From positions 1 through 46,503 of the forward strand of contig JAADHQ010000040.1 in assembly GCA_013151795.1 (NCBI GenBank): a DNA stretch of 46,503 nt. Direction: 5' to 3'. This DNA is from Gammaproteobacteria bacterium. Its GTDB lineage: Bacteria > Pseudomonadota > Gammaproteobacteria > JAADHQ01. Numbering within the stretch: the first letter of the stretch is position 1; every line of letters begins with the position of its first letter. The translations under genes and the position numbers were made by a program. Below, one piece after another: positions 1 to 46,503 of the stretch. The notes beneath the pieces were generated by a model. It had not been told where the DNA came from, did not search any database, and was given only the letters and a program-made list of their open reading frames with translations.

Positions 1-255
1 CATCGTTTTAAATCAGTTCCAAATTTAGCGAGTTATATATCGGTAAGAGTAATGATCTATGATGTTAGTAGAGATGATTTTGTCTACGATGGTACACTTG
101 TGCGTTATGGTTACCTAAATAAAACCAATTTAACACAAAATGAAGCTTTAATTGGTAAGAGTAAAGCATTATTCCTTGATGAATTAAAAAGACTCATTCC
201 AGTTTCAATGTATACGGTATTAAAAGATGTATCAATTATACGTACTGAAAAGTAA
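1..255 (+). CDS. C-terminal end of an unidentified protein; the gene starts upstream of the window
   Basis: Frame 1 is open from nt 1 (HRFKSVPNLASYISVRV precedes the tracked Met at 52) to the stop at 253-255. No motif recognised. Confidence 0.35.
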   Translation, partial: HRFKSVPNLASYISVRVMIYDVSRDDFVYDGTLVRYGYLNKTNLTQNEALIGKSKALFLDELKRLIPVSMYTVLKDVSIIRTEK

Positions 256-498
256 AAGGGTCAAAAGTAAAAGTGTCAGGTTGAACCTCCCCCAGTTTCA
301 CAGGTACTTTTAATCAGAGACTTTGGTCTCTCAAAGGAGTGAGCTACCCCCAATGATTTATCTTACCCCCATTGATCCTGGGATGTAGATAAATGCAGGC
401 AGGTTACAACAAACAAAGCTCAAAGCGTCATCCTGATAATCATAGGTGTTTTAAACCCTTGAGGCAGGACTATGAGTTCTATGTTTTCTCCACTAGAT

Positions 499-1053
499 TT
501 ATTCAACATAGAGTTCAAAATTGTCGAACTCTCTATAGGAGAGCCATTCATATATAACAGTATATTCGCCTGTTTTAATCTCGGCATGATATGCGGGACT
601 TCCATCAACAACACTTACGACCATTACACCTTGTTTAATTCGTTTCTTTTGCCTGAATTCTGCACTCATATCTTTATAATATGCACCTAAGATATATGTT
701 TTTGGCTTAGACCAGTATGTCGCCAGGTAATTACCGTCACCATATTTCAGAATGACTGTGTCGACTCCAAGTTCATTACCCCATTTTTGTGAAGCCCTTA
801 CACCAACAAACTCTAATTGAGGACTATCCATATAACAATAACCCATCATGATAAAACCCTTAACGTGCATCTCTGCGCTGGCTTTTTCCATGTCATCGAC
901 TTCAATGTAATTCACATCTCCGTTTGATTGAATAAACATGTCATCTTTAGGATTTTGTAAAGGAACATAAGACCAATAGTAATGTAATGGGTTTGCACAT
1001 GCCTGCAGTAGTAACAGGGCACCAGAAATTGTAATTGTTTTTAATTTTTTCAT
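499..1053 (-). CDS. Hypothetical lipoprotein
   Basis: N-terminus MKKLKTITISGALLLLQAC has a basic n-region, a hydrophobic core and an LLQAC lipobox. No catalytic motif recognised. Confidence 0.55.
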   Translation of the reverse strand: MKKLKTITISGALLLLQACANPLHYYWSYVPLQNPKDDMFIQSNGDVNYIEVDDMEKASAEMHVKGFIMMGYCYMDSPQLEFVGVRASQKWGNELGVDTVILKYGDGNYLATYWSKPKTYILGAYYKDMSAEFRQKKRIKQGVMVVSVVDGSPAYHAEIKTGEYTVIYEWLSYREFDNFELYVE

Positions 1054-1072
1054 TTAGTTTCCCCTGGCAACT

Positions 1073-1690
1073 CTATCGCTTGCAAGTCTCTTGGCTCTCT
1101 GCTGGCACTCCAAGGTTATTGGATGTACAGTTTTGATAGTTAATCCCGGACCCAATTCCTTGGCCACCTTCAATAATAAAACCCGAAACATCGATAAGAA
1201 AACCCGAATCAGGATCAAATAACTGATCTAATGGATTGCCTGGATTAAATTTGCTGGACTGCGGGACATTGTAGGTACCCATGTTGGCTTTTAAATTCTT
1301 TTGCTGCTGCTGCGCTTCCAGCTCTTGTAAACGTATCAACTTCTGCTGTCGTTCGTTCTCCAATCGATTGTAGTATGTTTGATTGGTATATTGATAACCG
1401 GATATCAGTCTTTTATTTTCTGCAGCAATTTGTGCAGCTTGAATATTATAAGCATTATTTATTGATTGACTTAGTGACATGTTAATTGCATTGACCGACC
1501 CGATGATAGGCGCGATTCTAGCCCAGATATCGTAAGGCTTGTGATACGTCCAGTAATTAGGACTATATAAGGATTCAGGCTGTACACCATCAGGTATAGG
1601 CTTTACTTCAGGAGCGCTCAGGCAACCCGTCAATAAAAACAATACGCCTGTTATTAAAGATTTATATAAAACCACAAAATTATATTTCAT
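1073..1690 (-). CDS. Hypothetical lipoprotein with a Gln-rich coiled-coil segment
   Basis: The tracked ORF begins at a GTG at 1747. The internal ATG at 1690 gives MKYNFVVLYKSLITGVLFLLTGC, a typical lipoprotein signal with an LLTGC lipobox. The central segment ENERQQKLIRLQELEAQQQQK looks like coiled coil. Confidence 0.5.
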   Translation of the reverse strand: MKYNFVVLYKSLITGVLFLLTGCLSAPEVKPIPDGVQPESLYSPNYWTYHKPYDIWARIAPIIGSVNAINMSLSQSINNAYNIQAAQIAAENKRLISGYQYTNQTYYNRLENERQQKLIRLQELEAQQQQKNLKANMGTYNVPQSSKFNPGNPLDQLFDPDSGFLIDVSGFIIEGGQGIGSGINYQNCTSNNLGVPAESQETCKR

Positions 1691-1996
1691 TTTTATATTA
1701 TTATTAAATATAATCACATTTTTCACCTTTTCTTGTTTGTGAACCACAAAAAAAATTGTTGCATACTCTTATGCAAAGTCTGAATCAGATAAATTCTCTC
1801 GCCTATTTATTGGCATAGTGTGAGTCATTTGAATAAACGACGTAACCCCCGGCCCTCCCAATGTAAGCCAGATAACACACAATCGCCGCCGATTATTGCA
1901 TTATTCTATATAAATAATAACATGCATTTATCACAAAACTATTCCATCAAAGTAACCCTTGACATAGTTAAGTAGAACGCAATAAAGGGATCAGAG

Positions 1997-2490
1997 TGAA
2001 CTTCCCTCAATATCCCGGTCACATTTATTAAGCAGTATGTATTCTTTTATATTCTAAAGGTGTTTTATAGTCTAAGAAGGGATGCAGTCGCTGTGAATGT
2101 AATGCAGCTCAATGTATTTGAATATAGATTGTTTGGCTTCCTGCCTGGTCGCATAATTTTTATCATTCACAAGCTCTTCCTTTAATGCATGGAAAAATTT
2201 TCAGCAACCGTACTATCATGACATTCATCTTTACGACTCATACTGCATATCATCTTGTGCCGATTTGGTTTTTCGCGATACATACCCAGTAGTATATTCG
2301 TTACCTTGATCTGAATGAACAAGAACACCTTGTGGTGAATCACGATGATTAATGGCTATATCTAATGCATCCAGCTTGTAATCGCCCTTGAGTAGATATC
2401 TAATATGATGGCCAGATAAAAATATCTTTCTCGTATCGGGATAAGGGTAATATCTGGACTTTTCAGGGTTTGGTCAACGCCCGTTTTATT
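1997..2490 (-). mobile_element. Degraded IS3-family insertion sequence remnant: about the last 145 codons of the OrfB DDE integrase core, split over three frames, plus a terminal-repeat-like outer end
   Basis: The minus strand reads SPDITLIPIRERYFYLAIILDIYSRAITSWMH(stop). After a frame change it reads LDALDIAINHRDSPQGVLVHSDQGNEYTTGYVSRKTKSAQDDMQYES(stop). After a second frame change it reads MSRKDECHDSTVAENFFHALKEELVNDKNYATRQEAKQSIFKYIELHYIHSDCIPS(stop at 2072-2074). The HSDQG..Y and NA.E.FF..LK.E patterns are typical of IS3 OrfB. The outer end starts TGAACTTCCC at 1997. OrfA and the OrfB N-terminus are absent. Confidence 0.75.
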
Positions 2491-2506
2491 TAACCAATAA
2501 TACTGG

Positions 2507-3046
2507 CTAGCATTTTCTTGGGAATTTATTCAATTTTCGTTGCAAGGTTCGCCGATGCATGTTCAGTGCTCTTGCCGATGCGGAAATATTACCATCATGC
2601 TCACTCAATACTTTATGAATATGTTCCCATTCCAGTCGTTCCACTGACATGGGTTGATCCGTAAGAGGCGTGTTTGTATCACCGGACTCTTTTTCAAAAG
2701 CAGCAATTATCTGGTCAGCATTTGCAGGTTTGGTAAGGTAATGTATGGCGCCAAGTTTGATGGCTTCTATAGCGGTAGCAATGCTGGCGTAGCCCGTTAA
2801 AATGACGATTTTAATTTCAGGTGAGTTTTTTAATAATTTGCTGATCAATGCCAGGCCTGATTCCTGAGCGATTCTCAAGTCTACTATTGCGTAGGCAGGT
2901 TTGTTGGAGAGGGCAACTTCAATAGCATCGGTGATGTTGGTTGCAATAAAAGGCTCAAAGTCTTTACGTTGCATTGCCCGTGAGAGTGCATCACAGAATA
3001 TTTCATCATCATCGACAATGAGTAATTTATTATTATTTTTAGTCAT
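2507..3046 (-). CDS. regA: Response regulator, RegA/PrrA/ActR/RoxR family (receiver domain plus short Fis-type HTH)
   Basis: Receiver motifs LLIVDDD, DLRI and TKP are present. The C-terminus NISASARALNMHRRTLQRKL is the Fis-type HTH typical of RegA. The gene overlaps the upstream kinase gene by 8 nt. Confidence 0.85.
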   Translation of the reverse strand: MTKNNNKLLIVDDDEIFCDALSRAMQRKDFEPFIATNITDAIEVALSNKPAYAIVDLRIAQESGLALISKLLKNSPEIKIVILTGYASIATAIEAIKLGAIHYLTKPANADQIIAAFEKESGDTNTPLTDQPMSVERLEWEHIHKVLSEHDGNISASARALNMHRRTLQRKLNKFPRKC

Positions 3047-4313
3047 ATTTGTTTATATCAGGGTCAATAGGTAATGATATATGCGTGAGAACACCACCTG
3101 ATTCGCGATTAGTTAATGATACCTGTCCACCAAATCGCTTAATAACAGCGTAGGCTATAAAGAGGCCAAGGCCCAATCCGTCCTGTTTGTTAGAATAGGG
3201 GCGTTTGCCCAGGTGGTCCAGTGCTTCGCCATCAAGGCCGGGGCCACTATCGTATATATCAATATTAATAATATGTTGATCCCATTGTGCCAGTAATTCA
3301 ATATTATCCGGTGATGCATCTGCAGCGTTGTCGAGTATATTATTAAGTGCATGTGTCAGTGAGTCATCAATGAGTATAACTGGAGCAGGAGTCTCGCCGC
3401 TGGTTTGGAATGTTATTGTTGCATCCGATCTTCTTTTTTCCCAGTTGGCTACAAGAGTCTGTATAAATTCATCTGCATGCATGCTGCGGCCACCTTCCAC
3501 GCTAAGGTTGCCTGCGCAGGCTGACAGGTTGGAAAGTGCATCTTTGCATCGTTCGATTTGAGTGCGGATGATATGTAATTGCTGTCTGGTGTCATCTGTT
3601 TCACAGTCTTCATAAAGCGTTTGTGATATTAACGCGACTGTACCAAGTGGAGTATTAAGCTCATGTGCAGTACTGGCTGCGAGTGTGCCGAGAGCAACCA
3701 GTTGTTCATCGCGTGCGGCCTGTTTATGTGCAGTGTGTAAATCTGTTTGTTGTTGATGGAGTAATTTCCCCAATCGTGAAACAAAGTAGGCAACAATGAG
3801 TGTTCCAAAAACAAAACCGGTCCACATCCCCATGATATGCAAGCTGAAGGAATCACCATCGTTATGCATTATGTTATGTGCAGGTTTATAAACCCAGACC
3901 AGAAAGCTGTAGAAAGAAATCGCAATGGCAGCCAGAGACCAGGTGTAAATCATGGGCAGTACGGTTGCTGAAATTATAATTGGCAATAGGAAAATCATTC
4001 CGAACGGATTGGATGCACCACCGCTTAGATATATCAGTATGCCAAAAAAGAATGTATCAATTAGTAAGTGTAGAAAAAATTCGTTGTGACTGACATGTTT
4101 ATTTCCTCGCAGTATACGTAGCCATGCAAGAATATTAAAAATAACGATAATGAATGTTGTAGTAGATAAAGCATTGACAGGCAGGTCAATTTTAAAACCG
4201 TAATTCGCTATGCTAATGACGGTTAGTATACCGATTATGGTCAGGTTCCGGAGTAAAAACAACTGCCTGAGTTGTTGACTATCCAGAGGCGGGTGTGTGC
4301 TTGATGTGCTCAT
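3039..4313 (-). CDS. regB: Redox-sensing histidine kinase, RegB/PrrB/ActS/RoxS family
   Basis: It has a multi-TM N-terminal half containing GGASNPF, which matches the conserved GGxxNPF quinone-site heptapeptide of RegB. The H-box is STAHELNTPLG, and N and G boxes (NNILDNA, DSGPG, GLGLGL) are present. Confidence 0.85.
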   Translation of the reverse strand: MSTSSTHPPLDSQQLRQLFLLRNLTIIGILTVISIANYGFKIDLPVNALSTTTFIIVIFNILAWLRILRGNKHVSHNEFFLHLLIDTFFFGILIYLSGGASNPFGMIFLLPIIISATVLPMIYTWSLAAIAISFYSFLVWVYKPAHNIMHNDGDSFSLHIMGMWTGFVFGTLIVAYFVSRLGKLLHQQQTDLHTAHKQAARDEQLVALGTLAASTAHELNTPLGTVALISQTLYEDCETDDTRQQLHIIRTQIERCKDALSNLSACAGNLSVEGGRSMHADEFIQTLVANWEKRRSDATITFQTSGETPAPVILIDDSLTHALNNILDNAADASPDNIELLAQWDQHIINIDIYDSGPGLDGEALDHLGKRPYSNKQDGLGLGLFIAYAVIKRFGGQVSLTNRESGGVLTHISLPIDPDINKYD

Positions 4314-4367
4314 ATTTTTTCAAATGCCAAGTAGAATATATTATAACATTTATTATGTTTATCAGGT

Positions 4368-4395
4368 GCGACCAATTGTCGCGCGTCAATTGGCC
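4368..4395. promoter_or_regulatory. Candidate RegA/PrrA-type operator in the regB / OMP divergent promoter
   Basis: GCGAC-caatt-GTCGC at 4368-4382 is a perfect inverted repeat. It is embedded in a 26-bp near-palindrome, GACCAATTGTCGCGCGTCAATTGGCC (4370-4395). Confidence 0.45.
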
Positions 4396-4459
4396 ACATT
4401 TTAGTGAAATGACAGCAGTGCTAGGATCTTCAGATCAGTAATATTTCTGGAGTATAGTT

Positions 4460-5614
4460 ATGATTCGATTGGCCCCGTTATTGTTATTAGTGTTAACCAG
4501 CTCCAGCCAGGCTTACATTGGCCTGTGTTGTGGAAAATGTGGCGGTAATATGCCCATGAATATACCAGGTGGAGGCGTACCGGAGACACATGAATTCAGG
4601 GTGAAGATCAGTCCAGTTGTTATGCATATGGAAGGGCTGGTGGATGATACCAATAAGGTCGCAGTAAGTGATGTGCTCGGTATGCCTGTCATGATGGGAA
4701 CACCGACAGGAAAATACATGGCTGCGCCGGAGTCTATGGATATGTCAATGCAAAATGTCATGCTGGGTTACAGTTTTACAGATGATTTCTTTGCAGGCTT
4801 GATGTTAATGCATTCCAGCAAGAGTATGGATATGCGTTTTAATTCAATGATGCAGGCAGTGACCGGTCAACAAGGTTTTACCATGAAGTCGAATGGGCTG
4901 ACTGATAGTATGTTAATGACAAAGTACAGGTTGTTTACTGATGACCCCCTTATTCCACGTAAACAAGTATCGTTGTTAATGAGTTTGAGTTTGCCTACAG
5001 GCTCAATTGACGAACGTAATAACAGGCATCCCGTTATGATGCGTAGAAACGAGTTGTTGCCATATGGTATGCAACTTGGGTCCGGTACGTTTGATCCAAC
5101 TGTCGGCTTGTTGTATCAGGCATCAAGTTCTCCGTATTGGTGGGGTGCCAATCTTTCCTATACTACAAGGCTTTACGACAATAAAAGGGATTATCGACTT
5201 GGCAATGAACTTAAACTTGATTTATATGGAATGTATCAGCTAAGGCAAGACTTTCTTGTGCAACTACAATTAAATACGCTTGATCGCGGAAAAATACGTG
5301 GAGAGGCTGGTGAGTCAGTTAGTGGTTTTTCAGGACATATCACAAAAAATGACCCCGATTCACCTTTTATGACCCCATTGTGGGAAACGGATTATTACGG
5401 TAAACAACAACTAAGTGTGACGGTTGGTTTCCAGTGGCAGCCTACCTCCCTGCAGATAATTGATTTTAGTATTTCAAAACCCGTGTACACCAGAACCAGT
5501 GGACTGCAATTAAAGGACGATTACCGCCTCATGCTAACCTGGTATATAGAAATGCCAACGAAAAAGAGCAGGCGATATAAAAAGTCATCTTCCCCGAGTT
5601 CATTGGGGTTCTAG
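4460..5614 (+). CDS. Met/Cys-rich outer-membrane beta-barrel protein, putative metal (copper) channel or binding protein
   Basis: The signal peptide ends in SSSQA and the mature N-terminus is YIGLCCGKCGGNMPMN. There are roughly 30 Met, most of them in residues 30-200 in MxM/MM clusters. The C-terminal half has alternating aromatic/Gly-rich strands and ends in Phe. Confidence 0.55.
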   Translation: MIRLAPLLLLVLTSSSQAYIGLCCGKCGGNMPMNIPGGGVPETHEFRVKISPVVMHMEGLVDDTNKVAVSDVLGMPVMMGTPTGKYMAAPESMDMSMQNVMLGYSFTDDFFAGLMLMHSSKSMDMRFNSMMQAVTGQQGFTMKSNGLTDSMLMTKYRLFTDDPLIPRKQVSLLMSLSLPTGSIDERNNRHPVMMRRNELLPYGMQLGSGTFDPTVGLLYQASSSPYWWGANLSYTTRLYDNKRDYRLGNELKLDLYGMYQLRQDFLVQLQLNTLDRGKIRGEAGESVSGFSGHITKNDPDSPFMTPLWETDYYGKQQLSVTVGFQWQPTSLQIIDFSISKPVYTRTSGLQLKDDYRLMLTWYIEMPTKKSRRYKKSSSPSSLGF

Positions 5615-5615
5615 T

Positions 5616-5918
5616 ATGTTTATAAAAACAGGTCAGATTTTTGGTGTTTTCATTATCATGTTTGTTACTGCATGTAATTCAATCCAGCCTAATAAATTGC
5701 AATATTTGCCTGAGTATAATTCGGCTTTAATAAAAGCCTATGTCAATACCTGTGGTCAATGTCATGCGATACCACATCCTGCCAGGCATTCATACGAAGA
5801 ATGGGGGCATGTTCTGGTTGCAATGAATAAACGAATGCAGGAAAGAGGGTATCAGGAGCCATCTCAGGCGTCTCGTAATCAAATAAACATATACCTTAAA
5901 AAGCATGCACGTAAATAG
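5616..5918 (+). CDS. Small monohaem c-type cytochrome-like lipoprotein
   Basis: It has an FVTAC lipobox and a single CGQCH (CxxCH) haem-attachment motif followed by HPARHSYEEWGHVLVAMNKRM. It starts 1 nt after the OMP gene ends. Confidence 0.5.
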   Translation: MFIKTGQIFGVFIIMFVTACNSIQPNKLQYLPEYNSALIKAYVNTCGQCHAIPHPARHSYEEWGHVLVAMNKRMQERGYQEPSQASRNQINIYLKKHARK

Positions 5919-6426
5919 ATTCATAATAAGTATTGCCACCCTGTATTTGTGTTTTACACAGACCGTCAATGCAAAAGAATTCGTATTTGATAGCCCCGGG
6001 GTTCGCCAGAATGCCCCTGAATTCATGGTGAAGGATTCAGGGAGAACATTTTTTTTGAGTGAGTATAAGGGGAAGGTAGTTTTGCTTAACTTCTGGTCGC
6101 TTGAATGTAAGCCCTGCATTGATGAAATGGATTCACTGGATATACTGAGTAGACGTTTTTATAATCAGGGGTTAAGAGTTATTGCGATTTCGTCAGATTC
6201 ACGCAAAAAACTTAAGCGGTATATTAAAAAGCATGATTACCATTTTGTCATTATGTACGACGAGAATATGAAAATCCGAAGGCTGTATGAAGTAAAAGGG
6301 TTGCCAACAACTTATATTATCGGCAGAGACGGCAAATTTATTGCCCGGATTATTGGAAGTCGTGATTGGGGTAGTGATCAAATAATAAATTACTTTTCAA
6401 AAAGATTAAAGATGATAGGTTATTGA
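5905..6426 (+). CDS. Periplasmic thiol:disulfide oxidoreductase, TlpA/ResA family
   Basis: It has a signal peptide, the thioredoxin-fold motif FWSLECKPC (CxxC), and a conserved GLPTTYIIGRDG segment. It overlaps the upstream gene by 14 nt. Confidence 0.75.
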   Translation: MHVNRFIISIATLYLCFTQTVNAKEFVFDSPGVRQNAPEFMVKDSGRTFFLSEYKGKVVLLNFWSLECKPCIDEMDSLDILSRRFYNQGLRVIAISSDSRKKLKRYIKKHDYHFVIMYDENMKIRRLYEVKGLPTTYIIGRDGKFIARIIGSRDWGSDQIINYFSKRLKMIGY

Positions 6427-6510
6427 AATCTATGGGGTGAGACGCGATTGATTGATCATATTTGTCCGTGTATGATATGAAAATAACAGGGAAAAACAAG
6501 AGAGGCCTGG

Positions 6511-6675
6511 ATGGCCCTATTACCGAGATATACAATTCCAGAACAGCCACAGCATGTTATCCAACGTGGTAATAATCGAGGTATTATATTTGTAGCACGA
6601 TCAATGAGGTCAGGCTGTAGTACTCCAGAATGGATTGATCCTTTTATAGAAATAGTGACTAAGATGGATATCTAA
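6511..6675 (+). pseudogene. N-terminal stub of a REP-associated tyrosine transposase (IS200/IS605-like Y1 transposase, RAYT)
   Basis: The ORF encodes MALLPRYTIPEQPQHVIQRGNNRGIIFVAR. This matches the P..H.IQRGNNR..F N-terminal signature of this family. The similarity is lost after about 30 residues and the ORF stops after 54 codons. Confidence 0.45.
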
Positions 6676-6996
6676 ATGAAAAATTTTATTCTATTGGTAA
6701 TGCTTACGTTTTCTTTTTCTGTTCACGCGCTTTCTTATGAACAAAGATTACAAAAAGTGATTGATCTTGAAGAACAATGTTTGCAAGAACGAACAAGATT
6801 ACTGAAGGGGTTGCAGCAACAAAAAATTAATGAGTGCACTAATAGTGACTCTTCCAATAAGGAAGATTGTGAATTCTATTATAGTGATTATGGTTGGGGG
6901 TCAGCTTCCGGGCACGGTTTAAGATCACCGCGTTTTTTTGATCAAATACCTATATGCGAAAAGGCATTCGAAGCACAAGAAAATATCGATCGATAG
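6676..6996 (+). CDS. Small secreted Cys-containing hypothetical protein
   Basis: The signal peptide is MKNFILLVMLTFSFSVHA. The protein has four Cys. No family recognised. Confidence 0.4.
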   Translation: MKNFILLVMLTFSFSVHALSYEQRLQKVIDLEEQCLQERTRLLKGLQQQKINECTNSDSSNKEDCEFYYSDYGWGSASGHGLRSPRFFDQIPICEKAFEAQENIDR

Positions 6997-7580
6997 ATGA
7001 AATGTACCAGTTTTTTCTGTTGAATCAGGCAAAATTATATTTTTACCCATATAGCTACCTGATTATCTGTTGTGCCTTGATCGTTAACGTCTGTTGATTT
7101 GAAAAAAGGGTTGTGAACGCTGTCTTGTTTGCTTAAGCACATTTTTATATCTGTTCTATCAAGTACGGTTATTTGTATTATTTTGTAAATTTTCGAGGTT
7201 GAGGCTTTGTCATGCGCCATATGTGCTGACACGGCTGTTTCAGGTGGGGGCTATGGTGTTGCGCTACCAAGGTGCGGGATACTGGCTTTTCAGGGCGGAG
7301 TGCATAGCCCGTTAATGTTTATAATTTTGTTTTTCATGCGTAAGCAGTCACCTTAGGCATATCTGATTTAGTAATTAATTGTAATCGATTTTGAATATGT
7401 TGCTCTATATTCCCCTGGTTTTACGAAAATAAATATTAATATTTCTTAATATTGTGTCGATATATAGCTTGAATTAGATCAAAAATTATATATGGTTACT
7501 TACCACCTGAAATTTGTACTTGATTTTTCTGCAAAACATATAAATATTATGGACTTTAGGCATGCTTAAACACATTAAGC

Positions 7581-7596
7581 TTCAACACTTCAACAC
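7581..7596 (+). repeat. 8-bp perfect tandem duplication TTCAACAC x2 (frameshift 1 in the cyclase gene)
   Basis: Read directly: 7581-7588 is identical to 7589-7596. Confidence 0.95.
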
Positions 7597-7895
7597 TTAT
7601 TATTTGTAGCATTTACAATTATTGCCAGTTTGCCGGTATTTATATTGGGTTACTGGGTTCAACGTGTTGCTTTGGAAGATGAAGTAGAAAAGGTCGAGGA
7701 AAAGCATCTGCAGGTGGCAAAAAATGTCACCCGCGATCTTGGTCGTTATGTTATGGATGTTGAGGCAGGTATTGAATTTATTACATCAAATTTAATACTG
7801 AAGAATAAACTTGATGGCGTTGCAAAGCTTCTGTCAAAGCTTGATATTCGCTACATCTGTATCACGGACAATAATGGTAATATTCAAATTGAATT

Positions 7896-7911
7896 ACCGG
7901 TTAACCGGTTA
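7896..7911 (+). repeat. 8-bp perfect tandem duplication ACCGGTTA x2 (frameshift 2 in the cyclase gene); creates the palindrome ACCGGTTAACCGGT
   Basis: Read directly: 7896-7903 is identical to 7904-7911. Confidence 0.95.
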
Positions 7912-9374
7912 CGAATATTAATAAAACTAAAATAAGCGATAAATTATGGATGACATTGCAAAAGACTATTGCTGAGGCTAAAAGTACAGAAAAAATGGTT
8001 TATAGTGATTTAATACGCACTGGTGATGATGAAACAACCTTTTTTATTGTTAAATACCTTAACGACAACAAACTCGCTGTTGCTGCTCTTTCAACAAACT
8101 ATATAAAGGAAGCCCAGAAACAAATTTCTTTTGGCCGTCGTGGCCATGTTGCAATTGTTGATCGTACGGGCCGTGCAATTGCACACCCTGTAGCCGGGTG
8201 GGTTAAAAACATGAAGGACATGAGTTTTTTACCCCCTGTCCAGAAAATGAAACAAGGAAAAACTGGAGTTTCCCGGTTTTATACACCAGCAATGAACGGT
8301 GATGTAATCGCAGGATATACGGTTGTTAGCGGAACAGGCTGGGGTGTCATGGTTCCGCAACCATTTGAAGAGCTGGAGGAACATGCCAGAAGTTATCAAA
8401 ATACGGCGCTGGTCATTATCATTATAGGGATTACTGTTGCGGGTCTGATCAGCTGGTTTTTTTCTGTGTTATTGGTTGGCCCCATCCATTCGGTAGTAGA
8501 AGCAATTAAATTTGATGAAGATGGTGAAAATAAATTTATAAAGCCAGCAGAAATAACCACGTCGTATAATTTTATTTCTAAAGAAGCTCATGAGTTAATT
8601 AATTCATTTAATAATATGGGAAGCAGGTTAAATGCCACTACAGAAAAATTGTATTCTAAAATTGATTTTGCAAATAAAGAGGTTAATGCGCAGAATATAA
8701 AATTAAAAAATCAGGCCAGTGATCTAAAAGCTATAAATGAAGAGCTGGAGCGATTATCTACAACCGATAACTTAACAGGCTTGTTTAATCGGCGATTATT
8801 TGATGAAACACTGGATGCCGAATTTTCTTTTTCAGTACGTCATAAGGAATTTTTAAGTCTGGTTATGCTGGATATTGATGAATTTAAATCAGTTAATGAT
8901 AAATACGGGCATGCGTACGGTGACAAGGTTTTGATAGATATAGCTGATATTCTGAAGGAAAACATAAGAACGTCAGATGTTGCTTTCAGAATCGGGGGCG
9001 AAGAATTCACTATTTTATGCCGTAAGACGGATTCTGAAATGAGTAAAAGAATGGTTGAAAACCTGCGAAAATCTCTCGAGCAACATGAGTTTCGTTTTGC
9101 AGATGAAGTTATAACAGTGACGGGCAGTTTTGGAATTATCACTGTACCAGGCGAGGGTTTTATAGTTGATAACGCAGAGTCTTTTTTTCGTGGCGCAGAT
9201 AAAGCAATGTATTTTAGTAAACATCATGGTAAGAATCGAGTAACTCATTATTCTGATATTACGGGTTAATTATTTATTCAAGAAATAATAGTTGCATCTG
9301 TGCCTGCGTTAGAGCCTTTCTGGTATATTTTAAAGTTTGATTTGATGGAATTGTATAAATAAATTAAATATCAT

Positions 9375-9980
9375 TTACTTGTACTCAACCCAGTAGATAG
9401 CGACACCCAGCGCGATCAATACGACCTCAACGACACTTATCCATAGCAACATATAGGTGATGCGTCGACCCATGGGTTTCATGGGCTGCCATATGCGTCG
9501 CATATACCAGCGCCAGGGGGCAAACCCTGACCAGCGTTTCCAGGTCATCAGGTATTTTTGCAGGTATTTTGCCCACACGACCAGACTTTTGTCGACTTCA
9601 TCCAGATGTAGTTGGCGTTCTTTTTCTGATAGGCCATCATAATAATCTGTTATGGTTAATTTTGAACCTTCGGTAATGGATTCAATTTTTAATACTGTAC
9701 TGCTTTTAATGCCATTGGAATATTCTATCTTGTAACCATCATTTAGTTCGTTGATATCGAGATCAATTTCAAATTCAAACGGGGTTTCCTGGCTGATATT
9801 TTTGCCAACAAAACGATATTGATTCTCTCCCATTATTTCCCAGTTTTTGAATTCAAGCAGCGGATTGATTCTGAACAGGCGCTCTATATCGCGACAAAAT
9901 GTCATTAGCTCATTGACGGCCAGAGGTGTTTTTATTGAAGCCCATGCCACATCATCTGTGGGTGTTACCATTTTATTCAT
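9375..9980 (-). CDS. Hypothetical protein with a soluble SRPBCC-like N-domain and a C-terminal TM anchor
   Basis: The tracked ORF starts at a TTG at 9995. The ATG at 9980 overlaps the usp stop (ATGAATAA). The C-terminal hydrophobic segment is ITYMLLWISVVEVVLIALGVAIYW. The fold assignment is tentative. Confidence 0.4.
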   Translation of the reverse strand: MNKMVTPTDDVAWASIKTPLAVNELMTFCRDIERLFRINPLLEFKNWEIMGENQYRFVGKNISQETPFEFEIDLDINELNDGYKIEYSNGIKSSTVLKIESITEGSKLTITDYYDGLSEKERQLHLDEVDKSLVVWAKYLQKYLMTWKRWSGFAPWRWYMRRIWQPMKPMGRRITYMLLWISVVEVVLIALGVAIYWVEYK

Positions 9981-10440
9981 TCGGGTAGGGAACAATGAGC
10001 AGGGGGATTGATAGTGATCGTGCCAGTGGTTCGGTTGGCATTCGTGAACGAATTCCTGATTTCCCCTTGGGACGTGGAGAACCCATTATGACCATGTCAT
10101 AATTGCTGTTGTTGCAGCTTGAGAGCAAACATGCTTCCGGCTCGCCTACCACAATTTCCCGAGTGTAATGTAATGAATGTTGCTCAGCATCTTCACTTAT
10201 TTCCTTGCAGTGTTCATCTATTTCTCGACCCAGTTGACCTTCGAGGTATCGCCGGAAGGTGTTTCGTGTCGAGCCGTTATTTAGCCAGTCGTCACCTGTC
10301 ATGCCTTTCCATAACGTAGGGACAACGACCAGATGGTGTAATTTTGCACCTTTATTACACATTCTAACCGCCATGTGTGCAGCGGCTATTGAGCCTTCGG
10401 TGCCATGGCTGGCCAGTAAAACATTTTCTACAGACGTCAT
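9973..10440 (-). CDS. Universal stress protein (UspA) family
   Basis: Its size is 155 aa. The pattern VLLASHGTEGS ... DMVIMGS ... IPLLIV is typical of the Usp alpha/beta fold. Confidence 0.65.
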   Translation of the reverse strand: MTSVENVLLASHGTEGSIAAAHMAVRMCNKGAKLHHLVVVPTLWKGMTGDDWLNNGSTRNTFRRYLEGQLGREIDEHCKEISEDAEQHSLHYTREIVVGEPEACLLSSCNNSNYDMVIMGSPRPKGKSGIRSRMPTEPLARSLSIPLLIVPYPNE

Positions 10441-10455
10441 TTTATCACCTGGTAA

Positions 10456-10481
10456 CCGGCGCCCAAACAGTAGGGCGCCGG
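10456..10481. other. GC-rich hairpin (9-bp stem CCGGCGCCC/GGGCGCCGG, 8-nt loop) between the small ORF and usp
   Basis: The stem was read directly. There is no U-tract on either strand, so its function is unknown (RNA stability element, processing site or terminator). Confidence 0.4.
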
Positions 10482-10498
10482 ATTAAAGTTAACAAATA

Positions 10499-10630
10499 TC
10501 AATAAGAAAAATAAACAGCAGTGGCAATTATTAAAGCAAATACCAGTGCCATAACATCTTCTTTCCGATCGCTGCCAAAAATTGACAGTGATGATCCGCG
10601 GTCAAACTTTACCTCTTCTTCTTCACTCAT
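10499..10630 (-). CDS. 43-aa single-TM peptide (acidic N-terminus, hydrophobic C-terminus)
   Basis: It is not in the ORF track because it is under 60 aa. The sequence is MSEEEEVKFDRGSSLSIFGSDRKEDVMALVFALIIATAVYFSY. A GAGGA sequence lies 6 nt upstream of the ATG, and the ORF begins 14 nt after the upstream transporter gene. Confidence 0.35.
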   Translation of the reverse strand: MSEEEEVKFDRGSSLSIFGSDRKEDVMALVFALIIATAVYFSY

Positions 10631-10644
10631 GATTTTTCCTCATG

Positions 10645-12228
10645 TTAAATGGTTTCACTAATTAGAAGCATGACGACCAGCAAGGACAAGCTTGCTTTGG
10701 TAAAGCCAACGACACCTCCGATAATGGCAGGTTGTCCCCCTGCCTGTTTCATGGAACCAAGGGTTATTTGCATGCCCAGCCCGACCAGACCAAACGCAAA
10801 GAGCCAGGTTATCCACTGACGGAAAGCCTTTACTTTTTTGGCTGTGTGACGAACTGATTTATGAGCCTTCTTCAGAACCTTGTTGACCTTCTTTGACATC
10901 ACTTTAGCATTGATCAGACCACGAATGGCATCATCGTCGCTGACGGACATTATTTTCCCATTGTCTATCAAGCGTTGCAGCGCTGCCTTGCGATCATCAC
11001 GTTGTACCTTGGGAGCTTCAGCCAGCAACAGTGCTTTGGTTTCGGCTTTTAACAAGTTGCTTTCCTTATAGCCCTTGTCAGCAGTATTACCAAAATACTT
11101 ACCTTTGTAGTGCTGTGGTGGTGCAAAAATACCTGTAGTAGAAAGGGCAAACAAAAGAATGAAACCCAATACAAAGACCGGGAATTTTTCAAATATTACC
11201 CGACCGACATTGACTTTTTCGGTTACGCTTTCTTCACGTTCTACGTACCAGACAGCCAGCCACAAAACAATAATGGGCAACACCAGTACACGCGTGATAT
11301 TAAAGATTTCTGCTACCTTCAGGGTTTCAATACCATCAGGTTGGTAAGCAAGGGCTGCACCTGCTACTTGTGCAGAGTTGAGGATGCCGGTACCCGCCCA
11401 TGCGCCAAACTGAACGTAACTCATATCCAGCAGATTGCCAATGATGGGGAATATGAACATGCAACCCACACCCCACAACAGGATAGTACCGATGGTATAG
11501 GCGATTTCAACCGATTTGGCCTGGACAACCGGTGCAGCTGCTACGGTTGCCGATACACCACAGACACCCAGTCCGGCTGAAAGAACACCGGCCATGGAAT
11601 TAGGGATTTTTCGACGTGCTCCCATCCACAACACCATGCCAACTGAACCCAGTACAAAGAAACCTATCATGATGATGGAAAGACCACCCAGATTGACCAG
11701 TTCTGCCGCACTGTATAACGTACCCAGTAGAATAACCCCTGACTTGAGCCCCAGTCGCGACAAACGTACGCCATTTTCAGCCCATAAAGGAACCTTGAAG
11801 ACATTCACAATGATAATGCCGATGACTATGCCCAGAACAATGTAGTTAAGCCCTAACAGCTTGTGAAGGTATTTACCTGTATCACCTATCTTGCCCATGT
11901 TCATACTCACAACGGCCACTTCAGGTGCAACAAACCAGCGAACCAGCATGGCAATCAGCAGGATAAACATTCCTCCTGCAATGGTAGATGAGTAGTAGTC
12001 CCAGCTGCCTGGTTGATGCTTCCCTAGCATTTGCCATAAGCCTATTACGGCAGCAACTATTCCAAAATATAAAGGAATGGTTGTTAGTTCAGACAGGTAT
12101 TTATATTTTTTTCCGTAGGCAAGATGTTCGATGTAGGGTGACATTAAACCACTATCAGCGAGATACCAGATAGCCAGCATAATGACACCAATAATAAACA
12201 GAGCGGAGCTCTTTTGGGTATATACCAT
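10645..12228 (-). CDS. YeiH/UPF0324-family membrane protein (putative sulfate exporter family) with a Lys-rich insertion of about 95 aa
   Basis: It is polytopic. The segment GLGVCGVSATVAAAPVV resembles the G.SICGAAAV.A..PV core of YeiH. The last two TM segments are separated from the rest by a soluble Lys-rich segment (about residues 375-470) that is absent from the 349-aa E. coli YeiH. Confidence 0.55.
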   Translation of the reverse strand: MVYTQKSSALFIIGVIMLAIWYLADSGLMSPYIEHLAYGKKYKYLSELTTIPLYFGIVAAVIGLWQMLGKHQPGSWDYYSSTIAGGMFILLIAMLVRWFVAPEVAVVSMNMGKIGDTGKYLHKLLGLNYIVLGIVIGIIIVNVFKVPLWAENGVRLSRLGLKSGVILLGTLYSAAELVNLGGLSIIMIGFFVLGSVGMVLWMGARRKIPNSMAGVLSAGLGVCGVSATVAAAPVVQAKSVEIAYTIGTILLWGVGCMFIFPIIGNLLDMSYVQFGAWAGTGILNSAQVAGAALAYQPDGIETLKVAEIFNITRVLVLPIIVLWLAVWYVEREESVTEKVNVGRVIFEKFPVFVLGFILLFALSTTGIFAPPQHYKGKYFGNTADKGYKESNLLKAETKALLLAEAPKVQRDDRKAALQRLIDNGKIMSVSDDDAIRGLINAKVMSKKVNKVLKKAHKSVRHTAKKVKAFRQWITWLFAFGLVGLGMQITLGSMKQAGGQPAIIGGVVGFTKASLSLLVVMLLISETI

Positions 12229-12490
12229 AATTATGTCCTCCTCAGGGCGGCGGTATAAATTATTATTTCGTCTTTTGTGCTAGTGCTTTTTTGTTATATT
12301 GAATCGTTATATGGACAGAAAAAATACTAATGAGCCTATATTCACTCATATCGTAGGGTTATTTACAACTTACATATGACAATATTATTATTTAATTAAT
12401 AGTTACTGGTTAAGTAATTTATATTAAAAACAATGACTTTGGGGTGATTTTAAGCTAGTGAGGGGTAAGAAATAATTTACAAATCAGGTT

Positions 12491-13081
12491 TTAGATAACC
12501 CGGAAATCTTCATTTTTGAGCATCGCTACTAATCGAATCAAGGGTAAACCAATCAATGTGTTGGGGTCATCTCCCTGTAAACTTTCAAACAGGGTTATGC
12601 CCAGGCCTTCAGATTTAAAACTGCCTGCGCAGTTGTAAGGTGTTTCTTTTAATAAGTAGTTTTCTATTTCGTTTGCTTGCAGGTTTCTGAATACAACATC
12701 AAAAGGAACGGCTTCACATTGAAGGGTGTCATTCTGGCTGTTGTATAAACAAAGGCCGGTAAAAAAATGCACTGTCTGGCCTGATGATTCGGTAAGCTGC
12801 TGCACGGCTTTTTCATGTGTTCCGGGTTTGCCAATTATTGTACCATTGATGACAGCAACCTGATCAGAACCGATGATTAAATGTTGCGTGAATTTTTTTG
12901 CTACTTCTCTGGCTTTTAGCTCTGCGAGCCGACAGACAAGTTGCTGAGGTGTTTCACCTGGCAGCGCCGATTCATCAATATCGGGCGCGGCCGTTTCAAA
13001 TGGTATCGCAAGTTTTTGCAGTATCTCTTTACGGAAAGGGGAGGTAGACCCCAGCACAAGGGGCAGGTTTGTCTCAGGCAT
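12491..13081 (-). CDS. maf: Maf-like nucleoside triphosphate pyrophosphatase (YceF type)
   Basis: The sequences LVLGSTSPFRKEIL and IGSDQV and the 196-aa length fit Maf. It sits next to yceD as in enterobacteria. Confidence 0.85.
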   Translation of the reverse strand: MPETNLPLVLGSTSPFRKEILQKLAIPFETAAPDIDESALPGETPQQLVCRLAELKAREVAKKFTQHLIIGSDQVAVINGTIIGKPGTHEKAVQQLTESSGQTVHFFTGLCLYNSQNDTLQCEAVPFDVVFRNLQANEIENYLLKETPYNCAGSFKSEGLGITLFESLQGDDPNTLIGLPLIRLVAMLKNEDFRVI

Positions 13082-13089
13082 TTCTTGTT

Positions 13090-14898
13090 TTATTCCAGTT
13101 CAATGAGTATTTCATCGGGGTTGACGCTATCACCTTTGCCAACATTGATGCTAACGACTTTGCCAGAGATGGGGGCCTTGATTTCGGTTTCCATTTTCAT
13201 GGCCTCGGTTACCAGTATGGAGTCACCGGCTTTGACGTCATCACCTTCAGCAACCAGTATATCGACGATGGTTCCGGGCATGGATGTTGTCACGTGCCCG
13301 GGTTGGGTTGCTCGTGGGCGCTTGCTGCTTTTTGAATTCATGGGTTCGCCTGAAAGGTCAATCGCATCCAGTGTTTCAACCAGAATTTCTTCGGGCATGC
13401 CATCAACGCTGACATAAAAAGGTCGGGTTTCGAGGTTTTTATGTCCGGTGCCGGTTACTTTTATATGGTATGACTCACCATGGAGGGTGACGTTAAAGTC
13501 AACCGGTGCGGGGTTGCCTGCATTGTCAGTTGCCAGAGGCGGTTCCAGTGGTTCTGGTACCAGGTTATTGTCTTCACGTTGTTGCAGAAAGTCACGGCCG
13601 ATTTCAGGGAACATGGCATATATTTGTACGTCTTCTTCTGATTTTGCCAGTTCGCCGATTTCACTGGTAAGTTTACCCATTTCATCATCAAGCAAGTCAG
13701 CCGGGCGACAATCAATAATGTCTTCATTACCTATCGCCTTGCGCCGTACCGTGTTGTTAATCTGTCCCGGTGCTTTACCGTATCGGCCTTGCAGGTAAAA
13801 TTTTACTTCGTTGGTAATGGTTTTATAGCGTTCGCCTGTTACAACATTAAAGACTGCCTGTGTTCCTACTATTTGAGAGGTGGGTGTGACTAATGGAGGG
13901 TAGCCCAGATCTTTTCTGACCTTGGGTATCTCTTTCATTACGTCGTTCATATGTTCCAGCGCACCTTGCTCACGCAACTGGGAGTATAGATTGGAGATCA
14001 TACCACCAGGAACCTGGTTGACCTGTACACGCGTATCAAGACCGGTAAATTCACTTTCAAACTGGTGATATTTTTTGCGTACTTCATGAAAATACAGTCC
14101 AATTTCCTGGATGAGTTCCAGGTCCAGCCCGGTGTCGAATTCTGTGCCTCGCAAGGCTGCTACCATTGTTTCAGTAGGTGGATGGCTGGCACCGTTTGAA
14201 AAAGCAGAAATAGCGGTATCGATATGATAACAACCATTCTCGATCGCTTTTAACTGGCACATGTCGGCCATGCCAGATGTGGCGTGTGAGTGAATGTGGA
14301 TTGGTATCTCGATAGTTTTATTGAGTCCGGTTACCAGTTCGGTGGTTGCATGGGGGGTGAGTAATCCGGCCATGTCTTTTATGGCGATGCTGTCACAACC
14401 GAGTTCCTGAAATTGTTTTGCCATTTCGATAAAGGTTTCAGTTGTGTGTACAGGGCTGGTGGTATAACTGATTGCGCCTTGTGCGTGCTTGCCTTCCTTG
14501 TGTGTAGCTTCAATGGATACCCTGAGGTTTCGTATATCATTCATGGCATCGAATATGCGAAATACATCGACACCATTTTTTGCGGCGAGTTTTACAAAAT
14601 TACGAACCACGTCATCAGAATAATGACGGTAACCGAGTAAATTTTGCCCGCGTAACAGCATTTGTATGCGCGTATTAGGGATAGCCTTGCGTAACTGACG
14701 CAGGCGTTCCCATGGGTCTTCCTTGAGGAAGCGAACACAGGCATCATAAGTAGCGCCGCCCCAGGCCTCGAGTGACCAGAAGCCGACAGAATCCAGTTTT
14801 TTACAAATAGGCAGCATGTCTTCTGTTCGCATACGTGTTGCGATCAGGCATTGATGGGCATCTCTTAAGATCAGATCTGTTATTTCAACCTTGGCCAT
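13090..14898 (-). CDS. pycB: Pyruvate carboxylase subunit B (carboxyltransferase plus biotinyl carrier domain; oxaloacetate decarboxylase alpha-like)
   Basis: It has an N-terminal HMGL-like TIM-barrel (LRDAHQ) and a C-terminal biotinyl motif EAMKMETEI. It lies directly downstream of a biotin carboxylase gene, and no oadB or oadG is nearby. Confidence 0.8.
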   Translation of the reverse strand: MAKVEITDLILRDAHQCLIATRMRTEDMLPICKKLDSVGFWSLEAWGGATYDACVRFLKEDPWERLRQLRKAIPNTRIQMLLRGQNLLGYRHYSDDVVRNFVKLAAKNGVDVFRIFDAMNDIRNLRVSIEATHKEGKHAQGAISYTTSPVHTTETFIEMAKQFQELGCDSIAIKDMAGLLTPHATTELVTGLNKTIEIPIHIHSHATSGMADMCQLKAIENGCYHIDTAISAFSNGASHPPTETMVAALRGTEFDTGLDLELIQEIGLYFHEVRKKYHQFESEFTGLDTRVQVNQVPGGMISNLYSQLREQGALEHMNDVMKEIPKVRKDLGYPPLVTPTSQIVGTQAVFNVVTGERYKTITNEVKFYLQGRYGKAPGQINNTVRRKAIGNEDIIDCRPADLLDDEMGKLTSEIGELAKSEEDVQIYAMFPEIGRDFLQQREDNNLVPEPLEPPLATDNAGNPAPVDFNVTLHGESYHIKVTGTGHKNLETRPFYVSVDGMPEEILVETLDAIDLSGEPMNSKSSKRPRATQPGHVTTSMPGTIVDILVAEGDDVKAGDSILVTEAMKMETEIKAPISGKVVSINVGKGDSVNPDEILIELE

Positions 14899-14925
14899 TG
14901 ATGATATTCCTTGTGTTTAACCGGA

Positions 14926-16344
14926 TTATAAACCCATGTGAGCCGCAAGCGCGGCAGCAATAACTGCTGCACGACGGCTGGGTGGGTTTCGTGTTGAGTA
15001 GTTGACCAGTTCAGGGTGATCTTCAACAAAACTGGTGTCGAATTGAGCAGCTCTGAACTGAGGGTTTTTTAAAATTTCCAGTTGATAGGGGATGGTTGTT
15101 TTTACGCCATAGACAACAATATCATTGAGTGCACGTTGGCTTCGGCATAACAGTTCATCCCATTCTGCGGCCCAGACTATCAGTTTGGCGCACATGGAAT
15201 CATAAAATGGTGGAATATAATAACCTGTATAAATAGCACCATCGGTTCTGACACCCGGGCCGCCTGCGGCAAAGTAGCGGGTGATCCGACCAAAACTGGG
15301 CAAGAAGTCATTTTTGGGGTCTTCTGCATTAATGCGGAATTCCATGGCATAACCGTGATGGGTGATTTCTTCCTGTTGGTAACTGAGTGGCATGCCTGCG
15401 GCAATTCGTATTTGTTCCTTAACGATGTCAATGCCGGTAATTTGTTCAGTAATGGTATGTTCCACCTGCAGGCGCGTGTTCATTTCCATAAAATAGAACT
15501 TGTCATCTCCATCCAGAAGGAACTCAACAGTGCCCGCATTGGTATAACCCGTGTATTTGGCAGCTTTTACTGCCAGGTCACCGATATACTCCCTTTGCTC
15601 CGGGCTTAATTGGGGGGATGGGGCTATTTCGATCAGTTTTTGATGGCGACGCTGGATGGAACAGTCACGTTCAAACAGGTGAATAGCATTGCCATGTGAA
15701 TCTGCCAGCACCTGAACTTCTATGTGCTTGGGATCAACGACGCATTTTTCCATGAAAATATCGGCAGATCCGAAGGCTTTTGTAGCTTCTGATAACACAC
15801 GATCGTAGTTTTTTGTTAATTCAGCCGGAGTATTACAACGTCGAATACCTCGTCCGCCCCCACCTGATGTGGCTTTTAGCATGATCGGGTAGCCAAATTC
15901 TTCAGCCAGAAGTAATGCTTCGTCTACATCTTTAAGGTTGGCTTCACTGCCCGGAATGACAGGTACTCCTGCCTCAATCATGGATTTTCGGGCTTCAATC
16001 TTGTCACCCATGTGCTTGATAACAGTCGATTTGGGGCCTATGAATTTGATATTACGTTGCTCACATATTCTGGCCAGTTCCGGATTTTCTGATAAAAAGC
16101 CGTAACCCGGGTGCAGGGCATCACAACCAGCTGCTATAGCAACATTGACTATCCGGTGGGCGTTCAGGTAGCCAGACAGCGAATCCGGGCCCAGATTATA
16201 GGCTTCATCGGCTTTTTTAACGTGGAGGGAGTGCCTGTCCGGCTCTGTGTATATGGCTGCAGAGGTAATGCCCAGCTCGGCACATGCACGTACAATACGT
16301 ACGGCTATTTCCCCTCTGTTGGCTATGAGTATTTTTTTTATCAA
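14926..16344 (-). CDS. pycA: Pyruvate carboxylase subunit A (biotin carboxylase)
   Basis: It carries ILIANRGEIAVRI, the ATP-grasp sequence GGGGRG, and EMNTRLQVEH. Confidence 0.85.
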   Translation of the reverse strand: MIKKILIANRGEIAVRIVRACAELGITSAAIYTEPDRHSLHVKKADEAYNLGPDSLSGYLNAHRIVNVAIAAGCDALHPGYGFLSENPELARICEQRNIKFIGPKSTVIKHMGDKIEARKSMIEAGVPVIPGSEANLKDVDEALLLAEEFGYPIMLKATSGGGGRGIRRCNTPAELTKNYDRVLSEATKAFGSADIFMEKCVVDPKHIEVQVLADSHGNAIHLFERDCSIQRRHQKLIEIAPSPQLSPEQREYIGDLAVKAAKYTGYTNAGTVEFLLDGDDKFYFMEMNTRLQVEHTITEQITGIDIVKEQIRIAAGMPLSYQQEEITHHGYAMEFRINAEDPKNDFLPSFGRITRYFAAGGPGVRTDGAIYTGYYIPPFYDSMCAKLIVWAAEWDELLCRSQRALNDIVVYGVKTTIPYQLEILKNPQFRAAQFDTSFVEDHPELVNYSTRNPPSRRAAVIAAALAAHMGL

Positions 16345-16521
16345 AACGGTTATCTATTCCCTGTTTTATATGTACGTTGATGTTTAAAAAATTCTATATA
16401 AAATATCTACGCAATAGCGACCCGGTTGTCAAGAAATACGTCAGGATATTATTGAAAAAACACATTATTTTCGACTATTTACTTTGACAGCAGATTAATC
16501 AGCGGCTAATATACACGCCTG

Positions 16522-17049
16522 ATGTCAAAGGGTATTCCCGAGTTTATAGATTTAATGCGTCTCGCCAACCTGGGTGGTCATTTTCAAGGTGCCATTAAGA
16601 TAGCCGGTATGCCGAGGCTATCCGAATTATTGGCTGAGAATAAAGGTCAGATAGAAATTGATGTTCAGTTCGGTATTAATGAACAGAACAGACCTTATTA
16701 TAAAGGCAGTGCGCATGGGCAAGTTTTGTTACCTTGCCAGCGTTGTCTTGAGGTCATACCTGAAGACATAGATGTTTCGTTTGAGCTGTTGCTAGCGGGT
16801 TCGGAATACAAATATAAACAATTGGCTGAAGAAAATGATGTATTTCTGATAGACAGAGTTCCTGCATCATTTTTTGAAATTATTGAAGATGAATTGTTAC
16901 TGGGTTTTCCAGAAGTTTATAAACATGATGAAAGTGAGTGTAGTGCAACTGAATTCATGAAAGACAAGCTGGAAGTTCAGATGAACGAGAAAGAGACGAA
17001 AAAGGCTAATCCTTTTGATGTGCTTAAAGATTTTAAGCTAGATAGTTAA
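16522..17049 (+). CDS. yceD: DUF177 protein YceD (23S rRNA accumulation protein)
   Basis: It has a CQRC pair and a 175-aa acidic sequence, and sits immediately upstream of rpmF-plsX. Confidence 0.8.
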
Positions 17050-17071
17050 ATTTTTACCAGGAGTAAATGAA

Positions 17072-17248
17072 ATGGCAGTACAAAAGAGCCGCAGAACACC
17101 ATCCACACGTGGAATGAGACGTTCGCATGATTCATTAAAGGCATCTACATTATCAGTTGACCAGGAAACAGGTGAAAAGCATTTGCGTCACCAGGTTAGT
17201 CCTGATGGTTTTTATCGCGGACGTCAAATCGTTCCGGGCAAGAACTAG
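17072..17248 (+). CDS. rpmF: 50S ribosomal protein L32
   Basis: It is not in the ORF track because it is 58 aa. The sequence begins [25 protein letters not shown] sequence lies upstream. Confidence 0.9.
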
Positions 17249-17359
17249 AAAATCAGTCAGGCCATTACACTGGTCTGGCATATAACATAAAGACTGCAGC
17301 TGCGTCCCCTAGTTGGTACCACTGCAGTTTTTGTCGTTTAATATGATGCTGACATCAAA

Positions 17360-18391
17360 TTGATAAAACCTGAATACACGATAGCTATTGATGCTATGAG
17401 CGGCGATTTTGGCCCTGAAATAGTGTTGCCTGCTGCTATTCAATTCATAAAGAAACGTAAAGAAGTTGTACTGATTCTTGTCGGCCAGGAGGAAGAACTC
17501 CGCCCACGTTTAAAAGCCCTGGGTGTGTCAGAGAATGATAATCTGCGCATTCATCATGCTTCTCAAATTGTCGAGATGGATGAAACACCTTCCAAAGCCA
17601 TGCGTGGAAAAAAAGACTCGTCCATGCGGATAGCACTTAACCTGGTAAAAGAAGGAACAGCCGATGCCTGTGTCAGTGCAGGAAACACAGGCGCGCTGAT
17701 GGCGACTGCCCGTTATGTACTGAAAACATTAACCGGCATTGATCGCCCTGCTATTATTTCCAGCTTACCTGCTATCAAAGGACATTCTCATGTACTTGAT
17801 CTGGGAGCAAATATTGATTGTACCTCTGATCAGCTTTTTCAGTTTGCGGTGATGGGTTCTGTGTTGGCAAGTGCAATTGATAACATAGAATCACCACGGG
17901 TAGGATTACTGAATATTGGTGAAGAGGAAATAAAAGGCAATGACAAAATCAAGGTTGCAGCACAATTATTGACTGCAAGTGATTTAAATTACATTGGCTT
18001 TGTTGAAGGTAATGATATTTATACAGGCAATGTTGATGTTGTAGTCTGTGACGGTTTTATTGGCAATGTTGCATTAAAGGCCAGCGAAGGTCTGGCAAAA
18101 ATGATCAGCCATTACATGAAACTTGAATTCACGAAAAATATTTTTACTCGCCTGGCCGGCCTTGTTGCCATGCCAGTACTAAAAGCATTCCGGAAAAGAA
18201 TTGACCCGGGAAATTACAATGGTGCAAGCCTGGTTGGATTGCGCGGCATTGTTATTAAAAGCCATGGCGGGGCAGATGCGAAGGCATTTACAAATGCAAT
18301 TAATATAGCACTCATTGAAATAGACAAAGCTGTCCCTCAAAGGATCAGTTCCAATCTTGAATTATTGCTGTCAGAGAGGCAAGCCGATTGA
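17360..18391 (+). CDS. plsX: Phosphate acyltransferase PlsX
   Basis: The motifs [12 protein letters not shown] and SAGNTGA are present, and the synteny fits. The apparent start codon is TTG. Confidence 0.9.
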
Positions 18392-19344
18392 GTTACGCAA
18401 GAATAATGGGCACAGGTAGTTATCTGCCTGAAAATGTTGTTAGTAATGTTGATCTTGAAAAGACGGTAGATACCAGTGATCAATGGATTCAGGAACGAAC
18501 CGGTATCAAGAAAAGGCATATTGCGGCAAAAGGTGAAACAACATGTGATCTGGCAGAAAAAGCATCACGCAATGCGATGGATGCAGCCGGGTTAACTGCT
18601 GATGATATCGACATGGTGATTGTTGCAACCACCACACCAGACCGTGTTTTTCCGAGTACCGCCTGCTTATTACAGCAACGGCTAGGCATATCGAGTGGCG
18701 CTGCGTTTGATGTTCAAGCTGTGTGTACCGGTTTTGTTTATGCAATGGGCATTGCTGAAAAATTTATTATTACTGGTTCAGCTAAAAACGTACTGGTTGT
18801 GGGTGCAGAAACCTTGTCGCGCATTGTTGACTGGACAGACAGGTCAACCTGCATATTATTTGGAGATGGTGCAGGTGCAGTAGTGTTAGGCGCGAGTGAT
18901 GAACAAGGTATTTTGTCAACGCACTTGCATGCCGATGGAAAATACGAAAGTCTGCTAACAGTTCCGGCCGGTATTTCACAGGGGTTCGATAACCCTGCCT
19001 ACATTGAAATGAAGGGTAACGAAGTGTTCAAGATGGCGGTTAATACACTCGGCCGTATTGTTGATGAAACACTTGCAGCGAATAACATGGAAAAATCTGA
19101 TATTGACTGGTTGATTCCACATCAGGCGAATATTCGCATCATTAATGCAACGGCAAAGAAACTCAAGATGTCCAGTGAGCATGTTGTCGTAACGGTTGCA
19201 GAACATGGTAATACATCTGCAGCCTCTGTTCCGTTGGCACTTGATACGGCTGTTCGTGATGGACGCATAAAACGTGGTGAAGTTTTACTTCTTGAAGCCT
19301 TTGGTGGTGGTTTTACCTGGGGTTCGGTTCTTGTTAAATATTAA
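18388..19344 (+). CDS. fabH: 3-oxoacyl-ACP synthase III
   Basis: The N-terminus [15 protein letters not shown], the active-site sequence AVCTGF, and HQAN and GNTSAAS are present. The TTG start overlaps the plsX stop. Confidence 0.9.
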
Positions 19345-19357
19345 TTGAGATTATGAA

Positions 19358-20284
19358 ATGTCATTAGCTATTGTTTTTCCAGGTCAGGGTTCGCAATCTA
19401 TCGGAATGTTGAAATCATTCTATGATGAGTATGAAGTTGCGCGACAAACTTTTCAGGAAGCATCAGATGCGCTGGGTTATGACTTATGGAAACTGGTTTC
19501 AGAAGGAACCGCAGAAGAATTAAATCAAACTGAAATTACGCAACCAGCAATGCTGACAGCCGGTGTGGTTTGCTGGCGAATCTGGAATGAAAATAATGGT
19601 GCAAAACCGGTTATTCTGGCAGGGCATAGTCTTGGTGAATATACGGCGCTGGTTTGTGCAGGTTCACTGGATTTTAAAGATGCCGTCAGACTGGTCGCAG
19701 AACGTGGCAAATTAATGCAAGCATCTGTACCGGATGGTGAAGGTGCAATGGCCGCTATTTTAGGCTTGGATGATGAAAGTGTTGTTAGTGCCTGTGCCGC
19801 CGCCTCGGATAATGAAGTGGTGGAGGCCGTTAATTTTAATTCACCCGGGCAAGTTGTTATTGCCGGACAACGTACAGCGGTGTTACGCGCAATCGACAAG
19901 TTGAAAGAGACTGGCGCTAAAAGAGCATTGATGTTACCAGTTAGTGTACCTTCGCATTGTCAGTTAATGGTGCCTGCAGCAGAAAAATTATTTACTAGCT
20001 TATCGACTATTACATTTAACGTACCGGCAATACCGGTCATTCATAATGTTGATGTTATTGTGCATGACAATGCAGATGAGATTCGTCAGGTATTAAAACA
20101 GCAACTATATAACCCTGTTCGATGGGTTGATACGATTGAGTCCATGAAAGAACAAGGCGTTGATACTATTATTGAATGTGGCCCTGGAAAAGTTTTAACG
20201 GGATTATGCAAACGGATTGATAAAAGTATAAAAGGCCAGGCAGTATTTGATACGGATTCACTGGCTAGCGCTCTGGAAGGTTAA
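19358..20284 (+). CDS. fabD: Malonyl-CoA:ACP transacylase
   Basis: The motifs FPGQGSQ and GHSLGEY are present. Confidence 0.9.
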   Translation: MSLAIVFPGQGSQSIGMLKSFYDEYEVARQTFQEASDALGYDLWKLVSEGTAEELNQTEITQPAMLTAGVVCWRIWNENNGAKPVILAGHSLGEYTALVCAGSLDFKDAVRLVAERGKLMQASVPDGEGAMAAILGLDDESVVSACAAASDNEVVEAVNFNSPGQVVIAGQRTAVLRAIDKLKETGAKRALMLPVSVPSHCQLMVPAAEKLFTSLSTITFNVPAIPVIHNVDVIVHDNADEIRQVLKQQLYNPVRWVDTIESMKEQGVDTIIECGPGKVLTGLCKRIDKSIKGQAVFDTDSLASALEG

Positions 20285-20290
20285 GAACTT

Positions 20291-21046
20291 ATGAATACAA
20301 CAATGGAACTAGAAGGTGAGATCGCGCTTGTAACAGGTGCGAGTCGCGGTATTGGCAAAGCGATTGCAGAAGCGCTTGGAAGTCGTGGTGCTATCGTGAT
20401 TGGCACAGCGACCAGTGAAGCCGGGGCAGATTCCATCACGCAGTATCTTGAAGCGGCTGGAATTAATGGCAAAGGTCTGGCATTGGATGTTACTCAGGCC
20501 GATAGTATAAAAGTAACGTTGGATACTATCTCAAAAGAATATGGCGCTCCTGGCATATTAATTAACAACGCAGGCATCACTCGCGATAACTTGTTAATGC
20601 GCATGAAAGAAGAAGAGTGGGACTCAATAATCAATACGAACCTGACTTCAATATACCGACTAAGTAAAGCTTGCATGAGAGCAATGATGAAAGCCCGAAA
20701 AGGCAGAATTATCAGCATTTCATCTGTTGTTGGTGTTTCAGGGAATGCAGGACAAACAAACTATGCAGCAGCCAAGGCAGGAATGATTGGTTTTAGCAAG
20801 TCGCTGGCTCGCGAAATTGGCTCAAGAGGTGTGACCGTTAATATAGTCGCCCCTGGTTTTATCGATACAGACATGACGCGGGATCTACCCGAAGAGCAGA
20901 AAAATACATTGCTTAATCAGATTCCGTTGGGCCGTTTGGGGGCCGTAAACGAGATAGCTTCAGCGGTTGCATTTCTGGCTTCACCGTCTGCTGGCTACAT
21001 TACAGGCGAAACAATTCACGTGAATGGCGGCATGTATATGAATTAA
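20291..21046 (+). CDS. fabG: 3-oxoacyl-ACP reductase
   Basis: It is an SDR with TGASRGIG, NAG and the YAAAK catalytic motif. Confidence 0.9.
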   Translation: MNTTMELEGEIALVTGASRGIGKAIAEALGSRGAIVIGTATSEAGADSITQYLEAAGINGKGLALDVTQADSIKVTLDTISKEYGAPGILINNAGITRDNLLMRMKEEEWDSIINTNLTSIYRLSKACMRAMMKARKGRIISISSVVGVSGNAGQTNYAAAKAGMIGFSKSLAREIGSRGVTVNIVAPGFIDTDMTRDLPEEQKNTLLNQIPLGRLGAVNEIASAVAFLASPSAGYITGETIHVNGGMYMN

Positions 21047-21253
21047 CAGGGTTTTATACATCATGTTAATTTAATGTTATTTATTGGAAAGTTATATATC
21101 TAGTTGTTTATAATAAATATTTGCTGTTTATTATGGATGAAAAACGACTATAAAAAATGTGTTTATTAAGCTGGTATATTGGTGCTGATTTAACTAAAAT
21201 ACCCGCCGAAAGATAAAAAGAATGTTATCTGAATAAATTAGAGGAAGTTAAAC

Positions 21254-21487
21254 ATGAGTACAGTTGAAGAACGCGTTAAAAAGATTATCGTTGAACAACT
21301 AGGTGTCAATGAGGATCAAGTTGTAAACGCTGCATCTTTTGTAGATGATCTTGGTGCTGATTCCCTGGATACTGTTGAGCTTGTAATGGCTCTGGAAGAA
21401 GAGTTCGAGTGTGAAATTCCAGATGAAGAATCTGCCAATATAACAACCGTCCAACTCGCTATTGATTACGTAAATAACAATACCTGA
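21254..21487 (+). CDS. acpP: Acyl carrier protein
   Basis: The phosphopantetheine attachment site [13 protein letters not shown] is present, and the protein is 77 aa. Confidence 0.95.
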
Positions 21488-21497
21488 TTAATAAAAT

Positions 21498-21541
21498 CTG
21501 TAGCGCGCCTGAATACCAGGTGAACTACAGGTTTTATTTTT
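21498..21541 (+). terminator. Rho-independent terminator/attenuator after acpP
   Basis: The outer stem pairs CTGTAG (21498-21503) with CTACAG (21525-21530). The inner stem pairs CCTG with CAGG. The structure is followed by TTTTATTTTT. Confidence 0.5.
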
Positions 21542-21557
21542 CCAAGAGGAATCGATT

Positions 21558-22796
21558 TTGTCTAAAAGGCGTGTAGTAGTTACAGGGCTGGGAATCATTT
21601 CACCTGTTGGTCTTTCCGTTGCAGATGCGTGGGATAATATCCTGGCGGGTAAAAGCGGTATTTCACCTATAACAGATTTTGATGTAAGTGAATTTTCTGC
21701 ACGGTTTGGTGGACGTATTACCGGGTTTGACGCGAAAGACTATATCAAGCCCAAAGACATCAAGAAGATGGATCCTTTTATTCACTATGGTATTGCTGCT
21801 GGCTGCCAGGCTATCGAAGATTCAGGTATAGAAGTTACCGAAGAAAACGCACATCGAATTGGCGTTGCTATTGGTTCGGGTATCGGCGGTATTGCCTCAA
21901 TCGAAAAAAATCATAACCTGTTCCTGAAAGGCGGACCTCGAAAAATATCCCCGTTTTTCGTTCCTCAAAGCATCATTAATATGATATCGGGAAACCTTTC
22001 TATTCAATACGGGTTTAAAGGCCCTAATTACGCCATTGTTACCGCCTGTACTACGGGTACGCATAATATTGGCTCGGCTGGTCGCATGATTGAATATGGC
22101 GATGCTGATGTGATGATTGTAGGTGGCGCTGAAATGGCAACTACGCCTACGAGCCTTGGTGGTTTTGCTGCTGCACGTGCCTTGTCTACCAGAAATGATA
22201 ATCCTGAAATCGCAAGCAGGCCCTGGGATAAAGACAGGGATGGTTTCGTGTTGGGTGATGGTGCTGGAGTATTGGTTCTCGAAGAATATGAACATGCCAA
22301 AAAACGTGGCGCAAAGATTTATGCCGAATTAGCCGGCTTTGGAATGAGTGGTGATGCTTTTCACATGACCAACCCTCCGCCAGATGGAGAAGGCGCAAAA
22401 CGTTGTATGCACAATGCCATGAACAATGCAGGCGTCAATATAGATGATATTGACTATATAAATGCACACGGAACTTCAACACCTGCTGGAGACAAGGCAG
22501 AATGCGAGGCAATCAAAGGTGCCTTTGGTGATCATGCCTATAAGGTAGCGACCAGTTCAACTAAATCCATGACGGGTCATTTATTGGGTGCCGCTGGTGG
22601 AGTTGAAGCTATATTCAGTGTGTTGGCTATCAAGGATCAAGTTGCACCACCAACCATAAATATTGACAATCAGGATCCTGAATGTGATCTGGATTTTGTA
22701 CCCAATACTGCACGTGAAATGAAAATAGATATTTGTATTTCTAATTCATTTGGTTTTGGTGGTACCAACGGAACTGTCCTCTTCAAGAAAATCTGA
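21558..22796 (+). CDS. fabF: 3-oxoacyl-ACP synthase II
   Basis: It carries VVVTGLG, the active-site sequence ACTTG, and HGTSTP and GHLLGAAG. It has a TTG start with AAGAGGA upstream. Confidence 0.9.
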
Positions 22797-22852
22797 TACC
22801 CGGCGCCACCAAGCGTTTATCAGCTGCCATGATTGTATCGGAGCATTAGACA

Positions 22853-24214
22853 TTGCTTAGTACACAGTCGCAAAAAATTGACCTTCTTGAATTCCACGAT
22901 CTAAATCCTGATCGCTATCCCTTTTTGCTTGAAAGTGTTGCGAATGGAACAGATCAATCCCGCTATGATATTTTATTTGCCTGCCCGCAGGAAACGCTTA
23001 GATTAACATCTGACGGCAAGCTGCATGGAACAGAATACGTTAATGAGGATGGATTTTTATCCAGTTTTGATGCGTGGTTTAAGGCAGAGTGCATCCAAAC
23101 GGATAATGAATCTTCTCTACCCTTTACTGGCGGCTGGTTTGTATTTCTGGCTTATGAGTTAATTACAGAAATTGAAACAAACCTTGAATTACCAATAGCA
23201 GAAGAAGTGGAGACGGTTGCCTATGCAGTAAGATGCCCCGCAGCAATTATTATTGACCATGACAACAATACAACTAATTTATTTTCAGAAGATCATTATT
23301 CAGAATTAATGCCTGATTTGTTAGCTGATTACAATCAGCTCTGTGAAAATAACAAATGTTCTGAAATAGAGGAAGTAAATTTACTCGGTATCAAGGAAGA
23401 ACCGGGTGAGCAATATTGTCAGGCCGTAGATACGATAAGAGATTATATAATTGAAGGTGATGTATTCCAGGTTAATTTATCAAGACAATGGGTGGCTGAC
23501 ATTGATGAAAAAGTTTCAGCCACTGATTTGTATGCGAACCTGAGAATTAATAATTCAGCCCCTTTTTCCGGGCTTGTGTGTTTGCCAGATGCAACTATTA
23601 TTAGCTCGTCGCCTGAGCGTTTGGTGTATGTGCATAATCATGAAATAGAAAGCAGGCCCATTGCAGGTACACGCCCACGTTCTACTAATGCAGAAGAAGA
23701 TAGCCGTTTATCGGCAGAGTTATTGTCGCACCCTAAAGAGCAGGCAGAGCATATAATGTTAATTGACCTGGAGCGTAATGACCTTGGCCGTGTCTGCATA
23801 CCGGGTACGATTTACGTTGATGAACTCATGACGCTTGAATCTTATGCGCACGTTCATCATATCGTTTCAAATATTAAAGGTAAGTTGAGGGAAAATGTTA
23901 CCCCGTCAGATATTATTCGGGCTGTTTTCCCTGGCGGCACTATTACGGGGTGTCCCAAGGTGCGCTGTATGGAAATTATTGCTGAACTTGAAAAAACGCC
24001 AAGAGGTGTCTATACAGGCTCTATAGGTTATATTAACCTTGATGGTTCAATGGATCTGAATATATTGATTCGAACATTACAAATGCAAGATCACAAGATA
24101 ACATTCAGGACAGGGGCAGGTATTGTTTATGACTCTGATGCTGAAAATGAATTGAATGAAACAAGAGATAAGGCACGCGGTTTATTACGTGCGCTTTCAA
24201 TTAATGATGCGTAA
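22853..24214 (+). CDS. pabB: Aminodeoxychorismate synthase component I
   Basis: It belongs to the chorismate-binding family (SSSPERL, PGGTITGCPK). It is directly followed by pabC. The apparent start codon is TTG. Confidence 0.75.
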   Translation: MLSTQSQKIDLLEFHDLNPDRYPFLLESVANGTDQSRYDILFACPQETLRLTSDGKLHGTEYVNEDGFLSSFDAWFKAECIQTDNESSLPFTGGWFVFLAYELITEIETNLELPIAEEVETVAYAVRCPAAIIIDHDNNTTNLFSEDHYSELMPDLLADYNQLCENNKCSEIEEVNLLGIKEEPGEQYCQAVDTIRDYIIEGDVFQVNLSRQWVADIDEKVSATDLYANLRINNSAPFSGLVCLPDATIISSSPERLVYVHNHEIESRPIAGTRPRSTNAEEDSRLSAELLSHPKEQAEHIMLIDLERNDLGRVCIPGTIYVDELMTLESYAHVHHIVSNIKGKLRENVTPSDIIRAVFPGGTITGCPKVRCMEIIAELEKTPRGVYTGSIGYINLDGSMDLNILIRTLQMQDHKITFRTGAGIVYDSDAENELNETRDKARGLLRALSINDA

Positions 24215-25030
24215 ATGAAAATGCTGTTGGTAAATGGTGAAGAAAAATTATATATAGATGCTAACGATAGAGGGCTGGCTTATGGTGATGGTTTGTTTGA
24301 AACCATCGAGATCAATTTATCGCGACCCGTTTATTGGGAACAACATATTAATCGTTTGAATCATGGCTGTGATATTCTGGGCATTGCCTGTCCGGATGAG
24401 CCATTATTATTACAGGAATGCCTGCAGTTGGCACTGGGTATTAATAAAGGTATCGTAAAAATAATAATAACCAGGGGTTCTGCCGGGCGTGGGTATCGAC
24501 CTGCTCATGATTCAAAAATCAGTAGGATATTATCGTTGCATGAATGGCCTGATATTCCAGAAAATTACTATCTGAAAGGAATTCGGTTATATGCCTGTGA
24601 AACACCGGTATCTATTAATACCAAGCTTGCCGGTATAAAAACACTTTGTCGTCTTGATCAGGTATTGGCACAATCAGAATGGAATGAAAATGATTACGCC
24701 GAAGGTTTGATGCTAGACGCAAATAAGTTGGTGATAGAAGGAACAAAAACAAATATTTTTATTGTCAGGGGAGGGCAATTAAAAACCCCTTTGTTAAATC
24801 ATGCTGGTATAAAAGGTATTATGCGCGATATTGTTATTGCAGCGGCAGACTATCTGGACATGCCTGTTATTGAAACTGAAATAACATGTACGGATCTGGA
24901 AGAAGCAGATGAAATATTTGTTTGTAATAGTATTATAAAGATATGGCCCGTTAATGCGTACAGGGATCAGCAATACGTTATTGGTGATATTACCCGTAAC
25001 ATCATGTTCAGGATTGACCAAATACAATAA
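24215..25030 (+). CDS. pabC: Aminodeoxychorismate lyase (class IV aminotransferase fold)
   Basis: It has DRGLAYGDGLFET, is 271 aa, and lies between pabB and mltG. Confidence 0.75.
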   Translation: MKMLLVNGEEKLYIDANDRGLAYGDGLFETIEINLSRPVYWEQHINRLNHGCDILGIACPDEPLLLQECLQLALGINKGIVKIIITRGSAGRGYRPAHDSKISRILSLHEWPDIPENYYLKGIRLYACETPVSINTKLAGIKTLCRLDQVLAQSEWNENDYAEGLMLDANKLVIEGTKTNIFIVRGGQLKTPLLNHAGIKGIMRDIVIAAADYLDMPVIETEITCTDLEEADEIFVCNSIIKIWPVNAYRDQQYVIGDITRNIMFRIDQIQ

Positions 25031-26107
25031 TGAATAACTTATTTAAAGGCATTGTGAAAAACAAATGGTATCTGTTTATGATTATCATCGGTATTTTGAT
25101 AATCATTAAAGGTGTATACACTTATTCGCAATATAAAGACTTTCTGCAGACACCGCTAATAATTAATGGCGCTTCTATTGAATACAAGATAAAGCCCGGT
25201 GTCAGTATGCGGAAAATAGCCAAGGACCTTACCCGTGAAGGTTTACTGGAACACCCCACCTATCTTATTGTTCGCGCACGTATGCGTAAACTGGCGCAGT
25301 CTATTAAAGTGGGTGAATACGTTATCAGGCAGGGCACTTTTCCCGATGAGTTACTGGATCAGTTTGTTAAGGGTAAGGTAAAACAGTATGCCTTGACTAT
25401 TATTGAAGGCTGGAACTTCAGAGAAGTAATGAAGGCGGTTAATAAACATCCTGATTTACGACACACCCTTGCAGGCAAGACTGATGCTGAAATTATGAAA
25501 GCAATAGGTTATGAAGGCATGCATCCCGAGGGGCGTTTTTACCCTGATACATATCGATTCCCTGCGATGACAACCGATGTCGAGTTTTTAAAACGCGCAT
25601 ACAGGCATATGGAAAAAATACTTGATCAGGCATGGGAAAACAAAGCTGAAAAGTTGCCACTTACTACGCCTTATCAGGCGCTCATTCTTGCATCAATTAT
25701 TGAAAAAGAAACCGGCTCAGAAAAGTGAATACAGGGAAATAGCAGGGGTCTTCACCCGCAGGTTAATTAAAAAGATACGGCTGCAGACAGACCCCACCGT
25801 TATATATGGGCTGGGGGATAAATTTAATGGTAACCTGCGGCGCAAACATTTGCGACGTGATACACCATATAATACTTATACTCGTCGCGGTTTGCCCCCT
25901 ACGCCAATTGCTATGCCGGGTGTTGGTGCTATTAAAGCTGCTTTGAATCCAGCCGATGGCAAAACACTTTATTTTGTTGCCAAAGGAAACGGAAGGCATT
26001 ATTTTTCTAAAACATTAAAAGAACATAATGAAGCTGTGATACGCTATCAACTCAATGGTGACAGAACGCGGGTGTTTTCTTCACGCCCCGTTGCGGATAA
26101 AAAATAG
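25030..26107 (+). pseudogene. mltG: Endolytic murein transglycosylase MltG (YceG) carrying a +1 frameshift in an A4 run; either a pseudogene or a homopolymer sequencing error
   Basis: Two overlapping ORFs (25030-25728 and 25622-26107) together cover MltG. Removing one A at 25721-25724 gives EKETGSESEYREIAGVFTRRL...LQTDPTVIYG. This is colinear, with equal length, with my recollection of E. coli MltG ([21 protein letters not shown]). Confidence 0.8.
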
Positions 26108-26122
26108 GGTTTCTAATAATAA

Positions 26123-26755
26123 ATGACGGGTTTGTTTATAACGCTTGAAGGCTCTGAGGGTGCGGGAAAATCGACGAACCTCAAATATATTTATGATTAT
26201 CTGGTGAGAGTCGGGCATCAGGTGTTACAGACACGTGAGCCGGGCGGTACGCCATTATCCGAGAGTATCCGGGAGTTGTTATTGAGTCATGACTATGATG
26301 GCATGGACTCGGACACCGAGCTTCTGCTTGTCTTTGCGGCCCGTGCCGAGCATCTTAAGAAGGTTATTATTCCTGCCTTAAAAGCTGGGCAAACTGTTTT
26401 GTGTGATCGATTCACCGATGCAACCTATGCCTATCAGGGAGCAGGGCGAGGTATAGATGAACAGCGAATCGCTGATCTGGAAACCTGGGTGCAAGGGAGT
26501 TTGCGGCCGGATCTTACTGTTTTTCTTGATGTGCCGGTAGAAATTGGCATGAAACGCGCTACAAACAGAAGTGCACCTGATCGCTTTGAGAAAGAACAAT
26601 TATCCTTTTTCGATCGCATCAGACAAGGGTATTTGCAGCAAACGTTAAAAGAACCGGATCGTTATCGTGTTATTGATGCAAGCGTTGATCTTGCGGCTGT
26701 GCAAGTGCAAATCAAGTCTGTTCTGGATCAGCTTACAGATAACAATCAACATTAG
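26123..26755 (+). CDS. tmk: Thymidylate kinase
   Basis: The P-loop FITLEGSEGAGKST and the DRF motif are present. Confidence 0.9.
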   Translation: MTGLFITLEGSEGAGKSTNLKYIYDYLVRVGHQVLQTREPGGTPLSESIRELLLSHDYDGMDSDTELLLVFAARAEHLKKVIIPALKAGQTVLCDRFTDATYAYQGAGRGIDEQRIADLETWVQGSLRPDLTVFLDVPVEIGMKRATNRSAPDRFEKEQLSFFDRIRQGYLQQTLKEPDRYRVIDASVDLAAVQVQIKSVLDQLTDNNQH

Positions 26756-26781
26756 AATATTATTGTAATAAATTGAAATAT

Positions 26782-27756
26782 ATGGAAAAATCATATTCAT
26801 GGCAAGACAATCAATGGCGACAGATAATCAGTCGTGCGAAACTGGGTAGCCTGCCTCATTCTTTACTACTTACAGGTTTACCCGGTTTGGGGAAGTTTGA
26901 TTTTGCGGTAGAATTAGCAAATAGCCTCTTTTGTGAGCAACCGGATGAAGAAGGTCACAGTTGCGGCCAATGCAGGATATGCCTGCTTCTGAAAGCAGGT
27001 ACCCATCCTGACTTTCATATCGTATCGCCGGAAGAAAAAAGCAAGGTTATCAAGATCGATCAGATCAGGGATTTTTGCAATGTAATGGCTCATAAATCGC
27101 AACTCGGAGGTTATCGGGTTGCGATTCTCTCACCAGCTGAAAGCATGAACACCAGTGCTGCAAATGCATTGCTTAAAACACTGGAAGAACCGGGTGAGCG
27201 TACGCTAATTATGCTTGTAAGTTCTCAGCCAGGGTATTTACCTGCAACGATAAGAAGTCGGTGCCAGAAAGTTGATTTTGGTTTACCAGATTACAACACG
27301 TCAAAAAATTGGCTTGAAAAACAGGGTGTTACTGGTGATATAAAACTGCTGCTTAATTTATCGCTCAAAACGCCTTTAACTGCATTGGCAACATTTAATG
27401 ATGGTCACTTGCAAGAAAGGGCTGCATTTATTAACGAATTCCTTGGATTAAAGCAAGGTCTTCAGAATCCACTGCAATTGGCCGATAAATGGAATAAGCT
27501 ACAACCAGAACGATGTCTGGCGTGGATGATGAGCTGGATTATGGATCTGATACGTTTGAAATCAGATGATAATACCAGCCATATGATCAATAACGATATG
27601 AAACAGCACTTGCAACCCATTGCCAGACAGTTAGACTTACTTAACTTGTTCTCGTTTCAGGATAAACTGCAAGTTGCGAATAGACAGTTAACAACACAGG
27701 TGAACGGTCAGCTACTTTTGGAAGATTTGTTCATCACATGGATAAAGATAAGGTAA
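26782..27756 (+). CDS. holB: DNA polymerase III delta-prime subunit
   Basis: It has LPHSLLLTGLPGLGK and the Zn module CGQCRIC...HPDF. ATG 26782 is preferred over the tracked TTG at 26773. Confidence 0.8.
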   Translation: MEKSYSWQDNQWRQIISRAKLGSLPHSLLLTGLPGLGKFDFAVELANSLFCEQPDEEGHSCGQCRICLLLKAGTHPDFHIVSPEEKSKVIKIDQIRDFCNVMAHKSQLGGYRVAILSPAESMNTSAANALLKTLEEPGERTLIMLVSSQPGYLPATIRSRCQKVDFGLPDYNTSKNWLEKQGVTGDIKLLLNLSLKTPLTALATFNDGHLQERAAFINEFLGLKQGLQNPLQLADKWNKLQPERCLAWMMSWIMDLIRLKSDDNTSHMINNDMKQHLQPIARQLDLLNLFSFQDKLQVANRQLTTQVNGQLLLEDLFITWIKIR

Positions 27757-27760
27757 AAAC

Positions 27761-28120
27761 ATGATAAAACCTGGTGCTCTGGGTGGAAGACAAGGCATTT
27801 TATCCCTGACAATCAAGGATAAAAGTGCGCTATATGCTGCTTATATGCCATTTGTAAAAAATGGAGGTCTCTTTATTCCAACCAAAAAAGAATACAAGCT
27901 TGGTGATGAAGTTTTTATGTTATTAACCTTGATGGATGAGACAGAAAAGTTACCCGTAGCCGGAATTATTGTATGGGTTACACCAGCAGGAGCACAAAGT
28001 AACAGGGCGCCGGGCATTGGTGTGCAGTTCAGTGATCAGGATGGTGGTGCGGCTAAAAATAAAATTGAAACCTATCTTGCTGGTGCATTAGAGGCAGAAC
28101 GTCCTACACATACAATGTAG
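27761..28120 (+). CDS. pilZ: Type IV pilus assembly protein PilZ
   Basis: The protein is 119 aa. The segment GILSLTIKDKSALYAAYMPFVKNGGLFIPT...IETYLAGAL...RPTHTM closely matches my recollection of Pseudomonas PilZ. The gene lies downstream of holB. Confidence 0.85.
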   Translation: MIKPGALGGRQGILSLTIKDKSALYAAYMPFVKNGGLFIPTKKEYKLGDEVFMLLTLMDETEKLPVAGIIVWVTPAGAQSNRAPGIGVQFSDQDGGAAKNKIETYLAGALEAERPTHTM

Positions 28121-28282
28121 CTTTACCCCGCATTTTCCTCAGGCATTAGATTGCCCAATTTAATATTTCTCTTTTCGATCCTTGTATTCACAAGCTTATT
28201 AGTCATTTATGTTATGTCTGGCCGGGGAGTGAGGGTCACTTATAAAAATCTGTTCGTTTACTATCAATGACTGACTCAATAT

Positions 28283-28303
28283 GAGCCCGGATAATCCGGG
28301 CTC
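28283..28303. terminator. Hairpin between the convergent pilZ and Met-repeat genes (possible bidirectional terminator)
   Basis: GAGCCCGGA-taa-TCCGGGCTC forms a perfect 9-bp stem. There is no clear U-tract. Confidence 0.4.
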
Positions 28304-28323
28304 TGAAACGCTATTAATGATGC

Positions 28324-29433
28324 TCAGGATTGGGCTTCTTTTTTGATATTTGCATTATTCTGGCAAGGCGTGTTGCCTGAAGTCTGATTCATGCGATTCA
28401 TGCGATTCATGCGATTCATCATGGCAGCATGCTGATTGGGGCCTTGTTTGAATGCTTGACCCATCATGCCAGCTCGTGGGTTGTTGGTTTGTCCCATCAT
28501 AGCAGCGTGCTGATTGGGGCCTTGTTTGAAGGCTTGACCCATCATGCCAGCTCGTGGGTTGTTGGTTTGTCCCATCATAGCAGCATGCTGGCTGGGGCCT
28601 TGTTTGAAGGCTTGTCCCATCATGCCAGCTCGTGGGGTATTGGTTTGTCCCATCATAGCAGCGTGCTGATCAGGGCCTTGTTTGAAGGTTTGACCCATCA
28701 TTCCGGTTCGTGGGTTGTTGGTTTGTCCCATCATAGCAGCGTGCTGATTAGGGCCCTGTTTGAAGGCTTGACCCATCATGCCAGCTCGTGGGTTGTTGGT
28801 TTGTCCCATCATAGCAGCGTGCTGATTGGGGCCTTGTTTGAAGGCTTGTCCCATCATGCCGGTTCGTGGGGTATTGGTTTGTCCCATCATAGCAGCGTGC
28901 TGATCAGGGTCCTGTTTGAAGGCTTGACCCATCATGCCGGTTCGTGGGTTGTTGGTTTGTCCCATCATAGCAGCGTGCTGATCAGGGCCTTGTTTGAAGG
29001 TTTGACCCATCATTCCGGTTCGTGGGGTGTTGGTTTGTCCCATCATAGCAGCGTGCTGATTGGGGCCTTGTTTGAAGGCTTGTCCCATCATGCCGGTTCG
29101 TGGGTTGTTGGTTTGTCCCATCATAGCAGCGTGCTGATCAGGGCCCTGTTTGAAGGCTTGTCCCATCATGCCGGTTCGTGGGGTGTTGGTTTGTCCCATC
29201 ATGGCTGCATGTTGATCGGGAGCTTGCTTTAAGGCGCCAGCTTGTGGGATGTTAGTTTGCCCCATCATGGCAGTTTGCGAGGTACTGGTTTGTGGCGCAG
29301 TTTTGCCCATCATACCTGCCCCCTGAGTGTTACCCATATGCTCATTATTTTGTGCAAAAGCCATGCTTCCTACTGCCAAACTTAAGCCTGCAAGTGCGCT
29401 AACGGTTACTGTTAATACTGTTTTGCTTTTCAT
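28324..29433 (-). CDS. Secreted Met/His-rich tandem-repeat protein (putative periplasmic Cu(I)/Ag(I)-binding sponge)
   Basis: The start was moved to ATG 29433, which has AAGGAG 7 nt upstream. The signal peptide is MKSKTVLTVTVSALAGLSLAVGSMAFAQ. About ten units of MMGQTN(N/T)PR(T/A)GMMGQ(A/T)FKQGP(D/N/S)QHAA follow. The C-terminal tail is MMNRMNRMNRMNQ. Confidence 0.7.
   Translation of the reverse strand: MKSKTVLTVTVSALAGLSLAVGSMAFAQNNEHMGNTQGAGMMGKTAPQTSTSQTAMMGQTNIPQAGALKQAPDQHAAMMGQTNTPRTGMMGQAFKQGPDQHAAMMGQTNNPRTGMMGQAFKQGPNQHAAMMGQTNTPRTGMMGQTFKQGPDQHAAMMGQTNNPRTGMMGQAFKQDPDQHAAMMGQTNTPRTGMMGQAFKQGPNQHAAMMGQTNNPRAGMMGQAFKQGPNQHAAMMGQTNNPRTGMMGQTFKQGPDQHAAMMGQTNTPRAGMMGQAFKQGPSQHAAMMGQTNNPRAGMMGQAFKQGPNQHAAMMGQTNNPRAGMMGQAFKQGPNQHAAMMNRMNRMNRMNQTSGNTPCQNNANIKKEAQS
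28417..29275 (-). repeat. In-frame tandem array with a 78-bp period: about ten full copies plus one degenerate copy
   Basis: GTCCCATCAT recurs at 28491, 28569 and then every 78 bp up to 29193. Variation is confined to a few positions. A separate 9-bp repeat, GATTCATGC (three full copies plus a degenerate fourth), lies at 28386-28421. Confidence 0.9.
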
Positions 29434-29493
29434 GGTAAATCTCCTTTCATTTGGATAAAATTTCATTTCACAGTTATTATTAAAGCAGTCGTA

Positions 29494-29570
29494 TGTAACT
29501 CGCTTATGACGATAACGGGCATTTTTGTAACAAAACCTGACCATGCGTAAACTTGTTACAATATGTTACA
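29494..29570. promoter_or_regulatory. Candidate response-regulator boxes in the divergent promoter between the Met-repeat gene and the two-component system
   Basis: TGTAAC occurs at 29494-29499 and 29526-29531. GTTACA occurs at 29555-29560 and 29565-29570, and this pair is spaced exactly 10 bp apart (TTGTTACAATATGTTACAAAT). Confidence 0.35.
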
Positions 29571-29613
29571 AATTAAATAACGAAGCACATCAGGGTCTTG
29601 TATAAATAATAGT

Positions 29614-30348
29614 ATGAACAACGAAACACACAAAGATCATATTCTTGTAGTCGATGATGATTCAGAGATTCGTCATTTACTAAAAGAATATCTGGAAAAA
29701 CACGGTATGCAGGCCAGTACAGCCATTGATGGTAAAACAATGTGGCGTGCACTGGATAAATCAAGAATTGACCTGATCGTACTGGATCTGATGTTGCCAG
29801 GCGAGAGCGGCTTGAGCTTGTGCCGTAAGTTATGCGCAGATAAAAAGGTTCCTGTCATCATGTTAACCGCGCTTGGTGAAGAAACAGACAGGATCGTTGG
29901 CCTTGAAATGGGTGCAGATGACTATCTGGTCAAACCCTTTAATCCGCGTGAGTTGCTGGCGCGAATTAATAGCGTCATACGACGTACGCGTGCTTATCCG
30001 GATAGCGTCGATCAGGTAACGACCAATGAACGATTATATTTTGCAAACTGGACGCTTGATACCGTTGCACGCCACCTGATAACGGATGATGAGGTGGTTG
30101 TTCCTTTGAGTGGAGGAGAATACCGCTTATTGCGGATATTTCTTGACCGCCCAAACAGGGTGTTAAGTCGTGATCAATTACTGGAACTGGTTAGCGGTAA
30201 GCAGGCTTTGCCGTTTGATCGCAGTATAGACGTTCAGGTCGGGCGCCTACGTAAGCGTCTGGGAGATGACAGTCGCGAACCCCGGTTGATAAAAACGGTA
30301 CGCAGTGCCGGTTATGTCTTTACTGAAACGGTAAGAGAAAAAGCATGA
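29614..30348 (+). CDS. OmpR-family winged-helix response regulator
   Basis: Receiver motifs VVDDD, DLMLPG and VKPF are present. The C-terminus FDRSIDVQVGRLRKRL...TVRSAGYVF is OmpR-like. Confidence 0.85.
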   Translation: MNNETHKDHILVVDDDSEIRHLLKEYLEKHGMQASTAIDGKTMWRALDKSRIDLIVLDLMLPGESGLSLCRKLCADKKVPVIMLTALGEETDRIVGLEMGADDYLVKPFNPRELLARINSVIRRTRAYPDSVDQVTTNERLYFANWTLDTVARHLITDDEVVVPLSGGEYRLLRIFLDRPNRVLSRDQLLELVSGKQALPFDRSIDVQVGRLRKRLGDDSREPRLIKTVRSAGYVFTETVREKA

Positions 30349-31745
30349 TTCGTTTTTTACCACAATCGCTCTTTGGTCGCTTGGCACTCATCCTGTTTTC
30401 CGGGTTGTTGCTGGGGCAGCTGGCCAGTACTGCAATACAGTTTCATGATCGTGGCCAGCGTTTGTTTCAGGCCAGTGGCTTGTCCAGCTCGGAGCGTATT
30501 GCCGAAATTGTACGTTTGCTGAATGGTGCTAACAGCACCGAACGAAAGCGCCTGGTATCTATTTTAAATACACCGCCGTTACGTGTTTCACTGGCAACAG
30601 CTACATGGACAGAACCTGATAATATTGCTCAAAGTTGGCCGGCTGTTGAGTTTCGGAAGCGTTTACAGCGACAGTTAGGTGATAATTATCCTTTACGTGT
30701 TGCTATAAGTGATCAACCTACATCGGGCAATATGCAAAAAATGCATGATGCGGGCGAACATGATATGCGGCATATGCAAGGCATGGGTATGGCGCTTCCT
30801 GATGCTTTGGTGTTTTTTGCACAAGTAAGATTGAGTGATGGCACCTGGGTTTCTTTTGAAAACAGTATCGCACCAGAAGTGCTTGAGGGTTCATCTGCAT
30901 TATTATTGATACTGGCTGTTCTGGTTGCGATTGTTTTATTTATATCATTGCTGGCAGTGCGTTGGGTGACCAGACCGCTGACAATGTTAACCGAGGCGGC
31001 GGACAAGCTGGGTGGTAACATTAATCAGCCACCATTGGTAGAAACCGGCCCGACGGAGTTTCGTCATGCTGCTAAAGCATTTAATTCAATGCAGGTTCGG
31101 CTACAACGGTTTATTGAAGATCGTACAAGATTATTAACCGCTATCTCACATGATTTAAAAACGCCCATAACGCGTATGCGATTACGCGCCGAGATGCTGG
31201 ATGACTCGGAGCAACGTGATAGTTTTGTAAAAAATCTGGATGAAATGCAGCTTATCGCGACCGAGACACTGGATTTTTTACGCGCAGATGATGCTCGTGA
31301 GCCATTACAAACCGTTGATATTTGCGCGTTACTTGAAGCAATAAAAGATGATGTTGCAGAGTTAGGTCATAACATTGAGATAGAACCGTGTATATTGAAA
31401 CCTTGTTTTTCGCGCCCACTTGCTTTAAAACGTTGTATTGGTAATCTGGTTGAGAATGCTATTAAATATGCAGACAACGTCCGTATCTCGACCCGGCAAA
31501 CTGAAGCAACACTGGTTATTACTGTAAGTGATTCGGGGCCCGGAATACCGGAAGAAAAACTGGAAACTGTATTTGACCCGTTTTACAGGTTAGAAACATC
31601 ACGTAACAGAGAGACAGGCGGCAGTGGCCTGGGTTTAAGTATCGCACGCAATATTGCCTTGTCTCATGGCGGTGATCTAAAGCTCAAGAATAATCCGGAT
31701 GGCGGGTTATATGCAATCCTGACGTTATTACGTAATATTGAATAA
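30345..31745 (+). CDS. EnvZ-type sensor histidine kinase with a Met/His-rich periplasmic patch
   Basis: Two TM segments flank a periplasmic domain of about 150 aa. A HAMP domain, the H-box ISHDLKTPIT, and N/G boxes (NLVENAIKY, DSGPGI, GGSGLGLSI) are present. The gene overlaps the response regulator gene by 4 nt. Confidence 0.85.
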   Translation: MIRFLPQSLFGRLALILFSGLLLGQLASTAIQFHDRGQRLFQASGLSSSERIAEIVRLLNGANSTERKRLVSILNTPPLRVSLATATWTEPDNIAQSWPAVEFRKRLQRQLGDNYPLRVAISDQPTSGNMQKMHDAGEHDMRHMQGMGMALPDALVFFAQVRLSDGTWVSFENSIAPEVLEGSSALLLILAVLVAIVLFISLLAVRWVTRPLTMLTEAADKLGGNINQPPLVETGPTEFRHAAKAFNSMQVRLQRFIEDRTRLLTAISHDLKTPITRMRLRAEMLDDSEQRDSFVKNLDEMQLIATETLDFLRADDAREPLQTVDICALLEAIKDDVAELGHNIEIEPCILKPCFSRPLALKRCIGNLVENAIKYADNVRISTRQTEATLVITVSDSGPGIPEEKLETVFDPFYRLETSRNRETGGSGLGLSIARNIALSHGGDLKLKNNPDGGLYAILTLLRNIE

Positions 31746-31770
31746 TAAATGCATCGGAAATAAATATAAA

Positions 31771-32514
31771 ATGGCAACATGGTTACAAGGAAGCGTAGTA
31801 GAAAACAATCAATGGTGTACTGATCTGTACTCCCTTAAAATCAGTGTCGATCCAATAAAATTTAAAGCAGGGCAATTTGCCAGTATAGGCATGGAAGAGA
31901 ATAACGAAATACTGGCTCGTCCATACTCGCTTGTTAATACACCGCATGATCCAATACTTGAAATTCATTTTAATACGGTAATAGAAGGTCACTTAAGCCC
32001 ACGACTGGCACGTCTGGGAAAAGGTGATGTCGTTCATGTATCTGATCGTACAGGCGGATTACTGACGATAGATGAAGTCCCTGATGTGCCCAATTTATGG
32101 CTACTGGCTACCGGCACAGGCATTGGGCCTTTTTTATCTATACTGAAAACAGATGAGCCCTGGAAGCGATTTAAAAATATTGTTTTATGTTATTCAGTTA
32201 TGACGCATGAAAAACTGGCGTACCAAACGGACATTGAAAAGTTTCAATCAGATTACCCGGAGCAATTCAGATTTATACCTTTTATTACTCGCGAGAAAGT
32301 TGCGGGTACTATTTCCTCGCGTATTACAACCAGTATAGAAAATGGCGAACTTGAAAAACAGGCTGCATTACAATTATCATCGGATTCAAATCACTTTATG
32401 TTATGTGGAAACTCAACGATGATTAGTGAAGTCACTACCTTGTTAGAAAGCAGAGGGTTGCGACGCCATAAACGCAGGGAACCGGGCCATATCGCGATAG
32501 AGAAATATTATTAA
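31771..32514 (+). CDS. fpr: Ferredoxin/flavodoxin-NADP+ reductase
   Basis: The start was moved to MATWLQGSVVENNQW, which is colinear with my recollection of the E. coli Fpr N-terminus. The sequences RPYSLVN, LLATGTGIGPF and MLCGN and the C-terminal EKYY are present. Confidence 0.85.
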   Translation: MATWLQGSVVENNQWCTDLYSLKISVDPIKFKAGQFASIGMEENNEILARPYSLVNTPHDPILEIHFNTVIEGHLSPRLARLGKGDVVHVSDRTGGLLTIDEVPDVPNLWLLATGTGIGPFLSILKTDEPWKRFKNIVLCYSVMTHEKLAYQTDIEKFQSDYPEQFRFIPFITREKVAGTISSRITTSIENGELEKQAALQLSSDSNHFMLCGNSTMISEVTTLLESRGLRRHKRREPGHIAIEKYY

Positions 32515-32614
32515 TACTCAAAAGGGTGATTGATAAATAGAAAACTTTGCGTTGAATCTTTAATCCATATTTATCATTAAACCATCGAATCCTGTTTTAA
32601 TTATCAGTCGGCAT

Positions 32615-32827
32615 TTAACGATTTTCGTAACGGTTCAGATCAAGCAGTCCTGATAAAATCGGTTTGTTTGATTGGTATATATCCTGAAACCAGTCTGCCA
32701 TTTTCCAGAATAACGGGTCGGTTCGTCTGACTCCGTAGCGGTTAACAAAATTATCATAATCCTGGTTAGACCGTATTGTCGTACACAGGGTTATGAATTC
32801 TTCAATATCTGACAGGGCGACGGAGAA
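32615..32827 (-). pseudogene. Orphan 3-prime fragment (last 70 codons plus stop) of a second, diverged cti gene
   Basis: The fragment encodes FSVALSDIEEFITLCTTIRSNQDYDNFVNRYGVRRTDPLFWKMADWFQDIYQSNKPILSGLLDLNRYENR(stop). It aligns without gaps to the C-terminus of the full cti (39550-39762). By hand count the identity is about 80 percent at both nucleotide and amino-acid level. An in-frame TAG lies immediately upstream. Confidence 0.8.
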
Positions 32828-32889
32828 CTAGCCTGGGGTATGCAACTGATCGGTTAGATCCTGCCGGGCATGGGTGTAAATAATAAGTG

Positions 32890-35800
32890 TTAGCTGCTCC
32901 ATGTTTTTTCCTCACGCGCATGCACTAATTGGTACAGTGCAGGTAACACCACCAGAGTTAACAAAGTTGATGAAATAATGCCGCCAATAACAACGGTAGC
33001 AAGGGGCCGTTGAACTTCGGAACCAATCCCCGTATTTAACGCCATGGGAATAAAGCCAAGTGCCGCTACCAGCGCTGTCATTAGAACGGGACGTAGTCGT
33101 GTCAGTGCGCCGTCAACAATCGCCTCATTTAAATGTTGGCCATGCGCACGTAAATCACGGATAAAGGAGACCATCACCAGGCCATTTAGAACGGCGATTC
33201 CTGACAGGGCGATAAAACCCACAGCTGCGGATATTGAAAATGGAATATCGCGCAGTAGTAATGCAAAGATGCCGCCCGTGAGTGCTAATGGCACGCCGGA
33301 GAAGATAATCGTTGCATCTTTAACTGAGCCTAATGCCATAATCAGCAAACCAATCACCAGTGTTAATGTTAATGGCACTACAATCGATAGACGCTGTGTG
33401 GCGGATTGTAATTTTTCATATGTCCCGCCGTATTCAACCCAGTATCCTGCAGGTATCTCAACACGTTCTTCAACCGTTTTTTGTACATCCTGCACAAATG
33501 AGCCCAGATCACGGCCACGAACATTGGCGGTTACTACAATGCGCCGCTTGCTATTTTCTCGATAAATCTGGTTATAACCCGTAAGTAAATTAAGCTCAGC
33601 AACTTCACCTAAGGGTACATAGTGTCCATTGCCAAGCATTACCGGCATACTGGATAGTGCATCCGTATCGGTACGTAAATCTTCAGCTAGACGCACAACA
33701 ATTTCAGATCGGCGATCACCTTCATAGAATTGACTTGCTACGCTGCCACCTAAGGCGGTTGATAGTAAATCCTGTAGCTCAGCAATACTCAAAGCATATC
33801 GAGCCATGGCATCACGTTTAGGTTGTATGGTCATTACCGGTAAACCGCTGGCTTGTTCAATTGCCACATCAGACGCACCGGGCACTTTTTTAAGGGCCTT
33901 TTCAATTTCTGAACCCAAGGCAATCAGTTGATCAAAATCATCACCAAACACTTTGATGGCCAATTCTGCACGAACACCAGAAATTAATTCATTAAAGCGC
34001 ATTTGAATCGGTTGTAAAAACTCATAACGATTGCCGGGAATAGGTGTAACCAGAGCTTCGAGATCGGCTACCACTTGCAATTTTGACTTATTCGGATCGG
34101 GCCATTGATCACGGGGTTTAAGAATAATAAAATTATCCGCAACACTGGGCGGCACCGCATCGGTGGCCACTTCAGCGGTACCGATTTTTGCAAAGACCAG
34201 CTCCACTTCCGGTAATTTCTTTATTTCTTTTTCCAGACCCTGCTGTAAACGTATCGATTGCTTCAGTGAGGTACCCGGTATACGCAGTGCGTGCATGGCA
34301 ATATCACCTTCATCCAGATTGGGCATAAATTCTGAACCCAGTTTTGGAATTAAAGCAGCAGAAACCAGAATTAGCAGCATCGCCATAGACACCACAGCCC
34401 AGCGAAATTTCAGTGATAACATTAAGACGGGTTGATAGGCAGAGCGTGCAGTTGTAATTATCTTGCTTTCTTTTTCCTGTATTGGTTTTTTAAATAAAAG
34501 TGCAATGGCAGCGGGTACAAAAGTAATTGATAAAATCATTGCACTTACTAATGCAATAATCACGGTTAATGCCATGGGGTGAAACATTTTACCTTCCACA
34601 CCATCCAGTGCAAAAATCGGAATGTAGACAGCAGTAATAATAAATACACCAAATAAGGCCGGGCGTATGACTTCGCGCGTGGCGTCAAATACCAGGGCTA
34701 AGCGCTCTTTAAGCGGCAGGGTTTGCGTGCCAGCCTGACTCAACCGGCGCAAACAGTTTTCAACAATAATCACCGCGCCATCAATGATCAAACCAAAATC
34801 CAGGGCGCCGAGACTCATTAGATTGGCACTGACTTTACTCTGTACCATGCCGGTAATGGTCATCAACATGGCAATAGGAATAACGGCAGCGGTTAACAAC
34901 GCGGCGCGAATATTTCCCAGTAATAAAAATAAAATTACAATAACCAGCAAGGCTCCTTCAAGTAGATTCTTTTGTACTGTAACTAAAGTTTTATCTACTA
35001 GCGTAGTACGGTTATAAACTGCGTTTACGCTAATGCCCACCGGTAAACTGGTTTTAATTTCTTCAAGTTTTACCGCAACATTATTCGCTACCGTGCGACT
35101 GTTTTCACCAGTCAACATAAATACGGTGCTCATGACTACTTCACGACCATTTTGAGTTGCCGCACCGGTTCTCAACTCTTTTCCCAGGCTCACGGTTGCC
35201 ACATCTTTTATACGAATGGGCAAGCCTTGTTGTTGCTGAATAATAATATTTTCAAGGTCGGTTAAATTGCGGGCCTGGCCGGGTACGCGCATCAACCACT
35301 GTGCACCATTATGCTCGATAAAACCGACACCGCGATTACCATTATTTTGCTCCACAGCATTAACTACATCTTGATAGTTAATGCCGTGAGCCAGAAGTTT
35401 GGCAGGCTCGGGTGCAATCAGTATCTGTTTTTTATAACCGCCAATCGGGTTCACTTCGACCACACCTGGCACGCGCATTAACTGTGGGCGAATAGTCCAG
35501 TCATGTACCGAGCGTAAATCGGTGGGCGTGACTAAACTACCATTGGCATTTTTAGCGCCTGGTTCTGCATCCACAGTGAACATAAATATTTCACCTAAAC
35601 CGGTTGCAATGGGCCCCAGGGTTGGCTCCAGGCCTTTGGGCATATTCCCTTTTGCAGTACTTAATCGTTCACCGACTAACTGGCGCGCAAAATAAATATC
35701 GGTGCCTTCGGTAAACACTATGGTGACCTGTGACAGCCCATAACGTGAAACCGAACGGGTATAGCTTAATTTTGGCAACCCTGCCATGGCGGTTTCTATC

Positions 35801-36003
35801 GGAAAGCTGACACGCAGCTCTGTTTCAAGTGGTGTGTAACCCGGTGCTTCGGTATTAATCACCACCTGTATATTGGTAATATCCGGTACCGCGTCAATTG
35901 GTAACTGAGTGAATTTCCATGCCCCCAGTCCCATAATCATCAGTACCAGCGCAATCACAAGTCCTCGTCGTTCGAGAGACAGTTGTATAATTTTTTCAAG
36001 CAT
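32890..36003 (-). CDS. czcA: Heavy-metal efflux RND pump, CzcA family (divalent-cation type)
   Basis: The protein is 1037 aa with 12-TM RND architecture. The TM4 motif ALDFGLIIDGAVIIVEN is of the DFG-DGA-VEN type found in Co/Zn/Cd/Ni HME pumps, not the CusA-type AIG..VDAAIV..EN. Confidence 0.85.
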   Translation of the reverse strand: MLEKIIQLSLERRGLVIALVLMIMGLGAWKFTQLPIDAVPDITNIQVVINTEAPGYTPLETELRVSFPIETAMAGLPKLSYTRSVSRYGLSQVTIVFTEGTDIYFARQLVGERLSTAKGNMPKGLEPTLGPIATGLGEIFMFTVDAEPGAKNANGSLVTPTDLRSVHDWTIRPQLMRVPGVVEVNPIGGYKKQILIAPEPAKLLAHGINYQDVVNAVEQNNGNRGVGFIEHNGAQWLMRVPGQARNLTDLENIIIQQQQGLPIRIKDVATVSLGKELRTGAATQNGREVVMSTVFMLTGENSRTVANNVAVKLEEIKTSLPVGISVNAVYNRTTLVDKTLVTVQKNLLEGALLVIVILFLLLGNIRAALLTAAVIPIAMLMTITGMVQSKVSANLMSLGALDFGLIIDGAVIIVENCLRRLSQAGTQTLPLKERLALVFDATREVIRPALFGVFIITAVYIPIFALDGVEGKMFHPMALTVIIALVSAMILSITFVPAAIALLFKKPIQEKESKIITTARSAYQPVLMLSLKFRWAVVSMAMLLILVSAALIPKLGSEFMPNLDEGDIAMHALRIPGTSLKQSIRLQQGLEKEIKKLPEVELVFAKIGTAEVATDAVPPSVADNFIILKPRDQWPDPNKSKLQVVADLEALVTPIPGNRYEFLQPIQMRFNELISGVRAELAIKVFGDDFDQLIALGSEIEKALKKVPGASDVAIEQASGLPVMTIQPKRDAMARYALSIAELQDLLSTALGGSVASQFYEGDRRSEIVVRLAEDLRTDTDALSSMPVMLGNGHYVPLGEVAELNLLTGYNQIYRENSKRRIVVTANVRGRDLGSFVQDVQKTVEERVEIPAGYWVEYGGTYEKLQSATQRLSIVVPLTLTLVIGLLIMALGSVKDATIIFSGVPLALTGGIFALLLRDIPFSISAAVGFIALSGIAVLNGLVMVSFIRDLRAHGQHLNEAIVDGALTRLRPVLMTALVAALGFIPMALNTGIGSEVQRPLATVVIGGIISSTLLTLVVLPALYQLVHAREEKTWSS

Positions 36004-36054
36004 AATAAATTTCCATAGCGGGATTATTGGCCATTGAATAAGCAGGCATATGCA

Positions 36055-37326
36055 TTAGTGGTCATGTGAGGCGCCGGATTTTTCAATATCGGCTTTAATC
36101 ACATAGCTGTTTTCGCTAACGTAAGTCGTGCCCGTTTCTAAACCGCCTAGCACTTCAATCCACTCGCTATCCTGTCGGCCCAGTTCCAGCATACGCACTT
36201 CATACTCTTCCCCTATTTGTGCATAGACCACAGTAAAATCTCTAAAGGTTTGTAGGCCTGAGCGTTTCACCGCCAGAGAGACGGGAATTTCTGCGACTTT
36301 AATTTTGGCTTGCACATAACTGCCAGGTAAAAACTGGCCATTTTTATTATCAACCACCAGCCGGGCAATAACTGACTGATTGGTTTCAGCCAATATGTTT
36401 ATCAGAGCAATTTTGCCTTTAAAAGATCGGGTTTTATTTGCCAATGTGAAACTGACAGGAGCTCCCACTTTGATGCGTGGTTGATTTGCCGGGAATATGG
36501 ATAAATCGACCCAGACATTGGATGTATCAGCAATTATAAACAGGCTTTTCCCATCCGTCTGTTCACCTGCATTCGCATTGCGCTGGATGATGGTGCCACT
36601 AATAGGGGCTTTGATGTTGTAAAGCTTAAGACTTTCGTTACTTTCCACGTTAGCCAGTACCTGGCCTTTGTGAACCGTATCACCCATGGAAACTGAAACG
36701 GATTTAATGACTCCAGCAAAACGCGCACTAACATGACTCATCTGCTCTGTATTGACGGTGATTTTGCCGAACACATTTATGGTTTGTTGCAACACAATTG
36801 GCCCTGCGATATTTGTGTTGATTTCCAGTTCTTTAGCGACGGACATTTCAATTTTTGTGCGACCTTCAAAATTATCGTATTGCCAGGTATATTGTTTACC
36901 GTTATAACTTGCATCAATATTCACGATAAATGAATGGGGTTCATAAATAACACTATCACCCCGTAGTGCATCGCCATGAGGTTTAAAGTTTATTTTATCT
37001 ACTTTCCCACCAAGGCGAGTCAGCATAATTTCAAGTTCAACCTCTGTTGGTTTTAATGGTTGATCTTTAAAGCTTGCCCAGGCACGGAATTCAGGTGGTA
37101 CACCGGTTTCAAAAATAGCTAATTCGAGAGTGAAGTCATCATGCTTTAGTAAACGTCCTCTGTGAGCGCCTTTTTCGATTTCAACTGGCGTGCCGTGCGT
37201 ATTACTGTTTGTACTACTTTGCTCAGTTGCTGAATTTCCACATGCGTTTATTAGCGTGGCTGAACAAATGATGAGTAAACTTTTCACTATCCATTGAGGT
37301 TTAAATAATTTCATAGTAAGTCTCAT
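36055..37326 (-). CDS. czcB: RND periplasmic adaptor (CzcB family), lipoprotein
   Basis: It has an INAC lipobox and barrel-sandwich/beta-barrel adaptor regions, and lies between the OMF and RND genes. Its start overlaps the czcC stop by 4 nt. Confidence 0.8.
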   Translation of the reverse strand: MRLTMKLFKPQWIVKSLLIICSATLINACGNSATEQSSTNSNTHGTPVEIEKGAHRGRLLKHDDFTLELAIFETGVPPEFRAWASFKDQPLKPTEVELEIMLTRLGGKVDKINFKPHGDALRGDSVIYEPHSFIVNIDASYNGKQYTWQYDNFEGRTKIEMSVAKELEINTNIAGPIVLQQTINVFGKITVNTEQMSHVSARFAGVIKSVSVSMGDTVHKGQVLANVESNESLKLYNIKAPISGTIIQRNANAGEQTDGKSLFIIADTSNVWVDLSIFPANQPRIKVGAPVSFTLANKTRSFKGKIALINILAETNQSVIARLVVDNKNGQFLPGSYVQAKIKVAEIPVSLAVKRSGLQTFRDFTVVYAQIGEEYEVRMLELGRQDSEWIEVLGGLETGTTYVSENSYVIKADIEKSGASHDH

Positions 37327-38618
37327 AATTTTTTACCTGCCGGTTGCGTCATGGATACGCCGGTTAAACGTTCGATTTCAATCACTTTTAAATGCGCAGC
37401 AATACTGTCTTCAATTAATGATGTACGTGCATTGAGTAACTCCGCCTGCACGCTGCGCCATTCAAGATAACTATAGCGACCTAAATCATAGGCACGCCGG
37501 GTTTGGGTGAGTGCGGTTTCAAGTCGGGGAATAATTTCCTTGCGATAGGTTTCAACCCGGTGCAAGCTGTGCTGTAATTTTTCAGTCAATACAAACAGCG
37601 TAGTTTCCAGGCGTACGTTGAGTTCATCCTGTAGCGCTTGTGTTTGTGACAGGTTTTCCTGTGCCGTGCGAATGCGCCCCGTGTTCCGACTGCGTTCTCC
37701 AAAGGGAAAGCTAATTCCGGCGACCAATGCCTGATCATTTGTTTGCTCATAATGGCGAACCCCCAGATTCAGTTTCCACTCAGGTTTGCTTTTTGATTGT
37801 GCCAGTTTTAACTGAGCTTGTTTCAGGCGTTTATCTGATAACAGGCGAAGAAAATCCGGGCTCTGTTGAAGTCGTTGTTTCAATGTTTCAAAAGTCAAAG
37901 ACGGCGGAGTGTTAAAAATATCCCCTTCGACTTTGTTAAACCGAGGTTTGACTTCTCCCCATTGTGCCGCCAACAAACGAATCGCCGAACTGAGCTGATA
38001 AGTAATATTTTCACGATCCAGACGTTTTCTTGCCAGCTCAGCCCTGGCTCTTGCCAGTTCAGCATCGGGTGTTTTGCCTGAGTTCACTCGCTTGTCAACC
38101 GCGATAACGGTTCTACTCGCAAGTGCTACTGTTTTATCCGCATTGATCAGATTAGCCTGTTTTGCCAGACAGATAAGATATAATCGTGCGGTTTCAGCCG
38201 CTACATCCAGGCGTTTGATTGTTGTCTCAGTCGATAGAGATAACGCTTCTGCTTGTGCTTCATCGATAAAACGCTGGCGAATTTCACCCTCTAATACCCA
38301 GCCAATATTCATTGTGATTTGAGCACTATCTGTACTTTTGTAATTGCCCGATCCTGAAACATCTTCAATAACAAGGTTAAACTCCGGACTGGCTGACATC
38401 CTGGCCTGCAACACACGTCCCTGTTGTGCTTTAAGTTCATAACTAAACGACTTTAATGCCGGATTATGTGCAAACGTTTTGCTAATGGCCTGACGTAAAT
38501 TAATGGTCTGGGTACCGATATTAAGGTACTGATCATGGACACTCGTTTCAGCTGGTAAAACACTACTGAACAGCAGCAGCGAGCAGCTGAAAAAATAAAT
38601 TTTCGATTTGGATAACAT
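37323..38618 (-). CDS. czcC: Outer-membrane factor (TolC-like, CzcC family)
   Basis: It has a signal peptide and two tandem OEP-type coiled-coil repeats, and is the first gene of the three-gene pump cluster. Confidence 0.8.
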   Translation of the reverse strand: MLSKSKIYFFSCSLLLFSSVLPAETSVHDQYLNIGTQTINLRQAISKTFAHNPALKSFSYELKAQQGRVLQARMSASPEFNLVIEDVSGSGNYKSTDSAQITMNIGWVLEGEIRQRFIDEAQAEALSLSTETTIKRLDVAAETARLYLICLAKQANLINADKTVALASRTVIAVDKRVNSGKTPDAELARARAELARKRLDRENITYQLSSAIRLLAAQWGEVKPRFNKVEGDIFNTPPSLTFETLKQRLQQSPDFLRLLSDKRLKQAQLKLAQSKSKPEWKLNLGVRHYEQTNDQALVAGISFPFGERSRNTGRIRTAQENLSQTQALQDELNVRLETTLFVLTEKLQHSLHRVETYRKEIIPRLETALTQTRRAYDLGRYSYLEWRSVQAELLNARTSLIEDSIAAHLKVIEIERLTGVSMTQPAGKKL

Positions 38619-38785
38619 GCTTCTGTTATCTCCTGTATGGGATAAATATCAGTAACACGCACTTATACATAGACACAGTGTGACTGAGTTTTAATTAAAA
38701 AATAATTTAATAAAGATGCGTAATGAATAAAACATAGTTCGCTCTAAAACATGAGGATTTATGCTGATGATTTATAGATTACGGG

Positions 38786-38810
38786 TTAAAAATCCAGAAC
38801 GAAAGTTCTG
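38786..38810 (-). terminator. Weak hairpin/attenuator between the His-rich ORF and czcC
   Basis: On the minus strand the structure reads CAGAAC-tttc-GTTCTG and is followed by GATTTTTAA. The stem is only 6 bp. Confidence 0.3.
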
Positions 38811-38812
38811 AT

Positions 38813-39238
38813 TTACTTTATTGGAGGCGCGCGCAAGGGTGGTTGGAGTAAATAATAACGAGAGGTAAAGGGGATAATAGATAGTGCTAGTCTGGCTACG
38901 CTCCTCAGGCGAGGGCTGTACAGAAAGAGACAGAAAAAGAGCCAAATAAGCACTAAGAGGTTAAGTAAATTAGTTTTATTCTGTAATTTTTCAGCACTAA
39001 TATCCACAGCGCTAGTGGAATGATTATTCTGGTGATTCGTCAGGTTAAAATCATGCGGGGTTGATTCAGGGTGTATACCAGCGACATGTGTATTCGCATG
39101 TCCATGCCCAGATGAGATAGCGTGATTATCAAGTTCAAGGTGCATGTGCATTTTACTGGCCTGTGATAGCAGCAGCGTAAAGCCAAAGCACAGAATCAGC
39201 AGAATTTTGAGCATCGAATTGTTATGGAGTTTCACCAT
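38813..39238 (-). CDS. Small His-rich membrane-anchored protein upstream of czcCBA (same position as CzcI; function unknown)
   Basis: Starting from ATG 39238, the N-terminal hydrophobic segment is MLKILLILCFGFTLLLSQA. About ten His then occur in about 45 residues (HMHLELDNHAISSGHGHANTHVAGIHPESTPHDFNLTNHQNNH). A second TM segment follows (LLNLLVLIWLFFCLFLY). The start codon is uncertain. Confidence 0.45.
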   Translation of the reverse strand: MVKLHNNSMLKILLILCFGFTLLLSQASKMHMHLELDNHAISSGHGHANTHVAGIHPESTPHDFNLTNHQNNHSTSAVDISAEKLQNKTNLLNLLVLIWLFFCLFLYSPRLRSVARLALSIIPFTSRYYLLQPPLRAPPIK

Positions 39239-39549
39239 GAGTCGGAGTCTACCCGTTGTTTTCACATCATACAAGTAAAGTTGCATTGGTGTAACTCTTG
39301 GCATATTGAGTCTAATTCCAGTGGTATATCAATCTTATTGAACAGGGATAGGGTGGCATTATTATCAAAAGCCTGCTTTCATCAATACATTCCCTGATAG
39401 TTGTACACCTTTCCTGGCTTCTTATTTGAGTCAGGTTGATCTTTAAGCACGCCGGGAACAGGGCCACATAGCGATAGTGAAATATTATTAATGCAGGGGT
39501 TCTGGTTAAATAAAATTGTTGTTTGCTGTAATTGAAACGTCAAATGATA

Positions 39550-41964
39550 TTATCGATTCTCGTAGCGGTTCAGATCAAATAGTCCTGACATAATCGGTTT
39601 GTTTGTCTGGTAAATATCCTGGAACCAGTCTGCCATTTCCCAGAAGAATGGGTCAGTTCGTCTGACGCCATAACGATCAACAAATTTATCATAATCCTCA
39701 TTAGTACGTATTGCTGCACACAAGGTAGCAAATTCTTCAACATCCGCTAGTGCGACCGAGAAAAAGAAATTGGGATAAGAGCCTTCCAGCCATTTTACGA
39801 CGGTCATGGTGTCGTTATCAATATCTGCGCGTTCCCGTTCTCTTGCGTCTGCCAGAAACGAGGTAACATTTTTGTATGCCTTGTTACGTATAAGGCTGTA
39901 GGTAAGATCATCTTCCGGATTATCTGTCTTGACTCTGACGAATGCTACATCAGGAAATGAATGCAATTGTTCTCCCTGTAATAGGGCAACCTTCATCATG
40001 GCTCGATCTGCAATGGTTTTTACCGGCATTTTACGGCAAGTAATTTTGCCACAATGATTCATGGATTTTGTAAGTTGATTGACACCTTTAAGACGGCCCT
40101 TGATGCGTTGGTAGAATTCTTTTTGCGGGTCACTTGTTTGATAGTCTTCGACTGATTTTGTACTTAACCATTCCTGTGGTGCTGAAAATAATTGTTCAAT
40201 TTGTTTTCGTTGTCCAATATACCATTTATCGCGGATTTCCTTGCGCCTGTTAACCGGTAAAAATGCCAGAAATGAATCTTCTCCCTCCATACGTAGAAAA
40301 TCCATATAGATTCTGGTGCTCATGCGATGACCAATGTTGCCATAGATATTGAAATCAGCTACCAGCAAATAATGGATGCGTTCCAGCAATGGGAAATCAA
40401 TTACCCAGGTAGTTTCAGGTTCGTTGCCAACCAGCCCATAAGCTACCGATCCGCTATCGAAATGCCGGAATACAGTGAGTGCAGCATTGGGGTTTTTACC
40501 ATCTCCATCCCAGATAAAACCCATAGCATGTTTGAGTTTATGTGTGCCCATTTTTTTAAACCACGCCTGTTTATGTTCCATATATCGCCGTTGACCTTTC
40601 CAGTAACGGGTCCATATTTTGTACAAATCAAGGTTACTGTCAAAATCTGCGGGTAATTGCAGTTCAGGTGCCATTTTTTCTATAAACCCGGTGTTATTAG
40701 TAATGATAGGTTTATCCGGGTTAAAGAAAACGACCCAGAACTGGTCTTCAATAACATTTAATGCGAGTTGCCCGCGACAGACAGGCCCTTTAATAAAACC
40801 TTCAATGAAGAAATGCGCATCATCGAGCATGAATCGATACCGTGATACAGCAGGTATGGCAGCAAAAACCTTAAAAGGATTAGCTGATATGTCTGCACCA
40901 TAGGGAGGGAACTCAGTGACAGTATAAGCAGGCTTCAGGAACAATTCGCGAAAACGTTCTAATCGTTTATCAGAAAATTTGTAAACGATGTGATTCTTGG
41001 TAACAATACTGGAGTAGTAAGAGAGTAGACGATAATAAAAAGGGGCTTTACCCGGGTCATTATTCGGACGTATTGTTGCAATTTCATCGATTTTCTCACC
41101 TGGCGGTGTTGTGGAGCGAACCAGGCGATAGAATTCACGCTGTGGTGACCCTTTAAAGTGAATATGGGCGTGAAACAGGTGCTCATAAAGGTAACGATTG
41201 ACCAGCCGTTGCTTGAGTGATGTTTTGTTAAAAAATGACTCCCATTTTTTAATTTGTAAGCGAGCTGTTGATGATGGGGCAGGGGGAGCAGGTGACCGAG
41301 ATCCCCTGGCTATCCATGTTGTTAATGTCTGGTGTTCAGGTTCAGATAAGCCTGGCATGGCATAGGGCATGCCCCAAAGTGGGTGTTCTTCGGTATATTC
41401 GTTAACCGAGTCGAGTGTCGGACAAGTTTGTTTCCGGTTAAGCTTCAGGCTGAAACTGTCCGGTAATTTCTTTACATCAGGTTGCGGGTGTTGTTGTTTC
41501 AGTTGTAGCAATCGGTACATAACCGAGTTATCGAGATTATCTTTCTGGTTATTTTCACCTTCATTTAGTACAGGGTAAAAACCTCGGGAACGCCATTGTG
41601 TCGTGTTTTTAGCATCAATAAACAGCCGCGTAGGGGATATGCTGCCAATGCGGCGGGCTTCGTATACGCGCTCTTCTGTGGCGCCACGTTGGATGCCTTC
41701 GCTGGAAGAAAGCTTAAGTTGGCAAGGTGCGTCGTAACAACCATGACAGACTACACAACGGCGTTCCAGTATCGGTTTGACTTGTTTGTCGTAGTTTAAA
41801 TCACCTTTGAGCAGAACGGGTATCTGGGCTGACCGTAAAGGGACTGATTCAGAATTGTTATTGCCGGGTAATGGCAGAATTTTAAGGATAGCCAGACCGA
41901 CCAATAAAACAGCAGATAATATCAGCAGTGTCCGCGAGGTATTTGATATTTTATACCATTTCAT
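39550..41964 (-). CDS. cti: Periplasmic fatty-acid cis/trans isomerase (haem c enzyme)
   Basis: The protein is 804 aa with an N-terminal signal/anchor. The motif CVVCHGCYDAPCQLKL contains a CxxCH haem site, as in Pseudomonas/Vibrio Cti. The conserved C-terminus is LNRYEN. Confidence 0.85.
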   Translation of the reverse strand: MKWYKISNTSRTLLILSAVLLVGLAILKILPLPGNNNSESVPLRSAQIPVLLKGDLNYDKQVKPILERRCVVCHGCYDAPCQLKLSSSEGIQRGATEERVYEARRIGSISPTRLFIDAKNTTQWRSRGFYPVLNEGENNQKDNLDNSVMYRLLQLKQQHPQPDVKKLPDSFSLKLNRKQTCPTLDSVNEYTEEHPLWGMPYAMPGLSEPEHQTLTTWIARGSRSPAPPAPSSTARLQIKKWESFFNKTSLKQRLVNRYLYEHLFHAHIHFKGSPQREFYRLVRSTTPPGEKIDEIATIRPNNDPGKAPFYYRLLSYYSSIVTKNHIVYKFSDKRLERFRELFLKPAYTVTEFPPYGADISANPFKVFAAIPAVSRYRFMLDDAHFFIEGFIKGPVCRGQLALNVIEDQFWVVFFNPDKPIITNNTGFIEKMAPELQLPADFDSNLDLYKIWTRYWKGQRRYMEHKQAWFKKMGTHKLKHAMGFIWDGDGKNPNAALTVFRHFDSGSVAYGLVGNEPETTWVIDFPLLERIHYLLVADFNIYGNIGHRMSTRIYMDFLRMEGEDSFLAFLPVNRRKEIRDKWYIGQRKQIEQLFSAPQEWLSTKSVEDYQTSDPQKEFYQRIKGRLKGVNQLTKSMNHCGKITCRKMPVKTIADRAMMKVALLQGEQLHSFPDVAFVRVKTDNPEDDLTYSLIRNKAYKNVTSFLADARERERADIDNDTMTVVKWLEGSYPNFFFSVALADVEEFATLCAAIRTNEDYDKFVDRYGVRRTDPFFWEMADWFQDIYQTNKPIMSGLFDLNRYENR

Positions 41965-42116
41965 AACAAACCATATATTAACAGAAATATTGTGAGTACG
42001 TTAAAATATTGTATTTTGTTTGCCGAGGAGATGAGATATTTTATAAATAATCGCCTCTGGGTATTGCTGATGCGAAAAGATGTATAAAATTAATTAATCT
42101 ATTATAATCCTGCGCT

Positions 42117-42917
42117 ATGAATACAATACCTTACCTTATCGATTCTCATTGCCATCTGGATCGTCTTGAACTATCAAAGCACGATGGTGATTTATCTCTC
42201 GCGCTTGACATGGCAAAACAAAATGGCGTAGGACACATGTTATGTGTATCAATTGGCCTGAAAGATTATCCGGCCATGCTTGAAAAAGTAATGCCATTTC
42301 CCCAGGTGTCTGTTTCTGTTGGCGTGCACCCAAATGAACAGGATGGTATCGAGCCGACAGTCGATATGCTTGTAGACATGGCAAAAAATAAAAAGGTTGT
42401 TGCCATTGGTGAAACAGGCCTTGACTATTTTCGTTCCGAAGGTGATCTGGATTGGCAACGTGATCGTTTCAGGGTTCATATAGAAGCTTCCAAACAGACC
42501 GGAAAACCATTGATTATTCACACTCGTGAAGCCAGAGAGGATACGTTGGCAATCATGAAATCCGAGAAAGCTAACGAGGCGGGTGGTGTGATGCATTGTT
42601 TTGCTGAAGACTGGGAAACGGCCAAACAAGCACTGGATCTGGGTTTTTATATATCATTTTCCGGTATCGTGACATTCAAGAATGCCAAAGACTTGCAGGA
42701 AGTTGCCAAAAAAGTACCGTTGGATAAAATGCTGGTCGAAACAGATTCTCCTTATCTTGCACCCGTCCCTAATCGTGGAAAACCTAATGAGCCTGCATAT
42801 GTTTTGTTTGTAGCTGAAAAAATTGCTGAATTACGTGGAATGTCTCTGGAAGAAGTTGCCAGTATCACTACAAATAATTATAAGCAATTGTTCAAGTGGG
42901 ATTCGACCAGCCTGTAA
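42117..42917 (+). CDS. ycfH: TatD-family metal-dependent hydrolase (YcfH type)
   Basis: It has IDSHCHLD, GETGLDY and H/D metal ligands, and is 266 aa. In related genomes this gene normally follows holB/pilZ. Confidence 0.8.
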   Translation: MNTIPYLIDSHCHLDRLELSKHDGDLSLALDMAKQNGVGHMLCVSIGLKDYPAMLEKVMPFPQVSVSVGVHPNEQDGIEPTVDMLVDMAKNKKVVAIGETGLDYFRSEGDLDWQRDRFRVHIEASKQTGKPLIIHTREAREDTLAIMKSEKANEAGGVMHCFAEDWETAKQALDLGFYISFSGIVTFKNAKDLQEVAKKVPLDKMLVETDSPYLAPVPNRGKPNEPAYVLFVAEKIAELRGMSLEEVASITTNNYKQLFKWDSTSL

Positions 42918-43074
42918 TTTCTGATAAGAAAATTAACTTGAGTTAACGACGGTAAATACGTGAATGTGAATTATTCACTGGTTTGCAGGTAATATATTAC
43001 ATTAATTTCTTTCCGGATAATTGATTCTATCACTATGCAATAGTGCATATAACCAAGGTTTCAAGGAGAGAAAA

Positions 43075-43350
43075 ATGAAGACTAATTTACAAGTAACAGG
43101 ACTATTCTGTACAGTTATATTACTAACGGCAACCATCACCACTAACGCAAGTGAAAATGACAGGAAGCAAATTGAAAATCAGAATAACCATAAAGTATTA
43201 TTATCATCTAATAACAGTCACTCAATAACAGGTGATGTAAATACTGTTATTTCTGGCGGACAGTTACACAATGAAGGTGATGGTAAAAACAGCACCATAG
43301 ATAATGATTTTGATCGTTCGTTTCCAGCTTCGTGGGACGAGGCTTATTAG
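43075..43350 (+). CDS. Small secreted hypothetical protein
   Basis: ATG 43075 is preceded by AAGGAGAG. The signal peptide is MKTNLQVTGLFCTVILLTATITTNA. Confidence 0.45.
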   Translation: MKTNLQVTGLFCTVILLTATITTNASENDRKQIENQNNHKVLLSSNNSHSITGDVNTVISGGQLHNEGDGKNSTIDNDFDRSFPASWDEAY

Positions 43351-43429
43351 TCAAGTAATTTTATTGTGTTGATATATTGATTCAAGCATGCCTTCAATAA
43401 ACATTGGAGGTATGTTTGCCGTTTTGCGA

Positions 43430-45208
43430 TCAATGTCCTTTATACATCGCTTCAATACACTCCTGATTATCATTGATAATCGATTTTCTTCTGGGTTTCA
43501 GTGTGGGTGTTAACATACCGTTTTCTATGGTCCATGGAGTTTTGCATATGCTTATTTTATGTATACGCGCGTAACCTGGAAATTTTTCCATTTTAATCTG
43601 GATATGATTCAGCAGTGTTTCAGTTATATCCGGATTGTCTTTCAACATTTCGTGATTCGGGATAACAAGCGCACTGAGATAGGGGCGTCCTTCACCGATT
43701 ACAATTACATTTTCAAAGAATGGATCCTGTATAATGGCTTGCTCTAATTCGCCGGGCGGAATTTTCTCGCCGTTTGAGAGTACAATAATATCTTTCAAGC
43801 GACCGGTAATATAAATTTTATTATTGCTGATGCGTGCCTGATCACCGGTATGTAACCAGCCATCACTGTCTATTGCTTCTTTAGTCGCTTTGTCATTTTT
43901 CCAGTATCCTTGCATTAAACTTTTACCCCGTACCAGGAGTTCGTCATTGTTACCAATTTTTATTTCAACGCCGGGTAGTGGTTCACCAACACCGCGTGGG
44001 TCGTTATCATCGAGTCGATTGACACTAATAACGGGGCTGAATTCAGTCAGTCCATAACCCTGCGCAATATTTATACCTACGGATATGAATAATTGTGCAA
44101 TGTGGTATTCAAGTGCAGCGCCACCACTAATGGCAAATCTGAAGTTATTTCCAAATTTTTCACGTATTTTTCGGAAAAATAGCCGGTCAAAAACAGGGAG
44201 TAATAAAAATGATAGTTTCCATTTTTGTTTATGCTGTGTGTACATGAATTTTTGCCAGGCCAGAGCGATAGCGTAATTAAAAACAGCCTTAAGGATTTTG
44301 CCTTTATCTGCGATAGCCTGTTCAACCTTGAGGTAGACACGTTCAAATATTCTGGGCACTGAAATAAGTAACGACGGGTTTTGTGATAAAAAATCTTCTG
44401 CCAGATCGGTAATAGAACGTGAAAAGCTTACTTTTGAACCACTTAGCATGGGTAAATAATAACCGATGGTTCTTTCAAGCATATGTGACATCGGTAAAAA
44501 AGATAAAAAATGATCGTAAGGATAAATATCAATGCTGTGTACGCCTGCCCAGGCATCCTCGATTATATTGCCATGAGATAACATCACACCCTTTGCTTTA
44601 CCGGTTGTGCCAGAGGTATAGACAATGCTGGCCAGGTTATCCATTGTAGTAGTGTTATTTATCGGACGGGTTTCTATGTCATGTGTCCAGTCTTCTATTG
44701 TAAGAATACGTGGATCCTGTTTGTCGGGGTCAATTGTTTCCAGGCTTAAAATGCGTTTTATATCATTAAATTTATGTTTTATCGGTGAAAGTATATCCCA
44801 GTGTTGGTTGCCCTCAAGAAAAATACATTGGGCATCTGAATTTTCAAGTATGTAGGCAATATTTTCAGCCCGGTCTTCCGTGTAGAGGGGGACAACAACT
44901 AGCCCACACGCGAAGCTGGCTTGTTCAAAAATAACCCATTCCAGAGAGTTTTTAATCAGAATGGCAACACGATCACCTTTTTTAAAACCCTCTTTTTTCA
45001 GTGCGCTGGCCCACAGTTGAATCATATTCTCGCAAGAACGCCAGCTTATTTTTTTCCAGCAGTGATCCGTATCTGAATAATATTCATAGGCTGTCATGTT
45101 GGCTGATAGCTCAACACGTGCCTGAAAAAGTTCCCGAAGATTGTTAACAGATTCAGGTGAAATATAATCTGTTTGTTTAGCGATACTCAGCAAAGTAATT
45201 TTTCCCAA
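43430..45208 (-). CDS. Long-chain acyl-CoA synthetase (AMP-forming)
   Basis: The AMP-binding motifs YTSGTTGKAKGV, GYGLTE and TGD are present. The protein is 592 aa. Confidence 0.8.
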   Translation of the reverse strand: MGKITLLSIAKQTDYISPESVNNLRELFQARVELSANMTAYEYYSDTDHCWKKISWRSCENMIQLWASALKKEGFKKGDRVAILIKNSLEWVIFEQASFACGLVVVPLYTEDRAENIAYILENSDAQCIFLEGNQHWDILSPIKHKFNDIKRILSLETIDPDKQDPRILTIEDWTHDIETRPINNTTTMDNLASIVYTSGTTGKAKGVMLSHGNIIEDAWAGVHSIDIYPYDHFLSFLPMSHMLERTIGYYLPMLSGSKVSFSRSITDLAEDFLSQNPSLLISVPRIFERVYLKVEQAIADKGKILKAVFNYAIALAWQKFMYTQHKQKWKLSFLLLPVFDRLFFRKIREKFGNNFRFAISGGAALEYHIAQLFISVGINIAQGYGLTEFSPVISVNRLDDNDPRGVGEPLPGVEIKIGNNDELLVRGKSLMQGYWKNDKATKEAIDSDGWLHTGDQARISNNKIYITGRLKDIIVLSNGEKIPPGELEQAIIQDPFFENVIVIGEGRPYLSALVIPNHEMLKDNPDITETLLNHIQIKMEKFPGYARIHKISICKTPWTIENGMLTPTLKPRRKSIINDNQECIEAMYKGH

Positions 45209-46503
45209 CCCTTGTTCATAATAAAGCGACCATTATATTTTTTATTAAATTCTTCAAATCGCTGCCTTTGTGTTTCCAGTTTTAGTTCATGCAAGTAATT
45301 TATCGGGCCGCCAGTAAAAGGTGCAAATCCTGTTCCAAAAATAATACCGGCATCTAACATGTCTTCAGTATCAATAACGCCTTCACTTAAACAAGCTACA
45401 GCTTCATTCAGAAGTCTTAGTATGAGGCGGTCTTTGATACTCTGTTTATCAATACCGGGTTGCTTGTCTGTTTTTGGTCTTATAATTTTTCCTTTGTTGT
45501 ATTCGTAAAATCCTCTGCCGGTTTTTACACCCAGATTGCCTGATACAACACGATCATTAAGTATATTAGGTACTTCTCCGCCAAGATGCGTGGACAATAT
45601 ATTTGCAACGGACAAGCAAATATCGAGGCCAACCTTGTCTGCCAGCTCTATTGGCCCCATGGGCATGCCGAAGTCAAGTGCAACCTTGTCAATGATTGTC
45701 GCAGGAATACCTTCCTGAACCATGTAGGCTGCTTCCAGCAAGTAGGGTAACAATACACGGTTGACCAGAAAGCCAGGGCTGCTTTTTACTTGTAATGGCA
45801 GTTTTCCGATTTGAACAGCGAAAGATGATGTATTGTTTATGAATTGTTCGCTAGTATTTTCTGAGTGTACGATTTCGATTAGTTGCATACGGTCTACCGG
45901 ATTAAAAAAGTGTAGACCCGTCAATCGCTCGGGTTGTTTTAATACGCTGCTTATTTCCTCTAACGGGATACTGGAAGTATTTGTGCATAACAATGCATCT
46001 GGTTTGGTTTTACTTTCAAGTGCTTTAAACAGGTTTTGTTTTGCTTCCAGGTCTTCGAAAATAGCTTCAATGACTATGTCTGCATTCTTTATTCCGTCTC
46101 CATTGATGTCTGGTATTAATCTGTCCATTGCTGCACTGGCTAAACGTGAGGGTTTCAGTTTTTTTCTGAATAGTGCGGCAGCTCTTTTTATTGCCGGTGC
46201 AATTCTTTCAGGTGATTGATCCTGAATGGTCACGGTGAGCCCTTTGTAGGCACACCAGGCTGCAATATCTCCACCCATGATACCGGCTCCGATCACATGA
46301 ACATGTTGTGCTTTATAATCGGACAGCTTGCCGGTTTCTTTCATGGATGTTTGCAGAAAGAAAACACGTATGAGGTTTTGTGCAGTCGGTGTATGAAGCA
46401 GTCTGGAGGTTGATTTTGCCTCATGTTTCATCATGGAGTCACTGTTGGCGTGTTTCTCCCATAAGTCTATCAATGCGTAGGGGGCAGGGTAGTGAGCAGG
46501 AGG
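45187..46503 (-). CDS. 3-hydroxyacyl-CoA dehydrogenase part of a FadB/FadJ-like multifunctional enzyme; the N-terminus lies beyond the window
   Basis: The frame stays open to the window edge (…PPAHYPAPYALIDLWEKH). The Rossmann motif VIGAGIMGGDIA and a 3HCDH C-terminal domain are present. Confidence 0.8.
   Translation of the reverse strand, partial: PPAHYPAPYALIDLWEKHANSDSMMKHEAKSTSRLLHTPTAQNLIRVFFLQTSMKETGKLSDYKAQHVHVIGAGIMGGDIAAWCAYKGLTVTIQDQSPERIAPAIKRAAALFRKKLKPSRLASAAMDRLIPDINGDGIKNADIVIEAIFEDLEAKQNLFKALESKTKPDALLCTNTSSIPLEEISSVLKQPERLTGLHFFNPVDRMQLIEIVHSENTSEQFINNTSSFAVQIGKLPLQVKSSPGFLVNRVLLPYLLEAAYMVQEGIPATIIDKVALDFGMPMGPIELADKVGLDICLSVANILSTHLGGEVPNILNDRVVSGNLGVKTGRGFYEYNKGKIIRPKTDKQPGIDKQSIKDRLILRLLNEAVACLSEGVIDTEDMLDAGIIFGTGFAPFTGGPINYLHELKLETQRQRFEEFNKKYNGRFIMNKGWEKLLC

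Follow-up and report, generated by a model that had tools for sequence, protein, structure and literature searches.

A gene for a secreted repeat protein lies divergent from a two-component system

The window (the whole stretch of DNA that we analysed, 46,503 nucleotides long) carries on its minus strand a gene for a secreted Met/His-rich repeat protein, which lies divergent from the genes of an OmpR-family response regulator and a sensor histidine kinase (Table 1). We refer to this gene and to its counterparts elsewhere as the small gene, and to its product here as the window protein. A sequence-only reading of the locus that preceded this analysis had described a secreted protein with a good ribosome-binding site, a Sec signal peptide and about ten Met/His repeats, and the open reading frame, the export signal and the repeat anatomy bear this description out. 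The Shine-Dalgarno sequence sits where it had been placed, and the signal peptide is of the Sec type, with MKSK, a hydrophobic core and AFA followed by Q; by direct reading, it contains neither a lipobox Cys nor a twin-arginine motif. The ten-unit array is directly followed by MMNRMNRMNRMN, and the N- and C-termini of the protein are homologous to short proteins encoded at the same genomic position in the related loci L002, L003 and L004.

Table 1. Features of the small-gene locus, with positions in the window
Feature	Position	Strand	Basis or remark
Terminator-like hairpin, GAGCCCGG-AUUAU-CCGGGCUC	28283..28303	-	between convergent pilZ-domain gene and small gene
CDS of the 369-aa secreted Met/His-rich repeat protein	28324..29433	-	stop codon 28324-28326; ORF, RBS, translation
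C-terminal tail, QTSGNTPCQNNANIKKEAQS, with single family-conserved Cys	28327..28386	-	aligns with family motif ..Q.TGN(Y/T)PCH..K
MM(NRM)x3N segment, 9-bp repeat	28387..28422	-	Tandem Repeats Finder, translation
Ten in-register 78-bp/26-aa units, MMGQTN(N/T)PR(T/A)GMMGQ(A/T)FKQ(G/D)P(D/N/S)QHAA	28423..29202	-	aa 78-337
Degenerate first unit, 23 aa, MMGQTNIPQAGALKQAPDQHAA	29203..29271	-	aa 55-77
Family-conserved N-terminal mature region, QNNEHMGNTQGAGMMGKT...	29272..29352	-	aa 28-54; HMG and GMMG(Q/K)T motifs
Sec signal peptide, MKSKTVLTVTVSALAGLSLAVGSMAFA followed by Q	29353..29433	-	aa 1-27; direct sequence reading
Shine-Dalgarno AAGGAG	29441..29446	-	7-nt spacer to ATG at 29433
Core promoter: GTTACA at -35 position, then conserved TGCTTTAATAATAA (-10-like)	29474..29499	-	invariant columns of alignment A4
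GTTACAAAA box	29523..29531	-	invariant in alignment A4
Direct repeat TGTAAC-N4-TGTAAC, putative response-regulator box	29555..29570	-	10-bp spacing; invariant in 7 loci
OmpR-family response regulator, divergent from small gene	29614..30348	+	Pfam Response_reg + Trans_reg_C
EnvZ/CpxA-like sensor histidine kinase	30345..31745	+	orthologues 73-78% identical in L001-L004
Met/His patch of kinase periplasmic domain, MQKMHDAGEHDMRHMQGMGM	30732..30791	+	aa 130-149; alignment A5

The whole protein contains 52 Met (14%), 12 His and 1 Cys, and K, R, D and E together make up about 10% of its 369 residues; the mature form has 50 Met against 12 His (14.7% and 3.5%, respectively). We counted 11 QHAAMM motifs, 11 HxxM motifs and 23 MM dyads, and the figures given earlier, four Met and one His per unit and 11 QHAAMM in total, agree with our counts.

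We take an antisense open reading frame (28429-29232, plus strand) to have arisen merely from the repeat, since it lacks a ribosome-binding site and homologues, whereas the minus-strand product belongs to a family. Scans for Rfam families and tRNA genes were empty across the window, and the GC profile showed no compositional island near the small gene. The 3' region gave an RNA fold of -22.1 kcal/mol (z = -3.5 against shuffles), and the terminator-like hairpin lacks a clear U-tract.

The repeat units are nearly identical mosaics

Tandem Repeats Finder reported a period of 78 bp with 10.5 copies (28417-29235; 91% matches, score 1288) and a period of 9 bp with 3.8 copies (28386-28419; 100% matches), the latter in keeping with the (NRM)x3 tail that had been read from the letters. 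The ten units are in exact register and are preceded by the degenerate unit. Among the ten, mean DNA identity is 92.2% and 16 of the 78 sites vary; M, H, Q, P, F, K and R are constant, and so is G, save at the consensus G/D position. Within the array, 23 of 120 site pairs failed the four-gamete test, which shows a mosaic distribution of the variants over the units. This is the pattern that had been claimed: near-identical units with a few variable positions that recombine. The proposal of an ancestral 52-residue double unit was not supported, since the distance between units showed no dip at lag 2 (5.9 differences, with 6.2 at lag 1, 4.6 at lag 3 and 5.3 at lag 4). Nor did these lag distances support another higher-order periodicity in the array.

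Being in frame, the 78-bp units would let the repeat number shift by unequal recombination. One could argue that the gene is real and its ten-unit length is not, the array having been expanded or collapsed during assembly or being variable in the population, so that 369 aa is not the true or the only form. We find this very improbable. The unit occurs in no other sequence of any collection searched, which leaves the length without independent confirmation: two metagenome DNA scans, one with a unit junction and one with the degenerate pattern MMGQ(A/T)FKQGP, gave no matches, and exact look-ups of the window protein and of the kinase in public assemblies found none on record. Units 3 and 7 are 1 nt apart and several pairs 2-3 nt, and units this close can mislead short-read assemblers; errors in the sequence are possible, since at least one gene of the window, mltG, seems to be frameshifted at A-runs. 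However, the ten units are all pairwise distinct, the frame is intact across 1.1 kb, the array is bounded on either side by sequence that matches the N- and C-termini of the family, and the contig is continuous across 46.5 kb. Moreover, a collapse would usually yield identical consensus units and not ten distinct mosaics.

The window protein is an amplified member of a family of short peptides

The sequence-only reading had called for HMM and BLAST searches with the unit. The full repeat protein gave 8000 word-sharing candidates and no significant match, because the repeats swamp the search. With a working profile built from the short syntenic homologues and a repeat-trimmed copy of the window protein (alignment A2), we obtained 33 proteins of 92-165 aa, all of them unnamed and free of Pfam domains. 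When 1.84 billion representatives were searched exhaustively by HMM, only 29 clusters emerged, of 46-165 aa. In Pfam and NCBIfam, the window protein belongs to no family at E<=0.01 and the 33 relatives to none at E<=1, save for weak matches to TIGR02953; neither the family profile nor the kinase sensor domain matched a PDB sequence at E<=10. The claim of a novel architecture thus stands as far as curated families (Pfam, NCBIfam and PDB) are concerned, and falls where it implied an isolated invention.

Judged by its motifs, the window protein belongs to a tiny family of secreted Met/His-rich peptides of 46-165 aa that carries no annotation; it has been amplified in tandem and is more than twice as long as the longest of the others. 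The hallmarks of the family are HMG, GMMGQT, at least one HxxM(M/H)G, HHA and a single C-terminal Cys, together with a Sec signal ending in A(F/Y)A and a promoter with TGTAAC-N4-TGTAAC and GTTACA boxes. All of them are found in the window protein and its promoter, with two substitutions (QHAA for HHA and PCQ for PCH). The signal peptide is the best-conserved part of the family alignment, HMG and GMMG(Q/K)T are invariant or nearly so, and the C-terminal Cys is nearly invariant. The 26-aa unit is itself composed of the family's own motifs (GMMGQ...HxxM), and five members (P0001, P0006, P0008, P0010 and P0015) have short tandem repeats of their own, of GMMGQ or GxMHGQ motifs. Motif amplification therefore looks like a habit of the family, of which the window gene is the extreme case. 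In L001 the small gene is precisely deleted, which makes it dispensable in at least one lineage. The hosts are uncultured or little-studied marine and sediment Gammaproteobacteria of the sulfur cycle. The family has no name in any source, and its hallmarks and promoter boxes are of immediate use for annotation.

The small gene is tied to the divergent regulator and kinase

The kinase has two transmembrane segments, a periplasmic domain of about 140 aa, and HAMP, HisKA and HATPase domains. Both parts of the earlier claim, a divergent two-component system and a Met/His patch in its kinase, were confirmed. The patch is a conserved sensor-loop motif, HxMxHMQ..MGM, in which 7 orthologues with overall identities of 60-77% share G137, M141, H143, G148 and M149 without exception (alignment A5). 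The small gene is divergent from the regulator and kinase genes in eight of nine contexts (the window, L002/L032, L003, L004, L024/25, L026/27, L028/29 and L030), and the outer neighbours are all different; L031 holds the one unlinked family member. A functional tie between the small gene and the divergent two-component system is supported by these data.

By their NCBIfam scores, the kinase and regulator are OmpR/EnvZ-like and not of the CusRS type. The regulator scored best with OmpR (254.3 bits, below the cut-off) and reached 143.9 bits with the heavy-metal regulator model, against a cut-off of 279.2; the kinase scored 213.9 bits with EnvZ (also below the cut-off) and 117.5 with the heavy-metal kinase model, against 292.55. 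EnvZ/OmpR and CpxA/CpxR, the latter below cut-offs as well, outscored the CusS/CusR models. Hence, we rejected a CusRS/SilRS/CopRS heavy-metal identity (TIGR01386/TIGR01387) for both proteins. The kinase sensor region, used as a query to find a wider family or any names, retrieved only 3 unnamed fragments.

The putative response-regulator box is the sole TGTAAC-N4-TGTAAC site in the window, and GTTACA occurs 4 times within 77 bp at the promoter versus 19 times across the whole 46.5 kb. Across the 7-locus intergenic alignment, GTTACA with TGCTTwAATAAT and AGGAG are invariant; the small proteins of these loci are only about 40-50% identical. Each of 11 loci has a single copy of the composite promoter motif, always at the small-gene promoter, and the same boxes lie upstream of the unlinked family member of L031. 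A sigma-70 consensus scan of the small-gene strand found no convincing promoter, as would be expected of an activator-dependent one. The small gene thus appears, from these conserved elements, to be activated by the neighbouring two-component system.

The family combines predicted disorder with putative soft-metal ligand motifs

AlphaFold2 gave the window protein a mean pLDDT of 47.8 and a pTM of 0.18, and a family member modelled with a 33-sequence alignment a pLDDT of 51.1 and a pTM of 0.13, with no secondary structure past the signal peptide. The lack of a predicted fold fits disorder, and the window protein is very probably intrinsically disordered, as had been proposed.

Among the 33 short members, HxxM was found 38 times against 17.3 expected (z 5.3) and GM[MH]G 53 times against 0.8; the dyads MH (z 11.8) and MM (z 9.3) were also enriched. 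MxxH (2 observed versus 17 expected), HxM and MxM were depleted, and MxxM was under-represented. His makes up 8.5% of the family versus 7.4% for Met, and is as conserved as Met. The window protein has no MH dyad, versus 1-5 in its relatives, and its share of His is below that of the family. In SilE, a disordered sponge, experiments have shown that Ag+ is bound by HxxM and MxxH motifs (PMC5008109).

A Met-rich protein of this kind could also serve as a sacrificial sink for periplasmic oxidants (HOCl, chloramines, chlorite), in the manner of MrpX of Azospira suillum, with the kinase Met patch as a redox switch. The induced protein would then scavenge the oxidant, and the ten units would amount to about 40 extra sacrificial Met. 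The high Met content of the mature window protein, its shift away from His and its lack of MH dyads all suit such a role. MrpX is likewise a small, signal-peptide-bearing Met-rich periplasmic protein, strongly induced by a dedicated envelope sensor system and both induced and oxidised by hypochlorite (PMC4436054), and HypV needs Met in a periplasmic loop to sense HOCl, a Met redox switch having been proposed for E. coli HypV/HprS (bioRxiv 10.1101/2021.09.09.459708). Nine of the 33 family members weakly match TIGR02953 (pentapeptide MXKDX repeat protein), a model that presumably corresponds to MrpX. Yet the best of these scores, 14.4 bits, is far below the cut-off of 41, the matched part is the signal peptide and first Met motif, and the window protein has no such match. 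MrpX works through the oxidation and repair of its Met residues, which account for 20% of the protein as charged residues do for 44%, and is encoded in a yedYZ-mrpX operon (yedYZ being msrPQ) under SigF/NrsF control; here, control would lie with a two-component system, charged residues are few (about 13% in the family and fewer in the window protein), and neither msrP/msrQ nor SigF/NrsF was found in the window or the nine contexts. Besides, an oxidant sink would have no need of conserved His at HxxM spacing, of HHA or of an invariant Cys. We therefore rejected membership in MrpX/TIGR02953 and regard the sink as an unlikely explanation. Were it true, the MrpX concept would also apply to a protein under two-component control that has no Msr genes nearby.

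The locus resembles known periplasmic systems in part

The gene order is that of CpxP, ZraP and Spy: a small periplasmic protein is encoded divergently from a regulator of the OmpR family and a kinase resembling CpxA/EnvZ, with the regulator boxes in the common intergenic region. The synteny in eight of nine contexts and the invariant promoter boxes point to a circuit that would work like that of CpxP, which is a statement about function and not about homology; by analogy with the cpxP-cpxRA pair, the small gene is a likely direct target of the divergent regulator. The protein itself could then also be a CpxP-like modulator, binding the sensor domain of the kinase, perhaps bridged by a ligand at the Met/His motifs that both possess, and tuning it in the way that CpxP tunes CpxA and ZraP tunes ZraS; it would act mainly in signalling or chaperoning within an envelope-stress circuit and not in bulk sequestration. 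Several observations favour this: kinase patch and small protein have their motif chemistry in common; in Sulfuricella (L008), whose kinase is 48% identical over aa 200-461 and has RMHPGNRMHPGVMP in its sensor, the small-gene slot is filled by an LTXXQ protein (PF07813, E 6.5e-17) that starts with GMGGGMMSQG; and membrane-lipid modifiers flank the module (CTI and a cyclopropane-fatty-acid-synthase-like enzyme in L002/L032, CTI in the window). The LTXXQ protein and the L002/L032 flanks hint at a general envelope-stress system.

On the other hand, an hhalign comparison between the family profile and the LTXXQ protein of L008 gave a probability of 4.4% over 20 columns, on which we rejected homology between the two. 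In the window protein, there is no PF07813 match, no LTXXQ motif and no confident helix, AlphaFold2 suggesting disorder in place of the helical fold; membership in CpxP/Spy/ZraP was rejected accordingly. The equivalence of slots comes from L008 alone, and L005, with a kinase 47% identical, has neither patch nor small gene. A stoichiometric regulator has no obvious need of a tenfold core, and the amplification would fit a demand for capacity better. We hold a CpxP-like role to be improbable; since the two could coexist, it in part refines the metal-binding explanation and does not compete with it.

Cha and Cooksey reportedly described in 1991 the Met-rich octapeptide repeats D-H-S-Q/K-M-Q-G-M of CopA/CopB in Pseudomonas syringae. 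The MQGM of these octapeptides is also present in the kinase patch (HMQGMGM). CopA and CopB are exported copper-resistance proteins that likewise combine His and Met in short tandem repeats, but of 8 residues and within a folded multicopper oxidase or an outer-membrane protein; here the repeat has 26 residues and makes up nearly the whole protein.

SilE and PcoE, the periplasmic Ag+/Cu+ sponges of the sil and pco determinants, are Sec-exported, Met/His-rich and disordered in the apo form, which binds several Ag+/Cu+ ions and folds as it does so. They have been proposed as a first-line buffer, and their expression depends on a two-component system encoded close by. HxxM-type ligands act in SilE (PMC5008109), and HxxM is enriched in our family. 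In contrast, there is no sequence relation by NCBIfam, Pfam or PDB, and SilE has about equal His and Met (10/10), with ten positionally conserved His, paired MxxHxxxxxHxxM and HxxMxxxHxxM motifs and no tandem DNA repeats, whereas the mature window protein is dominated by Met and has MM dyads, one Cys and ten 78-bp units. The regulators differ as well, those of SilE/PcoE being of the SilRS/CusRS type. Membership in SilE/PcoE fails by sequence and by the depletion of MxxH in the family.

CopM of Synechocystis (23 Met, 8 His; copMRS operon) binds copper and lowers cellular copper (PMC4335983). Like the small gene product, it is rich in Met and His, is located in the periplasm or outside the cell, and is encoded together with a two-component system of its own, but it has two DUF305 domains with an HH motif and no tandem repeats, and copRS is co-operonic and not divergent. 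Pfam scans of the window protein and its 33 relatives gave no DUF305 match, so CopM membership was rejected. In AgrRS-PrsQ2 of Cupriavidus metallidurans, an OmpR-family regulator, which binds hexamer half-sites with a 4-bp spacer, directly activates the gene of a small predicted periplasmic protein required for silver resistance (PMC7380067). There, however, PrsQ is CopQ-like, the AgrR box is an inverted 6-4-6 element where ours is a direct repeat, and AgrRS groups with CzcRS/CopRS, which the window system does not.

The neighbouring RND pump is not of the CusA type

An RND pump is encoded near the module, and we considered it as support for Cu/Ag handling. The CusA Met triad M573/M623/M672 aligns to H/V/E in this pump, its best PDB match is ZneA, and its adaptor and outer-membrane subunits resemble those of a divalent-metal exporter. 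The pump is missing between the kinase and CTI in L002/L032, the corresponding position in the closest relative, and the pump that adjoins the module in L028 is of the multidrug type and only 23% identical. As a lineage-specific insertion that is not CusA-type, the pump was rejected as support. The nine contexts also contain no copper-specific gene (copA, cusF or multicopper oxidase).

A periplasmic soft-metal buffer is a plausible role

The Cu(I)/Ag(I) sponge put forward by the earlier reading is plausible, given the composition, the HxxM enrichment and the analogies above. Our preferred explanation, for which we put the chances at about even, is that of a Sec-exported disordered Met/His protein with a tenfold amplified core, made as the output of the two-component system and acting as a Cu(I)/Ag(I) buffer. 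The Met/His patch in the sensor loop of the kinase is of the same chemical type as the family motifs and would bind a soft metal ion, with Cu(I) and Ag(I) as the likeliest candidates. The phosphorylated regulator would then activate the small gene from the conserved GTTACA boxes, and the HxxM(M/H)G and GMMG motifs of the exported protein would capture the metal. Binding would buffer the periplasm and reduce the signal at the kinase, closing a negative feedback loop, and the tenfold amplification would increase the binding capacity per polypeptide. We infer each of these elements, i.e. the control by the divergent regulator, the metal ligand, the buffering role and the feedback. The family may be the dedicated output of one OmpR/EnvZ-like system and possibly also its periplasmic partner.

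Counting against a metal buffer, the kinase and regulator fall outside the CusS/CusR family and the pump outside the CusA type; adjacent MM dyads are not the classic Cu(I) spacing, and both MxM and MxxM are under-represented; the nine contexts lack copper-specific genes; the gene is dispensable in L001; and the Sulfuricella LTXXQ protein and the lipid modifiers flanking the module in L002/L032 hint at envelope stress in general.

Unlikely, in our estimate, is a reading of the protein as a new type of disordered two-component partner: a buffer retuned by amplification that carries a kinase-like ligand motif and occupies the slot of the Sulfuricella LTXXQ protein. Having the same ligand motif as the kinase loop, it would compete or bridge for the ligand and so set the threshold of the response, and in the amplified copy, which could change in 78-bp steps, nearly pure Met ligands would have replaced the combination of Met and His. 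A disordered protein paired with a kinase loop of the same motif makes a compact system for the study of accessory proteins in two-component signalling.

If the metal buffer is true, the family would add to SilE/PcoE another class of disordered metal sponge in the periplasm, the second so far and one that evolved independently. It would also offer a natural dose series for valency versus capacity, with one core in relatives of about 95 aa and ten in the window protein.

A family of short secreted relatives

The sequence-only reading had recognised no described family for the repeat architecture and had suggested HMM and BLAST searches. Using the whole repeat protein as query, we found no significant homologue, as such a search is swamped by the repeats. 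The way into the family was synteny, via orthologues of the adjoining kinase (73-78% identical), found in MAGs labelled Acidiferrobacterales, Gammaproteobacteria (HyVt isolate) and Granulosicoccaceae. At three of these loci, a 98-127-aa ORF divergent from the response regulator matches the repeat protein in its signal peptide, its start (AFAQ-(N/D)GHMG...GMMGQT) and its end (...TGN(Y/T)PC(H/Q)...K). A profile of the short syntenic homologues retrieved 33 proteins of 92-165 aa, all lacking Pfam domains and informative names, and when 1.84 billion cluster representatives were scanned exhaustively by HMM, only 29 clusters (46-165 aa) emerged. Members share a signal peptide, HMG, GMMGQT, at least one HxxM(M/H)G(Q), HHA and a nearly invariant single Cys, often with a Lys-rich tail. 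By sequence, the repeat protein lies outside the SilE/PcoE, CopM (DUF305), MrpX-type and LTXXQ families in all membership tests, but it is one of an unannotated family of 29 clusters.

The 26-residue unit is composed of family motifs (GMMGQ ... H-x-x-M-M-G-Q). Alignments of this low-complexity sequence (z about 3-5 vs shuffles) suggest that the amplified block, from the GMMGQT motif to QHAA, the equivalent of HHA, corresponds to virtually all of the mature core in the shortest members. Five members (P0001, P0006, P0008, P0010 and P0015) have short tandem amplifications of Met motifs of their own, while the repeat protein has over double the length of every other member. What is new is a narrowly distributed family, hitherto unannotated, that has a distinctive motif grammar and a strict kinase partner sharing its motif and, in the window genome, an unusual tenfold amplification.

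Features discussed in the text, in window or locus coordinates
Feature	Sequence	Position	Strand	Remarks
Repeat protein ORF	window	28324-29433	minus	369 codons
Ten full units	repeat protein	aa 78-337		26 residues each, in register
Antisense ORF	window	28429-29232	plus	267 aa, HHSS/WVVGLSHH repeats, spans array
Kinase periplasmic patch	window kinase	aa 130-149		MQKMHDAGEHDMRHMQGMGM
mltG (yceG) homologue	window	25030-26107	plus	two overlapping ORFs in different frames, junction about 25700-25727
holB and pilZ-domain genes	window	26773-28120
tatD	window	42117-42917
Block between kinase and CTI	window	31738-39304		FNR-like reductase gene, CzcA/ZneA-like RND operon, His-rich membrane ORF
Small ORF	window	38813-39304	minus	just upstream of outer-membrane/adaptor/RND operon
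Kinase-CTI junction	L002	4362-4370		direct neighbours
Kinase-CTI junction	L032	5675-5683		direct neighbours
Clean deletion of small gene	L001	690-885		orthologous two-component system
P0007	L031	7588-8041		away from two-component system
ECF sigma and zf-HC2-like anti-sigma genes	L003	3247-3605		adjoin small gene
ECF sigma and zf-HC2-like anti-sigma genes	L004	5475-6694		adjoin small gene
LTXXQ (CpxP/Spy/ZraP) protein	Sulfuricella MAG L008	about 6064-6540	minus	divergent slot of kinase
Kinase	Sulfuricella MAG L008	7449-8810	plus	48% identity over C-terminal ~260 residues

The tandem array

Homologues and the conserved ribosome-binding site (AAGGAG, 7 nt upstream of the ATG) fix the start of the repeat gene at 29433; a longer, mechanically listed ORF (start 29544) was rejected on the same grounds. 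The protein opens with a typical Sec signal, made up of MKSK, a hydrophobic stretch and AFA/Q. Tandem Repeats Finder reported a 78-bp period (10.5 copies, 91% matches, score 1288) and a perfect 9-bp repeat of 3.8 copies. On translation, one degenerate unit precedes ten full ones of the form MMGQTN(N/T)PR(T/A)GMMGQ(A/T)FKQ(G/D)P(D/N/S)QHAA, followed by MM(NRM)3N and a 20-residue tail with the sole Cys; the protein totals 52 Met, 12 His and 11 QHAAMM. All of this had been read from the DNA beforehand in its main lines (ribosome-binding site, signal peptide, about ten units plus a degenerate one, 11 QHAAMM motifs, an (NRM)x3 tail from a 9-bp repeat) and is borne out. So is the claim of limited variation recombining among units: mean DNA identity among the ten is 92.2%, with 16 variable sites, and the four-gamete test, failed by 23 of 120 site pairs, shows that variants have been shuffled among units, in keeping with gene conversion or unequal exchange. 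Codons for Met, His, Gly, Gln, Pro, Phe, Lys and Arg give the same residue in all ten. The suggested ancestral 52-residue double unit found no support, as lag-2 unit distances are no smaller than those at other lags.

One could argue that the length of ten units is an assembly artefact or that repeat number varies, since the searched collections (exact look-ups, metagenome DNA scans) contained no independent copy of the array and an apparent frameshift occurs elsewhere in the window. We consider this unlikely: the ten units are all distinct and the frame is intact, which argues for a real array.

The mltG homologue is split at short A-runs, its N-half ending in ...IIEKETGSEK and a stop and its C-half resuming with ...SEYREIAGVFTRRL. 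Either the gene is a pseudogene or the sequence has a homopolymer indel error, which would bear on trust in the assembly. The antisense ORF has neither start signals nor homologues; the best explanation is that the repeat merely leaves this frame free of stops.

A conserved two-component partner and the small-gene promoter

The conserved partner of the small gene is a two-component system, not an RND pump. In the window and in loci L002/L032, L003, L004, L024/25, L026/27, L028/29 and L030 of other genomes, the gene is divergent from those for an OmpR-family regulator (244 aa) and a kinase (461-468 aa); P0007 is the one member found away from such a system. The outer neighbours are unlike in every context: NnrS with NorQ/D-like genes, a multidrug-type RND pump, toxin-antitoxin genes, an ECF sigma factor pair, or a fatty-acid cis/trans isomerase gene (CTI) with a cyclopropane-fatty-acid-synthase-like gene. 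The ECF sigma factor ORF in L003 seems truncated, and the sigma/anti-sigma pair is not conserved in other contexts.

By NCBIfam models, the regulator is nearest OmpR and the kinase nearest EnvZ and CpxA, well under the CusS/SilS/CopS family cut-off. The periplasmic domain of the kinase (roughly 140 residues) has no Pfam or PDB relative. It does carry the Met/His patch that the sequence-only reading had placed in the divergent system, and G137, M141, H143, G148 and M149 are invariant among orthologues of 60-77% identity. A 47%-identical kinase homologue without the patch is also without a small partner gene.

Alignment of seven intergenic regions revealed invariant blocks, namely TTTGTAAC-N4-TGTAACA, GTTACAAAA, GTTACA followed by TGCTT(T/A)AATAAT, and AGGAG; the small proteins of these loci are only about 40-50% identical. 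The GTTACA half-site occurs 4 times in 77 bp at the promoter vs 19 times in the whole 46.5-kb window (both strands), where the tandem TGTAAC site is unique. The composite motif is present exactly once per locus in 11/11 loci examined, always at the small-gene promoter. OmpR/PhoB-family regulators bind direct hexamer repeats at 10-bp spacing (cf. discussion in PMC7380067). We infer that the divergent regulator has the small gene as its main direct target and probably autoregulates as well. A sigma-70 consensus scan of the small-gene promoter gave no good match, as expected of an activator-dependent promoter. The full set of boxes ahead of the unlinked P0007 implies that this gene would be controlled in trans by a regulator encoded elsewhere. 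Where the small gene has been deleted (L001), the TGTAAC-N4-TGTAAC and GTTACAAAA boxes are kept and now precede a cyclopropane-fatty-acid-synthase-like gene, a type of gene lying downstream of the small gene in L002/L032.

Proposed soft-metal binding and its alternatives

Across the 33 short proteins, HxxM shows a twofold enrichment (z 5.3), with strong excesses of MH and MM dyads and a deficit of MxxH, HxM and MxM, so Met/His spacing is under constraint and does not simply follow from composition. His matches Met in both abundance and conservation, and one Cys is nearly invariant. The window protein has no MH dyads, the family MH being replaced by MM, which suggests a shift towards thioether-only ligands. 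In SilE, which is periplasmic, disordered when free and binds six Ag+, HxxM/MxxH are the experimentally mapped Ag+ ligands (PMC5008109). AlphaFold gave the window protein no confident fold (pLDDT 47.8, pTM 0.18), although low-confidence short helices would bring the H and both M residues of QHAAMM to the same face. When a relative was modelled from the family alignment, it showed the signal-peptide helix only (pLDDT 51.1, pTM 0.13). Family chemistry thus points to soft-metal binding, and the repeat protein would be functionally most like SilE/PcoE and CopM, also two-component-linked periplasmic Met/His binders. The circuit layout resembles that of CpxP, and AgrRS-PrsQ2 is a further analogue (PMC7380067).

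In the model that we favour, the kinase patch would sense Cu(I)/Ag(I)-type ions, the regulator would activate the small gene, and the exported disordered protein would chelate the ions, which would also relieve the kinase; tenfold amplification would raise binding capacity. We infer all of these functional steps, and give the whole scheme an even chance of being right. The small gene and its two-component system form a clean, testable module.

Alternatively, the protein could be a methionine sink like MrpX, a Met-rich peptide of the periplasm that hypochlorite oxidises and YedY recycles (PMC4436054); the kinase might then act through a methionine redox switch of the kind proposed for HypV (bioRxiv 10.1101/2021.09.09.459708). 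This reading seems unlikely, given that no examined context contains msrPQ or SigF/NrsF, charged residues are few in the repeat protein, His spacing is constrained, the Cys is conserved, and TIGR02953 matches are all sub-threshold and lie over the signal peptide. We are equally doubtful that the protein modulates the kinase as CpxP does. The layout is that of cpxP and cpxRA, lipid-modifying stress enzymes flank the module in L002/L032, and in the Sulfuricella locus, whose kinase (48% identical) has RMHPGNRMHPGVMP at the position of the patch, a genuine LTXXQ protein (PF07813, E 6.5e-17) that starts GMGGGMMSQG after its signal peptide occupies the divergent slot. However, homology between the family and this protein was not shown (hhalign probability 4.4%), and tenfold amplification argues for capacity. 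Such a role is compatible with metal binding.

The neighbouring pump

Kinase and CTI adjoin in the closest relative (L002 and L032), so the RND operon block of the window, about 7.5 kb, is a lineage-specific insertion. A CusA-like identity for the pump was rejected, as the diagnostic Met triad aligns to H/V/E; its adaptor and outer-membrane subunits look like those of a divalent-metal exporter. The neighbourhood therefore gives the soft-metal model no specific Cu/Ag support. GC content of the window revealed no obvious island. In many Gammaproteobacteria, holB and pilZ-domain genes adjoin tatD; here they are about 14 kb apart, separated by the small gene, the two-component system, the FNR-like gene, the RND operon and CTI. 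The His-rich membrane ORF, the small ORF upstream of the operon, has no Pfam match; with its signal/TM-like start, His-rich stretch (MHMHLELDNHAISSGHGHANTHVAGIHPESTPHDF...NHQNNH) and hydrophobic C-terminal segment, it may serve the pump as a metal-related accessory protein.
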